Shown: in pieces, positions 1-64,000 of the stretch
How positions within the stretch are numbered: position 1 is the first letter of the stretch
How the letters are laid out: each line of letters opens with the position of its first letter
DNA from: Candidatus Microgenomates bacterium
Lineage (GTDB): Bacteria > Patescibacteriota > Microgenomatia > UBA8517
Assembly (NCBI GenBank): GCA_049523135.1
Contig: JBEKNE010000001.1
Coordinates: forward strand, 82,095 to 146,094
Reading direction: 5' to 3'
DNA: 64,000 bases
Position numbers and translations under genes: made by a program
Notes under the pieces: generated by a model
Databases searched by the model: none
The model's input: the letters and a program-made list of their open reading frames with translations, nothing else
What the model was told of the DNA's origin: nothing

Positions 1-901
1 TAAACTTCGGCGCAAAACGCGAAAGAAGCCTGACTTGTTCTTCAGTCAAAGCAGATCCCTTTATGGCAACAATGTTTTTAATTCCAGCCTGCCAGGAAGA
101 AATCAAATCCAGCTCACCCTCAACAACAATTGCCACCTTTTTCTTCTTAATAAAACTTCTGGTTAGATTCAGGCCGTAAAGAACATTACTTTTGTGGTAC
201 AAGGGGGTTTCAGGAGAATTGATATATTTTCCGGTTTCGCGTTTATCCCAAGGCAAAACTCTGCCGGAAAAACCAATTGGATTTCCCCTGTGATCAAAAA
301 GCGGAAAAATTACGCGGCCGTTAAATCTGTCATAAAGATTCTGTCCTCTAGCAATTCCAATTCCCGCTTTTTCGATATCCGCAGGTGTAAATTTCTTTTT
401 CCCCACCAGAAATTTTGTCAGCGCATATGAACTTTCAGGCGAGTAACCAAGCTGAAATTCTTCAATCGCCTCTTTTTTTAAACCCCGTTGGTTCATTAGA
501 TAATCCAAAGCTTTCTTGGCAACAGGGTGATTCAATAGCAAATAATTGTAAAAACGCACCGCTTGAGTATTTAGTTCAATTAACTTTTCCTTTTCCGAAG
601 TCTCACCAAAATTAACGCTTTGAAGCTTAATTCCGGCGCGGTCCGCCAAATATTTAAGGGCTTCGGGGAATTCCATCCCTTCATATTTTTCCAAAAAAGC
701 AAAGACATCCCCCGCTTCCCCGCAACCGAAACATTTAAAAATCTGAAGTTCTGGCGAAACCATAAAAGAAGGAGTTTTTTCTCCGTGGAACGGACAAATT
801 GCTTTATAATTCCTCCCGGCCTTCTTAAGCTCAATTCTCTCACCGATTATAGAAACTATATCGGTCCTGATTTTAACTTCTTCAATTTGATTGTCCGGCA
901 T
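1..901 (-). CDS. dnaG: DNA primase DnaG, N-terminal ~300 aa (C-terminus lies beyond window start)
   Basis: Manual translation of the minus strand from ATG (rc of 899-901) gives MPDNQIEEVKIRTDIVSIIGERIELKKAGRNYKAICPFHGEKTPSFMVSPELQIFKCFGCGEAGDVF... This carries a CHC2 zinc-finger and a TOPRIM-like ...VVEGELDLIS... near the window start. The ORF runs off the window edge, so it is absent from the ORF track. Confidence 0.85.
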   Translation of the reverse strand, partial: MPDNQIEEVKIRTDIVSIIGERIELKKAGRNYKAICPFHGEKTPSFMVSPELQIFKCFGCGEAGDVFAFLEKYEGMEFPEALKYLADRAGIKLQSVNFGETSEKEKLIELNTQAVRFYNYLLLNHPVAKKALDYLMNQRGLKKEAIEEFQLGYSPESSYALTKFLVGKKKFTPADIEKAGIGIARGQNLYDRFNGRVIFPLFDHRGNPIGFSGRVLPWDKRETGKYINSPETPLYHKSNVLYGLNLTRSFIKKKKVAIVVEGELDLISSWQAGIKNIVAIKGSALTEEQVRLLSRFAPKF

Positions 902-1059
902 TCTACTTCGATTATATCATCAAGACCCGAATAAAAGATGAAGCTAAATCTCCACTTACAAAAAAATATCTGTTTTTCCCGACTGATCCACAATAAATTT
1001 CTGAAGCCTGTCCCAAATTTGTCCGTACCATATATTAAAAAACATTATCCTCATGTGAG

Positions 1060-1143
1060 CGGAGGAGGCGGGACTCGAACCCGCGAGACTCTTACGAGTC
1101 CGGGTTTTCCAAACCCGTGCCATAGCCGCTAGGCGACTCCTCC
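1060..1143 (-). tRNA. tRNA-Ser (anticodon GGA), type II with long variable arm
   Basis: The rc reads GGAGGAG...CGGGT-TTGGAAA-ACCCG...GCGGGTTCGAGTCCCGC-CTCCTCC-G. It has a 7-bp acceptor stem, a T-arm GTTCGAGTC and anticodon loop UUGGAAA. No CCA is encoded. Confidence 0.8.
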
Positions 1144-1170
1144 AGAATCTGCATTATATCAGAAGATTTG

Positions 1171-1242
1171 TGCCTCCTGTGAGAATTGAACTCACATCAA
1201 TGGTTCCGGAAACCATTACTTTATCCGTTAAGCTAAGGAGGC
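1171..1242 (-). tRNA. tRNA-Arg (anticodon CCG)
   Basis: The rc reads GCCTCCTTAGCTTAACGGATAAAGTA-ATGGT-TTCCGGA-ACCAT-TGAT-GTGAGTTCAATTCTCAC-AGGAGGC-A. This forms a cloverleaf with U33 and A37. Confidence 0.8.
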
Positions 1243-1746
1243 CAAAAGCTTTTGGGCGTCTCTGGTTACCTGTTTCTCACCTGAAAAACTTAATTTCTTA
1301 ACAGCATCGTAAATTGGAAGCCATGCAACTTCTGATGTTTCATCATCATATCCTTCAGGCAGGTCTTTTTGCCACTCCATTAAATAAAAAGTTGCAAATT
1401 TTAGAATTTTACCTCTGACCGGATGTGTAAACGAATATTTAATCGTTCCAATTTTTTTAATAATTTTTGCCTCAATTCCGCCTTCTTCGGAAACTTCTCT
1501 AATTGCCGCTTTTTGGAGAGAATCTTCATCAGCTCTAACTTTTCCTGAAGCCATTGGACCGGGTTCATCATCTTCCGTATCATCAATTCTGCCCTTAGGA
1601 AGCATCCAATATGGTTTTGGGTAAAGATCGCTGGATGTTGTTTTCCTGATAAGCCAAAGAGCTTCCCCTTTTTCTTTTTTGAAAACAACTCCCCCCGAAG
1701 AAAACTCGCGGGTTAATATAACTTTATTTTGTGTGTCTTTTCCCAC
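1228..1746 (-). CDS. NUDIX hydrolase
   Basis: Nudix box GKVRADEDSLQKAAIREVSEEGGIEA (GX5EX7REUXEEXGU). Last codons overlap the 5' end of tRNA-Arg. Confidence 0.75.
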   Translation of the reverse strand: MGKDTQNKVILTREFSSGGVVFKKEKGEALWLIRKTTSSDLYPKPYWMLPKGRIDDTEDDEPGPMASGKVRADEDSLQKAAIREVSEEGGIEAKIIKKIGTIKYSFTHPVRGKILKFATFYLMEWQKDLPEGYDDETSEVAWLPIYDAVKKLSFSGEKQVTRDAQKLLASLA

Positions 1747-2165
1747 TCTTTTAAAACCTCCCGGGCTGATTTAAACATATCCTTTTCCCTTTTAAGAATA
1801 ACTTTTTTTACTGCATCTCCGTATTCCACCCACTTAAAGTCATAAAAACCGATAAGTTCGCTTGACCCTCCTTTTTGAAGCATTAAGTAATAATAATATT
1901 TTTGGGAAACAGATTTCCCACTTATAATAGCCGTTCCCGCACTTCTGCCTGCCTCTTCCAAAACTCTGGTGCTCATTCCCCCCTGCTCGCTTGTAAGTCG
2001 TATAACTGACCGGACTGAGGATTCACCGCGTCTTACTGTAACTTTTGGAATTTCCCAGTCACCGTCTTCCTTTGTTTTTACCAGCAAAAACTGGCGCCTG
2101 CCACGGTTATCTCTAAAAACTATGGCTCCGCCGATTGAAACTTGTTGGTTATTTTTATTGATCAT
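1713..2165 (-). CDS. NUDIX-like hydrolase (second, divergent copy)
   Basis: Nudix-box-like GESSVRSVIRLTSEQGGMSTRVLEEAGRS. Adjacent to and overlapping the preceding NUDIX gene. Confidence 0.45.
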   Translation of the reverse strand: MINKNNQQVSIGGAIVFRDNRGRRQFLLVKTKEDGDWEIPKVTVRRGESSVRSVIRLTSEQGGMSTRVLEEAGRSAGTAIISGKSVSQKYYYYLMLQKGGSSELIGFYDFKWVEYGDAVKKVILKREKDMFKSAREVLKEWEKTHKIKLY

Positions 2166-2181
2166 AATTTATTATGACGTG

Positions 2182-2263
2182 CGGAGGATGCAGGAGTCGA
2201 ACCTGCTATCCCTTACGAGAATTGGTTTTCGAAACCAACGCGTTGCCGTCCCGCCCATCCTCC
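2182..2263 (-). tRNA. tRNA-Ser (anticodon CGA), type II
   Basis: The rc reads GGAGGAT...TTGGT-TTCGAAA-ACCAA...long variable arm...GCAGGTTCGACTCCTGC-ATCCTCC-G. Confidence 0.75.
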
Positions 2264-2274
2264 ATACTAACCTG

Positions 2275-2346
2275 TGCACCCGGACAGAATCGAACTGTCA
2301 TCAAGAGCTCCGCAAGCTCCTACTCTATCCGTTGAGCTACGGGTGC
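2275..2346 (-). tRNA. tRNA-Arg (anticodon GCG; paralogous to the CCG copy)
   Basis: The rc reads GCACCCG-TA-GCTCAACGGATAGAGT-A-GGAGC-TTGCGGA-GCTCT-TGAT-GACAGTTCGATTCTGTC-CGGGTGC-A. It has the same architecture as tRNA-Arg(CCG) at 1171-1242. Confidence 0.65.
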
Positions 2347-2365
2347 GAGCTTACTTTTCTCTTTA

Positions 2366-2962
2366 TTATTTATTTTCGGGCAATTTTTTAGCAAACCAGT
2401 CCGTAGCCTTATCAAAAGCAGAGGCAGGAGCTTCCTCGAAAGGTAAGTAGGCGGATATTTCCTTCTTAAGTTTCTCCTTTATTTCAGGATTTATTACCAG
2501 TTCAAGCCTTCCGGGTATTAAAAACGTATCTACAATCATAAGTTCGCTGCCAAAACGGTCAACGAACCAATATCTATTTGTTTTTTGCCACTCGGTAAGC
2601 TTGCCCGCAATTTTAATTCCCTTTGTTGTTATTTTATATTCAATATCCTCCGGTTGTACTGTAGAGAGAACATAATATAAAAAAACCAGGGAAACAATTA
2701 AGATAACCGGCATTATTCCCTCAGCCAAAAAAAGAATAAGGCTGACGATTCCCGCCATTGCAAAAACCGAAACATAGAATTGTCTGCCACGCCTCTTAAA
2801 TGGCCTAGCCGGTGATGTCCAGACAACCAAGTCGCGCTCTGGTTCGCGCCTGACAACTACAGGGCTCGGTTCCTGAGATGCCTCAGGACTTCGATTTAAA
2901 GTGCTTTCACTACTTTCTTTTTTGTTCTCGGCAGGATCCATAACAAGCGTATTATAACTCAA
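2366..2962 (-). CDS. hypothetical membrane protein (acidic N-terminus, two TM helices)
   Basis: ORF of 198 aa with hydrophobic segments FAMAGIVSLILFLAEGIMPVILIVSLVFLYYVL. I recognise no catalytic motif. Confidence 0.45.
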   Translation of the reverse strand: MSYNTLVMDPAENKKESSESTLNRSPEASQEPSPVVVRREPERDLVVWTSPARPFKRRGRQFYVSVFAMAGIVSLILFLAEGIMPVILIVSLVFLYYVLSTVQPEDIEYKITTKGIKIAGKLTEWQKTNRYWFVDRFGSELMIVDTFLIPGRLELVINPEIKEKLKKEISAYLPFEEAPASAFDKATDWFAKKLPENK

Positions 2963-2988
2963 AACCTGATATAATTGCAGTACTAAAC

Positions 2989-3075
2989 GGAGGATATGCC
3001 GAGCGGCTAAGGCGATGGTTCGCTAAACCATGTCGCGCAAGCGACCGGTGGGTTCGACTCCCTCATCCTCCGCCA
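2989..3075 (+). tRNA. tRNA-Ser (anticodon GCT), type II, CCA encoded
   Basis: GGAGGAT...ATGGT-TCGCTAA-ACCAT-GTCGCGCAAGCGAC...GGGTTCGACTCCC-ATCCTCC-G-CCA. Position 33 is C rather than U. Confidence 0.75.
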
Positions 3076-3096
3076 ATACGAAATCCATTTCGACAA

Positions 3097-3178
3097 GGTG
3101 GGCGGGCAGGACGGTAATGCGCGGGTCTTGAAAACCCGTGGGAGCAATCCCTAACAGGTTCGACCCCTGTGCCCACCG
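3097..3178 (+). tRNA. tRNA-Ser (anticodon TGA), type II
   Basis: GGTGGGC...CGGGT-CTTGAAA-ACCCG-TGGGAGCAATCCCTA-ACAGGTTCGACCCCTGT-GCCCACC-G. Confidence 0.75.
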
Positions 3179-3214
3179 CATACACACTTTGTATCAAAAG
3201 ATTAATATAAATAT

Positions 3215-3880
3215 ATGGTATCTAAGCCCAAAGGATCAAAATGGCTAGTTGTTTTTTCTGCCTTCGTGTCGATATTTTTAGTTCTTTTGCTATATATTGT
3301 CGTGAAACTCCAAAACAATATCAACCAAATAGATGACGTGTACAAAATCCCGACCGACCAATCGATAAATAATACTCTTCCCAAAGGTTCCAAATTTACA
3401 CACCTAGATGCTTTTGGAATCACACAGACAGATATTCCCAACCTATTTGGCGATAACTACTTGCTGGATCCAAATCACGAGGATAGATTTTATTGGACCG
3501 ATTCAAACAACAAGCAAATAGATCTGACAGATAAATCCAGTCACATATATATAGGCATTCCACTCAAACCCCAAGACATTGGCACCAACAATCCTGAAAA
3601 CGTAAGCTACGTTAGGCAAATATTTCAAAGGTTGATATCGACTTTTGAAGATAATGGATTCAAATTGGATACTTCATTTTCCAAAATGCAGATCTATGGA
3701 TTTGATAATTTGGATTTTGTAAACATTACTGCTTTAGAAAATTCAATCGGTACGAAATGTGAGGTTAGGGAACCTGAACAATACAGTTCCAGCGAACTTT
3801 CCAACATAACCACTATATATTCGAATGTCGGTTATAGATCTTTGGTCTACATTTATATAGCTTGTGTTGATAAAATTTAA
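3215..3880 (+). CDS. hypothetical membrane-anchored / secreted protein
   Basis: N-terminal TM/signal-anchor KWLVVFSAFVSIFLVLLLYIVV. No recognisable domain. A strong intrinsic terminator follows. Confidence 0.5.
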   Translation: MVSKPKGSKWLVVFSAFVSIFLVLLLYIVVKLQNNINQIDDVYKIPTDQSINNTLPKGSKFTHLDAFGITQTDIPNLFGDNYLLDPNHEDRFYWTDSNNKQIDLTDKSSHIYIGIPLKPQDIGTNNPENVSYVRQIFQRLISTFEDNGFKLDTSFSKMQIYGFDNLDFVNITALENSIGTKCEVREPEQYSSSELSNITTIYSNVGYRSLVYIYIACVDKI

Positions 3881-3920
3881 TTTATCTCGCGATCGTTAAT
3901 CCTTAAACTCTTTCCACTAA

Positions 3921-3948
3921 AAAACCCGCATTAATAGCGGGTTTTTCG
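3921..3948 (+). terminator. rho-independent terminator
   Basis: aaaACCCGCattaataGCGGGTttttcg. A GC stem is followed by a T-run, 40 nt after the stop of the 3215-3880 gene. Confidence 0.6.
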
Positions 3949-3951
3949 TTT

Positions 3952-4050
3952 GTGGAGAGTCGTGAGCGATGTTAGAACTTTTTACGCTCAACTCTAAGAA
4001 TCTGTGTTTACACAGGATCCTCAGCGTCTAGAGGCTTCATTTCTAAAAAC
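3952..4050 (+). repeat. intergenic repeat element, copy A (core gtggaRag...cgatgttagaac...ctcaactcYaag)
   Basis: About 75% identity over ~50 nt (weaker over ~100 nt) with 6664-6754 in the same orientation, judged by eye. Confidence 0.45.
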
Positions 4051-4094
4051 ATGCATTTTCTTCTTACTACTGGTAAACTTCCAATTAGAAACTA

Positions 4095-4913
4095 ATGTTT
4101 GACAAGTATCTAGCAACACCGACTGATTTCAAGGCTGTCACCGAAGCGCTAGGGTTCGTTATGAACCCCAAAATGGAATTTGTTTTCGAAGACAAATCAA
4201 AAATAGCAAATACGGTAATAGTTTCTTACGACAGTAAGTTTATTTATATATGGAAACTCAAACCTATAAAACTTAAATATCAAATTCCGCACAATCTTAA
4301 AATTCCCGATGAATGGCAAAGCGGCTGGTGGGCGACACTTATTTTGGATGATATTGCAAAACTAATACCAGATCTAAAGGATAAACCTGTGATAAATGGT
4401 GGTTTACTAACTCCATTTATTGAACTGCAAAAACGGAAAGATATAAAAGAAAATCCGTATGTTACAAAAGAATCATACTTTGCAACAATAATTCATGAAC
4501 TGGGCCACATTTACTGGAATAGTTTCAAACTTTGGTGGCCGTCAAACAAAAAAGAGAATATTCTGACCCTCAAAGAAGCCGAAAAACTATTCAAAACCCC
4601 AAAAATGATAACTGAAAAGGTTATCCAATTTCCCAGCCCTTTGTATTTGGGGGAAGTCTTCGCGTCTTGCGCGGAATACTATGCGAGTTCAATTTTCTGG
4701 CCAAGTCATAAAGAAAACTTTGATAACTTTGCGAAAATCAAAATCAAAACAATATTGGAGTTTGAAAAAGTCAAAAATCTCAATACCGACGACTCTGTTA
4801 TAGAGCCGACAAAATACCAACACACATACGCATTAGTTGCAACAAAGCTTTTAATTTCCAAATACCCCAATACTTGGCCAGGTATCTTAACTAAACATCA
4901 AGCACTTGCTTAA
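4095..4913 (+). CDS. hypothetical HExxH-motif protein (putative zinc metallopeptidase)
   Basis: HExxH motif in ...ATIIHELGHIYWN... No signal peptide. Convergent with the rSAM/peptide module. Confidence 0.45.
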   Translation: MFDKYLATPTDFKAVTEALGFVMNPKMEFVFEDKSKIANTVIVSYDSKFIYIWKLKPIKLKYQIPHNLKIPDEWQSGWWATLILDDIAKLIPDLKDKPVINGGLLTPFIELQKRKDIKENPYVTKESYFATIIHELGHIYWNSFKLWWPSNKKENILTLKEAEKLFKTPKMITEKVIQFPSPLYLGEVFASCAEYYASSIFWPSHKENFDNFAKIKIKTILEFEKVKNLNTDDSVIEPTKYQHTYALVATKLLISKYPNTWPGILTKHQALA

Positions 4914-4922
4914 CCAGAAGGG

Positions 4923-5120
4923 TCATCTCCCTGTGGGATAACAGCCGAGCATATCTGGACCACAAGGCCTAAGCGCTGGTGCACAGTTAAATGGATTGCA
5001 ATCTGTATTGGGGTTGCAAGCCGCATTTGGTGGACAATCTGCTGGTGAGCAACTGTTCGTAGATAGTACCACTGGCGTAACTAAGATTATTTCTGGTTCT
5101 TCTGTTCTTTCAGTTTTCAT
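4923..5120 (-). CDS. Cys-rich RiPP precursor-like peptide (65 aa from ATG, 7 Cys in the C-terminal half)
   Basis: MKTERTEEPEIILVTPVVLSTNSCSPADCPPNAACNPNTDCNPFNCAPALRPCGPDMLGCYPTGR. There is an SD-like GAAGGTGA 7 nt upstream. The start overlaps the stop of the upstream rSAM gene. The ORF-track version starts at GTG 5129. Confidence 0.55.
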   Translation of the reverse strand: MKTERTEEPEIILVTPVVLSTNSCSPADCPPNAACNPNTDCNPFNCAPALRPCGPDMLGCYPTGR

Positions 5121-6531
5121 TATTCTCACCTTCTTTCTGAATAAACTCTTCTATTGTTGGTCTTAATGTTTCATCATAAAAATGTTCACCGATTTCATTT
5201 ACTCTCCAGACTCCTTTTGCCCATTCACCTGTATATGGATTGTATGTACATCTTGGGTATGGAGACGTAAGATATTCTCCATTTCCTTGGTTTAGACCCT
5301 CGGAAAGTGGGCGACAATCAAAGCAGGCATATCTATATTCACAATTCTGACAAACCAACACATTATCCTTTGTACTTCTCCAAATTGTATCAAGTTTATT
5401 TCCGGAAACTATTTCTTCAAGTGTTGTTTCTTTGATATTGCCAACTGCTAGATTTCTTGAAAAAATGCATGGCAATACATCTCCATTATTTGTAATGGTA
5501 ATTTTTCCCATTAAACAGGGGTGTCCGGAAATATTTCTTGATAAATTGTCTTTAGTAATTGAAAAGCTTGGTGATAACATAAGACTATATTTCACAACTG
5601 ATTCCTTAGTCGGCATTATTGAAGGATTGTCCCCTCTCCCTTTAGGTCTCAAAACATCTGGATGTTTATGAGAAAAACCCATTGTTTCCACGAACTTCTG
5701 AGTCTGGTTAATTGTCTCTTCATTCGGACGCATCAGTACAGTCTCAACTCTAACGGGGACACCAGCATCTTGCAAAAGCTTTAACGCCTCCATTGTCTTC
5801 CTAAAGCTACCTGGAGTTTTTGTTATTGAATCATGTATGCCTTCATCATTCGAATATAGCGATACGGCAACATTTAAACCGAGTGCTTTAATCTTTTGAA
5901 CCTTTTCTGGCGTAAGTAATGTGGCATTTGTGAATATCTCAATAAATTCAAAACCGACGGCCTTTGCGTATTCGGCAAGATCGAATACAGTTTCTTTATT
6001 TTCGGCTCTATAAAGCAGCGGTTCGCCTCCGATAAATTGGCATCTCCGACATCCCAAAGAATATGATTCATCAATCAGATGCTTCCATCTCTCAAAAGAA
6101 ATCTTTTTATTACTTTCCTGCCCAAGATCATTAACTTTACCGTTTTCAGTTGGGAAACCCATTGCTTTTCTGTAAGTCGGCGGCATACATTCTGCATAAC
6201 AATGGATACAACTTTCATTGCAATCGTCAGAAATGATTTCAAACCAAACAAATTGCAGAGAAGGATTTTGCAGGAGCTCTGGAAGCGTTCTTTTTCCATC
6301 GTTTTTTTCTTTGGCCACTAAGTTCATCGATTCGAGTTTTTTCCAAAACTCAGGGTTTTCGGTTGTTCCTGTCAAAATATCGCAGGCAGATTGGTTAATT
6401 GAATAAACATTAGAAGAATTCAAATCATAAATTGCTCCTCTTAGTACTCCGGGGACGAAGAAGACACTATTCTTAAACATGTATTCACCTGAAGATAAAT
6501 GCTCTTTAATATCCAGGCTACGTTCTTTCAT
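5110..6531 (-). CDS. radical SAM / SPASM-domain peptide-modifying enzyme
   Basis: CxxxCxxC in ...DDCNESCIHCYAEC... A C-terminal Cys-rich SPASM-like region reads ...CLMGKITITNNGDVLPC...CQNCEYRYACFDCRP... Confidence 0.8.
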   Translation of the reverse strand: MKERSLDIKEHLSSGEYMFKNSVFFVPGVLRGAIYDLNSSNVYSINQSACDILTGTTENPEFWKKLESMNLVAKEKNDGKRTLPELLQNPSLQFVWFEIISDDCNESCIHCYAECMPPTYRKAMGFPTENGKVNDLGQESNKKISFERWKHLIDESYSLGCRRCQFIGGEPLLYRAENKETVFDLAEYAKAVGFEFIEIFTNATLLTPEKVQKIKALGLNVAVSLYSNDEGIHDSITKTPGSFRKTMEALKLLQDAGVPVRVETVLMRPNEETINQTQKFVETMGFSHKHPDVLRPKGRGDNPSIMPTKESVVKYSLMLSPSFSITKDNLSRNISGHPCLMGKITITNNGDVLPCIFSRNLAVGNIKETTLEEIVSGNKLDTIWRSTKDNVLVCQNCEYRYACFDCRPLSEGLNQGNGEYLTSPYPRCTYNPYTGEWAKGVWRVNEIGEHFYDETLRPTIEEFIQKEGENNEN

Positions 6532-6663
6532 CGTCGCGCTGAATATAGGCTAGAAATGTTTAGTTGTCAAGTAATCCATTGATGTTATCAGAACCACTCG
6601 TGAACAACGTCAGAACTTTAACCTCGAACTTTTGATACTTCGTGCCTAAACCAATCTAAAAAA

Positions 6664-6754
6664 GTGGAAAGCTATAAACGATGTTAGAACCTACTACACT
6701 CAACTCCAAGGGCATTGTTATATCCTGTGCTTCAGTAATTAGCCCTAAAAATTC
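6664..6754 (+). repeat. intergenic repeat element, copy B
   Basis: Matches copy A (3952-4050): gtggaaagctataaacgatgttagaacctactacactcaactccaag. Confidence 0.45.
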
Positions 6755-6931
6755 TTTCGGTGTGCAATGCCTGCACGGCCATGTGTGGGTCAAGTGCCAT
6801 TAAAAATACCCGAGACTCTCGATGGAACCAAATGTGGAGTAAAACAATACGCTGATTCAGGTGTAGATACTTGGAACCACACCACAAATTATTACCCAGA
6901 AGGTTAATATCTAACGAAGCATATAAACAGG

Positions 6932-7519
6932 CTAACTACAACACGTTTCGCAGCAACAGCCATAACCCGAACCGGACGATGATGATGCTTCATGGCTATG
7001 CCTCTGTGGTTCGAGATATGCATCATCAATTGCTTTTTCTATCTTTCTATTATCGTGTAGTGAAAAGGTTCCAAAAACACGTGCTCCTATAACTGTAAGG
7101 GTTTCTTTATCGGGGTTTACGCCTACTTCTATTACAGAGAAAGAATAGTCGCCCGAGCCAGAAAAACCACCATCAGATTTTGAATGATAACCCGTACCCC
7201 ATGCAAGACTTATTTTCCCATTTTCCGGTGAATAATTCAGATCATGATTGCCTACATTTCCCTCAAGTAGGTCCTTGTCTATCTGACGAAGTTCATCAAT
7301 TGCCTTACTTTCCGTCAAGACTTTTTCGGTTTGATTTATAACAAATTGTATTCTTTTTTCCGCAGCTTCTTTTGCAAGCCTCAACTGTTCCTCCCTCTCT
7401 CTTCTAGCATTCTCCTCGGTGACTCTCCTATTTTCCTCTGCTTGAAGCCTCTCTTGATCTTGTTGTCTAAGCCTTTCTTTAATTTCTTCCGTAGACATAT
7501 TTACATTATATAATACCAA
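6932..7519 (-). CDS. charged coiled-coil protein with Ser/Gly/Cys-rich C-terminal tail (possible YcaO/SagB substrate)
   Basis: Ends ...QRHSHEASSSSGSGYGCCCETCCS. The N-terminal ~80 aa is E/R/K/Q-rich and predicted helical. The ORF-track start is TTG; an in-frame ATG at 7498 gives MSTEEIKERL. Confidence 0.5.
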   Translation of the reverse strand: MVLYNVNMSTEEIKERLRQQDQERLQAEENRRVTEENARREREEQLRLAKEAAEKRIQFVINQTEKVLTESKAIDELRQIDKDLLEGNVGNHDLNYSPENGKISLAWGTGYHSKSDGGFSGSGDYSFSVIEVGVNPDKETLTVIGARVFGTFSLHDNRKIEKAIDDAYLEPQRHSHEASSSSGSGYGCCCETCCS

Positions 7520-7531
7520 AGGCGGCTCAGG

Positions 7532-8170
7532 TCAAGAACCCAGAGCAACATAATAAATTGGATATTCTTCTCTGGCGTTTATATCCAAAAGTTGAATTAT
7601 TTGTTTCTCGTGTAGTCCGCCAATTGCGCAACAACCCAATCCGACGGAGCCTGCAGTAAGATAAACATTTTGCACAAGATGGCCAGCTTCAATATACGGG
7701 AAAACCATCCCTTTATTCTTATATTTATCCGTAGTTCTGTGGAAAGTGGCAGTAATTATTAGCAGTACTGCTGCCTTTTTAAACCAAGGTTGGGTTTTTA
7801 TCCAAATCAAATCAGTTTCTTTCTTTTTAACTTCTTGATTTAATATATCGAGATTATTGTTTACCGGATTGTAATGATACAATCCCGGCACTATCTCTTT
7901 GCTAAAAAGGATTAAGGGATATATCTCGAGAGGGTATTTAGCACCCGCAGACGGATAAGCCCGAAAGGATTTATCCTCATCAATTTTATTTTGCCTAGTT
8001 ATACCTGCACTGTAATACAAAATCTCTGAAAGTACATTTTTTGTTATTGGCTTACCTGTAAACTCTCTAAAAGATGAACGCTTTTTTATCAAGTCATGAA
8101 GCCCGTTTTTTCTTGATTTAATACTTAAACTAATCTTTGGTAATCTCGGATATTGTTTATGCATTGTCAA
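7532..8170 (-). CDS. SagB-type (McbC-like) FMN-dependent dehydrogenase, nitroreductase superfamily
   Basis: Hallmark ...FRAYPSAGAKYPLEIYP... The start overlaps the YcaO stop by 4 nt (ATGA coupling). Confidence 0.75.
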   Translation of the reverse strand: MTMHKQYPRLPKISLSIKSRKNGLHDLIKKRSSFREFTGKPITKNVLSEILYYSAGITRQNKIDEDKSFRAYPSAGAKYPLEIYPLILFSKEIVPGLYHYNPVNNNLDILNQEVKKKETDLIWIKTQPWFKKAAVLLIITATFHRTTDKYKNKGMVFPYIEAGHLVQNVYLTAGSVGLGCCAIGGLHEKQIIQLLDINAREEYPIYYVALGS

Positions 8171-17104: not shown

Positions 17105-17466
17105 ATAAACTCTTGGCAATATCACTAGCTCCAAATGGCAACGGTTTTACTGGTATAGGAACCAGTCCACTTGCAAACCCCGGCGGTAATTCTGTTAGCA
17201 TTTTCTCAAATTTTCTATCTACCATAGTCGGTGTTATGACAATTGTCGCCGTAATTTGGGCTGTTTTTACTATAATCACAGGAGCCATTGCAATTATCGG
17301 TTCCGGTGGAGATAAGCAGGCACTCGAAAGCGCAAGAAAAAGAATAACAACAGGAATTATTGGATTGATAATTGTTATAATCGCGCTTTTTATAGTCGAA
17401 ATTGTAGGTCACATTCTCGGAATTGAAAATATATTGAATATTCAACAGCTTTTAAATTTAAAATGA
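17101..17466 (+). CDS. VirB2/TrbC-like pilin paralog 5
   Basis: ...IGSGGDKQALESARKRITTGIIGLIIVIIALFIVEIV... Confidence 0.55.
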   Translation: MNKLLAISLAPNGNGFTGIGTSPLANPGGNSVSIFSNFLSTIVGVMTIVAVIWAVFTIITGAIAIIGSGGDKQALESARKRITTGIIGLIIVIIALFIVEIVGHILGIENILNIQQLLNLK

Positions 17467-17774
17467 TTACAAACCCTGTTCTTAATCAAACTAATACTAA
17501 CGGTGTAAGTTTTTTACAAAATGCTGTTCCAGCTGCAATCGGCATGGCATTTCTGGCAGGGGCCATAATATTTTTTTTCATGCTAATTTTTGGCGCGATT
17601 AAATGGATTTCGTCGGGTGGAGATAAGCAGGCACTCGAAAGCGCAAGAGGAACAATAACCAGTGCATTAATCGGAGTGTTTATCCTTTTTGCCGTATTTG
17701 CAATAATCCAGCTTATCAATACTTTCTTCGGACTTCATATTTTGAATCTCACAATACCTACCCTAAAACAATGA
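17463..17774 (+). CDS. VirB2/TrbC-like pilin paralog 6
   Basis: ...ISSGGDKQALESARGTITSALIGVFILFAVFAIIQL... It shares an identical 33-nt stretch with paralog 5. Confidence 0.55.
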   Translation: MITNPVLNQTNTNGVSFLQNAVPAAIGMAFLAGAIIFFFMLIFGAIKWISSGGDKQALESARGTITSALIGVFILFAVFAIIQLINTFFGLHILNLTIPTLKQ

Positions 17775-17825
17775 AATTAATACTGACTCTTGACATCAAT
17801 AAGCCAGTAATTCAATAATGTACAT

Positions 17826-18158
17826 ATGCAGAATTTAATTGCACAAACAATCAGTTTAACTCCTGCTCCCAACAGTGGATTTCAAAATTTGGGTGGGATT
17901 ACTGCTCCCGGCATTGTTTCTGCGGCAATCAGACTTGCTGTTGTTGTTGCAGCAATAGTCTTTTTCTTTATTTTGGTAATCGGAGGAATTCGCTGGATTG
18001 CTTCAGGTGGAGACAAAGCTCAAACCGAAGCTGCAAGAAATCAAATTACAGCAGCCCTCGTTGGACTTGTCATAGTTTTTGCCGCTTGGGCAATAGTTGC
18101 CCTTATTAACACATTCTTTAACGTTAACATCTTCTCCCTGGTTATCCCTTCTATTTAA
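17826..18158 (+). CDS. VirB2/TrbC-like pilin paralog 7
   Basis: ...IASGGDKAQTEAARNQITAALVGLVIVFAAWAIVALI... Confidence 0.55.
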   Translation: MQNLIAQTISLTPAPNSGFQNLGGITAPGIVSAAIRLAVVVAAIVFFFILVIGGIRWIASGGDKAQTEAARNQITAALVGLVIVFAAWAIVALINTFFNVNIFSLVIPSI

Positions 18159-18207
18159 TACATTAATACAACTTGCTCAAAGTAGTACCACAGGTTAAAA
18201 TGTTTTT

Positions 18208-18519
18208 GTGGGAAGTTTTATTGTAAAAGCCCAAGGAACAACATCAGGGATCGCCACCATTTCCGATTTGGAAAGTGTTTTTACTAGGGTTGTCAGTTTG
18301 GCTCTCGGACTTGCCGGAATAACACTTTTTATTTTGTTAATTGTCGGCGGATTCAAGTACATTACTTCCGGAGGAGATCCAAAAGCTGTTGAGGGAGCCC
18401 AAAAAACTCTAACATATGCAATTGGAGGCTTAATTGTAATTCTCCTTTCTTATCTAATCCTCGTCCTAATCTCCAAGATAACAGGTGTTGATGTTACCAC
18501 CTTCACAGTTACACAATAA
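18208..18519 (+). CDS. VirB2/TrbC-like pilin paralog 8
   Basis: ...ITSGGDPKAVEGAQKTLTYAIGGLIVILLSYLILVLI... GTG start. Confidence 0.5.
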   Translation: MGSFIVKAQGTTSGIATISDLESVFTRVVSLALGLAGITLFILLIVGGFKYITSGGDPKAVEGAQKTLTYAIGGLIVILLSYLILVLISKITGVDVTTFTVTQ

Positions 18520-18563
18520 TATTCTTCATAAAGCCTTAGGGTCTTGGGTTATAATAAATTAAG

Positions 18564-21107
18564 ATGAAAATTACCAAACCATATTTCCTATCACTAAACT
18601 TTAAGTCATTAATAACTATAAATTTTGTTCTATTCATATTTATCTTTTATAATCTAACTATTACTGCTCCAGTTCACGCGCAAGATCAGGCTCCGATTCC
18701 AAATGTATTGGTACTATGTCCTCAAAAAGCTCCTCCTCCAACCGAATTTAATTCGATGAGACCGTTTCAAGCAAACACAACATGCACTTCACAGATTGCT
18801 AATACAGCAAGTTTCTGTGGCAATCAACTAACTTTAAGGGAAACAATTAATGAAACTTACCCTGGAGATGGAGACTGTACAACCCAAGGTGGTATCGTAA
18901 CTTGTAATTTCAATGCCAAGATTCCACCCCATACGATAATAATCAACTTAAGCCAAGCCAACTTGCCAATAATGGGTAATACCGAAGACGTTATTAATAG
19001 CCAAAACCCAACCAAATCAACACTAAGTTCTGCCGACCTTATGAATAACTATGTCAGCTGGTATTTGGAAGGCACAAATTCAAAAGCAGAGGGTGTATCG
19101 TCCGCCATCCAAAGCGATACCAGTTCAAGCAATACAGTAAACTATTCCGGACCTATAAATAAACTTCTACCCCAAGATATACAATTCATCGCCCGGGCCA
19201 ATACCGTCAACCAAGCAATGAATACCCGGCATGATCAGGTGGTCGGTTGTAGTTTTAATATTTCAGTAAATGATCTAAATAGTTTATTACTAACATTTGG
19301 CATTACTCTTCCGAACATCCAAATACTTGATTTCCCGATTCCCTGCTATGGAAATAACCCTTTGCTAACCCAATTTATAACAAGGCATTATTTAAGTGAA
19401 TGGAAAGGTAATACGCCACCGCTCTTATCTCAATATAAAGATCAATTGGATTATTGGAAAGCTTATAAAACATGGCAGGGAAACGCATGCAACACCATTA
19501 CAATTCCAGGTTTTGTTCCAATAATAGGCAACCAAAAAATGCTCATTTGTATAAATAATCTCACCGTCTCTAAATATCTTTCCTATCTCTATTCTTATAT
19601 CCCCTACTCGTCCACAGAGGATCTTCAAGGAAGTATATCTATAGATAATGTTTCCTCAGCTACTAGTCCAACTACCAGTGGTGTAACTGTAAATGGTGTA
19701 ACTTTCTCGGGACAAAAACCATCAACGTTGTTTTTTTCCCACATGGCTGAATCGAATCAAGATGCCGCCCTTCTTCAGAATACCTTTGCACCACAAGGAG
19801 CTGACGAGGTCGGCAATCCAACCAACATATCATCAAACACCACCTGTAACACTCTTGACGTCAGATCTAACAAAGGTGATAATTTGTTTGCCTCGCAACT
19901 ATCCGGAGATCTTAGTTACACAGCTAAATTCTCATGCCAATTTAATGCCATTTCCTCCACTTCAACAAATTGTAAGCCAAACGGGTCTGTGTGTACTGAC
20001 GGAACAGAATGCTGTAGTGGATCCTGCACTCCTGAAGGTATAAACAGCTACTGTATGCAAACTGTCCAAACATGTACGAAAGATGTCTATATTGCCCTCT
20101 CCACTGAATCCAGTACACCCGATGTTGATGATATTTGGTCACGCCTTGTTGCAGGCCCTATGGCAATTTTCAAAAGAATCTTTCCTGAAACCAATACAAC
20201 CGACAGCGTTGGAACAATAATTGATATTCCGGGTTCAACAAGTATAACCTACTCAGCCGCAGGCGTCAGTCAGGATAGTGCTGACCTTAAACTACCCCAT
20301 CTTGGCGGAATATCCGAATATTTTTTAAAAGGAATTCAAACAGCTCTCAGGCCAAAAGGTTTTGGGGACACAATAGAATTTGCACAAACTACCGCAAGTT
20401 CGTGTACAGGCGGAACTTTACCAACTCTTCCCGCAGGTCAAGGGTCTTGTACACTAAAATCCTCCGACACTCTCCCAACGGGTGCAGCAATGCCCCCAAC
20501 CTTAAAGGCAATTCTTGAGGCCGCCGGACAAAGTTACAACGTCCCACCCTCTCTTATCCTTGGTGTTATGTATGGCGAAGGCGCGTTTAATCCGGGTAAA
20601 TATGACTGGACCGAAGATAATGTTAAAGCCTGGAGCACCGGGTGTGCTACCATGCCGAGTTGCAATCAAAACACTTTTCCTTCCCAGGGTCCTGTCCCTT
20701 TTTTCGCACCATATTGGAATAACTTAAAAGATGCAGTAAAAGTTGTCGATCCAGAAAGAACTCCAAACCCATGCAACCTGATGGATACCATTTTTGCCTT
20801 GGCTAAAGATTTGGCATCAGACCAATACGGAAGTAATGATTTTGCAGGAAAAACATGTTACGGAATAAATTTGAATAGTGGCAGTTCTAATTCCAGTTTC
20901 TGCAACTGGAGTCAAAGCGATGTTGAAACTGCAATTAGAATTTGGGAATTTGGTACTGTATACAATGATACTTGCGGAACCAAAGTTGGTGGCTGTGCTA
21001 ATGGTGGTTATGCGTCTGCGTGCGATGGAGATATTTGCGAAAAAGTGGGAGGATCCGGTAATACCAGTCATAACGCCTGTGTTTGGAATATAGCAAATAC
21101 ATACTGA
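18564..21107 (+). CDS. large secreted Cys-rich protein with C-terminal lytic-transglycosylase-like (VirB1-like) region
   Basis: Signal-anchor at the N-terminus. The C-terminus reads ...AGQSYNVPPSLILGVMYGEGAFNPGKYDW..., resembling the SLT-domain catalytic region. Confidence 0.45.
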   Translation: MKITKPYFLSLNFKSLITINFVLFIFIFYNLTITAPVHAQDQAPIPNVLVLCPQKAPPPTEFNSMRPFQANTTCTSQIANTASFCGNQLTLRETINETYPGDGDCTTQGGIVTCNFNAKIPPHTIIINLSQANLPIMGNTEDVINSQNPTKSTLSSADLMNNYVSWYLEGTNSKAEGVSSAIQSDTSSSNTVNYSGPINKLLPQDIQFIARANTVNQAMNTRHDQVVGCSFNISVNDLNSLLLTFGITLPNIQILDFPIPCYGNNPLLTQFITRHYLSEWKGNTPPLLSQYKDQLDYWKAYKTWQGNACNTITIPGFVPIIGNQKMLICINNLTVSKYLSYLYSYIPYSSTEDLQGSISIDNVSSATSPTTSGVTVNGVTFSGQKPSTLFFSHMAESNQDAALLQNTFAPQGADEVGNPTNISSNTTCNTLDVRSNKGDNLFASQLSGDLSYTAKFSCQFNAISSTSTNCKPNGSVCTDGTECCSGSCTPEGINSYCMQTVQTCTKDVYIALSTESSTPDVDDIWSRLVAGPMAIFKRIFPETNTTDSVGTIIDIPGSTSITYSAAGVSQDSADLKLPHLGGISEYFLKGIQTALRPKGFGDTIEFAQTTASSCTGGTLPTLPAGQGSCTLKSSDTLPTGAAMPPTLKAILEAAGQSYNVPPSLILGVMYGEGAFNPGKYDWTEDNVKAWSTGCATMPSCNQNTFPSQGPVPFFAPYWNNLKDAVKVVDPERTPNPCNLMDTIFALAKDLASDQYGSNDFAGKTCYGINLNSGSSNSSFCNWSQSDVETAIRIWEFGTVYNDTCGTKVGGCANGGYASACDGDICEKVGGSGNTSHNACVWNIANTY

Positions 21108-21128
21108 AATCTGCTAGAATATTAGGAA

Positions 21129-22883
21129 ATGAAAAAACTGCTCGTATCTTTTTTACTTGGTATCGTTCTCCTACTCAGTTTTGCTTCTTTGTCAAGAATA
21201 AACGCTGCGGGTTTACCAAATAATCCCAACCTAAATTCAACAGCTGCAACTGCAGATACAAGTACCGGCACTTGGTACAACCAATCGTTTCAGGAGTGGT
21301 ACAACAAGGTTTATGATACAAGTAACCCCAACGAAATATTCGGCGAGCGTTACACCGCAGCACAAGTTCAGTGGGTAATTTACGGTCTATTTAGTTCAAT
21401 GATAAATTCAACAACCGGCCCACAAACCACACAGGCCATACAGTGTTTTCTAACTAACAGTGCCAATATCAACAATTGTGTTAGTGCTCTCCAAGGTGTT
21501 TTTCCTAAGATAACAGCTGCAAAACAAGGTATGATTAATCAAAACCAAAACAAGAATGCAACTCTGTTATCGTTAGTCTTTGCAAGTGATCGTCCGATTT
21601 CGGGCATATCATACATCAAAGAAAGAATTCAAAAATTAAGCCTTGTCCCTGAGGTATATGCACAAACAACTAATAGTTCTGTAGGTTTCGGCTATGGTGT
21701 CTTAAAACCGATCCAACAGATGTGGGTTGCCGTTCGGGATGCCGCTTTTGCACTCTTTGTCATAGTAGCAATTGTCATGGCGTTTATGATTATGTTCAGA
21801 GTAAAAATTTCCCCACAAGTTGTAATTTCTATCCAATCCGCCCTTCCAAAAATTATTATTGCTCTTATTTTAGTAACCTTTTCATATGCAATAGCGGGGT
21901 TTTTGATAGATCTTATGTATGTAGTAATCGGTTTCGTTAGCTTGATGCTTGCACCGATGGCCAACAGTGTTGCTCTGTTTGCAAAGGGTGCTTTTTCTTC
22001 AACCGATGTGTTCCAATGGATGACGGTAGGCCAACTTGGTCTTGGTATATTCGGAACTATGATAATCTATATAATTCTTTTTCTCGTCAGTCTATTGCTA
22101 CTTCTCGCATGTAATTTGGGTGTCGTCGGTGCGGGACTTGTAATATTTATACCTGGCGTATCAGCTGTTCTGGGAATCATTTTGATAGTAGCTGTAGTAA
22201 TAATTCTAATTATTGCACTTTGGAACTCTTTCAAAACATTATTCTCTCTTATTAAAGCGTTTGCCTCGGTTTTATTATTAACCATAGTTGCACCTTTGGA
22301 AATTGCTGCGGGGGTGGTTATTCCAAATTTTGGTTTTAACATGTGGTTAAAAAGTTTTTTGGCAGCACTCTCAACTTTCATTGTTACGGGTATTTTAATT
22401 TTTATGTCATACATCTTCCTGTGGGAGGCTTGGGCTATCGCTGGATTTAGCGGGGCGGGGGATCTTATGCAAACAATATCAACCTTAATTTTTGGTTCAG
22501 TTGCTATCATAACCGCAACAAATTTAACAGGAACTTCCGGAGCAGGTTGGCCCCCACTCATTGGTGGAGGGGGAAATAACCCGGCTATGGCTCTACTTTT
22601 TTTGGGAGTAAGTTTTGTAATTTTTACTCTTATTCCAAAGGCAAGTGAGATTGTTCAAGCATTTATTACCGGCAAACCGTTTGCTTACGGAACATCCCTT
22701 GGTGAAGCGGTTGGACCAGTGGGTACATTTGGGCTTGGTTATGCTGGAAGATCTCTAGCAGACCTGCAGACGCCTTGGCCTTTGAACCGAATAAGGGCTA
22801 TTAGGGAATGGCGAGAAGCACATCCAAACACTGGTGCTGGTATTGGCCAAGTCATGTCAAATGCGGCAAGGGGTGGACGTTAA
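21129..22883 (+). CDS. VirB6/TrbL-like polytopic membrane protein
   Basis: Signal peptide, a ~180-aa extracytoplasmic region, then at least 6 hydrophobic helices. It sits between the pilin array and the VirB4 module. Confidence 0.5.
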   Translation: MKKLLVSFLLGIVLLLSFASLSRINAAGLPNNPNLNSTAATADTSTGTWYNQSFQEWYNKVYDTSNPNEIFGERYTAAQVQWVIYGLFSSMINSTTGPQTTQAIQCFLTNSANINNCVSALQGVFPKITAAKQGMINQNQNKNATLLSLVFASDRPISGISYIKERIQKLSLVPEVYAQTTNSSVGFGYGVLKPIQQMWVAVRDAAFALFVIVAIVMAFMIMFRVKISPQVVISIQSALPKIIIALILVTFSYAIAGFLIDLMYVVIGFVSLMLAPMANSVALFAKGAFSSTDVFQWMTVGQLGLGIFGTMIIYIILFLVSLLLLLACNLGVVGAGLVIFIPGVSAVLGIILIVAVVIILIIALWNSFKTLFSLIKAFASVLLLTIVAPLEIAAGVVIPNFGFNMWLKSFLAALSTFIVTGILIFMSYIFLWEAWAIAGFSGAGDLMQTISTLIFGSVAIITATNLTGTSGAGWPPLIGGGGNNPAMALLFLGVSFVIFTLIPKASEIVQAFITGKPFAYGTSLGEAVGPVGTFGLGYAGRSLADLQTPWPLNRIRAIREWREAHPNTGAGIGQVMSNAARGGR

Positions 22884-22894
22884 GTAAGTAATTT

Positions 22895-25666
22895 TTAACC
22901 ACGGGGTAAAACCACAAAATGCTCAGGTTCTTTACTTTTCTGTGAGGCATCCATAAATCCATACTTAACAACAAACCCATCTCCCTTAGCAGTACCTTCT
23001 ACAGCCTGTCTGATATTCATGTTTTCTTCTTTATGACTTTGAAAGTTATAAAACTTAACCAGCGTTGACAACCATGTGGAATAACCAATACCACTCCTTT
23101 CACCTTCATACCAATTCTTCTTGCCTTTATTAATGTCTTCTTCCGCCTTTTTCTTAGCTCTAAAATTCGCATAGGCAATACGATCCCTTCTCTTTTCTTT
23201 TTCATCATTCCCTTCCCCTGAATATTCCTTTTGTCTATCAGAATAAAAGTTTCTCCATTCGCCATTTATTGCAACAGCGTCATGCCTTGTTATCGTCCAG
23301 AATTTTATTTTATCTGTATAAAATTCAGGTCTTTGAAGTTTATGGGGGTCATCAATCGGTTTCATCCAATATTGATAAAGCCTCTTATCTTTACTGGCTG
23401 GTGATCCATCTTCTGCAGAAAGAAACCCCATTATCCAATAATAATTATCGGCGTTGTCCGTGATTCCTTCCCCAGACAATTCTACTGCAGATTTTACTTT
23501 ATCTGGAACCTTAACCTTTTCCCAATCTAGATCACCCAAATCTTTAGCCTTTTCATTTGGTCTACTTCCATCCGGCGACTTGAAGCCAAGCCACTGTTCC
23601 TCCAAACTTCTTGTCTCTCCTCGAATCTCTTTGGGAACGTCTTCATTTTCCGAAAGATCTGTTCTGCAAAGCCTTAATTCACTGAGCATTGTATAATCTA
23701 GCTTATCGTAAGTCAGGGGTGGGCCTGCAGACCTATCTCTTATTATCTCCTTAAATCTCCACCATTCTGTGTGTATTGTTTTTGAAAGATCGCTCGCTAC
23801 GGGCTCACCTTCCAAAACTAAAAGCTTTTGATAATCTTTAAAATAGAAAGCTCTTTCTTCATCAGAAAGATTATTTACCATGTCATGAAGTTTTTCTCCT
23901 TTAGGAAAATTCTTTTCTGCAGTATAAAGCTCTAAAGCTAATTCATCGCGCATTCCTCTAATCCAAAAAAATCTACCTGCGTCAGTAACCGCTCCTTTAT
24001 CTCCTTCATCTCCTTCATCGTCAACAATCAGATTCATTCTTTCCGTAAGAAGATACAAATTATCTCTGCTCATTTCAGAATATGGATTTCCTTTCTCTGT
24101 CAAATATCCTCTCTTCCCCTTCTCCCCTTTCAAATCAAACTCTATATTATCACTACGATTAACTGAACCCGAACCAAACATCGCAAGCTTCTTTTGATAT
24201 CTAAACTCTTTAGAATCATCTTTTGATTCAGCCAGCGCGTGACCTTGAATAATAGGATAAGGATCCCTTTCTTCATCTGTTAACCACCCATCAAGTTTAT
24301 ATCGTATTTGCTTATCACCATCTTGCTGGGTGATTGTCACATCTGGTCCAATAAGAAATTTGACGGCAAGTTTGAACTTTTCAAAAACGCCCATTTTTAG
24401 TAACTCTGTCAGTTCTTCATCAAACTCAGGCATTTTTATGCCTTCAACTTTTACTGTAGGATCTTTCGTATTCCTTTTAATTTGCTCCTCCTTTAATTGG
24501 TCATGTTTCTCTTTGGCAATTTTCAAAACCCTATTTATTGTAGTCGCATCAACATTTCTATCTTTGTCCGGAACATAGTCAAGTATCTCTTCAAGGTTCT
24601 GGGTTTCGTTTAGATGTTTTTCCAACTTCCCTCGTGTTTCACTCATACCAATCAAATAAAAAAGTCTCATTGCTTTGTCTCTCTTGTCCCCAAGCTCATG
24701 ATTTTCTGCTTTTTCAGGAGTTATTTTTGAGATATCTGCTGCATTAAAAAACCACTTAATCTGTTTATTGGTAAAGTATATTTGATATTTATAGAACTGT
24801 TCAACCATAACTTCCAACGAAGCCCTATTCCTATCAAAGGCTATTGTCTGGTTTTGTAATTCCTCTCCGGTTATAAGTTGTTGATGGAGAGCCTCATGGG
24901 CTTTTGCTAATGCAAGTCTTTCCTTTTGGGTTCCGAAATTAACAACCTCTTTTATGACAGGCACCATCTCGGTTTTTTCCACAGTTCTAAGAGGACCTAT
25001 TCTGTCTAATGTCTGTTGATTTAATTCAGCTTCTCTTTCAATAACAGTACTTGGCTTTTCTCCACCTTTCTCCTTCCTTATACTTAATGCATAGCCCGAA
25101 ACACGCACTTCTCCTTGAACTAAGTCACCATTAGAAGCAATTAAACCATCCCCCGAGATGACGCTTTCTTTACGTAGACCATAAGTTACACTTAGATCAA
25201 GATCAACACCCTCCTTCTCATTAATTGAGACCTTTCCTTCCTTCGTAACCCCAATTACTTGAGGGGTTTTTGCAGCAGTAGCGGCGGCATTAAACTCACT
25301 CATTAATATATCGGCAAATGCTTGTGCCTCAGTTCCTGACAATTCTACAGAACCTTTTTCGTAAGCCCTCTGTCCCTCAAGGGCGGTTCTTTTCAAACCA
25401 GAAAAAGTAAACCTGTCTATAGATTCACCAAAATGTGGATTTTCATAATCAATAAGAAGTTCCTTTACTGCTGCTACATCCTTGGAATTTTCAGCATGTG
25501 TTAAACGATTTACAAGGCGGTCTCTTTTGGCAAAATCTTCTTCTCTTTGTGTAGCGAACTGTGCTTCAAACTGCTCCATCCCTGACTTCTGCGGTTCTGA
25601 TTGGTTTGGACTTAAACTTGGATATGTTTCAGTGAGATTGGCCATTATGGTTAAATTATATAACAA
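22895..25666 (-). CDS. large hypothetical cytoplasmic protein (923 aa), opposite strand within T4SS-like locus
   Basis: Long highly charged ORF with no TM segments and no Walker motif. I recognise no domain in it. Confidence 0.5.
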   Translation of the reverse strand: MLYNLTIMANLTETYPSLSPNQSEPQKSGMEQFEAQFATQREEDFAKRDRLVNRLTHAENSKDVAAVKELLIDYENPHFGESIDRFTFSGLKRTALEGQRAYEKGSVELSGTEAQAFADILMSEFNAAATAAKTPQVIGVTKEGKVSINEKEGVDLDLSVTYGLRKESVISGDGLIASNGDLVQGEVRVSGYALSIRKEKGGEKPSTVIEREAELNQQTLDRIGPLRTVEKTEMVPVIKEVVNFGTQKERLALAKAHEALHQQLITGEELQNQTIAFDRNRASLEVMVEQFYKYQIYFTNKQIKWFFNAADISKITPEKAENHELGDKRDKAMRLFYLIGMSETRGKLEKHLNETQNLEEILDYVPDKDRNVDATTINRVLKIAKEKHDQLKEEQIKRNTKDPTVKVEGIKMPEFDEELTELLKMGVFEKFKLAVKFLIGPDVTITQQDGDKQIRYKLDGWLTDEERDPYPIIQGHALAESKDDSKEFRYQKKLAMFGSGSVNRSDNIEFDLKGEKGKRGYLTEKGNPYSEMSRDNLYLLTERMNLIVDDEGDEGDKGAVTDAGRFFWIRGMRDELALELYTAEKNFPKGEKLHDMVNNLSDEERAFYFKDYQKLLVLEGEPVASDLSKTIHTEWWRFKEIIRDRSAGPPLTYDKLDYTMLSELRLCRTDLSENEDVPKEIRGETRSLEEQWLGFKSPDGSRPNEKAKDLGDLDWEKVKVPDKVKSAVELSGEGITDNADNYYWIMGFLSAEDGSPASKDKRLYQYWMKPIDDPHKLQRPEFYTDKIKFWTITRHDAVAINGEWRNFYSDRQKEYSGEGNDEKEKRRDRIAYANFRAKKKAEEDINKGKKNWYEGERSGIGYSTWLSTLVKFYNFQSHKEENMNIRQAVEGTAKGDGFVVKYGFMDASQKSKEPEHFVVLPRG

Positions 25667-25779
25667 GATTGATAATTAAGAAAAGCAAATCTATTTGTGA
25701 AAAAGGTTTCCTCTTGAATTAGATACTTCACGATATAGGCTGTAATAGAACTGCCCTACTTCGTAGGAGCACTTTAGTT

Positions 25780-26856
25780 ATGGAACAACATCCGATTCCG
25801 CAACAAATTAGTTCTTACCAATTTAAGTTGGTGGGGGATATGACCCTCAAGCAGTTTTTCCAACTTGCCGGGGGGCTTTTGGTGGGTCTAATTTTATATT
25901 CTTCCCCTCTTATCGGGATTGTAAAGTGGCCTTTGGCAATCTTTTCTGCAATTCTCGGCATTGCTTTAGCCTTTATGCCCCTCGAGGAGCGCCCTCTTGA
26001 GCGCTGGATTTTCGCTTTTTTCAAAGCAATTTATACTCCAACCATTTTTTTCTGGAAAAAAACAACTACTATTCCAAAATTCTTTCAGGATGAAACTTCC
26101 GGAACCACTCTTTCTCTGGCTAACCCAAGTCAGGATGTGGCGCTTAAAAACTATCTATCCGTCTCCAAACAGGCCTCAGCTCCCCTTTCCAAACTTGAAG
26201 GTGCAGAGCAAGGGTTTTTATCAAGCCTAAGTGGAATTTTTGCAGGGCTTACACAAACACCAACTCCAGCAAGCCAAACAGCAGCTCCCCTGCCTCAAAA
26301 CACAACTGGAATTAAAAGAACTGTTGAAATTCCGCAAAGCACCCCCATTCGTGTTACAGCACAAACTCCCCATCTGGTTGTTGAGGAAAAACCGAAAGTT
26401 GTGACTCCTTCTTATCAGGTTTCCACCCAACAAGTATCTCCTGTTATTGCCGGCGAGAAAATGATTTCAACAAGGCAAGCTATTTTTTCAATAGACGCAG
26501 CTCCTCCCAATCCCCCGACATCACCAAACATTGTGGTCGGGCAAGTGGTTGATGAAGGAAGAAAAATTGTCGAGGGGGCTATTATGGAAATACGGGATGA
26601 AGCCGGCCGGCCGATTAGAGCCCTAAGAAGCAACAAGCTTGGACATTTTGTTATTGTTACCCCGCTTGATAACGGAAGGTACGATATTGCTACAGAAAAA
26701 GACGGTTATCAATTTACCCCCGTCAGTTTTAATGCAACAGGAGCTATAATTCCGCCGATTTTGGTTGAAGGAAGAAGAATTGCGGTGGTGCAAGGAATTC
26801 CGGTTCAAATAGTAAATCCAAATCAATTTGCAACACAACCTGTTAGTCAATATTAA
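25780..26856 (+). CDS. VirB3/PrgI-like membrane protein with C-terminal extension
   Basis: The N-terminus reads YQFKLVGDMTLKQFFQLAGGLLVGLILY...AIFSAILGIALAFMPLE (2 TM). It is followed by a Pro/Thr-rich linker and a beta-rich domain. It precedes VirB4, as in Gram-positive T4SS loci. Confidence 0.4.
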   Translation: MEQHPIPQQISSYQFKLVGDMTLKQFFQLAGGLLVGLILYSSPLIGIVKWPLAIFSAILGIALAFMPLEERPLERWIFAFFKAIYTPTIFFWKKTTTIPKFFQDETSGTTLSLANPSQDVALKNYLSVSKQASAPLSKLEGAEQGFLSSLSGIFAGLTQTPTPASQTAAPLPQNTTGIKRTVEIPQSTPIRVTAQTPHLVVEEKPKVVTPSYQVSTQQVSPVIAGEKMISTRQAIFSIDAAPPNPPTSPNIVVGQVVDEGRKIVEGAIMEIRDEAGRPIRALRSNKLGHFVIVTPLDNGRYDIATEKDGYQFTPVSFNATGAIIPPILVEGRRIAVVQGIPVQIVNPNQFATQPVSQY

Positions 26857-27544
26857 AACTATGCCATTACCTAAAATTCCATATCTAAGCATTCCCGATA
26901 AACCCCTCATGGCAACCAGTCAGGAACACCTTCCCGTTGCCGACATTACAAACGATATCGTTATTTATAAAGACGGCGGAGCCGCTCTTGTTATGGAATC
27001 CACTTCTCTAAACTTTGGGCTTCTTTCGGAAAAAGAGCAGGAGGCCGTGATTGCCGCTTATGCCGCAATGATTAATTCGCTTACATTTTCAATACAGATT
27101 GTGGTTCTCACCCAGAAAAAAGATATCTCTACTTATTTAAGTTTTTTGGATGAACAGGCAAAAAAAATTACCCAACCTCTTCTTGCCAAGCTTATGCAAG
27201 ATTATAGAAATTTCATTACCGATTCTGTTAAGAAGAAAAATGTTCTAGGTAAAAGATTTTTTGTTGTTTTATACTTCTCGCCTCTTGAGCTTGGTGTTGG
27301 AAAATCCGTTGCCGCCATTGCCAAGAGATCTGGCCCGCTTCCCTACGCGGAGTCCTACGTTATTAAAAAAGCCAAAATCACGCTTTACCCGAGACGTGAC
27401 CACTTAATCCGTCAGGCGGGACGGCTCGGAATCAAATTCAGACAGCTTTCTACAAATGAGCTAATTGATCTTTATTATTCCGTTTACAATCCCGAAAGTC
27501 CCGCCGTTAAAAAAGAACCTGAAGTTATACTTGAACACAAATGA
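26828..27544 (+). CDS. hypothetical T4SS-associated protein
   Basis: 238-aa ORF translationally coupled to VirB4 (4-nt overlap). No recognisable motif. Confidence 0.4.
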   Translation: MQHNLLVNIKTMPLPKIPYLSIPDKPLMATSQEHLPVADITNDIVIYKDGGAALVMESTSLNFGLLSEKEQEAVIAAYAAMINSLTFSIQIVVLTQKKDISTYLSFLDEQAKKITQPLLAKLMQDYRNFITDSVKKKNVLGKRFFVVLYFSPLELGVGKSVAAIAKRSGPLPYAESYVIKKAKITLYPRRDHLIRQAGRLGIKFRQLSTNELIDLYYSVYNPESPAVKKEPEVILEHK

Positions 27545-29367
27545 AAATCTTTAAATCAAAGACAACAACCAACCAAACATTAAATCCCCAGCCTTTACAA
27601 CCCGAGGTTAAACCGGGAATTACTTCCGCTTCTCTGGCGGTAAGCCGTGGTATGAAACTTTTGGATGTAATCGCTCCGCAATCAATCGAAACAGATTTTG
27701 ACTACATAAAAATTAATGATATTTATTTCAGAACAATATTTGTCGGGGGTTACCCCAGATTTGTTGCCCCCGGCTGGCTTGAACCTGTAATTAATATTGA
27801 TACTTCCCTTGATATTGCTTTTTATGTTTATCCCGTTGATGGTAAAACAGTACTCGATGACCTCAGACGTAAGATTGCCGAAATGGAGGCTGAAATGTCA
27901 ACGGATATTGAGCGCGGAAAAATAGTTGATCCTTCAACACAAGCAAAACTTGAGGATGCAAGAAGTCTTCAGGAACAACTCGTAAAAGGAATTGAAAGAT
28001 TTTATGAGTTCTCCTTTTACATAACTATACCAGCGAACTCGCTCGAAGAGTTGAATCAGATTACCAAACAGGTGGAATCCCAACTTGGGTCCCTTCTGAT
28101 TGTCAGCAAGCACGCCATGCTGGATATGGAAGATGGATTTTTGTCTACGGCCCCTTTCGGAATGGACAGACTCAATATCACAAGAAACATGGACACAACT
28201 TCCGTCGCTACAACTTTTCCTTTGACTTCAACCGAGCTTTCAAGCGACCGCGGTGTTTTGTACGGCATTAATTCTCAAAACGAATCGTTTATTATTTTTG
28301 ACCGCTTCAGTTTGGAAAATGCAAACATGACTATTTTTGCGACAAGCGGGGCCGGAAAATCATACTTCGTAAAACTCGAGGCACTAAGAAGTCTAATGGT
28401 TGGTGTGGAAGCAATTGTAATTGACCCCGAAAGCGAATATAAGTCCCTCGCAACTGCGGTCGGGGGTGAGTTTATTTCTTTTTCCTATAATTCTCCCGCC
28501 AAAATTAATCCTTTTGACCTTTCCCAAATCAGGGAGGAGGGAGAAAACCAACTGGGTCTTAAAATTCTTTCTCTCCACTCTCTAATGAAAGTAATCATGG
28601 GTGCAATTACTCCAACACAGGAAGCGCTTCTCGATCGAGCCCTTATCATGACTTACAGAGCCAAAGGAATAACCATGGACCCCGATACTCAAGGAAAAGA
28701 ACCCCCCCTCATGGAAGATCTTTATAAAACACTAATCGGAATGGAGGTACCTGACGCACTTGACCTTGCGGCCCGAATTGAAAAATTTGTCAGGGGAAGT
28801 TTTGTGGGAATTTTTGATAAGCAAACAAACATCAATATTACAAACCCCTTTACGGTTTTTTCGGTCAAAGATTTGGAGGACACGCTTCGCCCCATCGCCA
28901 TGTTTATTATCCTTGACTACATTTGGACAAGGATTAAAAAAGATATGAAGAAAAGAATTCTAATAGTGGATGAGGCGTGGACAATGATGAGATATCCGGA
29001 TACGGCGCAATTTCTTTGGAGTGTTGTCAAGAGGTCCCGTAAATACTATCTGGGACTCACTACGATCACCCAGGACGTCGAAGACTTCCTAAGTCAGGAC
29101 ATTGGAAAGGCCATCGTCACAAACAGCGCTATGCAGGTCCTGCTGAAGCAGTCTCCGGCCGCAATAGACAAAATCGGCGAGGTCTTTTATCTCTCTCAGG
29201 GAGAAAAGCGACTACTCCTCGCCGCCAATGTCGGAGAAGGAATATTTTTTGCGGGGCCCCACCACGCCCCTATTAGGGTTGTTGCCTCTGAAGAAGAAAA
29301 TAGATTAATTACAACCAAGCCGCAGGAAGTAATTAAGGTTTCGACAAACCCTTACCAAGTAAAATAA
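27541..29367 (+). CDS. virB4: VirB4/TraC/CagE-family conjugative ATPase
   Basis: Walker A ...IFATSGAGKSYFVK.... Walker B ...RILIVDEAWTMM.... The N-terminal region DFDYIKINDIYFRTIFVGGYPRFV is typical of the family. Confidence 0.85.
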   Translation: MKIFKSKTTTNQTLNPQPLQPEVKPGITSASLAVSRGMKLLDVIAPQSIETDFDYIKINDIYFRTIFVGGYPRFVAPGWLEPVINIDTSLDIAFYVYPVDGKTVLDDLRRKIAEMEAEMSTDIERGKIVDPSTQAKLEDARSLQEQLVKGIERFYEFSFYITIPANSLEELNQITKQVESQLGSLLIVSKHAMLDMEDGFLSTAPFGMDRLNITRNMDTTSVATTFPLTSTELSSDRGVLYGINSQNESFIIFDRFSLENANMTIFATSGAGKSYFVKLEALRSLMVGVEAIVIDPESEYKSLATAVGGEFISFSYNSPAKINPFDLSQIREEGENQLGLKILSLHSLMKVIMGAITPTQEALLDRALIMTYRAKGITMDPDTQGKEPPLMEDLYKTLIGMEVPDALDLAARIEKFVRGSFVGIFDKQTNINITNPFTVFSVKDLEDTLRPIAMFIILDYIWTRIKKDMKKRILIVDEAWTMMRYPDTAQFLWSVVKRSRKYYLGLTTITQDVEDFLSQDIGKAIVTNSAMQVLLKQSPAAIDKIGEVFYLSQGEKRLLLAANVGEGIFFAGPHHAPIRVVASEEENRLITTKPQEVIKVSTNPYQVK

Positions 29368-29368
29368 C

Positions 29369-31720
29369 ATGGCAAATAAGATCAGCCTTACCCAAGAAAA
29401 TATTAAGTATATAAGAGATGCTTTTTCGCATTTCTTTCCGGAGGATATAATTTATTCTGCAGACAAACCGTATGTTTCGGGCGAATTTAACTGGAACAAT
29501 CGGAGAGGTTTTATAAATTTTGTCTACCGACTCACTGGCGTCGAAATTAAATCGGAAAAAGATTTCGGAAACATCAAAAAGGCTCAGCTCGCCGTTGAAG
29601 ATCTGGTTGAAACAACCGAATCGGAAGAAAAAGTTACTTCAAATGTTCCCGAAAAAGGTTTAAGGGAAGAGCAGGAAGTTGAAAGACAAAGAAGAGAAGC
29701 GGCACTCAAAGAATCTACAGAAAGTGCCAAGAAAAACATTGAGGCATCCATTAAAAGGCAACAACAACTTGCCGAGGAACTGAAAAACAAAAAAGTTTAT
29801 GTAAAAGCCGAGGCTCCAAAGACCACAGAGTTAATTAACGAGGAACAAAACTCCATCGACACTCTCAAAAAAGCTGCTGAGGCGGATCCGAAAAGGTTGG
29901 TCGATCAAATTACTGGCGAAATTGAAAAGAGAATTGCTTCTTCAAATCCGCAGGCAGATCCAAAGGAGGTTCATCTCCTGGCAGAACAGGCGGCGTACGA
30001 TACCGTTAAAAATCTTCAAGGTCAATCTTTAGCGCAGGAGGCTGTAATTTCAAACGCAGTTGCAAAAGGCAATGTCGCCGTCACCAAAATAGTTACTAAG
30101 GAAGGCCAATCTACTCTTCAACAAGCCGCCTCGGATGTCAAAAACCAGCAAATTTTGGAATATACAGTAAGCAGGGATCTTGCTTCTTCTACTTTTGGAG
30201 AAAATTTTGCAAGCAACGTCTTCGGTCCAAAAAAACTTGATGATTTTCGAATTGAATTTTCAAGTAAGCCAAACACCGGTTTTGTCTCCTATGATCTATC
30301 ACAAATTCCCAACAATTTTTCCGCATCACTTGGTGATCAGGGAAATTTTCTGGGGAGTATAAAGGATTTTGGGGTAGGAAAAATAAAATCTCAGTTTTTA
30401 GAACAGGCTTCCATTAGACTCGAGGGGTGGATCGGACAACTTCCGTCCAACAGTTTTCTGGCTCAGACCTACAACAATGAATTAGTTCAAGGTGCTTTAT
30501 CCTATTTCGGCTTGGGAGGATCTTCTGTTGCATGGGAAGGAACAACTTTTTTTGGAAGACTGGCTGTAGATAACGGCTTTGGGCCAATTATTGGGTGGCT
30601 GGGTGAAAAAACAGGAATTGATTTTGGCATCGCCAGTGTTGCAACAGATATAGGGGGAGAGATTGTTGGAAGTGGTCTGACAGGTGAAGCTGCCGCAAGT
30701 TTGGTTGCAGGTGAAACTGCAGCAACCTTAACAGGAGAGGTTGCAGCCGTTGCCGGAGGAGAAGCCGCAGGAGCTGCAGTTGGTACAGCAATTGTCCCCA
30801 TCCCCATTATAGGAACCATTGTTGGAGCTGTTGTTGGTTGGCTGGCAAGCAAAATTGACTGGCAGAAAGTCGGTCCATTTCTTGTCGGAGCAGTTGTAGG
30901 GTTAGGTGTCGGCATTGTTGCCGGGTTGGGAGTAGGAATAGCTGCGGGTGTTGGGGCGGGCCTTTTGACCTCCGGAATTACCGGCGGATTGCCTAGCCTG
31001 TCCTCAATAGGATCGGGTATTGCGGGTTTTACCACAGCTCTGGCTAGTGCCATGGTTGCCGCAATTGGAATTCCAATACTTGTTACACTTCTCGTCTTTC
31101 CTGTGGTTGTTGCCCTAATTCTTTTTATAATTAACTCCGGAGCCTATGTTGTTCCAACAACAGGTATAGCTAACGTTACTTGTAATATAGACCAAAGTAG
31201 CGGACAGACATCTCAAACATACAAAAGCACCGCGGCTAATGCTGCCGTCTGTATAGTCTCATACCTCAATGAGTTTGGTCTTAACCCACTCTTAGTAGGC
31301 TTGCTTGATACTCCATCTTGGCAAAATCTAGTAAAAGCTCTTCCTGCACCCGCTCTTGAGGCACTTCAAATTTCGGCGCCTGTTGATGGACATCTTCAAT
31401 GTGTTGGATTCGCTGCTGCAACTGCCGGTTGGGCTTATGGCCAAGCCTTTGGCCAAATAAACGCCTGTTCTTATATTAATAATCCGCCGGCCGGATATAG
31501 TTATGTCTCCGGAACTACAGGAATTCAATCCGGAGATTTTTTCCTTATAAATGGTTCACATGGGTGCAGCGCAAGTTCACCGGGGCATATTGGTGTAGTA
31601 ATATCGGTAGACGGGGCACTTATCAGTTGTGCGGATGCAAACATGATTGGACCGGGAGAAACGCGCGTCGCAAATGGGTGTTTTGCATTATCCCAACTGA
31701 CGGGGTATCTGAGAAGATAA
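29369..31720 (+). CDS. coiled-coil / Gly-Ala-rich membrane protein with C-terminal CHAP-domain peptidoglycan hydrolase (PrgK/TcpG-like)
   Basis: The C-terminus reads ...QCVGFAAATAGWAYGQAFG...GHIGVVISVDG..., carrying the Cys/His of a CHAP domain. The central region is rich in G/A/V and hydrophobic. Confidence 0.6.
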   Translation: MANKISLTQENIKYIRDAFSHFFPEDIIYSADKPYVSGEFNWNNRRGFINFVYRLTGVEIKSEKDFGNIKKAQLAVEDLVETTESEEKVTSNVPEKGLREEQEVERQRREAALKESTESAKKNIEASIKRQQQLAEELKNKKVYVKAEAPKTTELINEEQNSIDTLKKAAEADPKRLVDQITGEIEKRIASSNPQADPKEVHLLAEQAAYDTVKNLQGQSLAQEAVISNAVAKGNVAVTKIVTKEGQSTLQQAASDVKNQQILEYTVSRDLASSTFGENFASNVFGPKKLDDFRIEFSSKPNTGFVSYDLSQIPNNFSASLGDQGNFLGSIKDFGVGKIKSQFLEQASIRLEGWIGQLPSNSFLAQTYNNELVQGALSYFGLGGSSVAWEGTTFFGRLAVDNGFGPIIGWLGEKTGIDFGIASVATDIGGEIVGSGLTGEAAASLVAGETAATLTGEVAAVAGGEAAGAAVGTAIVPIPIIGTIVGAVVGWLASKIDWQKVGPFLVGAVVGLGVGIVAGLGVGIAAGVGAGLLTSGITGGLPSLSSIGSGIAGFTTALASAMVAAIGIPILVTLLVFPVVVALILFIINSGAYVVPTTGIANVTCNIDQSSGQTSQTYKSTAANAAVCIVSYLNEFGLNPLLVGLLDTPSWQNLVKALPAPALEALQISAPVDGHLQCVGFAAATAGWAYGQAFGQINACSYINNPPAGYSYVSGTTGIQSGDFFLINGSHGCSASSPGHIGVVISVDGALISCADANMIGPGETRVANGCFALSQLTGYLRR

Positions 31721-31730
31721 AAGTAGTAAA

Positions 31731-32366
31731 ATGAAAAATATCAAACCAAAATTTAAAATTGTAGGGATAATAGCCGTTGTTTTTATTATTCTCGCTATTA
31801 CTCTTATCTATGCTTTGCAAAAAAACAAAACCACGACATCAATACCAATTGCCATAACAGATTCCACACCAAAAGACGGCGCTTCCGGGGTTAGTGTTTT
31901 TGATCCAATCACCATTACTTTCAATCAAAAAGTTGATTCGTCTACCTTTACAGTTTCCTCCGACCCGTCAGAAAATTGGACTATTTCACAAACCACACCA
32001 AGTACTATTAAGTTAGACCATCAACTCTATCTGGAAGTTTCTACCACATATAAATTAACAGTCTTGCAAAACGATAATGTTGTTGGAACAATAACTTTCG
32101 AAACAGAAAACGAACAAAACGATCCCCGCCAGCTGCAAAATTTACAATCCGAGCTAAACAAAGATTATCCTTTGGCTTCACTCACACCCTACGAAACTTC
32201 CAATTTTCGTGTTGTCTATACAGCACCCTTAACGCTGGGGATAACCCTTAAAGGCTCCACAGAAGCACAAGATGCAATTTTACAAGTAGAATCTTGGGTA
32301 GAATCGAATGGTATCGATCCGGGAACACATAAATACATTATAATTGCCGCTTCCCCTACTCCTTAA
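31731..32366 (+). CDS. hypothetical membrane-anchored secreted protein (Ig-like fold likely)
   Basis: N-terminal TM IVGIIAVVFIILAITLIYAL, then a beta-rich sequence. Confidence 0.4.
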   Translation: MKNIKPKFKIVGIIAVVFIILAITLIYALQKNKTTTSIPIAITDSTPKDGASGVSVFDPITITFNQKVDSSTFTVSSDPSENWTISQTTPSTIKLDHQLYLEVSTTYKLTVLQNDNVVGTITFETENEQNDPRQLQNLQSELNKDYPLASLTPYETSNFRVVYTAPLTLGITLKGSTEAQDAILQVESWVESNGIDPGTHKYIIIAASPTP

Positions 32367-33478
32367 ATCTTTACCGGCATAATTAGATGAAGATAATTTG
32401 GATCTATTGAATCGGTAAAGACTCCCGGTGAAGCAACTCCCGAAAACTCCATTTTAATTTCTTCTCCCGTTACAGAGTGTAAAAAATCTTCAAGAAAACG
32501 ATAATTGAAGGCTATTTCAAATCCCTCTTCGGGAATCGACCCTTCAATTTTTGCATCGACTTTCGTATCCTGGCTTCCCGCCGCGCTACTTTCTGCGGAA
32601 ACTTTAATGGAATCTTTTAATATTTTAATTTTTACGACATTTGCAGACTCCCTGGCAAATATAGAGGCAAGTTTAACGGCTCTTAAAAGCTCTTCTTTAT
32701 CCAGTAAAACTTTTATATTTGAACTTTTAGGAATTATCTTCTCAAAATCCGGGTATTCGCCCTCCAAAAGCCTGGATGTCAAAATTGTGTCCCCTATTCC
32801 AAAAATTACCTGCTTCTCTTTTTCCTGCAAACCGAAAAGTATTTCCTCTCCTCCGAAAACTCCTCTTGAAAATTCCCCTAGAATTCCTTTTGGAATAATA
32901 ACGCTTTTTACTGATATGTCCCCCACTTTGACAGGAATAGTTTTTCTTGAGAGTCGGAAGCCGTCGGTTGAAATTAAAGATAAAGAATTTTTTGCAAAGA
33001 TAAAAAGAACTCCTGTTAAAATCGGCCTTGTTTCATCTACTGATGTAGCAAAAACAACCTGGCTTAAAGCTTTTACCAGTTCGTCTTTGGAAAAAGTGAT
33101 AGCCTTTTCCTTACTTATGCTGCTTGGAATTTTGGGGAAATCGGTGGAATCCATTCCCAAGACTGTTGATGAAAAACCTGAAGTTGAAACTTTCAATTGC
33201 TCTTTTTCGGCTACAAGAGTTATTGTTTCCTTGGGCAAATTTGCAACGAGTTCGGATATAACTTTTGCCGGAATACTTATTTCTCCTTCTTCTTCTATTT
33301 TAGCTCCCACTTGAACAGATGCTGATATTTCCAAATTTGTCGATGAAATATAAATTTTACTTTTTTGGGTAGAAATAAGAATATTTCCAAGAATTGGAAG
33401 TTGAGCTTTTGCACTGGCAAAACGTGCTGTTATATTTACTGCGTTTTCGAGATTTTCCTGAAGTATTTGGAATTTCAT
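32363..33478 (-). CDS. dnaN: DNA polymerase III beta subunit (sliding clamp)
   Basis: 371 aa: MKFQILQENLENAVNITARFAS...ETRPILTGVLF... Located downstream of dnaA. Confidence 0.85.
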   Translation of the reverse strand: MKFQILQENLENAVNITARFASAKAQLPILGNILISTQKSKIYISSTNLEISASVQVGAKIEEEGEISIPAKVISELVANLPKETITLVAEKEQLKVSTSGFSSTVLGMDSTDFPKIPSSISKEKAITFSKDELVKALSQVVFATSVDETRPILTGVLFIFAKNSLSLISTDGFRLSRKTIPVKVGDISVKSVIIPKGILGEFSRGVFGGEEILFGLQEKEKQVIFGIGDTILTSRLLEGEYPDFEKIIPKSSNIKVLLDKEELLRAVKLASIFARESANVVKIKILKDSIKVSAESSAAGSQDTKVDAKIEGSIPEEGFEIAFNYRFLEDFLHSVTGEEIKMEFSGVASPGVFTDSIDPNYLHLIMPVKI

Positions 33479-33695
33479 AATATTTCCTTTTTTGCTGTTT
33501 ACCGTTCTCTCTTTATTATCATATATTAACTAGTAGTTCTAGTAGTAGGTGGTGTTGATAAGTTGAGAACTTTCCGTTTTTGATTATAATCTTCGGGCCA
33601 TATTCGTGTTCATAATACGCACAAGTAATTGTTGATAAATTTGTGGATAAAGTCACTCTCTGTGTTGATAAGTACATAAGTAAATATAATTATCC
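33479..33695. promoter_or_regulatory. DnaA-box cluster between dnaA and dnaN (oriC component)
   Basis: tgttgataa at 33554-33562, 33630-33638 and 33663-33671. tgtggataa (rc TTATCCACA) at 33642-33650. ttatcctca at 33690-33698. The region is AT-rich. Confidence 0.55.
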
Positions 33696-35054
33696 TCAAA
33701 TCACACTTTTTATCTTCAAGATATCCTCACGCATTTGCACATCCTCTGTGGCCAATTGGGTAATTTTTTCCACAGCGTGCATAACCGTTGTATGATCCCT
33801 TCCTCCAACTACCCTACCGATTTCTTCAAGCGGGACTCCAAGTTGTGTCCGGAGAAGATACATAAGCACTTGTCTGGGTCTGGCAATGGGTCTTGCACGG
33901 CTATCACCCAAAAGCAATCTTTTGCCAACTTGGTAGTATTTGGATACAGCTTCTGTAACTTGTTCCGGGGAACTTCTGGTAATTTTCCCTGCTTCAAAGT
34001 TTTTTGCGAACAGAGATTCGATAAGCTCGTTGGTTACAACAACTTTTTTGACATGGATCTCCGTCAGGATTTTAGTAAGAATCCCCTCAATTTTTCTGGC
34101 AGACTCGGAATTTGCCGCAATCATTTGTGCCTGTTCGGAAGTCAGATCTACTCCTTTTTCCTTTGCTTTAATTTGAGTAATTGCAGACCTGAGTTCAAAA
34201 TCGGGTGGGGCGATGTCAACAATTAACCCGGCTTCAAACCTGCTGCGAAGCCTTTCTTCAAGTTTTGATATTTCAGAAGGAGGTCTATCTGAAGTTAAAA
34301 TAATTTGACCGCCGACCGATGTAACGGCATTAAAAGTATGGAAAAACTCTTCCTGAACGGTATCTTTGCCGGCAATAAACTGAATATCGTCAATTAAGAG
34401 AAGATCAAGTTTTCTGTATTTATTTCTGAAAGCCTGTGTGGTTTTATTCCTGATCCCTTCAACAATATCGTTTGTAAAATCTTCCCCCGTGCAAAAGAAT
34501 ACTTTTTTATCAGGATCTTTCTTAAGAATATAATTTCCGACGGCCGCCATAAGATGGGTTTTACCGACCCCTACCCCACCCCAAACAAAAAGCGGGTTAT
34601 ATGCGCTTCCCAGACTTTGGGAAACAGCTTCGGCTGCTGCATGAGCCATTTGATTACTTGAAGAAACGGCAAAGTTTTCAAAAGTGAAACTTGGCCTTAG
34701 ACGTGCCCTTTGCAAAATTTCAAGTATGTGATTATCTTCTTTTTCGGTTGAAAAGAGGGGCGCTGAAATTTCCGATATTTCCTTTATGCTTTTCGGGTTT
34801 GCTTTAACAATAAAGGTCAGATCGCATTTTTTGCCGACAACCTTACTAAGTGAATCCTGAATGAGGCCGAAATATCTGGATTCAATTGTATTTTTGGCAA
34901 ACGAGGTCGGACATCCAACTTCTGCATTTGTTTTATCGGATAGTGTTTCGAGGTTGGCTAAGTGTGTTTGTGAAAACCATGTTGAAAAAATAGCCGGTGA
35001 GACAGAAACCTTTATTATTTCAAGCGAGTCTTTCCAAACCTGTTCATTATTCAT
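33696..35054 (-). CDS. dnaA: chromosomal replication initiator DnaA
   Basis: Walker A ...GGVGVGKTHLMAAVG..., ...LLIDDIQFIAGK..., and a C-terminal DnaA DNA-binding domain. Confidence 0.9.
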   Translation of the reverse strand: MNNEQVWKDSLEIIKVSVSPAIFSTWFSQTHLANLETLSDKTNAEVGCPTSFAKNTIESRYFGLIQDSLSKVVGKKCDLTFIVKANPKSIKEISEISAPLFSTEKEDNHILEILQRARLRPSFTFENFAVSSSNQMAHAAAEAVSQSLGSAYNPLFVWGGVGVGKTHLMAAVGNYILKKDPDKKVFFCTGEDFTNDIVEGIRNKTTQAFRNKYRKLDLLLIDDIQFIAGKDTVQEEFFHTFNAVTSVGGQIILTSDRPPSEISKLEERLRSRFEAGLIVDIAPPDFELRSAITQIKAKEKGVDLTSEQAQMIAANSESARKIEGILTKILTEIHVKKVVVTNELIESLFAKNFEAGKITRSSPEQVTEAVSKYYQVGKRLLLGDSRARPIARPRQVLMYLLRTQLGVPLEEIGRVVGGRDHTTVMHAVEKITQLATEDVQMREDILKIKSVI

Positions 35055-35201
35055 AATAGAATCTCTAAAAGATGGGGCAGACAGCAGAAGTTATACCAAA
35101 CTTCTAAATAGTTTATAATTAGTACTTTTAATAAGTTATCCACAATTCGTCAAGGGCCAATTATTGCCATTATCCTTAGGTTTCTGTATAATGTCTTTCA
35201 T
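35055..35201. promoter_or_regulatory. dnaA upstream region with consensus DnaA box (oriC component) and rpmH promoter
   Basis: Perfect TTATCCACA at 35136-35144. ttatcctta at 35168-35176. Extended -10 TGtTATAAT at 35185-35192, immediately upstream of rpmH. Confidence 0.5.
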
Positions 35202-35342
35202 ATGAGCACGAAACGTACATATCAGCCAAGCAAAATAAAACGAGTAAGAACACATGGTTTCAGGAAAAGAATGTGTTCTAAAAAAGGGAGAATGGTATTG
35301 AAAAGACGAAGAGATAAAGGAAGAAAGAGTCTTTCTGTCTAG
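35202..35342 (+). CDS. rpmH: ribosomal protein L34
   Basis: [46 protein letters not shown]. It is under 60 aa, so it is absent from the ORF track. Confidence 0.85.
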
Positions 35343-35354
35343 TTGACCTCAAAA

Positions 35355-35699
35355 ATGCTTGCTAAGAAATTTAGACTTACCGGTGCAAATGATTTTGCCA
35401 AAGTGCAGAGTGATGGCAAAGTTTATCAGTCTGCAAATTTTGGAATTGCATATCTACCGAGAGGGGATCAGGATGCCAGCAGGTTTGCCTTTATTGTTTC
35501 CACAAAAATAGCTAAGGATGCTGTTGACAGAAACCGTTTCAGAAGAGCCATGAGTGAATCCGTCAGGCTAAATAGCATCAGTTTAATTCCGGGATTTGAT
35601 GTTGTTTTTCTGGCCAAGACTTCTATAGCCCGGGTTTCAACTGCCGAAATAATGAAAGAGGTGAGAGAGTCGCTTAAACAAGCGGGTCTATTAATATGA
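35355..35699 (+). CDS. rnpA: RNase P protein component
   Basis: [26 protein letters not shown]...[13 protein letters not shown]. The ORF track starts at upstream TTG 35343. Confidence 0.8.
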
Positions 35700-35932
35700 A
35701 AAAAAGCTTGATAGGACTATTAAAAATCTACAAAAATTTTATTTCACCCATAGCCGAAAGAGTCCTCGGGGGGGCGTGCAGGTTTACTCCAACCTGTTCG
35801 GAGTATACAATTGAGGCCTTGGAAAAATACGGCATAGGCAAGGGTTTGGCAATGGGATTAAAAAGACTTAGCAGATGTCACCCTTGGGGAGGGTCGGGTT
35901 TTGATCCGGTACCAAACATTATAAATAAATAA
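35696..35932 (+). CDS. yidD: membrane protein insertion efficiency factor YidD
   Basis: ...[31 protein letters not shown]... Confidence 0.8.
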
Positions 35933-35937
35933 TTAAA

Positions 35938-36768
35938 ATGATAATTCCTATTCTCACACCATTGCTTTTAAATGGTTTAATATTGTTTTATAAAATTTTA
36001 GGTGAAAATCTCGGTGTGGCTATTATAGTGTTTAGTTTGGTCCTCGTTTTTCTAATGAAACCCCTCACGAAACCCTATATGCAATCGATGAAGAAAATCC
36101 GCGAACTTGAACCCCAACTTGCGAAGCTCAGAAAAAAATTCGGCAAGGACAAAATGAAGATGTCTCAGGCTCAGGCTGAACTTTATAAACAAAATAAAAT
36201 TAATCCAATGGCGGGATGCCTCCCGTACATATTGCAATTTGTCATCCTAATTGCGCTTTTTGGTGTATTTACGACAACTTTTCCTAAAAACGTGAACGTT
36301 GCAGCTATTACAGCCGATCTTAATAAACGTCTTTATACCCCCCTACAATTTTCACAAGGTCAAATTTTAAATACAAAATTTTTATATTTGGATATTTCTC
36401 AACCGGATAAACTTAATAGATTAATTCCAGGTATACCTGATTTTATTCCTGGAATTTTTGTAATTTTGGCAACTTTGGGACAGTTTTTGTCCGTTAAGAT
36501 TATGGCTCCGTATCTTTCGGAAGAAGAAAAAATAGCCAAAAAAACAAAATCTGAAGCAGACGATATACAGGTTGCCATGCAAAGCTCAATGACATATACA
36601 TTGCCTTTGATGACTCTTTATTTTGGTTTGCAATTTCAATCTGGACTAGCTATATACTGGCTGGTGTTTTCTATAGTTAACGTTTGGCAGCAAGTTTCTA
36701 TGTCTGGATGGGGGAGTTTGACGCCGACGGTAAATCTGGTAAAATCTAAGCTCACAATTAAAAAGTAA
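35938..36768 (+). CDS. yidC: membrane insertase YidC/Oxa1 family (short form)
   Basis: 276 aa, multi-TM. It has the conserved gene order rnpA-yidD-yidC-jag. Confidence 0.8.
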   Translation: MIIPILTPLLLNGLILFYKILGENLGVAIIVFSLVLVFLMKPLTKPYMQSMKKIRELEPQLAKLRKKFGKDKMKMSQAQAELYKQNKINPMAGCLPYILQFVILIALFGVFTTTFPKNVNVAAITADLNKRLYTPLQFSQGQILNTKFLYLDISQPDKLNRLIPGIPDFIPGIFVILATLGQFLSVKIMAPYLSEEEKIAKKTKSEADDIQVAMQSSMTYTLPLMTLYFGLQFQSGLAIYWLVFSIVNVWQQVSMSGWGSLTPTVNLVKSKLTIKK

Positions 36769-36781
36769 GTTCAAAATAAAT

Positions 36782-37243
36782 ATGAAAGAAAAAACAGAGA
36801 CACTTCAAAAACTGGCGGAGAAACTATTTTCACTAATGGCTACAAAAGCTAAGGTTTCGGTTGATTATGATAAAGAAAACACGGTCTTTGTTGTTAATGT
36901 TGAGGCGGGAGACGAAACAGGACTCCTTATCGGCAAGAAGGGGGAAACCTTATCGAGTATACAAACAGTACTGGGAATCCTTTTTAAGCAAAAAACAGGG
37001 GAGTGGAATAGGGTTGTTGTGAATGTAGGGGATTACCGCGAGAAGGAGGAAGATTATCTTAAGAATTTGGCGACTTCTACTGCAGAGCGGGCAGTAGAAA
37101 CCGGAGATTCCCAAAATCTTTATAACTTAAAAGCCTGGCAGAGGAGAATCATTCATATGGCTCTTTCTGAAAACAAAGACGTTACCACAGAATCCGAGGG
37201 AGAAGGTGAGGAAAGGTTTTTAATTATTAAGCCTAAAAAGTGA
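36782..37243 (+). CDS. jag: Jag/KhpB-like RNA-binding protein (KH + R3H)
   Basis: ...VFVVNVEAGDETGLLIGKKGETLSSIQTV... (KH-like) and a C-terminal R3H-like region. Located downstream of yidC. Confidence 0.6.
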   Translation: MKEKTETLQKLAEKLFSLMATKAKVSVDYDKENTVFVVNVEAGDETGLLIGKKGETLSSIQTVLGILFKQKTGEWNRVVVNVGDYREKEEDYLKNLATSTAERAVETGDSQNLYNLKAWQRRIIHMALSENKDVTTESEGEGEERFLIIKPKK

Positions 37244-38496
37244 TTCAAAGTTGGAAGCGTATAGAAAAGTTTGCCAATTTACTTCTTATTTTTTTACTCC
37301 CTTCACAATTAGCACTTCATTTTTGGCCCAACTTTGCGTTCGTTTTTGGAATAAGAGTTGATTATCTGGCCCCAAGTGTTTACTTTACGGATGTTCTTTT
37401 TTTGGTTCTGTTTACCGTCTGGGTGGTCATGTCAAAAAAAATATTTCTTGATGATATTTACAAAAACAAACTTTATATAATCGTTTTTATTCTGGTAGCA
37501 GTTGTAAATACTGCATTTTCCACTTCGTTTTATGTATCACTTTTGAAGTGGCTAAAAATTACGGAACTTTTAGGATTTGCTTATTATGTTTATAAAAGGA
37601 GAGATATCGTGGATCAACGCGATTTTTCCGTGGTTCTTTTTTGTTCATTAATATTCTTTTCGTTAATCGGAATTGCCCAATTTTTCAAAGGCGGAACTTT
37701 GGGTGGAATTTTATATTTTTTAGGGGAACGGAGTTTTAGTATTTCAACTCCCGGTATCGCCCTCGTCCATTTGGGGGGTTCTAATTGGTTACGTGCTTAT
37801 TCCACTTTTCCTCATCCAAATGCACTGGCCGGTTATTTAGTAGTCGGGGTATTGATGTTATCCGGCTTTATTTTTGATAAACAAAATTGTTGGAAGATTG
37901 CCGGTGTTTTAATTATTCTACTAGCTTTTATACTGACATTTTCTTTAGCCGGGCTTTTGTCAATTTGTTTTTGCGGAATCCTGTTTGTTTTTATTAAGAA
38001 GGGAATTTTGAAAAAGAAACTGGCGATTTATTTGGTTTCTGGGCTTTTTGTTTTTGGCTTAGCCTTTCCTGTTATTTCAAGTGCACTTTTTACTAAAAAC
38101 GTAAGTTATAGACAGGACATTGCCGAAAGGCTTGAACTTGCGTTTGTCTCCGGCAAAATTATCTCAGGAAATTTTTGGGTTGGGACAGGACTTAACACCT
38201 TTATTATTAACGAGGTTAAAGTGGTAGGGATTAACGGCTATGTGTGGTTACTTCAGCCGGTTCATAATATTTATCTTTTGACTTTTAGCGAAGTTGGAAT
38301 TTTTGGCATAATACTTTTATTTTTAATATTTTATTTGTTTATAAGAAGAAACTTGAGTTCCGACCGCCTTGGGTTACTACTGGCTGTCATATTTATTATG
38401 ACAACGGGGCTTGCCGATCACTACTGGCTGACACTCCAACAGAACATGTTTCTTTTGGTTCTTCTGGCAGGAAACTCTTTTGCGGTTAAAGATTAA
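37240..38496 (+). CDS. polytopic membrane protein, O-antigen ligase/polymerase-like
   Basis: About 10 TM helices with a large loop between late helices. Family assignment is by architecture only. Confidence 0.35.
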   Translation: MIQSWKRIEKFANLLLIFLLPSQLALHFWPNFAFVFGIRVDYLAPSVYFTDVLFLVLFTVWVVMSKKIFLDDIYKNKLYIIVFILVAVVNTAFSTSFYVSLLKWLKITELLGFAYYVYKRRDIVDQRDFSVVLFCSLIFFSLIGIAQFFKGGTLGGILYFLGERSFSISTPGIALVHLGGSNWLRAYSTFPHPNALAGYLVVGVLMLSGFIFDKQNCWKIAGVLIILLAFILTFSLAGLLSICFCGILFVFIKKGILKKKLAIYLVSGLFVFGLAFPVISSALFTKNVSYRQDIAERLELAFVSGKIISGNFWVGTGLNTFIINEVKVVGINGYVWLLQPVHNIYLLTFSEVGIFGIILLFLIFYLFIRRNLSSDRLGLLLAVIFIMTTGLADHYWLTLQQNMFLLVLLAGNSFAVKD

Positions 38497-38546
38497 GCTG
38501 GAGCTTGCCACTCGGATTTCTGAAACCCTCGTGGTAAACTGTTTCC

Positions 38547-38969
38547 ATGAAAGATGCAAGTTTAATTATCCACACAGATGGCGGATCACGCGGAAACCCG
38601 GGTGCCGCCGCCTGTGCTTTTGTTGCAGAAAAGGACGGACAAGTAATATTCAAAGATTCCAGAAGTCTTGGTAAAAATACAAACAATTTTGCTGAGTACA
38701 AAGGGATAATTCTTGCACTGGAGTGGCTAAATAGAAATAAAGATAAATTCTCCAACAATACGATAGAGTTTTTTGCGGACTCGGAGCTTATTGTAAAACA
38801 GCTTAATGGAATTTATAAAATTAAAAATAGCCAACTAACGGTTTTAAACAAAATTGCACAGCAATTAATTGTGCAAATTAAACTTAAAATTTTATTTAAA
38901 AATATTCCCAGAAATGAAAACAAAATTGCCGACTTTTTGGTCAACGAAGAACTTGATAAAGAAACTTAA
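38547..38969 (+). CDS. rnhA: ribonuclease HI
   Basis: ...IIHTDGGSRGNPGAAACAFV...FAEYKGIILALEW...FADSELIVKQLNG... Confidence 0.8.
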   Translation: MKDASLIIHTDGGSRGNPGAAACAFVAEKDGQVIFKDSRSLGKNTNNFAEYKGIILALEWLNRNKDKFSNNTIEFFADSELIVKQLNGIYKIKNSQLTVLNKIAQQLIVQIKLKILFKNIPRNENKIADFLVNEELDKET

Positions 38970-39113
38970 AATGTTTCGGTAAATTTTCTGTGAAAATTTC
39001 ACGTTGCGCCATAAGATTGAAATTTAGTTTGTTTTTGAAAACTTGAAAAATGTTTTTTCCGCAGAAATGAAACTAGATTAAAAAATATATAATGCGGAGA
39101 TACTTTATAAGAC

Positions 39114-41747
39114 ATGAACCCCGAAGGAAAATTAATTGTTTGCCTCTACTCTGATCCAAACTTTTTGGCAGTAAATATTTTGGAAAGTCTTCTTTCCAAA
39201 AATTGTTTAGTTAATATAGTTACAGATGATATAGAGAAGTGGAAAGAAAGGACAAGTTTACTTTCCGGAAAAAACAGATTTGGTTTTTGTGAAGTTCGTA
39301 ACGTTAATAAAAACCAAACCTACGATTATGTTATTTTTTGCGGAGGTTTTATTAGAAAAGAAAGCGTTGTTTCCACATATAGAAAATTTAGTTCGCTAAT
39401 AAATTTTCAATTATCAAAGACACTAATCCTTTTTCCGTTTGAAGTAAAAGAGTTAACTGAAGGTCTATTCAGAAGAGTAAACGATAACTGTTCGGTTATA
39501 TATTTAGGTGACTTACTGGGGCCAAGAATTGATTTGGATAGCGATCTTCTTATTTCGGAGTGTATTAGTGAAATTATAACCTCCAGAAATTTAACTTTAG
39601 CGGTGGGAGAGGTTTTTTATCCTCTGTTTACTCCCGAAGCAGTAAGACTTATTACTAAATGGCTATTTGCCTTTGGACCATATGGTAAGGAAATCTTTCT
39701 ACTCGGGTCTGAGGTATCGACTGATGTTTTTTGGAGAACCAATGTTAAATTAGTCGGAGAAATAAAATTTAAATCTGATAAGAAAACACCTCCGCGTATA
39801 TCACCAAAAAGATATGAAACCGAATGGTTGGGGAGTGACCTTGGTTATTCTTTAACGGAAACATATAAATGGTTAAGCATTAATTGGTTAGGGAACGTGC
39901 ACAGAAAAAAGGTCGGCATGAAACTTAAACCGCCTGCTAAAAGTAAAGTTATAAGTAAACACGGTCATTTGAAAGCAATCATGCTGACATTAATTTTGCT
40001 ATTGCTTTTACCTGTGTTTTCAGACATTGCAAGTTTCGGTTCATTGCTTCTTGGCTATAAAGAATTTGTTTCGGGTAACGACTCTTTTGCAACCAGTACC
40101 ATTTTATTTTCCAGAACTTTTGCCACTGTCGGCGATAGCGAAAGTACTGCTTTAAGTTACGTTCCTATTGCGGGTTACTTTTATAGAGAATTAGATTATG
40201 CATCTGGAGTTTTAGTAAACCTCTCGGAAATTGCCAGTTATTCAATCCCGTTTATTAAAAATTCTTTAAGTCTTTTTGATAGCATTCTTGGAAATGCAGT
40301 TTACGACCCTTCAATTTATACCATCAACATGGTGGGTAACTTATCAGATATTTATATAAAAGTTGCGCAAATCCAGTCAGATACAGAGCAAAAGGCTGAC
40401 AATGGAACGATTCTGGCAAAGGTTGTTTTATCTCGCATTGATTTTGGAAAGTATGAAAAGTTAATTTCACAAGGCCAAGTAATTATTAATCAAACTCCTG
40501 AAATATTGGGTAGTGGCGAAAGCAAAACTTATTTAGTTTTATTTGAAAACAACATGGAATTACGGCCTACGGGTGGTTTTATTGGTTCCTATGGACTTTT
40601 GACTTTTGATGGAGGCCGTCTTTCTGATTTTACCGTGAGCGATGTATATTCCGCAGACGGTCAGCTTAACGGACACGTAGAACCGCCGGCACCAATTAAG
40701 GAGTATTTAGGAGAAGCAAATTGGTGGCTCAGGGATTCAAACTGGGATCCTGATTTTTCGACTTCCGCAAAAAGAGCCGAGTGGTTTTTGGATAAAGAGA
40801 TTAGCCGTCAGGTCGATGGAGTCTTTGCAATTGACCTTTTCCCAATTAAAGATATTTTAAAAGCCACAGGTCCGGTTTTTTTATCTGATTATAATTTGGA
40901 TATAACCTCAGATAATCTTTACGAAGAAGTCCAGGCGGAAGTACAAAACAATTTTTTCCCTGGAACACATCAAAAGGCGAGTTTTCTGACAGGACTTTCC
41001 AGAACATTACTTAGTAAAGTCGGAAGTTTAGATTTTCATCAAAGAGCCTCGATTCTTTTATCTTTTTATGAAAGCTTGGAAGAAAGACACCTGCAACTAT
41101 ATGTGCACGACACAACATCACAAGATGCGATAGAAAACCTGGGTTGGGATGGATCTGTTACGAATCCCAATTGCGGTAGCGGTTGTTATGCGGATGCCAT
41201 AGATCTTGTTGAGGCAAACCTTGGAGTCAATAAAGCAAATTATTTTGTTCAAAGGAGTGTGAGATTGGATGTAAATCTAACCCCAACAGACGTTCAAAGG
41301 ACTTTTACCCTTAATCTTACCAATTCGGCCAACCCCGCCCTTGGTCTTACGGGAAAATATAAAAACTATGTCAGATTGCTAGTGCCGGATGATGCAACCA
41401 ATATAAGTGTAGAAAATGTGTCGGGTCAAAACGCACAAAACCTTAGTGCAGATATAGTGGAAAACAAAGGCAGGAAGGAGATAGGGGTTTTGGTGGAGGT
41501 ACTCGGAGGACAGAGTGAAAGTGTCGTTTATTCCTGGGAGTCGCCAATAGACAGGTCGTCTATTAATTCATACGGGGTTTATATAAGAAAACAAGCGGGA
41601 GTTGATGGTTATCTAATGAGCCTAAATCTTAATATTCCCGTAAGCATTTCCGGAGCAGATTCAAGATTTGCCTTGACCAAAGACGGGGCGTACGTTTATA
41701 ATACAACCTTGGCGAGCGATTTATATGCCCGCTTCATCTTAAAATAA
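39114..41747 (+). CDS. large membrane-anchored hypothetical protein (DUF4012-like)
   Basis: 877 aa with an internal TM segment AIMLTLILLLLLPVF. Conserved stretch ...MELRPTGGFIGSYGLLTFDGGRL... Confidence 0.4.
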   Translation: MNPEGKLIVCLYSDPNFLAVNILESLLSKNCLVNIVTDDIEKWKERTSLLSGKNRFGFCEVRNVNKNQTYDYVIFCGGFIRKESVVSTYRKFSSLINFQLSKTLILFPFEVKELTEGLFRRVNDNCSVIYLGDLLGPRIDLDSDLLISECISEIITSRNLTLAVGEVFYPLFTPEAVRLITKWLFAFGPYGKEIFLLGSEVSTDVFWRTNVKLVGEIKFKSDKKTPPRISPKRYETEWLGSDLGYSLTETYKWLSINWLGNVHRKKVGMKLKPPAKSKVISKHGHLKAIMLTLILLLLLPVFSDIASFGSLLLGYKEFVSGNDSFATSTILFSRTFATVGDSESTALSYVPIAGYFYRELDYASGVLVNLSEIASYSIPFIKNSLSLFDSILGNAVYDPSIYTINMVGNLSDIYIKVAQIQSDTEQKADNGTILAKVVLSRIDFGKYEKLISQGQVIINQTPEILGSGESKTYLVLFENNMELRPTGGFIGSYGLLTFDGGRLSDFTVSDVYSADGQLNGHVEPPAPIKEYLGEANWWLRDSNWDPDFSTSAKRAEWFLDKEISRQVDGVFAIDLFPIKDILKATGPVFLSDYNLDITSDNLYEEVQAEVQNNFFPGTHQKASFLTGLSRTLLSKVGSLDFHQRASILLSFYESLEERHLQLYVHDTTSQDAIENLGWDGSVTNPNCGSGCYADAIDLVEANLGVNKANYFVQRSVRLDVNLTPTDVQRTFTLNLTNSANPALGLTGKYKNYVRLLVPDDATNISVENVSGQNAQNLSADIVENKGRKEIGVLVEVLGGQSESVVYSWESPIDRSSINSYGVYIRKQAGVDGYLMSLNLNIPVSISGADSRFALTKDGAYVYNTTLASDLYARFILK

Positions 41748-41748
41748 A

Positions 41749-42447
41749 ATGCCTAAACAAGTATTAAAAGGAGAGGTAAGAAAAATTGAAGGCCGCAAGG
41801 TTAAAAAACTTCGCAGGCAGGGAATCTTACCCGGAAACATTTCCGGTAAAAAAATCAAATCCGAATCCGTTCAGGTTGTTCTTAAAGATTTTGAGAAAGT
41901 ATATAAGGAAGTGGGGGAAACAGGTCTTTTAACTCTTGAAATCGGAAAAGAGGGAAAACCGGTTCTTATTCACAATCTTCAAGTAAACCCGGTTAGCGAT
42001 GAACCTGTTCATGTTGATTTTCTCCAGGTTGATCTTAAGGAAAAGGTTGAAGCTGATGTTCCTGTTGAGCTGACAGGGGAATCTCCAGCAGAAAAACAGG
42101 CAGTCGGTACTGTGGTTTTGTATCTGAATGAAATTAAAGTCGAAGCTCTTCCGACAGATTTACCTGAGAAATTTAGTATTGATGTAACAGAACTATCTGA
42201 AGTTGATCAGGCGATCATGGTTAAAGATTTGAAAGTTGACAGAAGTAAGGTTGATATTAAAGCCGATCCTGAAGAAATAGTGGTCAAGGTTGAGCCTCCT
42301 CAAAAAGAAGAAGTCGTTGCTCCGCCTCCCACACCTGAAGGTGAAGTCCCAGCTGAAAGTGCCATTCCTGCTGAAGGTGAAGTCCCAGCTGAAGGTGCCG
42401 CTCCCGTAGAGGGCGGACAGACTCCAAAAGAAGAACCTAAGGCTTGA
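41749..42447 (+). CDS. rplY: ribosomal protein L25 / general stress protein Ctc, with Pro/Glu-rich C-terminal tail
   Basis: MPKQVLKGEVRKIEGRKVKKLRRQGILPGNI... The tail holds a 36-nt tandem duplication (PAEGEVPAEG). Confidence 0.8.
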   Translation: MPKQVLKGEVRKIEGRKVKKLRRQGILPGNISGKKIKSESVQVVLKDFEKVYKEVGETGLLTLEIGKEGKPVLIHNLQVNPVSDEPVHVDFLQVDLKEKVEADVPVELTGESPAEKQAVGTVVLYLNEIKVEALPTDLPEKFSIDVTELSEVDQAIMVKDLKVDRSKVDIKADPEEIVVKVEPPQKEEVVAPPPTPEGEVPAESAIPAEGEVPAEGAAPVEGGQTPKEEPKA

Positions 42448-42700
42448 TATTATAATTAGGATCAATTCCCCTCGCTTTATCCATTTGCCCTATTTCTTTC
42501 CAACCGGGGATATAGTTGGGATTTTTGGTTAAAAAATCATTCCAAAATTGTTCAGTGGAATCAACTTTTGTTTCGGCGCCTAAAACCTTTTTTGGTGCTA
42601 AATAATTTTCAATATTTATTGAAGCCAGGAGTAAAACAAATAGCGCAGCGACATATATAAAAAGTTCAATTGCGGCTTTGTTGACCTTCTTGGCAGACAT
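42437..42700 (-). CDS. small hypothetical membrane protein
   Basis: 87 aa with a single TM segment AIELFIYVAALFVLLLASINI. Confidence 0.3.
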   Translation of the reverse strand: MSAKKVNKAAIELFIYVAALFVLLLASINIENYLAPKKVLGAETKVDSTEQFWNDFLTKNPNYIPGWKEIGQMDKARGIDPNYNIKP

Positions 42701-42715
42701 GTGTTACTCTAAATT

Positions 42716-43231
42716 ATGGACCCAAACAATCAAAATCCGCAAGGGGATACAGAAGCGGTAAAAAAACTTGAAGAAGACTTGCAGAACATCAGTCAGCAAG
42801 CGGCCGCTACTCAACAAATACCAGTAGCTAAGCCCGTGTCAACTGTTCCAGAACCACCCGTTCAACCTGAGCAACCTGTAGCTGAACCGGTAATGACTCC
42901 GCCGGTTACACCCATGCCTCCTGCTACACCGGTCGAAAACATTCCTGCTTCCGAGAGCCCAAAAAAGAATTCTCCTTTAATGATAGTAGCAATAATATTG
43001 GTTGTTATAGCCGTCTTGGCTGTTGTGGCGTATGTTGTTGGAATGAAATTCCTAGCTAGTCAGCCAAGCTCAACATTAGTTCCAACCGTCGAGCCGGTGG
43101 TTGTGCAAACGGTTTTACCGGCAGAAACCCCATATGCAACAGGGTCCGCAACACCGGTTTCTTCGGCAACTCCATCAGCCAGTCCAACAATCAGTCCGTC
43201 CAGTTCTCCATCGGCAAAAATAACCCCTTAA
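42716..43231 (+). CDS. Pro-rich membrane-anchored hypothetical protein
   Basis: PEPPVQPEQPVAEPVMTPPVTPMPPATP..., then TM IVAIILVVIAVLAVVAYVV. Confidence 0.4.
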   Translation: MDPNNQNPQGDTEAVKKLEEDLQNISQQAAATQQIPVAKPVSTVPEPPVQPEQPVAEPVMTPPVTPMPPATPVENIPASESPKKNSPLMIVAIILVVIAVLAVVAYVVGMKFLASQPSSTLVPTVEPVVVQTVLPAETPYATGSATPVSSATPSASPTISPSSSPSAKITP

Positions 43232-45276
43232 GCTTTTGGCCAATTTGAAGTAATCAGAAGTTCTTTTTCTCCGATTTCATGCCAGATTTGTTCTGTGACA
43301 AAAGGCATAAAAGGATGGAGAAGTTTTATAAATGTCGTTAAACCTTTTTTCATTTGTTTAGCTCCGATTTTTCCCTGTTTGGATTCTTCAATACAGCAAT
43401 CGCAGTACCAATGCCAGAATTCAGAGTAGAGAAGTTCTGCCGCTTGATTAAGTTGGTATTTATCAAAATATTTAGTTGTTTCCCTGATGATCTGGTCAAG
43501 CTTTTTATCAAATTCTTCATTTTTGTCCGATTCAGTTGTGAATTGTGATACAAATCTTGCAGCATTCCAGATCTTATTGGCGAACTTTCTTTGGGCATTA
43601 ATATTTTGTTCATTAAGAGCAATATCGTTTTCAATCAAGGCCCCCCAAAGGAGTCCCATTCTAAGTGAATCGGCTCCGTATTTTTCTGTCATTTCAATTG
43701 GGTCTATTACATTTCCCTTGGATTTACTGATTTTTTGTCCTTCGCGGTCTCTGACCAGTCCGTGGATAACGACTTCTTCAAAAGGAACCTTGCCGGTTAC
43801 ATAAACCCCCATCATGATCATTCTAATTACCCAGAAGGGAAGGATGTCGTAAGCCGTTTCCATAACACTTGTCGGATAGAATTTTTCAAAGTCTCCGGGT
43901 TTTGTAGTCTTAAGAGTTGCGAAAGGCCACTGGCCGGAAGAAAACCAAGTGTCAAAAGTATCCGTATCCTGTGTTAATTTGTCGTGACCGCACTTTGAGC
44001 ACTTTAAAGGAGCTTCTCCGTCTGTAATTGTCCATTCAAGACATTTATCACATCTCCATGCAGAGATTCTTATTCCCCAGACAATTTGACGGCTGATATT
44101 CCAGTCTTTAAGATTTTTATACCAATTTTTAGCAATTTTTTCGAAACGCGGAACGGCAAATTTTACATCACCTTTTTTAATTGCTTCCTGAGATTTTTTG
44201 ACAAGAGGAGCAACTTCCAGGAACCACTGTTTTGAGATCGTTGGTTCGATGGTGCCATGATCGCGGTAACAAGTTCCTACAGTGTGATGAATCGGCTCAG
44301 TTTTAATTAGCTTTCCGGCGGTAATTAAATCTTTAACAACCTCTTCCCGTGCAATCTCTGCCTTCAAACCAATATATTTCGCCGGAGTTCCCGTCATACG
44401 CCCCCCTTCATCAATTACAGAGATTACAGGAAACTTATGAGCTGTACCGATCTCGAAATCGGTAGGGTCGTGGGCAGGTGTAATCTTAAGAGCCCCTGTT
44501 CCAAAGTCCTTATCGACTAAATTATCTGCAATTACCGGAACCACGCGGTTAATAAGCGGAATATTTGCGTTTAATCCGACCAATTTTATATATCTCTCGT
44601 CCTTTGGATTAACTGCGATAGCCACATCTGCAAAGATTGTTTCGGGGCGGGTCGTAGCTATTGTAACTGTTCCATAATCGAGATAATAAAGTTTATCGTC
44701 GCGTTCAACATAATCGACCTCGAGCTGAGAGTAGGCGGTGCCGCATCTCGGGCAATAATTTACAATTCTCTCGCCACGATAAATAAGCCCGTCGTCATAT
44801 AGCTTTTTGAAAGTTTGGTAAACAATTTTGATTATATCGGGGTCGAGAGTGAATTTTTCGCGCGACCAGTCACATGAGGCACCAAGCTTTTTAAGCTGAT
44901 CTTCCATTGTTTTTTTGTTTTTTTGGACATCATTCCAGATCATTTGGTAAAGAGTAATCCTATCGAAATCAAAGCGACTTTGACCCTTGACTCTTAGTTT
45001 TCTCTCAAAAACAAATTGTGTTTCAACTCCAGCATGATCGGCTCCGGGAAGCCATAGGGTTGGTTCACCTTTCATTCTGTGGTAGCGAATTAAAGCGTCC
45101 TCAATGGCAACAAATCTGGCGTGTCCTATGTGCAGGGGATCACTTGCGTTTGGAGGGGGCATGATAATAGTAAAGGGTTTTCCTTTTTGAGTAGTATTTG
45201 GAGAAAAAGAGCCTGATTCTTCCCACTTTTTATAAATATCCGCCTCGTATTTTTTATGATTATATTGGGGCTCCAT
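43228..45276 (-). CDS. valS: valyl-tRNA synthetase (compact form)
   Basis: HIGH motif ...PPPNASDPLHIGHA.... KMSKS motif ...KISKSKGN.... ...GTGALKITPAHDPTDFEIG... is ValRS-like. Confidence 0.8.
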   Translation of the reverse strand: MEPQYNHKKYEADIYKKWEESGSFSPNTTQKGKPFTIIMPPPNASDPLHIGHARFVAIEDALIRYHRMKGEPTLWLPGADHAGVETQFVFERKLRVKGQSRFDFDRITLYQMIWNDVQKNKKTMEDQLKKLGASCDWSREKFTLDPDIIKIVYQTFKKLYDDGLIYRGERIVNYCPRCGTAYSQLEVDYVERDDKLYYLDYGTVTIATTRPETIFADVAIAVNPKDERYIKLVGLNANIPLINRVVPVIADNLVDKDFGTGALKITPAHDPTDFEIGTAHKFPVISVIDEGGRMTGTPAKYIGLKAEIAREEVVKDLITAGKLIKTEPIHHTVGTCYRDHGTIEPTISKQWFLEVAPLVKKSQEAIKKGDVKFAVPRFEKIAKNWYKNLKDWNISRQIVWGIRISAWRCDKCLEWTITDGEAPLKCSKCGHDKLTQDTDTFDTWFSSGQWPFATLKTTKPGDFEKFYPTSVMETAYDILPFWVIRMIMMGVYVTGKVPFEEVVIHGLVRDREGQKISKSKGNVIDPIEMTEKYGADSLRMGLLWGALIENDIALNEQNINAQRKFANKIWNAARFVSQFTTESDKNEEFDKKLDQIIRETTKYFDKYQLNQAAELLYSEFWHWYCDCCIEESKQGKIGAKQMKKGLTTFIKLLHPFMPFVTEQIWHEIGEKELLITSNWPKA

Positions 45277-45292
45277 GGCTACAATTGTACCA

Positions 45293-46327
45293 TCAATCTG
45301 ACAATTTTGCGTTTGGATTTCGGTCGATTTTTTCCGGATTTATAAATTCTCCTCTTTTGACTTTAAAATAGGCTGCAACTCCAATCATGGCAGCATTGTC
45401 GCCCGTAAGTTTTTTAGAATAAGGAAATAACACTTTTATTCCAAACTCTCTGCCTAACTTTCGGAGTCTTTTTTTGAGCTCAATATTTGCAGAGACCCCG
45501 CCGCCAATAACTAAATTTCTAATTTTTAATTTCAAATTTTTAATAGTATATGAGCAAATACGAATTAGGTGGGTAAAGGTGATGTCTTGATAGCAAGCCG
45601 CTAGATTTTGAATATTTTCTTTGGTTAAGGGTTTTTCGGATTCGACCAGTCGTGAGAATGAAGTTTTAAGCCCCGAGTATGTAAATATTTTCCTTTCTTC
45701 CTGACCAATTATTGGGGTGGGGAGTTTATAAGTCTTTATATCTCCCTCACGTGCGATCTTTTCAAGAACTGCGCCCCCCGGGTAGCCGAGTCCGAGCATA
45801 CGCGCCCCTTTATCAAGTGCTTCTCCCAAGGCGTCATCTGTTGTCTGTGCCAGCGTTTCATAGGAGCCGATTTTGTTGATCTTTACAAGAATCGTATTTC
45901 CGCCTGACACAACTAGACCCAAAGCAGGTAATTTTACTTTTAATATATCTGAGTTTGCAAGCGAACTTAAAATATGACCCTCTAAGTGATTAACCGCAAT
46001 TAACCTTTTGTTGTATTTTATTGCCAGTTTTTTGGCTCTGTCGATCCCAACGCCAAGTGCAATTGAAAGACCGGGCCCAACCGTTACTGCAATAGCATCA
46101 AGATTTTCAATTTTACATTTAGAATCCTTAATTGCTTTATCTATTACCCAATCAATTCTTTCCTCGTGCATTCTTTTGGCAAGTGAGGGCATAACCCCCC
46201 CAAATTTAGCGTGGGCAGAAGCCTGTGACCAAATAACGTTGGAAAGAATTTTGGTTCTTTCGGTTACTGCAACCGATGTTTCATCACAACTGGTATCAAT
46301 TGATAGTATTTTCATATATTTCCCCAA
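45293..46327 (-). CDS. tsaD: tRNA N6-adenosine threonylcarbamoyltransferase TsaD
   Basis: MKILSIDTSCDETSVAV...HLEGHILS... It overlaps the upstream tsaC-tsaE gene. Confidence 0.85.
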   Translation of the reverse strand: MGKYMKILSIDTSCDETSVAVTERTKILSNVIWSQASAHAKFGGVMPSLAKRMHEERIDWVIDKAIKDSKCKIENLDAIAVTVGPGLSIALGVGIDRAKKLAIKYNKRLIAVNHLEGHILSSLANSDILKVKLPALGLVVSGGNTILVKINKIGSYETLAQTTDDALGEALDKGARMLGLGYPGGAVLEKIAREGDIKTYKLPTPIIGQEERKIFTYSGLKTSFSRLVESEKPLTKENIQNLAACYQDITFTHLIRICSYTIKNLKLKIRNLVIGGGVSANIELKKRLRKLGREFGIKVLFPYSKKLTGDNAAMIGVAAYFKVKRGEFINPEKIDRNPNAKLSD

Positions 46328-47367
46328 GATATTATTCTGTCGCCTTCGTTTTTCCCGAACTTAATCTTTATCCAGACAACAATTGCCTCATCATCAAATT
46401 CGCGGATTATATCTGCGACTCGCTCGGCCCATTCAATTGAGATAACTGATTTATTCTTAATCAAATCCTCAAAGCCCAAGGCTTTTATTTCACCGGAATT
46501 TTCCAATCTCCAAGCGTCAAAGTGAAAAAGTTTTGATTTGCCTACCCCATATTCATTTTCCAGCGCAAAAGTGGGGGAGGTAACCAGTTCCGTTATTCCC
46601 ATTGCATGCGCGAGACCTTTTGTAAATTGAGTTTTTCCGGCACCCATTTCTCCTTCAAGAGCAAAAACTATTGCGCGATGGCCCTTATGCCCTTCGTATT
46701 TTTGCCAAATTTCTTTAGCAAGGTTTTGTGTTTTTTCTTCATTTTTACTTAAAACCTCGTTTTTGTCAGTCAGTTTAATTTCTCCTTGTCTTAGAGTAAC
46801 CGGATCGTCAAGAGTCGTATCAATAACGGTTGAAGGATCATTTTTGGGAAGTTCTCCGGCATCGATTATCAAGTCGATTAAATCTTTTTGTTTTTGACTG
46901 ATATTTTCAAGGATATCCGAAATTTTGTAAGGACGTTTTTTATAGCTTGCGTTGGCAGAAGTTGAAGTAATTGGTTTGCCATATGCTTTGAGGATATCGG
47001 TTACGAGTTTGTAATCGGGAATTCTAATTCCCAGTGTTCCGTCTTCACTTTCAACTCCGGGGGCAACCTTGTGTTTACCTTTTGAAATGACAGTTAGCGG
47101 ACCTGGCAAAAATTTTTTATACAAATTTTTTGCAGTTTCATTTAATTCGACATAATCGTCAGCCATTTTCCAGTCTGTTACTGCAATTGAGTATGGTTTT
47201 CCAAAAGGACGATTTTTGTATTCCGTAAGCCTTTTAATTGCTTTAGGATTTGTTGCATCCGCGCCAATTCCATAAAGAGTTTCGGTTGGATAGATAACCA
47301 ACCCGCCCCTTTGAAGGACGGCGACAGCTTTAGAAACAGCATTTTTACCGTTTTTAATTATTTCCAT
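46312..47367 (-). CDS. fused threonylcarbamoyl-AMP synthase (TsaC/YrdC-Sua5) and TsaE (YjeE) ATPase
   Basis: The N-terminus reads ...LVIYPTETLYGIGADA...GPLTVI...TSTSANAS... (YrdC). The C-terminus reads ...ALEGEMGAGKTQFTKGLAHAMG...VTSPTFALENEY...HFDAWRL (TsaE P-loop). Confidence 0.7.
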   Translation of the reverse strand: MEIIKNGKNAVSKAVAVLQRGGLVIYPTETLYGIGADATNPKAIKRLTEYKNRPFGKPYSIAVTDWKMADDYVELNETAKNLYKKFLPGPLTVISKGKHKVAPGVESEDGTLGIRIPDYKLVTDILKAYGKPITSTSANASYKKRPYKISDILENISQKQKDLIDLIIDAGELPKNDPSTVIDTTLDDPVTLRQGEIKLTDKNEVLSKNEEKTQNLAKEIWQKYEGHKGHRAIVFALEGEMGAGKTQFTKGLAHAMGITELVTSPTFALENEYGVGKSKLFHFDAWRLENSGEIKALGFEDLIKNKSVISIEWAERVADIIREFDDEAIVVWIKIKFGKNEGDRIISWGNI

Positions 47368-47389
47368 TGAGGCTATATTTTACTACAAA

Positions 47390-49177
47390 TTATTGTGCGG
47401 GGCCCGTTCCTCGGAGATAGATAGCTTGCCAGGGCTGGTAATTGCTCACAAAAGTTTTACTATAAATTTCCTTTCCGTCCCTATTAACTGAGTAGTTAAA
47501 AGTAACTTTTGCTCCCCAAGCTTTGAAATCAGTTTGTTTTATTGTTCCGGCAGGAAGAGTTGGGTCGTCCTGGTATAAATCCGGCGGGGGAGCTGTTATA
47601 TCTGTTACAACAGACTTGGAAATTGTAGCAACTCTGCCGTCGGAAGTTCCGTAGAGTTCAAAAATTAACGAATAATTTTTGGGATTGGCAGCAGCCTCTA
47701 TCAGAATGTATGCTGGTGTGTTATTAACAAATTGAAGATCAGGTGACGGGGAATAAACAGTTGCATCCAGCCCTGGCGGAGAATCTTGTTCGTAGTAGCC
47801 AACTCGGTAAGCATGAGCTTGCCTCTCTGTAATCGGGAGACCGGCATTAAGCAGTGCCCTAAAAAGGGTTGTGGAAACTTGGCAAACTCCGCCCCCGTCT
47901 CCGAGAATTGTTTTTCCTTCCGAAATAATGTAGGCCTGTTGATAGCCGGTAAACTGGGATACATCACCAAGCGTTTCATTGAAAGAAAATGTCTGACCGG
48001 GTTTAACTAAAGTTCCGTTAATTTTTGTGGCGGCAAGAACTATATTATGAATCCTGGAAGAAATCGAACCGTAGTAAGTTGAAGTTCCCCGTCCGATAAG
48101 CTCTTTAATTCCCAAGTTATTTACTTCGGATGTTGAAACTTCAGGCGAAGTTCTTGCTACGGGAATGTCAAAACTTAGAGTTTTTTCATCGCCACTGGCA
48201 AGAGAATCAAGCGAATTGGTTAACAGATCTTTAAACCTAGTATCATCAACCTTTATTCCGTCAAGGGCCGGCTGGAATTCCGAGACACGATCGTTATCAA
48301 AAACAAACTTGGGATTTTGTGAGTTTCTGTTAACACTGTTATCAATTTTTTGAATTAAGGCGGAAATACTGCTTTCGGAGTAACCGGACTCAAAATCCAG
48401 GAGGCTTACAATGTCGGAATCTTTCAGAGTAAAAGAATTGAATTCAAAATTCATTGTCAGACCTTTCCCGATAAATTCTTCAGCTCTGTTTTGTAGTGAA
48501 TCTACCTCAGCTTGTGTTAGAGAACTATTAACAATTTCTACAGGTATTTCAATATTGGTTGATTTGTCTAAAGAAAGCGCTTCATGTATTTTTATATTTA
48601 ATAAATATTTATTAACTTCTGTTCCCGGAGAACCTCTACTTATAACAACTTTACTGTTCGCAAGGTTCAAAGAAGGATCAACCGGTTTTACGGAAACCTG
48701 ATCGGAGACGCTGGAGATAAATTTATTAAGTTTTCCTTCATCTATATTTGTTATCAGTCCTAAATCCTTCGGGTATATAAGTAAGTTGATACGGACCAGT
48801 AAATCAGACCAAAAATTTCCGGTTCTCGTATAATTGTAGGCATTTAAGGTTGATGACTCAAAATCATAGTTAAAGTTTATGTCACTTGTTTTTATTTTAA
48901 ATTGTTTGTCTTGATAGGTGAGTACAACTTCATCGGGGGTACTTAAATTTTTTGAAATTTTGTAAGCGGAACTATTTAAGTTTAATCCGCCGATATTTAT
49001 ACCGGCAACCGTAATATTTGGATAAACCTTTTCGGAAAAATCTGCAATATAAAAAATTAAACTTCCGGCAATTAAAATTACAGAAATAAATAGCGCGATA
49101 GCTATGTATAAATAAATTTTCTTTGAAAACTTTTTTGATTTGGGATGTCTTGTCATATTCCCCGCATATGATACCAT
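47390..49177 (-). CDS. VanW-like domain membrane-anchored protein
   Basis: N-terminal TM. ...GDGGGVCQVSTTLFRALLNAGLPITERQAHAYRVGYY... matches VanW. Confidence 0.55.
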   Translation of the reverse strand: MVSYAGNMTRHPKSKKFSKKIYLYIAIALFISVILIAGSLIFYIADFSEKVYPNITVAGINIGGLNLNSSAYKISKNLSTPDEVVLTYQDKQFKIKTSDINFNYDFESSTLNAYNYTRTGNFWSDLLVRINLLIYPKDLGLITNIDEGKLNKFISSVSDQVSVKPVDPSLNLANSKVVISRGSPGTEVNKYLLNIKIHEALSLDKSTNIEIPVEIVNSSLTQAEVDSLQNRAEEFIGKGLTMNFEFNSFTLKDSDIVSLLDFESGYSESSISALIQKIDNSVNRNSQNPKFVFDNDRVSEFQPALDGIKVDDTRFKDLLTNSLDSLASGDEKTLSFDIPVARTSPEVSTSEVNNLGIKELIGRGTSTYYGSISSRIHNIVLAATKINGTLVKPGQTFSFNETLGDVSQFTGYQQAYIISEGKTILGDGGGVCQVSTTLFRALLNAGLPITERQAHAYRVGYYEQDSPPGLDATVYSPSPDLQFVNNTPAYILIEAAANPKNYSLIFELYGTSDGRVATISKSVVTDITAPPPDLYQDDPTLPAGTIKQTDFKAWGAKVTFNYSVNRDGKEIYSKTFVSNYQPWQAIYLRGTGPAQ

Positions 49178-49208
49178 TTAGATATAAACTAAATCCAAGA
49201 ATTTTAAA

Positions 49209-50636
49209 ATGCCACCTAAGAATATTTACGAAAATAGTCCAAACTTAAATTCAACCCCTGTTTCTCAGGCTTCATCCAGTGTTTCACAAACTCCTTCCGT
49301 GTCGGAGTCGATAATCCCTCCGCCCAAGAAGGGGTTCCCGAAGATTTTCATATTTATTGGAGTCGGTTTGGCGGTGTTATTACTAATTTTTCTTGCCGTT
49401 AAACTTTTGACTAAATCTCAAATTATGTCTAACGGTCAGATTACATGGTGGGGTCTTTGGGAAGACCAATCAGTCGTTCAACCTCTTATAACATCTTATG
49501 AAGCTTCCCACCCTGGAGTAAAAATTACTTATATACAGCAGTCTCAGGAAGATTACAGAGAGAGGTTAACTAATGCTTTGGCGAAGGGAACAGGACCTGA
49601 CATTTTTACTTTCCACAATTCATGGGTGCCGATGTTTAAAAACGATCTTGATGCACTTCCATCATCTGTTATGAATCCTTCCGATTACGCAAAAACTTTT
49701 TACCCCGTTATGTCTTCAGATCTTGTTAACGGAAATTCAATTGTCGGTATACCTATTGGTTATGACGCTCTTACCCTTTACATTAATGAGGATATTTTTA
49801 ATAAGGCTGGAGCAACACCACCGACCACGTGGGATGATCTGAGAACGCTTGCACGGCAGCTTACGATTAAAGATGATCAGGGAACTATAATTCAATCCGG
49901 TGTTGCACTGGGTGAGACGTCGAATGTAGACAATTGGCAAGAAATCTTGGCTCTTTTGATGCTTCAAAACGGAGTTGATTTAAGTAACCCGACAGGCAAA
50001 CCCGCCGAAGACGCTTTAACGTTTTTTACTCTTTTTTCGACAACGGATGGCGTTTGGGACGCAACGCTTCCCACATCAACTCAGGCTTTTGCGGCGGGTA
50101 ACTTGGCAATGTATATTGCTCCGAGCTGGCGCGCCTTTGAAATTGAACAAGCGAGCCCAAACTTAAAGTTTAAAACCGTTCCAGTTCCACAACTTCCCAA
50201 GGATAACCCCAATGAGCTCGATATAACTTATGCAACCTACTGGGCGCAGGGAGTTTGGGCAAAAAGTCCAAATAAAACCGCAGCTTGGAACTTTTTGGCA
50301 TATCTTAGTACTCAGGATTCTTTACAAAAACTTTATCAAAACGAGTCTGCCATTAGGGGATTTGGGGAGCCGTATCCGAGAACTGATATGGCAACTCTTC
50401 TTTCAAGCCATCCCATTATCGGGTCTATAATATCTCAGGCGCCCGGTGCCAAGAGCTGGTACCTTGATAGTCGCACCTTTGATGGCGACACAGGGATTAA
50501 TACCCAAATGTCTAATTATTTTGGTGATGCAGTTAATGCTGTTGTCGGCGGCAAAGAAACTGCAACTCAAGCTTTAGCCACGGTGGCACAGGGAGTTAGT
50601 CAGGTCCTTCTACAGTATGGAATGGCGTCAAAATAA
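49209..50636 (+). CDS. extracellular solute-binding protein (ABC transporter SBP family 1)
   Basis: TM anchor then ...ITWWGLWEDQSVVQPLITSYEASHPGVKITY... No permease or ATPase genes lie adjacent. Confidence 0.6.
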   Translation: MPPKNIYENSPNLNSTPVSQASSSVSQTPSVSESIIPPPKKGFPKIFIFIGVGLAVLLLIFLAVKLLTKSQIMSNGQITWWGLWEDQSVVQPLITSYEASHPGVKITYIQQSQEDYRERLTNALAKGTGPDIFTFHNSWVPMFKNDLDALPSSVMNPSDYAKTFYPVMSSDLVNGNSIVGIPIGYDALTLYINEDIFNKAGATPPTTWDDLRTLARQLTIKDDQGTIIQSGVALGETSNVDNWQEILALLMLQNGVDLSNPTGKPAEDALTFFTLFSTTDGVWDATLPTSTQAFAAGNLAMYIAPSWRAFEIEQASPNLKFKTVPVPQLPKDNPNELDITYATYWAQGVWAKSPNKTAAWNFLAYLSTQDSLQKLYQNESAIRGFGEPYPRTDMATLLSSHPIIGSIISQAPGAKSWYLDSRTFDGDTGINTQMSNYFGDAVNAVVGGKETATQALATVAQGVSQVLLQYGMASK

Positions 50637-51436
50637 TGCTTGATAAGTTTGGCAAATTCTCCTTAAGTTACCACGAAATTTTTAACTATCCGCTAACGGC
50701 TAATGAGATGACTCGATGGACTCCCGGCAGAATACCCAATGGTTACAAATGTGATAAAAAAGCCATTTTTAAGAATGGCTATTGGTTTTTTGAAGGAAAA
50801 ACCTCTTTAGTTTCAAAACTCATGAAGAGACATCAGAATTCAACTAAAAAAATGAAGATTGCCCGAAAAGCTTCGAAAATCTTATCTTATATTCCAATGG
50901 TCAAACTAGTTGCCGTTACAGGTTCTTTAGCTATGCGGAATACATCAGAAAACGGAGATATTGATTTATTTATTATTGCTGAAAATGGACGACTTTGGAC
51001 AACAAGACTTAGTGTTTATTTAATATTAAAAATCTTTGGTTTTTCCTTGCGCCGTCCGGGAAGCCAAACACAAAAGGATAAACTTTGCCTGAATATGTGG
51101 ATGGAGGAAAGCGATATGGTTTGGAAAAACCCGAGAAACATATATACCGCTCACGAAATTGCCCAAATAATTTCGCTTGTAAATAAAAATAAAGTTTATG
51201 AGAAATTTTTGTTTAAGAATAGGTGGATTCTGGACTTTTGGCCAAATGCTGTGAGGATTGTAAATTGCAAGTCGGAAAATTCCTTCCATAGAATAAGCTT
51301 CATTGAAAAAATAGCCTTCAAGTTTCAATATTCATATATGAAGAATAAAATGTCTCGAGAGGTTGTCACTCCTACAAGGGCTATATTTCATCCGCTTGAT
51401 TGGGGTAAAATTGTTCTTGCAAAATTAAATATCTGA
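50636..51436 (+). CDS. nucleotidyltransferase-fold (Pol-beta-like) hypothetical protein
   Basis: ...VAVTGSLAMRNTSENGDIDLFIIAENG... carries the minimal NTase GS...DxD motif. Confidence 0.35.
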   Translation: MLDKFGKFSLSYHEIFNYPLTANEMTRWTPGRIPNGYKCDKKAIFKNGYWFFEGKTSLVSKLMKRHQNSTKKMKIARKASKILSYIPMVKLVAVTGSLAMRNTSENGDIDLFIIAENGRLWTTRLSVYLILKIFGFSLRRPGSQTQKDKLCLNMWMEESDMVWKNPRNIYTAHEIAQIISLVNKNKVYEKFLFKNRWILDFWPNAVRIVNCKSENSFHRISFIEKIAFKFQYSYMKNKMSREVVTPTRAIFHPLDWGKIVLAKLNI

Positions 51437-51440
51437 AAAA

Positions 51441-51974
51441 ATGAATTACTACAGACTTAAATTTAAGAACATTGTCAGGGATCTTCCACTTGTTGCAATT
51501 GCTTCAAAAGTGAGGGTGGCATCGGTTAATTTTTTGGGCGATACGGAATTGTCGGAAATCATATCCCGCGAAGTGGTCAAACAAATTAAATCTATAGATT
51601 TTGATATTTTGGTTGGCCCAGAAGTAAAGGTCGTACCTATTTTGCATGAAGCTACAAGATTGTTGGGTAAGAAAAAGTATGTAGTTTGTCGGAAAAATAT
51701 TCACGGCTATATGGTTTCTCCCGTAACCTCGAAGACAAATCCCCAGCTTGTGATTGACGGGAAAGATGCGGATTTATTGAAGGGAAAAAGAGTGGTAATT
51801 CTTGATGACGTGGTTTCCTCGGGAAAAACCATTAAGGCAATCAGTGATTTGATTGAAACCACCGGAGGAAAAGTTGTCAAGATTATTGCGATTTTTAAAC
51901 AGGAAAATTTAAAAGAAGATTTAGGAAAGGACTTTTTATACCTCTCGACTCTTCCTGTTTTTCTTTCCCATTGA
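51441..51974 (+). CDS. phosphoribosyltransferase-domain protein
   Basis: PRPP-binding motif ...KRVVILDDVVSSGKTIKAI... Confidence 0.6.
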   Translation: MNYYRLKFKNIVRDLPLVAIASKVRVASVNFLGDTELSEIISREVVKQIKSIDFDILVGPEVKVVPILHEATRLLGKKKYVVCRKNIHGYMVSPVTSKTNPQLVIDGKDADLLKGKRVVILDDVVSSGKTIKAISDLIETTGGKVVKIIAIFKQENLKEDLGKDFLYLSTLPVFLSH

Positions 51975-52086
51975 CTCGGTTTTTAGTTGATTTATACTAG
52001 AACTAACAATATAAGAACCCGTAAGCCGCGGGAAAATTTATACAATGGCAGAAATTAATTTATATCTTGAAGTTTTTGAATTTATC

Positions 52087-52107
52087 CCGCCACCCGGCGG
52101 TTTTTTT
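52087..52107 (+). terminator. rho-independent terminator
   Basis: CCGCCacccGGCGGttttttt. It lies inside the N-terminal extension of the ORF-track ORF 52067, which argues the real start is ATG 52115. Confidence 0.55.
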
Positions 52108-52114
52108 GTTTGAT

Positions 52115-53497
52115 ATGTCTTGTAAAGAATTTATTCAGGATGAATATCCATCATACAAAGTCGATTCTGCCACCAACTATAATCTCGCAAAAGTATTTGA
52201 GATTATAAATCCGGAAGAGTTTGGCAAGACGCTACTATCGGCCAGAAGGGTTGGTAAACTTTATGCGAAAAAAAATATTGGGGATTTTGATCCGGATCAA
52301 GTTTCTCAGGAGCTACATTTGCTTGGCAAAGAAGTCGATAGCAGAATAATTACTGATAATTTCAAACAAATAGATTTACTAGTTGAGGCACTTGACCCAC
52401 TTGTTGGTTATCACACAAATATAATATCTAATAAGTTTGCCAATACATGTTCAAAGATAGATATAGAGATGGTAGCCAAAGACGAAGTAAAACAAATTAT
52501 CGGCTGGAGATTGGATCCTGGGCTTTTTGAAAATGAGAAATACCGTTGGGGAAAGGAAATATCTAAACTTGTAAGTGCAAATTTAGCCAACCTGCCTTTT
52601 AAAATAGCCAAAGATAGAGATTTACAGGTACGTCTTAATGAAGAAATAGACGGTCACAATACAACACCCGAGTGTGTTCTAATTGAGAAGGAAGAATCGG
52701 AAGAAATATTTGCTGCAATAAGAAAGATGCCGCCTGCTTTAAGGAAAATAGCGATTGAAATGGTGGGAAACAGGTCTTTTAACTCCATAAATCTATGTGA
52801 ATCACAGCGGGATGAAATGAAGAAGTTTTTAATAGAGCAAATTCCTGAATTGGGTGAAACTTTTCGGGTGGCCAAAAAGGTCAGGAAAAGCGTGAATACT
52901 GTGGGGATGGTGAGTGAGGACGGATTTCCAATCTTTGATAATATTCCTTTGGAAAAAGTGTTTGGCCATATAATTTCACTTAATCTTCTACAACAAAAAG
53001 TCGTTTTTTATTATGTAGGTTATCTTGACACCTCTTTAAGCCAAAATGAATTTGCCAGAAAACACAATCTCCCGGGAATTAATACCGTTTCCGAGACCCT
53101 AACATCGTCTAGGAGGGAACTTCTTTGCCAAATTGGAAATAATCCTACACACCCCTTATCGGAAAAAGGTTCCTTGGTTCCGCATATCGAACAGGCCAAC
53201 TCATATAGGCGGCGGGAATATTCAAATGGCAACACTTTTCCGGAAACTGCTGTGGCAAGACAGTCAATTCTCGTGTATTTAGAAAAATCCCCCAATGTCT
53301 CCTTTTTTGAAGAAAAGATTGAAGGTTTATATCACAGAAATTCTCCCCGTTCATACCAAATAGTTAAATATGTTATTGATGGGTTGACTAATAGAGAAAT
53401 TGCAGAAAAAATGTCCATAACCGAATCGTGTGTTAAGAGTATGATTTGCACGATATCCAAAAAAATAGCAGCCGCATCGGAAATGGAATTTCAATAA
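52115..53497 (+). CDS. LuxR-family (GerE-type HTH) transcriptional regulator with long N-terminal domain
   Basis: C-terminal HTH ...VKYVIDGLTNREIAEKMSITESCVKSMICTISKKI... Confidence 0.5.
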   Translation: MSCKEFIQDEYPSYKVDSATNYNLAKVFEIINPEEFGKTLLSARRVGKLYAKKNIGDFDPDQVSQELHLLGKEVDSRIITDNFKQIDLLVEALDPLVGYHTNIISNKFANTCSKIDIEMVAKDEVKQIIGWRLDPGLFENEKYRWGKEISKLVSANLANLPFKIAKDRDLQVRLNEEIDGHNTTPECVLIEKEESEEIFAAIRKMPPALRKIAIEMVGNRSFNSINLCESQRDEMKKFLIEQIPELGETFRVAKKVRKSVNTVGMVSEDGFPIFDNIPLEKVFGHIISLNLLQQKVVFYYVGYLDTSLSQNEFARKHNLPGINTVSETLTSSRRELLCQIGNNPTHPLSEKGSLVPHIEQANSYRRREYSNGNTFPETAVARQSILVYLEKSPNVSFFEEKIEGLYHRNSPRSYQIVKYVIDGLTNREIAEKMSITESCVKSMICTISKKIAAASEMEFQ

Positions 53498-53509
53498 TTC
53501 CACATCCTC

Positions 53510-53563
53510 TTGACATGGCAGAATTTAGCCTCTAAAATAGCACTCATTGAGTTAGAATGCTAA
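53510..53563 (+). promoter_or_regulatory. groESL promoter (TTGACA-N17-TAAAAT) overlapping a CIRCE-like HrcA operator
   Basis: ttgaca at 53510-53515 and taaaat at 53533-53538. Inverted repeat atAGCACTC-attgagtta-GAatGCTAA at 53537-53563, versus the CIRCE consensus TTAGCACTC-N9-GAGTGCTAA. Confidence 0.55.
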
Positions 53564-53582
53564 TCGCAAAAGGGTAACAAAT

Positions 53583-53864
53583 ATGACAAAATTAAATCTA
53601 AAGCCCACAGCAGGGTATCTTCTAATTGAGCCTCTTGATAAAGAGATCAAAACAGCTTCAGGTATTTATCTTCCCGATACGGCAGGCGAGAAACCTCAAA
53701 AAGGAAAAGTGTTGGCTGTCGGTGAGGATATGAAGGATCAAAAAAAACCCTGTGCCAAAGGCGCTATCGTTTTTTATAAAAAATGGGGAGGAAACGAAGT
53801 CAAAATTGACGGGAAAGAATACTTGTTTGTGAAATTTGAGGATGTCTTAGCTGTCGAAGGCTAA
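53583..53864 (+). CDS. groES: co-chaperonin GroES
   Basis: [48 protein letters not shown]... Confidence 0.9.
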
Positions 53865-53889
53865 CCATAGTGGTGAGCGAAGTCGAACC

Positions 53890-55518
53890 ATGGCAAAACA
53901 ATTAAAATTCAGTAAAGATGCAAGAGAGTCTCTTCTAAAAGGTATTGATATCGTGGCCAAAGCGGTTGTAACTACTCTTGGACCAAAAGGTAGGAATATT
54001 GCCCTAGATAAAAAGTGGGGCGCTCCGAATATAGTTCATGACGGTGTAACCGTAGCCAAGGAAATTGATCTTCCCGACCCCTTTGAGAATATGGGAGCCC
54101 AACTTGTTAAAGAAGCTGCCAGTAAAACCAATGATAATGCGGGTGATGGAACCACAACCTCGACTCTTCTGGCCCAAGTAATGACCGCTAAAGGTATGAC
54201 AAAGATTAATGCCGGAGCAAATCCGATGATTGTAAAGCGCGGAATTGAAAAAGCAGTTGAGGCAGTAACGGAGGAACTTAAGAAAATGGCGAAACCCATT
54301 AAAGGTAAGGAGGAAATTGCTCAAGTTGCCAGTATATCCGCGGGAGATACCGAGATTGGCGCCAAAATTGCGGAAGCACTCGATAAAGTTGGCCGCGATG
54401 GAGTTGTAACGGTTGAGGAAGGAAAAGGCTTAACAATAGATATTGAATATAAAGAAGGAATGGAATTTGACAGGGGTTATGCCTCAGCTTATTTTGTAAC
54501 AAACCCCGATAAAATGGAGGCAGAAATTGAAAACGCCTACATTCTTTTGACTGATAAGAAAATTTCCGCAATTGCCGATCTTCTTCCTTTTTTGGAAAAG
54601 TTTGTAAAAGTTTCCAAAGATCTAGTGATCATTGCCGATGAGATTGAAGGTGAGGCACTTGCAACGCTGGTTGTTAACAGACTTAAAGGCACAATTAATG
54701 TTTTAGCAATTAAAGCTCCCGGCTTTGGCGACAGAAGGAAGGAAATATTGGAAGATATTGCAATTCTTACGGGTGGAACTGTTATAAGTGAGGATACAGG
54801 ACGAACCTTCGAATCTATTGAAGTTTCTGATCTTGGTCAGGCAGATAAAGTTTGGGCAGATAAAGACAATGCCAGAATAATCGGCGGAAAAGGTGATAAA
54901 AAGACAATTGATGCCAGAATTGCTTCAATAAGAAAACAAATTGACGCTTCCGATTCCGATTTTGATAAGGAAAAGTTTGAAGAAAGACTTGCAAAGCTTG
55001 CCGGTGGAGTTGCTCAGATAAATGTCGGAGCGGCAACCGAGATTGAACTAAATGACAAGAAAGAAAGAGTTAAAGATGCGGTTGGAGCTACCAAAGCGGC
55101 CACCGAAGAAGGAATTGTCCCGGGTGGAGAAACTGCCTTCTTAAGAGCCCGCGAGGCCGTAAAGAAAGTTAAAGTTGAAAAAGGTGATGAACAAATTGGA
55201 GTAGACATTGTTTATGAAGCTCTCGAGGAACCGATTAAATGGCTTTCCAAAAATGCAGGCGAGGATGGAGAAGAAGTGCTAAAGAAGGTCTTAGCCAGTA
55301 AAGATGTTGAATTTGGTTACAATGCTCTAATCGGTGAATACGGCTCAATGTTGAAAATGGGAATTGTTGATCCAGTTAAAGTTACCAGAAGCGCACTCCA
55401 AAATGCCGCAAGCGTTGCCATGATGGTACTTACTACCGAAGGACTTGTAACTGATATCCCTGAAGAAAAGAAAGAACCTATGATGCCTCAAGGCGGGATG
55501 GGTGGAATGGACTACTAA
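53890..55518 (+). CDS. groEL: chaperonin GroEL
   Basis: 542 aa: ...[12 protein letters not shown]... with a C-terminal GGMGGMDY tail. Confidence 0.95.
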
Positions 55519-55542
55519 AAACTTCTTGAGATTTAACTCCTT

Positions 55543-56010
55543 TTGTGTAATTATTGCGCCATGAATGCTGAAATTAGTGAAAAGCGGCTTCCAGAAAAAG
55601 AGGGGGTAATATTTTTGATCTACAAGAATGGAAAGGTTCTCCTTGAAAAGAGAACACGACCTGATAAGGCATATTTCGGCTATATAATAATTCCTGGTGG
55701 TAAATTTGAAAAAGGTATCGATTCAAATCACGAAGATGCTGTTAGGAGAGAAATATCCGAGGAATGTGGTTGTATAGCAATTAAAGGTATGGTGTTATTA
55801 GATAACTATCTTCAGACAACAATAACTAATCATCTTTATGATGTTTCTGCATATTTAATAACAGATTTCGATGGAGAGATAACCAACCCCGAAGAAAAGT
55901 CTGAACATATTTGGGTTGATTTGGAAAAGGCTAAAAACTACCTATCATTCGCCGATAGCAGATATATTATTACTATGGCTAGAGAAGTGTTACTGAGACA
56001 AAACCGTTAG
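55543..56010 (+). CDS. NUDIX hydrolase
   Basis: Nudix box GGKFEKGIDSNHEDAVRREISEECG. Confidence 0.7.
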   Translation: MCNYCAMNAEISEKRLPEKEGVIFLIYKNGKVLLEKRTRPDKAYFGYIIIPGGKFEKGIDSNHEDAVRREISEECGCIAIKGMVLLDNYLQTTITNHLYDVSAYLITDFDGEITNPEEKSEHIWVDLEKAKNYLSFADSRYIITMAREVLLRQNR

Positions 56011-56664
56011 GGGGTTAAGAGGAACTCCGTTTTGATGAATTTCCAAGTGTAAATGAGGGCCTGTTGCATGCCCGGTTTCCCCCATTTTTCCTATCTCCGT
56101 GTTCATGTCCACGCTTTGCCCTATTTTTACTTCAATTTTACTTAAATGGGCATAATATGATTCGTAGCCGTTGGCATGTGAGATGACAACTAAATTTCCA
56201 TATCCGGAATAATCCCAACCGGCATAAGTTACCACACCGGCCATAACCGGCTTTATCGGATCTCCTTTTTCTCCGCCAAGGTCAACCCCCAAGTGGAAGA
56301 TACTAAATCCCTGATTAATTCGGACGGTTTGTACAGGATACTGCATTCCCTTTTGAGTAATAAGATTTGTTTGGGTTTCAATTACCTGATCATCCGTACC
56401 CTGAGCTTGGACATTGGTTGTCTGGGGAATAAAGGTCGTAGCGATTGCCAAAATAGCAAAATTAGCCGCGAATACTTTTCTGATACCCTTATGGTCAGCA
56501 AAATATCTGGCTAGCCTTCCTGCGAAGGTTCCTTTTCTGTATTTCTTATTTACAACGGACGGAGCCGGCAAAATAGGCTCATCCATTAGAGGCTTTCGCC
56601 TTTTGACAAGTTTTAGTTGTACTTGAAGGCGATGCTTAGGTAACTCAAGGTTAATTTTTTGCAT
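55990..56664 (-). CDS. M23 family peptidase (LytM domain)
   Basis: ...HLGVDLGG...GNLVVISHANGYESYYAHLS...GETGHATGPHLHLEI... Confidence 0.75.
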   Translation of the reverse strand: MQKINLELPKHRLQVQLKLVKRRKPLMDEPILPAPSVVNKKYRKGTFAGRLARYFADHKGIRKVFAANFAILAIATTFIPQTTNVQAQGTDDQVIETQTNLITQKGMQYPVQTVRINQGFSIFHLGVDLGGEKGDPIKPVMAGVVTYAGWDYSGYGNLVVISHANGYESYYAHLSKIEVKIGQSVDMNTEIGKMGETGHATGPHLHLEIHQNGVPLNPLTVLSQ

Positions 56665-56762
56665 ATTCGGGCAGGCACAAAAAATCCCGCAAATTGCGGG
56701 ATGAGCCGCTATTTTAACCTATGAAAAGGGAAGAAGTCAAGTTTGGGGAAACCTAAATTTAT

Positions 56763-56837
56763 TGGAGGCCGGAGCGGGAATCGAACCCGCGCATAGAAGT
56801 TTTGCAGACTCCCGCGTTTCCACTTCGCCATCCGGCC
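56763..56837 (-). tRNA. tRNA-Cys (anticodon GCA), CCA encoded
   Basis: The rc reads GGCCGGA-TG-GCGAAGTGGAAACGC-GGGAGT-CTGCAAA-ACTTC-TATGC-GCGGGTTCGATTCCCGC-TCCGGCC-T-CCA. Confidence 0.8.
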
Positions 56838-56882
56838 ACGCGCTTGTATTGTAGCATATTCTTTTGTTACACTCGGTCCGAG

Positions 56883-57776
56883 ATGAAGACTTTTAGGACG
56901 ATTTTAATTACATTTATATCTTTTTGCATTTTGGTGATCACAGTATTTTTTCTGATCGGTTATTTTAGACCAAAACCCGGAGGAATTAAGATTGATACAA
57001 CTACCGCTGCCAGTGTTTATATAAACGGAGCATTGGTTGGTTCAACTCCTTATAACGAGTTTTATCCTGCCGGGGAGATAACCTTGAAGCTGGTGCCCGA
57101 AGGAAATGAAAACAATTTAGTACCTTTTGAAATAAAAGTTAATATAACCTCCGGAATTCAGACGGTTGTTGAAAGGAGTTTTGGGAGTACAGAGGATGCT
57201 TCCTCCGATTATGTTATTTCGTTTGATAAAAACGGCTCCGAAAATTCTGGTTTGGTCGTTGTTTCAAGACCTGAAAATGCTGAAGTTGAAATAGACGGAG
57301 TCTCAAGGGGTTTTGCTCCGTATGAAGATTCAACTGTTAATCCCGGATTGCATGCGGTTACCGTCAAAGCTCCGGGCTATGCCGATGCCTCAATGACTGT
57401 AAGTACAGTGATTGGGTATAGACTTACATTTTTTGCGAAACTTGAGAAGGGGATTAGTAGTGAAGAAACACAAACAATGCCGGTACAAACTTCTCCACCA
57501 GATCAAGATAAACCTTATGTTCAAATACAAAATACACCAACAGGCTATCTGAGAGTTAGAAGTAAACCCGGTTTGGCGGGAGTGGAAATAGCTCAAGTTT
57601 CTCCCGGTGATAAATTTCCCTATCTTGATGAAGATGTGGCAACCGGATGGTTGGAGATTCAATATCAGGGGCCTACAGTCGCTTCAGCCTCAGGAGTAGT
57701 AGGTTGGGTTTCGGGAGATTTTGCCAAAAAAGTTATGCTCTCAAGTACCTCTACGCCGAGTGCCGGCTTAAAATAA
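56883..57776 (+). CDS. membrane-anchored protein with PEGA-like and bacterial SH3 (SH3b) domains
   Basis: The ORF track starts at TTG 56802 inside tRNA-Cys. ATG 56883 (MKTFRTILITF..., TM) is preferred. PEGA-like region ...VYINGALVGSTPY... and ...VEIDGVSRGFAPYE.... The C-terminus ...GYLRVRSKPGLAGVEIAQVSPGDKFPY...GWVSGDF is SH3b-like. Confidence 0.5.
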   Translation: MKTFRTILITFISFCILVITVFFLIGYFRPKPGGIKIDTTTAASVYINGALVGSTPYNEFYPAGEITLKLVPEGNENNLVPFEIKVNITSGIQTVVERSFGSTEDASSDYVISFDKNGSENSGLVVVSRPENAEVEIDGVSRGFAPYEDSTVNPGLHAVTVKAPGYADASMTVSTVIGYRLTFFAKLEKGISSEETQTMPVQTSPPDQDKPYVQIQNTPTGYLRVRSKPGLAGVEIAQVSPGDKFPYLDEDVATGWLEIQYQGPTVASASGVVGWVSGDFAKKVMLSSTSTPSAGLK

Positions 57777-57778
57777 GC

Positions 57779-58753
57779 CTAGAAAGTGGAAATGCCGCTG
57801 TAGAGTACCCAATAGATTAATATTGCCCAAATAAATATAGCCGCAATCAACATTTCATCGGACAAAAGCAGCTTTTCAGGTGTTTCGCTTTTACCCTCGA
57901 AAATAAGTGATTCGTATCTCATTATTCCAAAAATCGTTACGGGAATTGTAAGCATTAGAAGTTTGTCAATTGTGGTTGTTTTGGAAAACTCCGCCAAGAC
58001 CATCCAGAATGGGGTTGATGCTTTCGGACTTTCGAAGAATGTAAAAAGAGCCCAACTCATCCATGAAGCGTTGCCAAACATGGTTACATAGGAATTCAGA
58101 AGCTCCTTTTTATATGTACCCAGACTTTTTCTGGTTAGGTTTTCCGTGTTTTCAACAAGATTAAGTTCTGCTCTTCTTTTGCCGGAAGCAAGAAACAGAG
58201 CCACTGAAATTACACAAAGCAGGAACCAAACGGAAAGATGGGCGTCGATTACAAAAGCGCCTGCATACACCCGAAGAACGAATCCAGTTGCTATTATTAT
58301 TATGTCGATTATGGCTACGTTTTTGAGGCCAAGACTATAGAAAAACTGCAGGACTAAGTAGATTAAGATAATTGTAAGGAAAAGTGAATTTAGGTTTCCA
58401 ATAAAAGTCAAAATAATTGATGCCAGAATAAGAACTACCGCCTCAATTAGTGCCAAATGGGTTGGTAAATCTCCGGAAGCTATCGGCCTGAACTTCTTTT
58501 TGGGGTGCATCTTGTCGGAGTCAACATCAAAAATATCGTTAATGATATAGGTGGCGGATGTGATTAAACAGAAAGCGATAAATGCCCAACAAGCTTTAGT
58601 AAAAGTGTTGGTATTAAATAGAGATCCGGATAAGAAGATTGCCGCGAAAATTGCCAAATTCTTGATCCAATGAATAGGCCGCATCGCTCTTATTACGGCG
58701 GAAGCTAGTGTGTATTTTGTTTGACCTGTTTTTGTGGTTGGTGAGTCAGCCAT
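57779..58753 (-). CDS. UbiA-family prenyltransferase (decaprenyl-phosphate phosphoribosyltransferase-like)
   Basis: Asp-rich motif ...YIINDIFDVDSDKMHPKKKFRPIASG.... About 8 TM helices. Confidence 0.65.
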   Translation of the reverse strand: MADSPTTKTGQTKYTLASAVIRAMRPIHWIKNLAIFAAIFLSGSLFNTNTFTKACWAFIAFCLITSATYIINDIFDVDSDKMHPKKKFRPIASGDLPTHLALIEAVVLILASIILTFIGNLNSLFLTIILIYLVLQFFYSLGLKNVAIIDIIIIATGFVLRVYAGAFVIDAHLSVWFLLCVISVALFLASGKRRAELNLVENTENLTRKSLGTYKKELLNSYVTMFGNASWMSWALFTFFESPKASTPFWMVLAEFSKTTTIDKLLMLTIPVTIFGIMRYESLIFEGKSETPEKLLLSDEMLIAAIFIWAILIYWVLYSGISTF

Positions 58754-59796
58754 AATATTAATCCGCCTAAAAAGGTGGCTATACCTACCATTGTATAGAC
58801 CTTGCTGGCAGTATTCAAATTAAGGGCCAAAAATCCAAGTAATGCAGTTACTCCCCAATAAAAGTAAGCAACTTGTCTTTTGGTTAAGCCTGCATCCAAA
58901 AGTCTATGATGCAGATGACCTCTGTCGCCCCAAACGGGGGATTTGTGATTCATAATGCGCCTGACTATCGTGTAGCCCGTGTCGATAAGCGGAACTCCCA
59001 AAACAACCATTAAAGCCCCAACCTTGGTTGTGGAAAGAATAGAAAGTACCCCAAGAAGATATCCGGCTAAAGTACTTCCGCCGTATCCCGGCATAATTTT
59101 TTGAGGGAAAATATGCCAAGGAAGAAATCCGAGATATGCCCCCGCAGTTATTGCCGCCAGGATTATTACGGGCCACTGGGTAATATCGGCAGAATATCGC
59201 AGGGAAAGAAACGCTATGGTCAGAGCCGCAATTACAGTAACTCCGCTCAGTTGCCCGTCAACTCCCTTTGCCCCCATATTAACTATGTTCATGAGAAATG
59301 TGATCCAGATAAGGGCAAAAATATCCGAAATAATCCAAATACTGTGTGTTGCTCCAAGAAGTGTAAATGTAATTTGTGGTTGATTAAGATTTATTGTTCC
59401 CCCAAGAGGGTTTGAAACAAAAGCTATGCCGATTCCCGCCGCAATCGGAGCCGCTGCGGCAACGAAGTCTAAGATCAACCGTAAATAAGGATTAAGATTG
59501 TATTTATCGTCAAGGGTCCCCATGACTACAAGTATTGCTGCCCCTATCAGAATCCCAATTATGTGTTTATCTATCGGTAAAAATAGAAAACTGCAAATAA
59601 GAAGCGCAAAAAAAATCGGGATTCCTCCTCCTCTTGGAACCGGATAAGTATGAATTACTTTCGGTTGTTTGTTTTTGGCGGGATCGTCAATTATTCCGAT
59701 TCTCTCGGCAAGTTTGATAACAATGGGAGTGGCCAAAAATGCTAAGACTGCTGAAGTGAGCCATGGAAGTAAAAATAGGTTTCGTAAACTTTCCAT
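58705..59796 (-). CDS. glycosyltransferase family 4 polyprenyl-phosphate sugar-phosphate transferase (MraY/WecA-like)
   Basis: Polytopic. ...LIGILIGAAILVVMGTLDDKYNLNPYLRL... and ...VNMGAKGVDGQLSGVT... are MraY/WecA family features. Confidence 0.55.
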   Translation of the reverse strand: MESLRNLFLLPWLTSAVLAFLATPIVIKLAERIGIIDDPAKNKQPKVIHTYPVPRGGGIPIFFALLICSFLFLPIDKHIIGILIGAAILVVMGTLDDKYNLNPYLRLILDFVAAAAPIAAGIGIAFVSNPLGGTINLNQPQITFTLLGATHSIWIISDIFALIWITFLMNIVNMGAKGVDGQLSGVTVIAALTIAFLSLRYSADITQWPVIILAAITAGAYLGFLPWHIFPQKIMPGYGGSTLAGYLLGVLSILSTTKVGALMVVLGVPLIDTGYTIVRRIMNHKSPVWGDRGHLHHRLLDAGLTKRQVAYFYWGVTALLGFLALNLNTASKVYTMVGIATFLGGLILWLTHQPQKQVKQNTH

Positions 59797-59797
59797 T

Positions 59798-60133
59798 TTA
59801 GAAAAATCCTACCAGCAAGATTATTTTAATTACGGTAATTGTTGTTACGCAGGATATTACCAAAGTTGAAATGGCAATTATTTTTTTTAGAAAATCATCC
59901 TTTACCCACAAATTTAACGGTATATTTATTAGTGTGATGGCTAGGGAGGCAATGGGAGCGATGATAAGCCATAACCTTGGTACAAGTTGTCCTTCCCCTA
60001 CAGGTCTGCCGTAGAGTAGTGGGACTACCGGAGGTAAAAAACTCTGCAGCACTAGGATTAACGCAATAGTCAAAATGTCTAAAATTACAGTTGCCAAAAA
60101 GTAATTATTGGAAAATATTCGTTTCAGAAACAT
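59798..60133 (-). CDS. small hypothetical membrane protein (3 TM)
   Basis: 111-aa hydrophobic ORF between two glycosyltransferase genes. Confidence 0.35.
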   Translation of the reverse strand: MFLKRIFSNNYFLATVILDILTIALILVLQSFLPPVVPLLYGRPVGEGQLVPRLWLIIAPIASLAITLINIPLNLWVKDDFLKKIIAISTLVISCVTTITVIKIILLVGFF

Positions 60134-60159
60134 AAGAGCTGGACTATATTGTACGATAC

Positions 60160-61668
60160 TTACTTGGCCGGAGCAAAATCAACTCTAGAGTAGATATCTG
60201 CATTGTCAATCCGGTTGATCAAAATATATTTTTGTTTTAATAACATTGTAAGTTCGGTATAAGGTTGATCATCGGTTAAAATTATGAATTTTGGAGGATT
60301 TGCGGCGATATTTTTTGCTTCCTGAGCCTTGGAGGAATAATCAGTTACATGGTAATCAACAACATATTTTATTGGAGGCAAGCGTTTTGAAAGAGCATAA
60401 ACTGCGGCCGAATCGGGGTCCCACATAAAAACCCTGTCTGCTGTCAGGCTTGATTGTGTCAGAAATTCAGCAATTGCATAGTTTCTGTTGGTGGTTCCCG
60501 AAAATCCGTTAAAATATTGTTCTTTTGTCTCTTGTCCGGTCGCAAACTTTATAAAATTTAGGTAATAGGATGTTGTCGGATAAAACCAAAATTTGTAGTA
60601 AAAAGGAACAAAAAATACCAAGGCCAACGGAAGTACCGTTAAGGATTGTTCAAGGCTATTTTCCGTAAAGAAAGAAGCTAAAAGTAGTGAAATCGGAGCA
60701 ACTACCTGAATGAGATAGTGCGGATAAGGCCTCTCCGAAAGGGTTATGGCAAAAAGTGCGAAGAGTGTCCAAAGAGAAAGCAAAATAAATCTACCAGAAA
60801 GCTTTTTCCTGAATAGGAAGAGAGTTCCTGAACCTAAAATTACAACGGCTGCCCGTATAAGAAGTGGGGCATTTCTGACCAAGAACGGTTTTTGAACGTC
60901 TCCCGGTCTAAAGCTGCTTAGATAGCCTATGTTTTGCAGAAAAGCGGCACTAATATATTGAGGTAGGGCCCCTTTAAAGAAATACCAAATAAATGTTAAA
61001 AGAATAGGGATGGCAAACCCCACTGCAAGAACCATTGTATTTTTGAATATATTTTTCCAATCCTTGAACCCTCCGACAATCAACCAGTAAAAAACAATGA
61101 TAGGCGCATCAAAGGCAGCGGGAATTTTATAAAGAGTACCAAGGCCAAAAAGAATTCCGGCAAAAAAGATTTCTTTTAATTTCAGCTCTTTCTTAAGAAG
61201 TATTAAAAGTCCGGCAATTGTAAAAACAATCATAAATAGTTCCGAATTTACAGTTAGACCTTCCAAGAGAGGAAGAGTGGTCAGAAGTCCGAAGAGAACC
61301 GTTGCGAGCTTTTGGGCGTTTTGATTTTTCTCAAAAAGCATTTTTGAGAGTTTGTAGAAAAAGAAAATAGTTACAAGATTCCAAAAAGCCAAAATCACCT
61401 TAAACCAGAAAAGATTTCCGGCAACTGCAGCAGTTATATAAAGGAGTGGGGGCTTGTTATCATAAATATTTTTATAGAGAGTAAGCCCTTGGCGGATTCC
61501 TTGGCCAAGCGTCAGATAAACCATTTCATCTCCATAGTAGTAAGGTTCAAAAAAAGAGGGGATTCTCAAAATAAAAACAGTTCCCAAAAGCGTAACTAGC
61601 CAATTTGGCAATTCTGGTAAATGAAGGATACTGCCGATTTTGTGGAGTTTATTCCAAAAAGCTTTCAT
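60160..61668 (-). CDS. GT-C fold membrane glycosyltransferase (ArnT/PMT family 39/83-like)
   Basis: At least 10 TM helices, with early-loop ...YYGDEMVY... and ...NKPPLLYI... I chose ATG 61668 (MKAFWNKL...) rather than the ORF-track start 61728, which would overlap the divergent DGR-target promoter. Confidence 0.5.
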   Translation of the reverse strand: MKAFWNKLHKIGSILHLPELPNWLVTLLGTVFILRIPSFFEPYYYGDEMVYLTLGQGIRQGLTLYKNIYDNKPPLLYITAAVAGNLFWFKVILAFWNLVTIFFFYKLSKMLFEKNQNAQKLATVLFGLLTTLPLLEGLTVNSELFMIVFTIAGLLILLKKELKLKEIFFAGILFGLGTLYKIPAAFDAPIIVFYWLIVGGFKDWKNIFKNTMVLAVGFAIPILLTFIWYFFKGALPQYISAAFLQNIGYLSSFRPGDVQKPFLVRNAPLLIRAAVVILGSGTLFLFRKKLSGRFILLSLWTLFALFAITLSERPYPHYLIQVVAPISLLLASFFTENSLEQSLTVLPLALVFFVPFYYKFWFYPTTSYYLNFIKFATGQETKEQYFNGFSGTTNRNYAIAEFLTQSSLTADRVFMWDPDSAAVYALSKRLPPIKYVVDYHVTDYSSKAQEAKNIAANPPKFIILTDDQPYTELTMLLKQKYILINRIDNADIYSRVDFAPAK

Positions 61669-61687
61669 TATTTTTAAGTGTACAAAC

Positions 61688-61716
61688 TTGACACATATTC
61701 CGCAAGTGCCTATACT
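61688..61716 (+). promoter_or_regulatory. sigma70-like promoter of DGR target gene
   Basis: TTGACA (61688-61693), a 17-nt spacer, then TATACT (61711-61716). AGGAGG SD at 61755-61760, 5 nt before ATG 61766. Confidence 0.5.
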
Positions 61717-61765
61717 ATGGGTCTGCACATTTACATTCGTGCAAATCTATTTTAGGAGGTGTGCG

Positions 61766-62509
61766 ATGGTATCGCATGCTACTGGTCGTGGCTCGGGACA
61801 GCCGACCCCTGCCCAGCTGAAGGAGTTGTTTGCTCAGATTGAGTCTGGAAAGGTAAACAAAGGTCGAATGCAAGAATTCCTGCGTGGTTCAACTCAGACT
61901 GTTACAGTCAAAGTTGCCCAGGAAGTCATGGGGAAGAAGAACTTTTTTGGTCCTGAAGAGTGGACAAAGTTCTTTGGTAAGAAATTTCAACTTACCACTA
62001 TCCCCGAAATCCCACGGAGTCAGAGCGAGCTTGAGAACCCTGGAATCAATCAAGAGCATTTTCTCTTCCTTGGCGTTGACAACTTGGATGGTAAACCTCT
62101 CAATCTGCCAGCCTGGCACAAGGTTTACTCTGGTGAGAATCACCCCAAGTTCTATTGGGATTGGTATCTCACCCATAAGTTTGCTCAAGTTTCCTGTGAG
62201 CTTCGTTGGTACCTAATGCCTGTTGGCGTTGTGGAAGGCTCCCTGAGTCTTGCCTACGATCGTCAAGTTGCTTTGCTTCCTGATAAATACGAGGTTCCGA
62301 CCGCACTCGCTCGCGTCACCGCGAATATCCTTTACTATCTTCTGAACAAGAAGTATTTGGATACAGGTTCCTGGTCACGTACCAGCGACAAGTCTGATGG
62401 CGGTTACCGTGTCAACGTTCAGGGTAGCTCTGGCAGTGGTGTCGGTGTCGACAGCTGGAGCGATGATGCTAACGGCGATGTTGGCTTGTCCGCCTCTCGG
62501 AAATTCTAA
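61766..62509 (+). CDS. DGR target (variable) protein, VR at C-terminus
   Basis: Starts MVSHATGRGSGQPTPAQLKELF... The C-terminus reads ...GGYRVNVQGSSGSGVGVDSWSDDANGDVGLSASRKF, encoded by the VR. The ORF-track upstream TTG start at 61640 is rejected. Confidence 0.7.
   Translation: MVSHATGRGSGQPTPAQLKELFAQIESGKVNKGRMQEFLRGSTQTVTVKVAQEVMGKKNFFGPEEWTKFFGKKFQLTTIPEIPRSQSELENPGINQEHFLFLGVDNLDGKPLNLPAWHKVYSGENHPKFYWDWYLTHKFAQVSCELRWYLMPVGVVEGSLSLAYDRQVALLPDKYEVPTALARVTANILYYLLNKKYLDTGSWSRTSDKSDGGYRVNVQGSSGSGVGVDSWSDDANGDVGLSASRKF
62399..62503 (+). repeat. DGR variable repeat (VR)
   Basis: A 104-nt match to the TR at 62903-63006. All 12 mismatches fall at TR adenine positions (A->G x11, A->T x1). 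The 3' 40 nt are identical (IMH-like ...gttggcttgtccgcctctcgg). Confidence 0.8.
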
Positions 62510-62580
62510 GATTGATTCTTGGGTTCTTGAGAAATTGCTTCTCTTGACTCCCTTGAGTCTTTGCTTTTCCGAGTTTTTAC

Positions 62581-62650
62581 CCCCGCATTTTTGCGTTTTA
62601 CCAGATTTTCTGGATGCAAAAGTGCGGGGTGTTTTTTTGGGAAAATCTGT
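62581..62650 (+). terminator. long hairpin plus T-run downstream of VR (DGR-associated stem-loop / terminator)
   Basis: CCCCGCATTTTTGC ... GCAAAAGTGCGGGG is a 14-bp stem with one G-U pair. It has a nested ccagaTTTTctgg hairpin and is followed by tgttttttt. Confidence 0.5.
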
Positions 62651-62902
62651 GTAAAATAAGTTTCCTTGTTAATGCAGGTTAGGTTACGGCCTAACTTCAC
62701 AAGTGCGGTTTTTTTAAAACGCCGGAATATTCCTCTCTATGAGAGGGAATAGTGTGCGTCTAAAAAGCTTAAAGAATTTCTTGTCTACTTTTGGTGGAGG
62801 AGGGGAAGTACCTCACGATCTCCCAAATAAAATTCAAGAGGGAAAGTATATATAGTGAAAAACTTAACCTCCGGTGAGCATTAGATGAAGGTAGACAAAA
62901 GA

Positions 62903-63006
62903 AGCGGTAACCGTGTCAACGTTCAGGGTAACTCTGACAATGGTATCAATGTCAACAACTGGAACGATGATGCTAACGACGATGTTGGCTTGTCCGCCTC
63001 TCGGAA
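62903..63006 (+). repeat. DGR template repeat (TR)
   Basis: The in-frame reading is Asn-codon rich (aac/aat): GNRVNVQGNSDNGINVNNWNDDANDD. It lies between the target gene and avd. Confidence 0.8.
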
Positions 63007-63007
63007 T

Positions 63008-63355
63008 TTACTTTAAGCTTTTTAACCAACCGCCCAACATTCTTCCTATCTCATCAATTTTTTCTTGAAGTGTGATATATTTTTTATTGTCAATTGCCTT
63101 TACATCTTTTGAAAGTCTAATAAACATCCTCATCATATTCAGTTTTTTACTTGCTTCCTCCAAGATGCCAGCCTTTTCATTTTTAGGAAGACCTATTGCT
63201 ACCAGAATTTCCTCCAAAACTTCCAATGTTGTGTTTTCCACTTTTTGCCAAACGGCGTAGCGGTCACTTTTTGGAATAGAACCCCGGAGACTATAGATCT
63301 CCTTGTAAAGCTCATAAGTTTGGTTAAAAATCGGCGTGTCGAAGGAGTTATTCAT
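63008..63355 (-). CDS. avd: DGR accessory variability determinant (Avd), four-helix-bundle protein
   Basis: 115-aa basic helical protein divergent from the RT, with start codons 5 nt apart. Its size and position are typical of Avd. Confidence 0.6.
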   Translation of the reverse strand: MNNSFDTPIFNQTYELYKEIYSLRGSIPKSDRYAVWQKVENTTLEVLEEILVAIGLPKNEKAGILEEASKKLNMMRMFIRLSKDVKAIDNKKYITLQEKIDEIGRMLGGWLKSLK

Positions 63356-63359
63356 AATA

Positions 63360-64000
63360 ATGAAAATTTATACAGACGTTTTTGAAAATATAATTTCTCC
63401 GGAAAATCTATTCAGTTCCTGGGCAAACTTCAAGCATGATAAACGAAAGAGACCGGATGTACAAGAGTTTGAGATTAGACTTGAAGAAAATATTTTCAAT
63501 CTTCACAGAGAATTAAAAACGGGAATTTACAGGCATGGGCCTTATAAACCTTTTTACATTCACGATCCAAAACAACGTTTGATTCACAAAGCGAGAGTTC
63601 GCGATAGAGTTGTCCACCATGCAATTTACTCAGTCTTAAATCCGATTTTTGAACCGACTTTTATAGCAAATTCATTTTCTTGCCGTATTGGTAAAGGAAC
63701 ACATAAGGGAGTTGAAATTTTAGGAAAAATATTAAGAAAAGTTAGCAAAAATAATACGATAAATTGCTTTGCTTTAAAGGGTGATGTAAAGAAATTCTTT
63801 GATAGTATAGACCATGAAATCTTGCTAGATATTCTAGAAAAAAAGATAAAGGACGAAAATACAATACGGCTTCTTAAAGAAATTATTAATAGTTATTCTG
63901 TGTCTGAAGGGTGTGGAGTACCAATAGGCAACTTAACTTCACAGATTTTTGCAAATATTTACCTGAACGAACTTGATCAATTTATTAAACATGAACTTAG
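63360..64000 (+). CDS. DGR reverse transcriptase (partial; runs off window end)
   Basis: MKIYTDVFENIISPENLFSSWANFKHDKRKRPDV...GPYKPFYIHDPKQRLIHKARVRDRVVHHAIY...CRIGKGTHKG...GVPIGNLTSQIFANIYLNELDQF carries RT motifs 1-4. Confidence 0.85.
   Translation, partial: MKIYTDVFENIISPENLFSSWANFKHDKRKRPDVQEFEIRLEENIFNLHRELKTGIYRHGPYKPFYIHDPKQRLIHKARVRDRVVHHAIYSVLNPIFEPTFIANSFSCRIGKGTHKGVEILGKILRKVSKNNTINCFALKGDVKKFFDSIDHEILLDILEKKIKDENTIRLLKEIINSYSVSEGCGVPIGNLTSQIFANIYLNELDQFIKHEL

Follow-up and report, generated by a model that had tools for sequence, protein, structure and literature searches.

A radical SAM/SPASM enzyme and an adjoining Cys-x-Pro-repeat peptide: a candidate RiPP-type cassette in Patescibacteria with relatives in distant bacteria and archaea

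Introduction

At one locus in a Candidatus Microgenomates genome, the gene for a radical SAM/SPASM enzyme overlaps a small open reading frame (ORF) encoding a Cys-rich peptide. Is this peptide the substrate of the enzyme, and what would the enzyme do to it? The window (the whole stretch of DNA analysed, 64,000 nucleotides) was compared with 80 related loci. The main reading, to which we give a probability of roughly 0.6, is a self-contained RiPP-type cassette in which a leader-guided radical SAM/SPASM maturase acts on each Cys-x-Pro (CxP) unit of the peptide. That the CxP peptide is the substrate of the enzyme is very likely, and the modification is probably centred on the CxP unit.

Results

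The features of the cassette were located as follows (coordinates in the window, strand in brackets, basis at the end of each line).

4095..4913 (+): HExxH protein, 272 aa, convergent, putative leader peptidase; ORF
4494..4508 (+): HELGH motif of the HExxH protein; sequence, invariant in alignment
4923..5120 (-): precursor-like peptide with CxP repeats, 65 aa, coordinates including the stop codon; ORF and homologous loci
4926..5051 (-): core of the peptide, aa 24-65, units CSP, CPP, CNP, CNP, CAP, CGP, CYP; sequence and shuffles
5079..5096 (-): leader motif P9-E-I-I-L-V14; motif recurrence in candidate precursors
5110..6531 (-): candidate peptide maturase of the radical SAM/SPASM type, 473 aa; ORF and Pfam
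5126..5132 (-): Shine-Dalgarno-like AAGGTGA, within the terminal part of the enzyme gene; sequence reading
5248..5517 (-): SPASM region, 7 invariant Cys; Pfam SPASM and alignment
6199..6222 (-): CxxxCxxC radical SAM cluster motif (C104, C108, C111); invariant in homologue alignments
6247..6531 (-): N-terminal domain, aa 1 to ~95, candidate leader-recognition element; AlphaFold model and conservation
6542..6570 (-): sigma-70-like promoter match TTGACA-17-TATATT, 11/12, directly upstream of the enzyme gene; consensus match

The enzyme TGA (5112-5110) and the peptide ATG (5120-5118) lie in an 11-nt overlap, ATGAAAACTGA, and AAGGTGA is separated from the peptide ATG by 5 nt. The first-pass annotation had described a 473-aa enzyme with the motif CNESCIHCY whose stop overlaps the start of a 65-aa ORF with a good Shine-Dalgarno sequence. 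This description was borne out, and its coordinates, features and quoted peptide sequence were all correct; the minus strand of the enzyme and the small ORF had been left unstated. The small ORF is 65 aa long from the ATG and 68 aa from a GTG further upstream. The 65-aa form was picked by independent gene callers, and an identical 65-aa product is present in public assemblies. The enzyme and peptide genes would be co-transcribed and translationally coupled. The promoter upstream is a consensus match only, such sites being no more frequent in the region than expected from shuffled sequence. The stop codons of the peptide and the HExxH gene are 9 nt apart. Closer inspection of eight Patescibacteria loci showed nothing in common beyond the enzyme, the peptide and the HExxH gene, and each locus had different flanking genes. 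No conserved exporter was found near the enzyme among the loci compared.

Pfam placed the enzyme in the radical SAM superfamily (PF04055, 72 bits, cutoff 29.5, 8.3e-20) and in the SPASM subfamily (PF13186, 39 bits, cutoff 21.5, 9.1e-10), in agreement with the C-terminal multi-Cys SPASM-like region noted earlier. C339, C355, C394, C397, C403, C406 and C428 were invariant in the alignment from Patescibacteria to archaea, in a pattern that includes G350-x4-C355 and C-x2-C-x5-C-x2-C. An eighth conserved SPASM Cys was not found in the cross-phylum alignment; with seven in place of eight, one of the auxiliary clusters would have an open site, as in CteB. Grove et al. 2017 are said to have described such an open-site auxiliary cluster in CteB (PDB 5WGG), at which the substrate Cys binds. 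Relatives of the enzyme were present in 145 species-representative genomes, and 393 clusters at 50% identity matched it at E<=1e-30.

Among the best 25 of 62 NCBIfam matches, no cutoff was reached and no ranthipeptide-maturase model appeared. The assignment by profile models that had been suggested as a check therefore gave a SPASM domain above its Pfam cutoff and every NCBIfam model below its own. The top scores for the catalytic core were those of AhbD (111 bits) and NirJ2 (104 bits), both with cutoffs of 500. StsB gave the sole near-full-length alignment among the best 25 of 62 (aa 87-403, 84 bits, cutoff 625). The AlbA model scored 60 bits with the window enzyme (cutoff 850), which falls short of a sactipeptide maturase assignment, and SkfB scored 64-70 bits (cutoff 300) with Negativicutes homologs only. 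The model for anaerobic sulfatase-maturing enzymes (anSME, TIGR03942) scored 43 bits (cutoff 349), lower than many peptide-maturase models. The closest solved folds in Foldseek were SkfB (top), TigE, SuiB and CteB, aligned over almost the whole length, with at most 16% identity to the top-ranked solved peptide-maturase structures; anSMEcpe was also a structural match (E ~1e-9). No sactipeptide or ranthipeptide family cutoff was reached, and for the enzyme-peptide pair the earlier label 'ranthipeptide/sactipeptide-type' is kept as a working hypothesis only. These two product classes differ in the acceptor carbon to which the Cys sulfur is joined, alpha in sactipeptides and beta or gamma in ranthipeptides.

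The ~95-aa N-terminal extension was modelled by AlphaFold as strands at 17-19, 23-27, 32-36 and 41-45 followed by helices at 47-53 and 60-68 (pLDDT ~80-92). G28, L66 and other residues of the domain were kept across phyla in the alignment. All of the top structural matches of the enzyme possess a three-strand, three-helix leader-binding-type domain. A PqqD-like match to the domain was found neither in Pfam (three homologs, E<=10) nor with a profile against PDB sequences. The idea that this extension is a recognition domain, raised in the first-pass annotation, gains from its conservation and its strands-then-helices model, but not from sequence models, which detect no such domain. In the proposed cassette the domain would bind the leader motif of the peptide (PEIILV here).

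All seven Cys of the window peptide are followed by x-Pro. Shuffling the core 200,000 times never gave seven CxP units, and of the 665 stop-free segments in the window with a length of at least 40 aa, no other holds five or more CxP. The Cys spacing reported earlier (C-x4-C-x5-C-x5-C-x4-C-x6-C-x6-C) is correct; as a signature it had missed Cys-x-Pro, which is the real one. A search of related genomes, also suggested earlier, found a CxP-repeat ORF adjoining the enzyme relative in 73 of 80, and established it as a conserved partner of the enzyme homologs. Because of this conservation, the outcome that would have overturned the earlier reading (an unconserved small ORF beside an enzyme of a sulfatase-maturing or cofactor family) was not the one obtained. 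Taxa with both enzyme and CxP ORF comprised Patescibacteria, Chloroflexota, Negativicutes, Bacteroidota and archaea.

The candidate peptides lie directly 3' of the enzyme on the same strand in 45 of 63 cases; in archaea and some Bacillota, a CxP ORF lies directly upstream of the enzyme. Some loci carry several precursors (L021, L079), and more than one precursor per locus is usual in such systems. The CxP rule was obeyed by 558 of the 578 Cys in candidate precursors, a count made on ORFs pre-selected for at least three CxP; an unbiased list of small downstream ORFs gave the same peptides. Conservation in the cores is limited to Cys and Pro(+2). Any residue is accepted at +1, Cys-to-Cys spacing ranges from 3 to 9, and at +4 Gln (23%), Cys (16%) and Arg (6%) were counted, so that Arg is not conserved. 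The shortest minimal unit is CSPCGP (L016, L022). The archaeal peptides are 120-160 aa long and have a C-terminal tail with sequence suggestive of a coiled coil.

Of 73 candidate precursors, 52 carry a leader motif, P-[ET]-[ILM]-x-[LED]-[VW] or a close variant, which stands 7-32 aa ahead of the first Cys; this pattern (short form P-[ET]-[ILM]-x-x-[VW]) was written after the data were seen. It is common to Patescibacteria, Chloroflexota, archaea and Negativicutes. A small adjoining ORF, a conserved leader and a hypervariable core together make the peptide a RiPP precursor in the generic sense, its modification being putative. CxP peptides from several phyla matched no Pfam or NCBIfam family.

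The HExxH protein stands beside the enzyme in 20 Patescibacteria loci, and a second HExxH family takes its place in seven more. No similarity between the two families was detectable by profile comparison (probability 0.1), and on sequence they are treated as analogous rather than related. Neither matches a Pfam or NCBIfam family. In the alignment of the HExxH protein H134, E135, H138 and E187 are invariant; its 80 homologs are all unnamed. Among the loci compared, those outside Patescibacteria lack the protein. Its earlier designation as a candidate leader peptidase is strengthened by its place as a conserved neighbour in 20 loci, but a protease fold was not confirmed by structure searches. 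Zincin metallopeptidases bear the HExxH on a helix, together with a third zinc ligand and the zincin fold. The odds are about even that it is a leader peptidase, which would remove the leader of the CxP peptide in Patescibacteria.

Discussion

The ranthipeptide maturases (CteB/SCIFF; PapB/freyrasin) resemble the enzyme in combining an N-terminal recognition domain (putative here), a radical SAM core and a SPASM region, and their Cys-rich precursor genes likewise adjoin the enzyme gene. CteB ranks with the best structural matches, and PapB acts repeatedly on short Cys-containing units (CX3D), as is proposed here. In contrast to ranthipeptides, the CxP units lack a conserved acceptor of the Asp, Asn or Thr kind, and the leader motif differs. 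Sactipeptide maturases are matched through StsB (near full length), AlbA and the SkfB fold, and by analogy with sactipeptides Cys would be the sulfur donor in CxP peptides; the scores, however, are 84 against 625 bits (StsB) and 60 against 850 bits (AlbA), and tandem CxP repeats stand in place of a hairpin pattern of Cys donors and acceptors.

The anSMEs are also SPASM radical SAM enzymes, with a substrate motif that starts Cys-x-Pro. Here a dedicated repeat peptide with a leader replaces the sulfatase, only the Cys-x-Pro of the motif is present, no sulfatase gene is nearby, and the enzyme family differs by an additional domain at the N-terminus and by one conserved Cys fewer. The ACGX-repeat system (TIGR04340/TIGR04341) likewise pairs a SPASM enzyme with short tandem Cys-containing units; its unit is ACGX rather than CxP, and the enzyme scored 48-75 bits against a cutoff of 400. 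ACGX and other SPASM cassettes were reportedly defined by Haft through computation alone, and they occur patchily, in anaerobes and archaea among others. For the C-terminal SPASM part, the Grasp-with-SPASM maturase TIGR04193 scored best (86 bits, and up to 131 with an archaeal homolog). All of its scores were below the cutoff of 175, the C-terminal third alone aligned, and no ATP-grasp protein was among the recurrent neighbour families or adjoined the enzyme in the window.

Two further genes of the window lie upstream of the enzyme on the same strand.

7532-8170 (-): SagB dehydrogenase
8167-9513 (-): YcaO cyclodehydratase

With YcaO, SagB and the enzyme co-stranded within 3 kb, the CxP peptide might belong to a hybrid cluster in which its Cys become thiazoles and the radical SAM enzyme adds a step. 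The comparative context largely refutes this arrangement, which we consider highly improbable. No YcaO or SagB homolog was found near the enzyme in any of the 80 related loci, the window being the only one of 81 loci with them; a thiazole/oxazole system would predict such co-occurrence for the CxP peptide. The YcaO-SagB pair has a precursor-like ORF of its own, ending GCCCETCCS, and the trio recurs on another contig without a radical SAM enzyme. A terminator-like site and a near-consensus promoter separate the two cassettes. The YcaO/SagB cassette is independent of the enzyme-peptide cassette. A still more remote alternative, in which the small ORF is a chance frame and the enzyme an AhbD/NirJ-type cofactor-biosynthesis protein, draws on the AhbD and NirJ2 models being the top scorers for the catalytic core. 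Both models fall well short of their cutoffs of 500, no heme or siroheme pathway genes are nearby, and the ORF, which obeys a strict residue rule, recurs across phyla in 73 of 80 loci; conservation and sub-cutoff scores together refute it.

In the RiPP-type cassette that we favour, the radical SAM/SPASM core would act repeatedly, once per CxP unit, each Cys most likely being converted to a sulfur-to-carbon thioether. Pro(+2) would be the acceptor, or a turn that positions the unit. SPASM enzymes of such kind form C-alpha, C-beta or C-gamma thioethers (PMC10114670). By analogy with these, we would put the thioether at slightly less than an even chance. The CxP cores hold no conserved acceptor residue other than Pro, which weighs against it. 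We know of no reported thioether to proline. With a minimal unit of CSPCGP, thioethers would need very small rings or links between units.

The main rival chemistry is oxidation of the sulfatase-maturing type, since the sulfatase motif has CxP at its core. [quoted passage not shown] Cys-x-Pro is the first half of C/S-x-P/A-x-R, and literature matches to 'Cys-X-Pro' all concern sulfatases; the second half is not kept, as the frequencies at +4 indicate. That Cys and Pro are the sole invariant core residues fits a Pro-directed change of Cys itself. The anSMEs have 8 SPASM Cys and are not known to carry an N-terminal leader-binding-like domain; in the CxP enzyme family there are 7, and such a domain is predicted. 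As members of the SPASM group, the anSMEs take a hydrogen from C-beta (PMC10114670). The structural match to anSMEcpe speaks for such oxidation, and the score of the anSME model, lower than that of many peptide-maturase models, speaks against it. On balance, we consider formylglycine-type oxidation unlikely. We give a similarly low chance to some other radical SAM reaction (epimerisation, a carbon-carbon link or a change to proline) with Cys left free or in disulfides, the peptide possibly being metal-binding or structural. SPASM enzymes catalyse many non-thioether reactions (PMC10114670), and TigE (cyclopropylglycine synthase) and SuiB (Lys-Trp link) are among the top structural matches. In Sporomusaceae the cassette has a fixed site beside tig-clpP-clpX-lon, which looks more housekeeping than antibiotic, and the archaeal versions, with their length and coiled-coil-like tail, are more protein-like. 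Such reactions sit poorly with Cys being invariant in every unit and with hypervariability at +1, which leaves only the Cys and Pro side chains available for a conserved reaction. To our knowledge, where a SPASM enzyme has a Cys-rich substrate, that substrate has nearly always turned out so far to be a thioether donor. The tig-clpP-clpX-lon genes were also considered as functional partners in Negativicutes and were judged to be lineage synteny of housekeeping genes.

Conservation of Cys and Pro only would constrain the reaction to something unusual for the enzyme class. A new chemistry per tripeptide unit, such as Cys-to-Pro thioether micro-rings or multiple formylglycines, is conceivable, although we think it somewhat less likely than not; it would define an undescribed class shared by Bacteria and Archaea, maybe among the commoner Patescibacteria systems. 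Literature searches for CxP motifs, core and leader strings, Patescibacteria or Negativicutes RiPPs and formylglycine RiPPs returned nothing on a CxP family. That bacteria and archaea so far apart share the enzyme-CxP pairing argues for a modified-peptide family that is widespread and is undescribed in the literature and databases searched.

An x-Pro after every Cys, behind a P-E/T-I-x-x-V/W leader, offers a handle for genome mining in a sizeable enzyme family (~390 clusters at 50% identity). For peptide engineering, a recognition unit the size of a tripeptide would be of use. The presence of the cassette in Patescibacteria genomes of ~1 Mb suggests a role important to the episymbiotic lifestyle, and cultured Negativicutes hosts (Sporomusa ovata, Pelosinus) make the CxP system directly testable. 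In Sporomusa ovata DSM 2662 the peptide of the pair is WP_021167151.1. At present, members of the enzyme family are annotated only as 'radical SAM protein' and their neighbours as 'hypothetical protein'.

Organization of the enzyme and peptide genes

Features around the enzyme gene (coordinates, strand, description)
4095..4913, plus: HExxH protein (272 aa), convergent ORF
4923..5120, minus: CxP peptide, 65-aa ORF
5110..6531, minus: radical SAM/SPASM enzyme, 473-aa ORF
6570..6542, minus: near-consensus (11/12) sigma-70-type promoter match directly 5' of the enzyme gene; consensus match only
6822..6810, minus: terminator-like hairpin farther 5' than the promoter match; consensus match only
6932..7519, minus: 188/195-aa ORF ending GCCCETCCS, next after the YcaO and SagB genes
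7532..8170, minus: SagB-type dehydrogenase, above NCBIfam cutoff
8167..9513, minus: YcaO/SagD cyclodehydratase, above NCBIfam cutoff

The radical SAM enzyme described in the first-pass annotation was recovered as a 473-aa ORF containing CNESCIHCY (C104, C108, C111). The 65-aa product was identical to the peptide quoted there and to that obtained by public gene callers. Both genes are on the minus strand. The overlap reported between them was confirmed: the enzyme TGA (5112-5110) and the peptide ATG (5120-5118) lie within ATGAAAACTGA, with a Shine-Dalgarno-like sequence (AAGGTGA) 5 nt 5' of the ATG. The HExxH ORF is convergent to the peptide gene as described, with 9 nt from stop to stop.

The Cys spacing of the peptide had been given correctly; its Cys-x-Pro (CxP) signature was absent from that annotation. 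Each of the seven Cys begins a CxP unit (CSP, CPP, CNP, CNP, CAP, CGP, CYP). Seven CxP units arose in 0 of 200,000 core shuffles, and of the 665 stop-free segments in the window the peptide alone had at least five. Peptides of the nearest relatives (loci L005, L012 and L020) have a Pro-rich tail and an eighth unit beyond ...CYPNGK (APEPPRPFPRPPCYPG); the window peptide ends at CYPTGR, 9 nt from the stop of the convergent gene.

CxP peptides across related loci

Searched with no word index, the library returned 393 enzyme representatives at E<=1e-30, and the family is mostly found in Patescibacteria (Woesebacteria, Roizmanbacteria, Amesbacteria, Levybacteria, Daviesbacteria). One genome per species was scanned, giving 145 matching stretches, from which 80 loci were kept. 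These represent Patescibacteria, WWE3, Saccharibacteria, Chloroflexota, Negativicutes (Pelosinus, Sporomusa, Lucifera, Dendrosporobacter), Latescibacterota, Elusimicrobia and Bacteroidota, together with archaea.

An unbiased list of every small ORF directly 3' of the enzyme contained Cys/Pro-rich ORFs in most loci. Candidates were defined by at least three CxP units, which gave 61 loci; a segment-based rescan added 12, with products that were longer or had unusual starts. A search for the peptide in related genomes had been proposed in the first-pass annotation; in all, 73 of 80 loci have a CxP candidate near the homologous enzyme. The remaining seven include truncated contigs and locus L001, where the ORF 3' of the enzyme has an EPTIELVT leader and two CxP units only.

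Over 63 peptides, x-Pro followed 558 of 578 Cys. Any residue was accepted at position +1 (W, R, F, N, S, Y, P, G and others); R, S, N, D or T was frequent at position +3 without being conserved, and Cys-to-Cys spacing was 3-9 (mode 5). Examples of cores are repeats of CWPRQQ and CFPRQ in Pelosinus and Sporomusaceae and of CRPCPPSQ in other Bacillota; Woesebacteria have CxPD/E units, and CSPCGPWGCRP comes from Chloroflexota. The leader motif P-[ET]-[ILM]-x-[LED]-[VW], a pattern written post hoc with the sequences already in view, was present in 52 of 73 candidates, 7-32 residues N-terminal to the first Cys (for example EPTIELVT, EPEIILVT, PKWxxPEMxxW, PEIVDW). Near-variants occurred in most of the others.

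Some loci differ in arrangement. L021 (Anaerolineales) has three or four CxP precursor genes and L079 has two, one encoding CWPWRGGGG repeats. Archaeal CxP proteins (L038, L060, L077) are 120-160 aa, encoded directly upstream of the enzyme, and have a C-terminal tail after the CxP region (e.g. ...LDKLTAEVEELKKKVGR) whose sequence suggests a coiled coil; these products look protein-like rather than like small secreted peptides. In L020 (Woesebacteria, 5992-7194) the enzyme homolog is broken into ORFs of 96 and 284 aa, a frameshift or pseudogene; the CxP peptide and HExxH genes are intact.

The CxP peptides matched no family in Pfam or NCBIfam and are labelled 'hypothetical protein' in NCBI records. 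No account of them was found in full-text literature, as covered by openly readable papers, so an earlier description is possible. The June 2026 NCBIfam release held no model for the enzyme, the CxP peptide or the HExxH protein. Leader-guided radical SAM/SPASM maturases paired with Cys-rich precursors are a well-known kind of system; the CxP-repeat family and its putative chemistry appear new.

HExxH protein and other neighbours

All ORFs from 81 loci were clustered. The HExxH protein, earlier put forward as a candidate leader peptidase, proved a recurrent neighbour: its gene is convergent with the cassette in 20 loci of Patescibacteria, and in seven more this position is filled by a second HExxH family. 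Profile comparison found no relation between the two families, and neither was present in loci outside Patescibacteria. In the inspected Patescibacteria loci the other flanking genes vary from locus to locus, so the enzyme, peptide and HExxH genes behave as a unit. The 80 homologs of the HExxH protein are all unnamed, and many share a contig with enzyme homologs. H134, E135, H138 and E187 are invariant, and the structure model is confident (pLDDT 86.6).

In Negativicutes the cassette adjoins tig, clpP, clpX and lon, which is taken to be lineage synteny. The enzyme-peptide pair of Sporomusaceae (L030-L079, Negativicutes loci) occupies a fixed site, with the genes for trigger factor, ClpP, ClpX and a Lon-like protease running divergently, and CxP unit number spreads widely between species (approximately 10 to 29).

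Enzyme family and putative chemistry

The enzyme matched Pfam Radical_SAM (8.3e-20) and SPASM (9.1e-10). No NCBIfam model reached its cutoff (score/cutoff: AhbD 111/500; NirJ2 104/500; TIGR04053 90/395; grasp-with-SPASM 86/175, C-terminal part only; StsB 84/625, aligned over nearly full length; AlbA 60/850; anSME 43/349), and the same was true of the Sporomusa, Pelosinus and Chloroflexota homologs and of one from an archaeon. Cross-phylum alignment kept all three Cys of the radical SAM motif, exactly seven in the SPASM region (C339, C355, C394, C397, C403, C406, C428) and much of the N-terminal domain. In the AlphaFold model (pLDDT 72.7) this domain is predicted to form strands (17-45) followed by helices (47-68). 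Foldseek placed the peptide maturases SkfB, TigE, SuiB and CteB at the top, with MoaA, BlsE and anSME lower. Sequence profiles detected no PqqD-like element, so assignment of the N-terminal domain as a candidate leader-recognition domain rests on predicted topology and analogy.

Beyond the established enzyme class, gene coupling, co-occurrence, CxP rule and leader motif, it is proposed that the N-terminal domain would bind the leader of the CxP peptide and that the catalytic core would work once per CxP unit. Conservation is confined to Cys and Pro(+2), and neighbouring units may touch without a spacer (CSPCGP), which places the reaction centre at the Cys, the Pro or the unit backbone. Thioether formation is favoured because the closest of the full-length models belong to sactipeptide maturases and because a SPASM region with seven Cys instead of eight would leave a cluster site open, as CteB does. 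A further reason is that Cys-rich substrates of leader-guided SPASM enzymes act as thioether donors (PMC10114670).

The leading alternative is that the enzyme oxidizes the CxP Cys to formylglycine in the manner of anSME, Cys-x-Pro being the core of the sulfatase motif (PMC10114670). However, the anSME score of the enzyme is weak (43/349), the CxP peptides lack Arg(+4) of that motif and the enzyme has an additional N-terminal domain. Reactions of another type, with the cysteine thiols left free, are possible.

Adjoining cassette and other features

The 188/195-aa ORF following the YcaO and SagB genes is conserved in its N-terminal region, where Glu, Arg and Lys are abundant, and has SSSSGSGYGCCCETCCS as its C-terminal tail; its 'leader' is unusually long for a thiazole/oxazole precursor. 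This trio is also present on another contig (L081) that lacks the radical SAM enzyme beside it, and YcaO/SagB genes were near the enzyme in 0 of 80 related loci; the window therefore holds two independent modified-peptide cassettes adjoining one another, the second at 6932-9513(-).

A 246-aa ORF (15229-15969(+)) with an N-terminal hydrophobic segment carries 20 Cys, arranged as repeats of the module DCGE.GQACCSP.F.C...C....C. Its product resembles secreted repeat proteins that are rich in Cys, and it does not obey the CxP rule. Two tRNA-Ser/tRNA-Arg pairs (1059-1242, 2181-2346) flank two short ORFs at 1228-2165(-), NUDIX-like as judged by eye, and two more tRNA-Ser genes lie at 2989-3179. The tmRNA (9745-10111) immediately adjoins a 144-aa ORF (10115-10549) taken, from its sequence, to be smpB.

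Follow-up and report, generated by a model that had tools for sequence, protein, structure and literature searches.

Nearly all ultra-small Patescibacteria carry a chromosomal T4SS/pilus cluster beside the replication origin, and such clusters are thought to act in host interaction and not in conjugation. Their VirB4 proteins form a clade nested in MPF-FATA and are accompanied by TrsD, PrgI and arrays of PF18895 pilins, with relaxases being rare (103 of 3,035 Patescibacteria genomes) and with VirD4 homologues, which occur in 2,918 of 3,035 genomes, mostly located far from virB4 (PMC12102498). In Microgenomatia, the T4SS lies near dnaA/dnaN, and VirB6 is scarce according to the same 2025 survey (PMC12102498). 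The T4SS of Southlakia epibionticum, which comprises neither a coupling protein nor a relaxase, is essential according to Tn-seq, a result obtained in one Saccharibacterium with another gene order (PMC10633639), and Patescibacteria T4SSs without a role in conjugation are also covered in a review (PMC12857230).

Here we analysed a window of 64,000 nucleotides of a Candidatus Microgenomates genome, i.e. the whole stretch of DNA under study, and found a 17-gene cluster that extends from approximately 15229 to 32366. The cluster encodes VirB4, TrsD, PrgI and a PF18895 pilin array in proximity to dnaA/dnaN and with no relaxase nearby, which are the features by which a Patescibacteria T4SS is recognised. 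We conclude, with a probability of about 0.85, that it represents the origin-proximal T4SS/pilus system of the Patescibacteria, a vertically inherited and derived branch of the monoderm MPF-FATA systems, in a Woesebacteria-like Microgenomates chromosome. With the described Patescibacteria T4SSs (PMC12102498; SEML1_0006-0019 of S. epibionticum, PMC10633639) it has in common VirB4 and the adjacent TrsD, PrgI/VirB3, a putative VirB6-like protein, the pilin array, hydrolases adjoining virB4, the lack of a relaxase and a coupling protein at the locus, and the chromosomal position beside dnaA/dnaN. The Saccharibacteria prototype differs, since its pilin genes diverge from all other genes and it has two large VirB6-like proteins, whereas the Microgenomatia arrangement includes a minus-strand, hyperdivergent gene for a cytosolic protein between virB6 and prgI.

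The genes are arranged in two tightly packed plus-strand operons, the first comprising eight pilin genes, the gene of a secreted 847-aa protein (sec847) and the virB6-like gene, and the second comprising prgI, trsD, virB4, a CHAP hydrolase gene and a Big_5 gene, and the two are split by one minus-strand gene (22895-25666). An identical 17-gene order is found in L093, the closest relative. Translational coupling is suggested by overlaps between genes, with several 4-nt overlaps or 1-nt gaps among the pilin genes and a 4-nt overlap of trsD onto virB4; scans for promoters and terminators gave nothing above shuffled expectation. The original prediction had described a minimal Gram-positive-type T4SS, probably non-conjugative, between 18564 and 31720, which are the start of the 847-aa ORF and the end of the 783-aa ORF, respectively. 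The MPF-FATA-like and non-conjugative character agrees with our findings and with published work (PMC10633639, PMC12102498, PMC12857230). However, the boundaries were too narrow, since the pilin genes (15229-18519) and the Big_5 gene (31731-32366) belong to the cluster as well, the 923-aa minus-strand gene had been omitted, and the term minimal understates a cluster of 17 genes.

The VirB4 ATPase (27541-29367, plus strand, 608 aa) matches Pfam P-loop_TraG with 99.6 bits, AAA_10, and the NCBIfam model NF045971 (conju_CD1110) with 370.5 bits at a cutoff of 325. Clear Walker A (ATSGAGKS, residues 267-274) and Walker B (ILIVDE, residues 473-478) motifs are present, as had been predicted. The protein covers positions 178-735 of the 752 positions of the CD1110 model, i.e. 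it is devoid of approximately 177 N-terminal model positions. One Candidatus Microgenomates protein at NCBI is 100% identical, and identity ranges from 85 to 93% across the top 120 homologues listed, among which the named organisms are Microgenomates, Woesebacteria, the Patescibacteria group and Saccharimonadales, or unclassified "uncultured bacterium". VirB4 would thus be of the MPF-FATA type with Patescibacteria VirB4s as its nearest relatives, a clade placement made by proxy from best matches and not from a tree. The VirB4 N-terminal domain is separately encoded upstream by a TrsD/TraC-like gene (26828-27544, plus strand), whose 238-aa product had been regarded as unknown. It matches NF045975 (VirB4_plasma) at positions 112-234 (E 5.7e-9), TrsD NF041427 (E 7e-7) and CD1110 at positions 27-108, carries a precomputed PF26593 TraC-like annotation, and is present in 74 of the 80 related loci. 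The PrgI/VirB3-like protein (25780-26856, plus strand) matches PF12666 PrgI with 27.4 bits (gathering score 27) at residues 5-84 and has two transmembrane helices within residues 26-63, from which a long linker leads to a beta-sandwich-like domain at the C-terminus. The predicted beta-domain is reflected in a weak CarboxypepD_reg-like match at residues 252-311 (E 4.8e-4), and the protein is found at full length in 72 of the 80 related loci.

The pilin array starts with pilin 1 (15229-15969, plus strand), which matches PF18895 T4SS_pilin with 30 bits at residues 171-233 and has a signal peptide and Cys-rich modules. Of its 20 Cys residues, several fall into two CGx5ACCSPxF... repeats, which were found with a regular expression at residues 31 and 108; by eye, a third, looser Cys-rich module can be seen between the two. 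We infer that pilin 1 is a candidate adhesin or tip pilin. Seven more VirB2-like pilins follow in tandem on the plus strand (15975-16358, 16405-16740, 16742-17104, 17101-17466, 17463-17774, 17826-18158 and 18208-18519), with PF18895 scores of 24-41 bits and, based on hydropathy, two to four hydrophobic segments each around a conserved GGD(P/K) loop. The mean pairwise identity of the eight pilins is 28%, compared to a published value of 25% (PMC12102498).

The 584-aa polytopic membrane protein encoded at 21129-22883 (plus strand) begins with a signal peptide and an exported domain of approximately 190 aa and contains many hydrophobic segments that are predicted to span the membrane, and its assignment as VirB6-like is moderately supported by a fitting topology and position and by weak fold matches. 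At least 1,925 homologues were found, none of which has an annotation or a Pfam domain. While the window protein itself has no Pfam match, one of 17 orthologues matches PF04610 TrbL/VirB6 (E 0.0015), and the four best Foldseek matches of the window protein's AF2 model (pLDDT 73) in the PDB are R388 TrwI/VirB6, albeit weak ones (E 0.17-0.6, probability 0.5-0.85, TM-score 0.33-0.38). The original prediction had likewise named the protein VirB6-like. This 584-aa family is probably the VirB6 that was reported to be scarce in Microgenomatia.

The locus further encodes putative cell-wall enzymes. Sec847 (18564-21107, plus strand) is a secreted, Cys-rich protein with a signal peptide, 30 Cys residues and a knottin-like motif at residues 470-497, and its positional orthologues share a common region at residues ~55-613. 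That its C-terminus is lysozyme/SLT-like, as originally proposed, is partly supported, which would make it a VirB1-like candidate: PF18896 SLT_3 is above threshold in three of ten positional orthologues, one orthologue carries a GDSL esterase, and the helix-plus-Glu segment LILGVMYGEG aligns with the ES/ET motif of the orthologues, but sec847 itself has no Pfam match, even at E-values up to 1, and a GLMQ-like second SLT motif is not seen in it. The 783-aa CHAP hydrolase (29369-31720, plus strand) has a coiled coil at its N-terminus, a transmembrane region rich in glycine and, at its C-terminus, the CHAP domain. The latter scores 27.2 bits in isolation (gathering score 26) and 23.9 bits, just below threshold, within the whole protein, with Cys678 (QCVGF) and His740 (GHIGVV) in canonical contexts, so that its prediction as a CHAP hydrolase stands. 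Its orthologues keep residues 1-600, whereas the C-terminal enzyme is exchanged: among 58 sequences of the ORF following virB4 (57 related loci and the window), M23 is found in 13, CHAP in three and NAGPA in two. Sequence searches of the PDB with the single 847-aa and 783-aa sequences gave nothing useful, and the same was true for the profile queries A3 and A4.

The final gene of the cluster (31731-32366, plus strand) codes for a membrane-anchored protein with an N-terminal transmembrane helix and an Ig-like Big_5 domain (PF13205, 32.2 bits), and in L061, L070 and L093 it likewise accompanies the hydrolase gene. On the other side, a gene for a SpoIID/LytB-domain protein (13322-15277, minus strand; Pfam SpoIID 47.6 bits, NCBIfam SpoIID_LytB 103 bits) is divergent from the pilin array, and its counterpart in L093 has the same position and 64% identity. 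The 5' end of the ORF overlaps the pilin 1 gene, and the true start is probably located further downstream. The protein is conserved as a neighbour of the cluster and may be an accessory enzyme of the cell wall, with its membership in the system deduced from position. A 625-aa protein encoded further upstream (10567-12444) was considered as a coupling protein (T4CP) and rejected, since it has no P-loop; it has one transmembrane helix. Its C-terminal half is repeat-rich and, by eye, putatively propeller-like.

The cluster ends approximately 1.2 kb from oriC, for which we found five DnaA boxes within 146 bp (33553-33698) in the dnaN-dnaA spacer, one of them perfect, an additional perfect box at 35136 and a minimum of the cumulative GC skew at 32-34 kb; dnaN abuts the locus. 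Gene order is conserved across 80 related genomes, and in 63 of these the locus is located among dnaN, dnaA, rnpA and yidC in the same order. For the same genome pairs, the median identity of VirB4 is 61%, compared to 47% for DnaA and 35% for DnaN. A conservation of VirB4 above that of DnaA is in line with vertical inheritance as a core gene and would be unexpected for a mobile element.

As had been noted in the original prediction, no VirD4 or relaxase is in view: none of the ORFs of at least 100 aa across the 64-kb window has a corresponding Pfam match, and the coupling-protein domains TrwB_AAD_bind, T4SS-DNA_transf and TraG-D_C have no match in the window. A VirD4/relaxase pair immediately outside, which would have spoken against the prediction, was not found among the called genes of approximately 10 kb beyond either end, and neither a relaxase nor a T4CP, both of which belong to the CONJscan definition of a conjugative system (VirB4, T4CP, relaxase and MPF genes), had a Pfam match in window or flanks. 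Since 2,918 of the 3,035 surveyed genomes carry a VirD4 homologue, a distal one is likely to exist in this genome, whereas a relaxase elsewhere in the genome is unlikely. In some sister lineages a VirD4-like protein is encoded directly beside prgI, and a coupling-protein-dependent mode may exist within the family.

With the monoderm MPF-FATA systems (pCF10 Prg/Pcf, pGO1 Trs, CTn2 CD1110, ICEBs1 Con) the locus has in common a CD1110-type VirB4, PrgI and a putative polytopic VirB6 analogue, as well as TrsD, as in pGO1, and a membrane-anchored CHAP/peptidase hydrolase comparable to PrgK, TcpG and CwlT. Unlike these systems, it has no relaxase, T4CP, oriT or PrgB-type surface adhesin, and no VirB8-like protein was identified in the cluster; it encodes VirB2-like pilins, which the Gram-positive conjugation systems do not have, and it is a core chromosomal locus with no hallmarks of a mobile element. 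There is also some likeness to the Mycoplasma ICEs, since the model of the Mbov_0397 VirB4 is matched by TrsD at positions 112-234 and by VirB4 with 251 bits, and pilin 1 shows a weak match to the pilin-like Mbov_0395 family. However, none of these scores reaches its equivalog cutoff, and the Mycoplasma ICEs are mobile elements with DNA-processing functions of their own. Bordetella Ptl and Brucella VirB likewise work without a VirD4 coupling protein (PMC12102498, PMC12857230), but both are diderm systems built around outer-membrane cores of VirB7/9/10, with substrates that are exported to the periplasm by Sec, and these parts are absent here.

From the absence of a relaxase and a coupling protein at the locus we conclude that the system is very probably not a conjugation apparatus. 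In the mechanism that we propose, TrsD and the 608-aa ATPase would together form the VirB4 motor, which would dock to the membrane via PrgI/VirB3, and VirB4 and the VirB6-like protein would pull VirB2-like pilin subunits out of the membrane for polymerisation into a pilus or tube, with the Cys-rich pilin 1 possibly serving as tip adhesin. The array of eight VirB2-like pilin genes lends further weight to filament assembly, as originally suggested. The peptidoglycan would be opened by the secreted, lysozyme-like sec847 and by the CHAP hydrolase in the membrane, and the exchanged C-terminal enzyme domains would fit an adaptation to differing host cell walls. The most likely function would be a contact-dependent traffic of macromolecules with a host bacterium, either as protein export or as import of host material; such a role is implied by the essentiality of the system for epibiotic growth in S. 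epibionticum.

A more specific version of this function is an importer of DNA or other nucleic acids, comparable to Helicobacter ComB or archaeal Ced, which would feed a nucleotide-auxotrophic epibiont. The lack of both relaxase and T4CP would agree with import, which is favoured in PMC12102498 and raised in PMC11665869, and tubular structures, possibly T4SS pili, have been described at the interface of an RNA-feeding parasite with its host (bioRxiv 10.64898/2026.06.21.733656). VirB4 weakly matches the CedB and CedD models, but with 54 and 31 bits against cutoffs of 700 and 600, respectively, and the locus has no CedA-like or ComB7/9/10 components and no recognised DNA-binding or nuclease component; a likeness to ComB had been put forward for comparison, and no window ORF has a VirB7/9/10-like match. 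Taken together, we regard nucleic-acid import as possible, though on balance doubtful, and as a sub-case of host traffic that does not truly exclude the broader function. Quite improbable is a purely adhesive VirB2-type filament that attaches the cell to its host and transports nothing else. Eight pilin paralogues, one of them with lectin-like Cys-rich repeats, would suit such a filament, as would the role of VirB4 as pilus-biogenesis ATPase in other T4SSs (PMC12102498) and the absence of a substrate-recruiting ATPase. However, type IV pili already serve adhesion and motility in Patescibacteria (PMC12857230, PMC11665869), the putative VirB6-like channel protein and both wall hydrolases are strongly conserved, which suggests a conduit, and the roles of adhesin and conduit are compatible with each other. 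Finally, a conjugative element or its remnant, i.e. an integrated MPF-FATA ICE with relaxase and coupling protein outside the window or lost, is extremely improbable: VirB4 does clear the cutoff of the NCBIfam "conjugal transfer ATPase, CD1110 family", Gram-positive conjugation systems have homologous machinery (PMC12102498) and a VirD4-like gene adjoins prgI in some related loci, but integrase, relaxase, T4CP and repeat boundaries are lacking in the 64-kb window and its 10-kb flanks, the dnaN/dnaA/rnpA/yidC setting is the same in 63 of 80 related genomes, VirB4 is conserved above DnaA, and relaxases are rare among Patescibacteria.

Coming back to the origin-proximal T4SS/pilus system and its presumed host traffic, the gene that separates the two operons (22895-25666, minus strand), here referred to as the slot gene, is convergent with virB6 and divergent from prgI and is by far the most diverged gene of the locus. 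It codes for an acidic, cytosolic orphan protein of 923 aa with neither transmembrane segments nor a signal. No match was found in Pfam, NCBIfam or by PDB sequence search, and the AF2 model (pLDDT 67) gave no Foldseek match in PDB or BFVD; a search of 5.8 billion proteins gave 13 homologues, and a search of 1.84 billion representatives gave 65. In related loci, the slot is likewise occupied by a large minus-strand, transmembrane-free ORF with approximately 30% charged residues. While all other locus proteins are 39-89% identical between the window and L093, the slot proteins of the two are not recognised as related by BLAST (E 0.18), compared to an E-value of 1e-42 by hhalign against the extended family, a profile-level homology that is carried mainly by the C-terminal half. 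Unrelated insertions as an explanation for the slot ORFs can be partly rejected, since iterated profile searches and hhalign collinearly linked those of L003, L093 and L008 to the window family and, more weakly, those of L009, L024, L015 and L018; the remaining slot ORFs showed no link by these methods, and phmmer found almost no links among slot ORFs. The slot protein was also considered as a hidden relaxase or coupling protein and rejected, since it has no Walker A motif, no HUH-like conserved His among 88 invariant columns, and none of the domain, PDB or structural matches that were searched for as described above. We found no description in the literature of a very fast-diverging gene in the middle of such a cluster. 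It is tempting to consider the slot protein as a translocated substrate, i.e. an effector that would enter the host bacterium, or as a determinant of host specificity, which would diversify by an arms race or by the swapping of ancient allelic cassettes, but we hold this to be rather unlikely.

The Patescibacteria T4SS has already been published (Wang et al. 2023; Quinonero-Coronel et al. 2025), and the window is a textbook Microgenomatia case: a relaxase-less, origin-proximal locus with pilin arrays, of a kind essential for epibiotic growth, matches the published system, so that the finding itself is already known and the general picture of the Patescibacteria T4SS is left unchanged. What the window supplies is a probable identity for the scarce VirB6 of Microgenomatia, evidence that the wall-hydrolase "warheads" are exchanged among close relatives, and a potential substrate candidate in the slot gene, with its conserved position and hyperdivergent sequence. 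Few machines are known to be essential to epibiotic life in this huge, mostly uncultured radiation, the Patescibacteria T4SS being one of them, and the slot protein, if it is indeed translocated, would be the first candidate cargo of this system.

The locus most likely encodes a non-conjugative, pilus-forming T4SS; its parts list, its operon structure, its conservation and the lack of neighbouring genes for DNA processing are evident from the sequence. The original prediction had placed it at 18564-31720, the coordinates at which an 847-aa ORF starts and a 783-aa ORF ends, and this proved to be too narrow. Eight tandem pilin genes (15229-18519, plus strand), which all match PF18895 (T4SS_pilin) and share a mean pairwise identity of 28%, adjoin the 847-aa ORF on its upstream side, and a membrane-anchored Big_5 protein (31731-32366, plus strand) is encoded downstream of the 783-aa CHAP protein. 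In the middle of the cluster, a gene for a 923-aa protein on the opposite strand (22895-25666, minus strand; hereafter the slot gene), overlooked like the pilins, divides the cluster into two plus-strand operons. If we include these genes, the locus extends from about 15.2 to 32.4 kb and comprises 17 genes. A divergent gene for a SpoIID-like enzyme is located at its left edge, a position that is kept in L093, the closest relative.

The predicted VirB4 ATPase (27541-29367, plus strand, 608 aa) was borne out by matches to Pfam P-loop_TraG (99.6 bits) and AAA_10 and to NCBIfam conju_CD1110 (370.5 bits, cutoff 325), and both nucleotide-binding motifs could be located (Walker A, ATSGAGKS, residues 267-274; Walker B, ILIVDE, residues 473-478). 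By sequence, the 238-aa protein, previously listed as unknown, is TrsD. Besides the TrsD family, it is matched by the N-terminal part of full-length VirB4 models in NCBIfam (NF045975, aligned positions 112-234; CD1110, 27-108), and a precomputed match to PF26593 ("TraC-like") agrees. Since the 608-aa VirB4 starts only at position 178 of the CD1110 model (178-735 of 752), VirB4 is encoded here as two separate polypeptides, by genes with a 4-nt overlap. The VirB3-like protein (25780-26856, plus strand) reached 27.4 bits for PrgI (gathering score 27) and has two transmembrane helices and a long Ser/Thr/Pro/Gln-rich linker; its proposed beta-domain was recovered as a weak CarboxypepD_reg-like match.

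The assignment of the 584-aa protein (21129-22883, plus strand) as VirB6-like is probable. Its N-terminus comprises a signal peptide and an exported domain of about 190 aa, and it has numerous hydrophobic, predicted transmembrane segments; its at least 1,925 homologues are each annotated as "hypothetical" and have no Pfam domain. One of 17 orthologues matched TrbL/VirB6 (E 0.0015), and the top four Foldseek matches of the AF2 model of the 584-aa protein (pLDDT 73) in the whole PDB were R388 TrwI/VirB6 chains, with weak scores (probability 0.5-0.85, E 0.17-0.6, TM-score 0.33-0.38). According to a 2025 survey, which suspected extreme divergence, VirB6 is "scarce" in Microgenomatia (PMC12102498); the 584-aa family is probably this VirB6.

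Both proposed wall hydrolases combine a constant region with a variable C-terminus. The CHAP protein (29369-31720, plus strand, 783 aa) starts with a coiled coil, contains a glycine-rich membrane region and carries the predicted CHAP domain at its C-terminus; scanned alone, this domain reached 27.2 bits (gathering score 26), with Cys678 and His740 in canonical contexts. Its orthologues keep residues 1-600, while the C-terminal enzyme differs. Among the 58 sequences of the ORF following virB4 (the window and 57 related loci), we found M23 in 13, CHAP in three and NAGPA in two, as well as dnaA in 18, which represent loci of different synteny; the remainder had no Pfam match. In the family of the secreted, Cys-rich 847-aa protein (sec847; 18564-21107, plus strand), residues ~55-613 are retained and the C-terminus varies. 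An SLT-like C-terminus is plausible by comparison with orthologues: PF18896 (SLT_3) passed at this position in 3 of 10 positional orthologues (GDSL esterase in one), and sec847 retains a helix-plus-Glu motif, PPSLILGVMYGEG, aligned with their ES/ET catalytic motif, but no Pfam match was found in its own C-terminal 250 residues. The swapped enzymes of both families might reflect adaptation to different (host) cell walls. Of the 30 cysteines of sec847, several form a knottin-like CX6CX5CCX3CX... motif (residues 470-497). Pilin 1 (15229-15969) likewise carries Cys-rich modules N-terminal to its pilin domain, i.e. two CGx5ACCSPxFxC... repeats identified by regular expression and a third, looser module between them seen by eye. 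The repeats and the sec847 motif are reminiscent of small disulfide-rich modules that bind carbohydrates or act as inhibitors; Pfam gave no match for them, and a trypsin-inhibitor knottin (E 0.7) was the top sequence match in the PDB.

The gene order pilins, sec847-like, VirB6-like, slot ORF (minus), PrgI, TrsD, VirB4 and hydrolase, followed by dnaN (minus), dnaA (minus), rnpA and yidC, was found in 80 related genomes drawn from the GTDB species set. An NCBI protein from a Candidatus Microgenomates MAG has the same sequence as the VirB4 of the window (100% identity), and the best 120 of about 8,000 scored homologues, from Microgenomates and Woesebacteria, are 85-93% identical. For the same genome pairs, the median identity was 61% for VirB4 compared to 47% for DnaA and 35% each for DnaN and YidC, which points to a core system that is inherited vertically and strongly constrained. 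The locus shows no mobile-element features. The window is chromosomal: dnaN adjoins the cluster, followed by dnaA, rnpA, yidD, yidC and jag, and LeuRS, TsaD, GroEL, SmpB, tmRNA and tRNAs are encoded elsewhere in it. Five DnaA-box-like sites within 33553-33698 and a cumulative GC-skew minimum at 32-34 kb place oriC about 1.2 kb from the cluster. The plus-strand T4SS genes (15229-32366), left of oriC (~33.6 kb), are oriented toward it and thus head-on to the leftward fork. Transcription of the slot gene, dnaN and dnaA runs in the same direction as this fork. Related loci show the same relative orientation, on which the published 'gene dosage' idea is silent.

No VirD4/TraG or relaxase family matched any window ORF of at least 100 aa, as the original prediction had stated, or any called gene within about 10 kb beyond either end; these flanks encode DnaG, RpoD and sugar enzymes on the left and a DGR reverse transcriptase, a tRNA synthetase, RmuC and a UvrD/PDDEXK helicase on the right. 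In the Gottesmanbacteria-like loci L040, L043, L044, L051 and L062, a ~730-aa ORF on the opposite strand directly upstream of prgI encodes a VirD4-like ATPase, whose Walker A motif lies near residue 350, and a charged 1,209-aa ORF lies beyond it. Matches to TrwB_AAD_bind, TraG-D_C and DUF87 came from three slot ORFs, presumably the three ~730-aa members scanned. A coupling protein is thus locus-associated in some Microgenomatia, and the lineage of the window lacks it at the prgI-adjacent position.

Nearly all Microgenomatia loci covering the region have a large minus-strand ORF between virB6 and prgI (450-1,340 aa, ~30% charged residues, no transmembrane helices or signal peptides). The 923-aa protein had no match by family, PDB sequence or fold. 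Its homologues number just 13 in a set of 5.8 billion proteins, and a profile search retrieved 65 among 1.84 billion representatives. In BLAST comparisons with L093, the closest complete relative, the identities of the other locus proteins range from 39% to 89% (VirB4 89%, TrsD 83%, PrgI 64%, VirB6 55%, sec847 39%), whereas the slot protein gave an E of 0.18. Homology was recovered by hhalign for L093 (E 1e-42) and L008 (E 1e-10), and more weakly but collinearly for four other loci, mostly via the C-terminal half. Recognisable slot homologues are ~40% identical, and the VirB6 proteins of those genomes ~48%. To judge from these sequence comparisons, a uniformly fast clock would fit the divergence less well than deep allelic lineages or episodic hyperdivergence. 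The opposite-strand gene is absent from the Saccharibacteria prototype cluster, and our search of the accessible literature turned up no discussion of this gene. Relative L092, which carries the slot homologue P0130, encodes a Fic-domain protein (5537-6592; motif HPFQDGNGRLSR, no signal peptide) between its sec847-like and VirB6-like genes, with a gene for a HicA toxin close by. Other T4SSs classically use Fic proteins as effectors; this one may be a simple insertion.

Elsewhere in the window, a RiPP-like biosynthetic cluster (5110-9513, minus strand) encodes two enzymes at its ends, a YcaO cyclodehydratase (8167-9513) and one of the radical SAM/SPASM type (5110-6531), and between them a protein of the nitroreductase family (7532-8170) and a 195-aa ORF with no assigned function (6932-7519). 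A candidate for the precursor peptide is a 46-aa ORF that is called close to the cluster in relatives (L087, 13553-13693). A 625-aa protein (10567-12444, minus strand) has one central transmembrane helix, no Pfam match and a repeat-rich C-terminal half that appears propeller-like by eye; in relatives it is conserved beside a DUF5657 and a bPH_2 protein. A diversity-generating retroelement, noted also in L083 and L084, occupies 62400-63355 and runs on beyond 64000, with bAvd (63008-63355, minus strand) and a 326-aa reverse transcriptase (RVT_1) just beyond the window end. Its template repeat (62904-63009) differs from the variable repeat (62400-62505) at 12 positions, 11 of them template adenines; the latter sits at the 3' end of an ORF (61640-62509, plus strand) with no Pfam match.

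From homology and from experiments in Saccharibacteria we infer pilus assembly, host contact and transport. PrgI would anchor the split VirB4 motor, the VirB6-like protein would form the membrane platform, and a multi-pilin filament would be assembled, possibly with the Cys-rich pilin at its tip, while exported wall hydrolases would open the peptidoglycan where the cell contacts a host bacterium; transport may be protein export or import of host macromolecules. The Gram-positive-type, non-conjugative reading of the original prediction is supported and rediscovers a known system. The S. epibionticum cluster SEML1_0006-0019, of Gram-positive-like composition, has an essential pilin array, lacks any recognisable coupling protein or relaxase and is essential for epibiotic growth (Wang et al. 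2023, PMC10633639). VirB4, in a clade nested in MPF-FATA, was reported in 2,417 of 3,035 Patescibacteria genomes, with adjacent TrsD, PrgI/VirB3 and PF18895 arrays of 2-11 genes, which are especially abundant in Microgenomatia; relaxases occur in only 103 genomes, VirD4 homologues are common and distant from virB4, and the system lies near dnaA, dnaN and rnpA in Microgenomatia and Paceibacteria (Quinonero-Coronel et al. 2025, PMC12102498). A 2025 review gives the same account (PMC12857230), and the function of Patescibacteria T4SS has been called "completely unknown" (PMC11665869). These features of the locus have all been published before; our analysis adds a probable Microgenomatia VirB6, the swapped hydrolase domains and the conserved slot with its hyperdivergent gene, and the remaining value of the locus lies in this gene, a candidate for a substrate or a specificity factor that lends itself to testing.

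Follow-up and report, generated by a model that had tools for sequence, protein, structure and literature searches.

An apparently active chromosomal diversity-generating retroelement with a candidate structured RNA 5′ of its template repeat in a Candidate Phyla Radiation bacterium

Near one end of the stretch of bacterial DNA that we analysed (64,000 nt, hereafter the window), the 3′ end of a gene is repeated a short distance downstream, beside a reverse transcriptase (RT) gene, which raises the questions of whether the locus is a diversity-generating retroelement (DGR), whether it is still at work, and how its template RNA is organized. Alignment of the copy within the gene (VR) with the downstream copy (TR) gave an ungapped direct repeat of 103 nt at an offset of 504 (Table 1). 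It contains 11 mismatches, each opposite a TR adenine (10 A>G and 1 A>T), so that 11 of the 27 TR adenines and none of the 76 other TR positions are changed in VR (P = 6.5e-8 for all 11 falling on A by chance), in keeping with the adenine-only divergence claimed in the original prediction. In the frame of the target gene the changed adenines occupy codon positions 1 or 2 only. A twelfth mismatch counted in that prediction (62399/62903, TR-A to G) lies at the 5′ edge of the repeat, and we kept it out of the firm count because homology has already been lost there (62395–62398 all differ). At the 3′ limit (62503/63007, A vs. T), 7 nt ahead of the target stop codon, an invariant stretch does precede the point of divergence, but it is 27 nt long and not the ∼40 nt originally proposed, as 62461–62502 is interrupted by a mismatch at 62475. 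The invariant block, the VR/TR divergence that follows it and an inverted repeat present after VR only make up an IMH-type arrangement, in which the 27-nt block putatively acts as the IMH and its non-identical counterpart at the end of TR as the IMH*. No further VR-like copies of TR were found in the 64-kb window, leaving a single target, and a 43-aa ORF in public gene calls (62885–63016) is TR read in the target's frame.

Table 1. Features of the locus in window coordinates (+, forward strand; -, reverse strand).
Feature	Position	Strand	Remarks
Putative sigma-70-like promoter of target, TTGACA-17-TATACT	61688–61716	+	11 of 12 consensus matches
Shine-Dalgarno AGGAGG of target	61754–61759	+	6 nt ahead of ATG at 61766; read directly
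Target (variable protein) gene, 247 aa	61766–62509	+	N-terminal ∼45-aa helical module, then predicted divergent C-type-lectin-fold domain; last ∼35 residues are VR
VR	62400–62502	+	Differs from TR at 11 TR adenines and nowhere else; 62459, 62460 and 62471 vary in second haplotype
Invariant 3′ block of VR, IMH-like, CGATGTTGGCTTGTCCGCCTCTCGGAA	62476–62502	+	27 nt; VR and TR diverge from 62503/63007
Conserved imperfect hairpin/inverted repeat	62497–62572	+	Begins within last 7 nt of VR; conserved across relatives
Intrinsic terminator of target	62580–62638	+	Hairpin 62580–62629, then T-run 62632–62638; conserved in relatives
Candidate -10 element for TR-containing RNA, TGTGTAnAAT	62648–62657	+	Near-invariant in 7 lineages; putative promoter role
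Structured non-coding RNA domain 5′ of TR, ∼240 nt	62665–62903	+	Covariation-supported
"Splint" strand	62761–62792	+	Pairs with both TR ends
TR	62904–63006	+	27 adenines, mainly in AAC, AAT, GAC and GAT codons; identical in both haplotypes
3′ arm of long-range duplex	63003–63024	+	Last 4 nt of TR and 18 nt of flank; overlaps avd stop and last codons, other strand
avd, 115 aa	63008–63355	-	Strand opposite TR and RT; PF22296 bAvd, NF033474 DivGenRetAVD
Shine-Dalgarno AAGGAG of RT	63342–63347	+	Inside avd coding sequence
DGR reverse transcriptase	63360–64000	+	First 213 of 326 codons; window end cuts gene

The same 103-nt repeat, and nothing more, would be accounted for by an ordinary partial gene duplication that acquired point mutations and happens to lie beside an RT of the retron or group II type. 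That all 11 differences fall at TR adenines and in codon positions 1 or 2 argues against such an origin, and so do the neighboring genes. RTs of the DGR clade have IGxxxSQ where group II RTs have QGxxxSP, and DGRs are carried by ANMV-1, VHML, crAss-like phages and Bordetella phages. The RT of this locus, complete at 326 aa in identical contigs (L003), contains the motifs IGNLTSQ and YADD and matches the RTs of these phages at 35–44% identity. Its best solved relative is PDB 8ub7 (E = 1.8e-50; the top group II RT gave 2.4e-22), a 328-aa entry named "Reverse transcriptase" that, from its length and motifs, we take to be probably the Bordetella phage DGR enzyme. Its scores were far under the cut-offs of the group II model (TIGR04416, 105.8 vs. 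300) and the retron RT model (32.3 vs. 235), and Rfam returned neither a group II nor a retron match. By motif and nearest relatives the RT would be placed in the DGR clade, as first proposed, and not with retron or group II enzymes. The inverted avd foreseen beside TR is likewise present, scoring 71.7 bits against PF22296 (cut-off 40) and 82.2 bits against the DGR-specific NCBIfam equivalog NF033474 (cut-off 80); a PDB sequence search with it gave no match. Its orientation is kept in all relatives, and its start codon stands head to head with that of RT, 4 nt apart, a spacing of 3–4 nt being found in five of seven lineages and probably also in L017. Finally, six related cassettes were located, 63–69% identical in RT and in the same order target-TR-(avd)-RT, each with its own adenine-only VR/TR differences, in these cases to a mixture of T, C and G. 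With the pattern recurring independently in six relatives, we regard a chance duplication as scarcely credible.

We thus conclude that the locus is very probably a chromosomal DGR, laid out as target-VR, TR, inverted avd and RT, of a bacterium of the Candidate Phyla Radiation (CPR), placed by GroEL in the Microgenomates/Woesebacteria. It is a further example of an already known DGR type and, as a DGR, ordinary. The order TR, reverse-strand avd, RT, seen in the window and its relatives, is exactly architecture B3 of the "CPR set" of Wu et al. 2018, and the locus resembles these chromosomal CPR/DPANN elements (DGR clade 2 of Roux et al.) also in its host group and in a target that lacks a recognizable domain, signal peptide or membrane segment. 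The literature already describes CPR bacteria as rich in DGRs that are laid out in this way and whose unannotated targets have no signal peptide. What differs is that a structured RNA 5′ of TR, an adenine-poor target and a shared N-terminal module go unmentioned in the texts consulted. The locus therefore adds one more well-delimited, apparently active DGR from this radiation, and its by-products, namely the RNA model, the adenine signature and the N-terminal module, are worth more than the DGR itself.

Activity is addressed by a second haplotype (L001/L002). Over 4077 positions it and the window show five differences, of which three lie in VR (Fisher P = 1.5e-4; Table 1), all three opposite adenines of an identical TR. 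Variation of VR among samples, which the original prediction had proposed to look for at just these sites, was found exactly there in assembled contigs. Because three of the five differences fall at TR-adenine sites of VR and TR is unchanged, homing would have occurred after the two populations split, and the DGR has apparently been active recently, as judged from these sequences. One VR haplotype is carried by 13 contigs from several samples and the other by two, which suggests that diversification may be slow or episodic. The same counts would fit a fossil, in which an intact cassette no longer diversifies and the VR differences are old, fixed homing events. Many target homologues (including L026/27, L030/31 and L033–L036) have no adjacent avd and RT, so loss of the machinery is common in the target family, and the predominance of A>G (10 of 11 changes, a narrower spectrum than in the relatives), for which selection or a small number of homing events may be responsible, could represent a selected state that has become frozen. 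However, neither RT nor avd is truncated, and their catalytic motifs are present; conservation extends to the leader RNA, the inverted repeat and the IMH region; and a fossil would not readily yield an identical TR together with differences concentrated, over 4 kb, at VR sites opposite its adenines. We consider a fossil unlikely and a recently active element the better reading.

The protein that would be diversified matched no curated family in Pfam or NCBIfam at E ≤0.1, and by sequence it does not belong to FGE-sulfatase, DUF1566 or any other curated VR family. Thus, of the two routes by which the original prediction had hoped to classify it, family searches failed and structure prediction succeeded: an AlphaFold model (pLDDT 88) has the C-type-lectin fold, and its fold matches include three solved DGR variable proteins, TvpA (2y3c), TaqVP (5vf4) and Mtd (1yu0). 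In the secondary structure of the model VR covers the last three beta strands. As modelled, the target is a divergent C-type-lectin-fold protein carrying VR, which bears out the prediction in the literature that CPR DGR targets hide divergent folds of this kind and assigns the fold to a target family of ∼60 members previously without annotation. The expected lack of an obvious signal peptide was confirmed, in that neither a signal peptide nor a membrane segment was found in the target (highest 19-residue Kyte-Doolittle mean, 0.89), and the protein is small and apparently cytoplasmic. Its start methionine is the same as in its homologues. An exhaustive HMMER search showed the N-terminal module to be common to 124 unrelated protein clusters; a word-indexed search with the 46-aa module gave nothing, a limit of that method. 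The shared module may hint at the cellular destination of these signal-peptide-less proteins.

The putative promoter and the Shine-Dalgarno sequence that had been ascribed to the target are both present, as are the hairpin and T-run said to follow VR (Table 1). The terminator hairpin comprises about 16 pairs, two of them G-U, and an additional inner 5-bp stem, and folding of 62470–62650 gave z = −6.4. In the imperfect hairpin that begins in the end of VR, the basal stem pairs TCGGAAA (62497–62503) with TTTCCGA (62566–62572); 23 pairs are formed in 11 sequences, three of them with compensatory changes. This hairpin is also present in homologues without avd and RT.

Between the terminator and TR, a consensus scan detected no sigma-70 promoter and did not flag the TGTGTAnAAT element, about 8 nt downstream of which a structured domain begins. 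Hairpins are formed by 62673–62699, 62728–62751, 62794–62824 and 62833–62878, and the domain as a whole has 80 pairs that are 97.3% paired across seven sequences. Thirteen pairs show compensatory changes, as compared with 4.9 ± 1.7 in shuffles (0 of 500 with as many) and 2–7 in slid controls, and the abundance of G-U pairs identifies the RNA strand as plus. The splint contributes two long-range helices: its 5′ half (62761–62780) pairs with 63003–63024, that is, the TR 3′ end and its flank, and its 3′ half (62782–62792) pairs with 62887–62897, just upstream of TR. The former pairing contains a 14-nt perfect inverted repeat (I5), reaches −16 to −23 kcal/mol in seven of seven lineages, a value equalled by no more than 2 of 300 shuffles, and appears also in the single-sequence minimum-energy fold; the latter lies no more than 6 nt from the start of VR/TR homology in every lineage. 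The leader strand that pairs with the TR 3′ end is complementary also to the 3′ end of VR, GGAAATTCT. A helix between 62707–62714 and 62762–62769 (alignment columns 68–75/124–131), an alternative or an artefact, was set aside, since no covariation was seen in it and it competes with the long-range duplex, for which the evidence is better. The leader matched no Rfam family; at a relaxed threshold 62500–63400 gave only spurious miRNA-type matches on the terminator, and when viral contigs were scanned for the leader pattern, the two matches were chance ones in unrelated sequence.

The best known element with which to compare this arrangement is that of Bordetella phage BPP-1 (mtd-avd-TR-brt). Both transfer sequence from TR adenine-specifically, both have VR as the 3′-terminal part of a gene for a C-type-lectin-fold target, and in both an inverted repeat comes after an invariant IMH-like stretch; they also have in common an Avd accessory protein, a closely related RT with IGxxxSQ (judged by 8ub7, taken to be the phage enzyme), and one RNA strand that pairs both with the TR 3′ region and with a segment just upstream of TR; a duplex of the "cPRT Stop" type between sequences flanking TR is found in seven lineages. 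In contrast to BPP-1, the element here is chromosomal and not phage-borne, its avd is inverted and lies between TR and RT, its target is a soluble protein and not a tail fibre, and beyond the IMH it has a long and imperfect AT-rich inverted repeat where BPP-1 has a short GC-rich hairpin. It also lacks a non-coding spacer downstream of TR, and the structured RNA is upstream. The template RNA thus appears to be organized unlike that of the textbook phage element.

From this we tentatively propose, as one possibility suggested by the sequences, that in this B3 lineage the functional RNA outside the template is a circular permutation of that in the Bordetella phage, with the splint ∼125 nt 5′ of the template, priming from an upstream nucleotide near 62780, and a retron-like topology. 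The splint may take the role of the phage's downstream spacer, placing the template 3′ end for priming and ending the cDNA at the template 5′ end, a reading based on topology and seven related sequences. Retron msr-msd RNA is alike in topology only: there too the sequence immediately 3′ of the template is paired to a strand from the 5′ side, and with such pairing by the leader strand the template 3′ end comes to lie beside an upstream nucleotide that could prime. Unlike retrons, the locus has an RT of another type and no msr/msd family match, and its cDNA is presumed to be integrated, not kept as msDNA.

Instead, the leader might have no part in the reverse-transcription machinery and serve as a leader with a regulatory function, as a promoter region, or as the 5′ UTR of the small TR-spanning ORF, whose ATG at 62885 is invariant. 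The elements for priming and for Avd binding would then be found 3′ of TR, within antisense avd, as they are 3′ of TR in the Bordetella phage. In the phage the known functional RNA beyond TR does lie downstream, save a short upstream segment, and a published survey predicts Avd-binding stem-loops downstream of TR in 207 of 278 DGRs. Four-fold sites are also somewhat better conserved in avd (0.65) than in the target (0.60) or RT (0.51), although the rise is modest; a structured spacer hidden in antisense avd was considered and rejected, as structure there is weak. The 250 nt downstream of TR have 30 predicted pairs, two compensatory, and −13.8 kcal/mol, vs. −60.8 kcal/mol for the leader; avd begins 0–16 nt past TR, which leaves no room for a non-coding spacer; and the splint is paired to the two ends of TR in the order and polarity of the phage spacer. 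A leader of this separate kind has an appreciable chance of being correct, although we would not call it probable.

In the mechanism that we propose for the element, a plus-strand RNA starting near 62664 would carry the ∼240-nt structured leader and TR and would probably continue across antisense avd as far as the RT gene. RT with Avd would copy TR into cDNA, misincorporating opposite adenines, and the cDNA would replace VR, a step in which the 27-nt block and the inverted repeat beside it would act as guides. Recoding would affect about 16 of the last 35 codons of VR in the target, and binding could be altered as a result; what we infer here are the limits of the transcript, its priming, homing and a ligand. 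The RNA model would apply to the whole TR-(avd)-RT class and bears on the extent to which the phage's way of priming and stopping is retained once the spacer is relocated.

The target gene also stands out in composition. Its GC content (0.49) exceeds that of the window (0.40), avd (0.36) and RT (0.31), so that its enrichment over its surroundings, initially judged by eye, holds. It is adenine-poor at synonymous sites along its entire length, an avoidance not seen in divergent homologues without a DGR. Occasional copying of the target mRNA itself by RT could produce such depletion; the 5′-to-3′ gradient expected if mRNA-derived cDNA were 3′-biased was not significant (chi-square P = 0.36). Adenine avoidance in the target might report long-term exposure to a mutagenic RT.

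The last 2.3 kb of the window were read directly, aligned by script, and run through a repeat finder, and the features identified there are collected in the table. As had been predicted, the 3′ end of the target gene (VR) reappears downstream as the TR, at an offset of 504 nt and without gaps over 103 nt. The two copies differ at 11 positions, every one a TR adenine, and none of the 76 non-adenine TR positions differs; were 11 mismatches placed at random, the probability of all landing on the 27 TR adenines would be 6.5e-8. All 11 affect the first or second position of a codon in the target frame. The original prediction was thus correct about the adenine-only spectrum, but the twelfth mismatch that it counted (62399/62903, also A→G) lies past the end of the homology, and the ∼40 invariant nucleotides it described at the VR 3′ end shrink to an unbroken block of only 27 nt. 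No second VR was found within the window.

Features of the retroelement and its target gene (window coordinates)
Feature	Position	Strand	Basis or remark
Promoter-like site	61688–61716		11/12 match
Shine-Dalgarno AGGAGG	ahead of target ATG		direct reading
Target gene	61766–62509	plus	247 aa
N-terminal module	61766–61900		target residues 1–45
VR	62400–62502		
Invariant 3′ block of VR (IMH)	62476–62502		role by analogy
Conserved imperfect hairpin	62497–62572		starts in last 7 nt of VR
Terminator	62580–62638		long hairpin and T-run
TGTGTAnAAT	62648–62657		directly ahead of first leader helix
Leader RNA	62665–62903	plus	5′ of TR
ORF across TR	62885–63016		43 aa; public gene calls
TR	62904–63006		
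avd	63008–63355	minus	115 aa; Pfam bAvd match and above NCBIfam equivalog cut-off for DGR Avd
RT ORF	from 63360, interrupted by window end		326 aa in contigs identical to window

Both the inverted avd beside the TR and the truncated RT behind it were as predicted. The full-length RT contains IGNLTSQ and YADD, and among solved structures its closest match is 8ub7 (a reverse transcriptase of 328 aa, nine entries; E = 1.8e-50), which, from its length and motifs, we take to be the Bordetella phage RT, the codes not being printed in the preprint. The best group II RT (2.4e-22) and retron-type chains (about 2e-20) matched far less well, and a group II or retron assignment was rejected because both NCBIfam models score far under their cut-offs. 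Matches in the phage collection were to RTs of ANMV-1, VHML, crAss-like phages, and Bordetella phages, which are known DGR carriers. The start codons of avd and RT stand head to head (63355–63360), 3–4 nt apart, an arrangement seen directly in five of the seven lineages (the window cassette and six related cassettes) and inferred for L017; the ribosome binding site and promoter of each gene must therefore lie within the coding sequence of the other, and a transcript running from TR to RT would be antisense to the avd mRNA.

Variation among related contigs also fell where the original prediction had proposed to look for it. Contigs encoding P0001, a 99% identical protein whose two residue differences both lie within the VR, show 5 differences from the window over 4077 aligned DNA positions. 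Three of them (62459, 62460, and 62471) fall within the VR at positions where the TR has adenine (Fisher P = 1.5e-4 for enrichment in the VR), and the TR is the same in both haplotypes, a pattern to be expected if homing took place after the populations had diverged. However, only two VR haplotypes occur over 15 contigs. Interpreting the locus as a DGR was right, and the element is a complete DGR of the CPR type that has probably been active recently. A→G makes up 10 of the 11 VR changes in the window copy, the other being A→T; the second haplotype contributes one A→C change, and in relatives the replacements are a mix of T, C, and G.

The six related cassettes (L015, L017, L022, L025, L028/29, and L032; RTs 63–69% identical) lie in differing chromosomal neighbourhoods, and in all of them the target is followed in order by the TR, reverse-strand avd, and RT. 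The VR/TR pairs are particular to each cassette and contain 12–18 mismatches, which are adenine-specific barring single exceptions at repeat edges. Because this order is architecture B3 (Wu et al. 2018), and because targets that usually lack membrane segments or known domains, with new C-type-lectin variants predicted among them, have already been described for CPR DGRs (Roux et al., preprint), the element belongs to a known kind of DGR and its novelty as such is low. As for the host, the window GroEL is 86–90% identical to organism-named proteins, all from Microgenomates, Woesebacteria, and Patescibacteria genomes.

The window (56802–64000) and L009 (3436–10313) have in common a PEGA-domain protein, UbiA, glycosyltransferase 4, a small membrane protein, and a large glycosyltransferase, which flank the cassette on different sides, and other relatives adjoin SecA, RNase J, or glycosyltransferases, so the cassette has moved within and between genomes. 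L009, whose gene neighbourhood is of the same CPR type, is publicly labelled “uncultured Gammaproteobacteria bacterium”, a label that is probably wrong. In contigs of the Woesebacteria GW2011_GWA2_40_7b type (L009 4414–5166; L018 and L019 5001–5747), which may stem from one dataset, the target ends in ...SASRNLL, the TR 3′ flank, followed directly by avd, and these contigs have no VR flank, terminator, leader RNA, or TR; this fusion reflects either a genuine VR/TR recombination that inactivated the element or the merging of the two repeat copies by the assembler. Many target homologues lack an adjacent avd or RT (L026/L027, L030/L031, and L033–L036). The close ones, L026 and L030, retain a VR-like C-terminus, IMH, inverted repeat, and terminator, and their likeness to the cassette ends soon after the terminator, as though a deletion had removed TR-avd-RT. 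L034 and L035 are located in the ribosomal protein L11/L1-NusG cluster, where the neighbouring gene (246–258 aa, no Pfam domain) may be a paralogue.

We consider three leads worth following: the RNA organisation, an adenine deficit in the target gene, and its N-terminal module. The ∼270 nt from target terminator to TR are 80–84% identical, above the identity of the proteins. For the seven lineages, RNAalifold predicted 80 pairs with 97.3% of cells paired, and 13 pairs showed compensatory changes, as compared to 4.9 ± 1.7 in shuffles (0/500 as many) and 2–7 with slid partners. The strand is fixed as plus by the abundance of G-U pairs, and no Rfam family matched the leader. The conserved TGTGTAnAAT ahead of it may be a promoter. 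The ORF annotated across the TR (MKVDKRSGNRVNVQGNSDNG...) is the TR translated in the target frame; its ATG is the same in all seven lineages, yet sits in the 3′ strand of a conserved helix.

The TR is bracketed by a 14-nt perfect inverted repeat (62761–62774 with 63011–63024), and the extended duplex (62761–62780 with 63003–63024) has −16 to −23 kcal/mol in all seven lineages, a value matched by no more than 2 of 300 shuffles, and base changes within it preserve pairing. Past one unpaired nucleotide, the upstream strand of this duplex enters a helix with 62887–62897 that in every lineage stops 6 nt short of the TR, and the single-sequence minimum-energy fold has both helices stacked with the TR inserted between them. 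In the Bordetella phage RNA, the spacer that follows the TR pairs twice in close succession, first with the TR 3′ region, giving the template:primer duplex, and, two nucleotides on, with the stretch immediately ahead of the TR (“cPRT Stop”). The window strand pairs in the same order and polarity, but it lies upstream of the template rather than in a downstream spacer. Because avd starts 0–16 nt past the TR, leaving no space for such a spacer, and because conserved structure is sparse in antisense avd (30 pairs, 2 compensatory, −13.8 kcal/mol), we propose by analogy that the leader takes the functional place of the phage spacer in this DGR lineage. The hairpin that begins in the VR is the counterpart of the post-IMH inverted repeat in phage and Legionella elements, and the hairpin with T-run predicted after the VR corresponds to the terminator.

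The coding strand of the target is adenine-poor along its entire length. At sites with a synonymous A option, its A fraction is 0.21 (VR excluded) as compared to 0.31–0.52 in all 42 other long window ORFs, and A-ending Lys/Glu/Gln codons make up 36%, the corresponding shares being 70% for host genes and 71% for GroEL (Fisher P = 9e-6). The predicted higher GC of the target was borne out by measurement; because T is not depleted, however, the deficit is not simply higher GC. It is common to DGR-linked relatives (L015, L017, L025, L028, and L032) and to the two close DGR-less homologues L026 and L030; in the divergent DGR-less homologues L033–L035, four-fold-site adenine is near host levels, and the Lys/Glu/Gln measure in DGR-less homologues is mixed (L033, 0.28; L036, 0.40). 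A 5′-to-3′ gradient along the target was not significant. The deficit could stem from spill-over of adenine mutagenesis, from selection against scaffold adenines, or from gene-specific codon bias.

The target protein matched no Pfam or NCBIfam family, and none of its ∼60 metagenomic homologues, one of them from a Woesebacteria genome, is annotated. Their alignment shows a conserved scaffold and last ∼35 residues that vary precisely at codons with TR adenines; the AlphaFold2 model built on it is confident (pLDDT 88.3). The expected promoter-like site and Shine-Dalgarno sequence were located, and, in keeping with the predicted lack of an obvious signal peptide, no hydrophobic segment was found in the target. 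The N-terminal module (SHAxGxxSxxPTPAQLKELFAQIESGxVxKxRxQEFLRG), which could have a docking or trafficking role, begins at least 124 cluster representatives (60–306 aa) with unrelated C-terminal parts, including one from a MAG labelled Woesearchaeota; one protein has two copies. An RNA polymerase alpha C-terminal domain is present in 8 of 96 scanned module proteins, nearly all others being without a Pfam domain. In the target homologues P0021 and P0028, a different helical N-terminus replaces the module.
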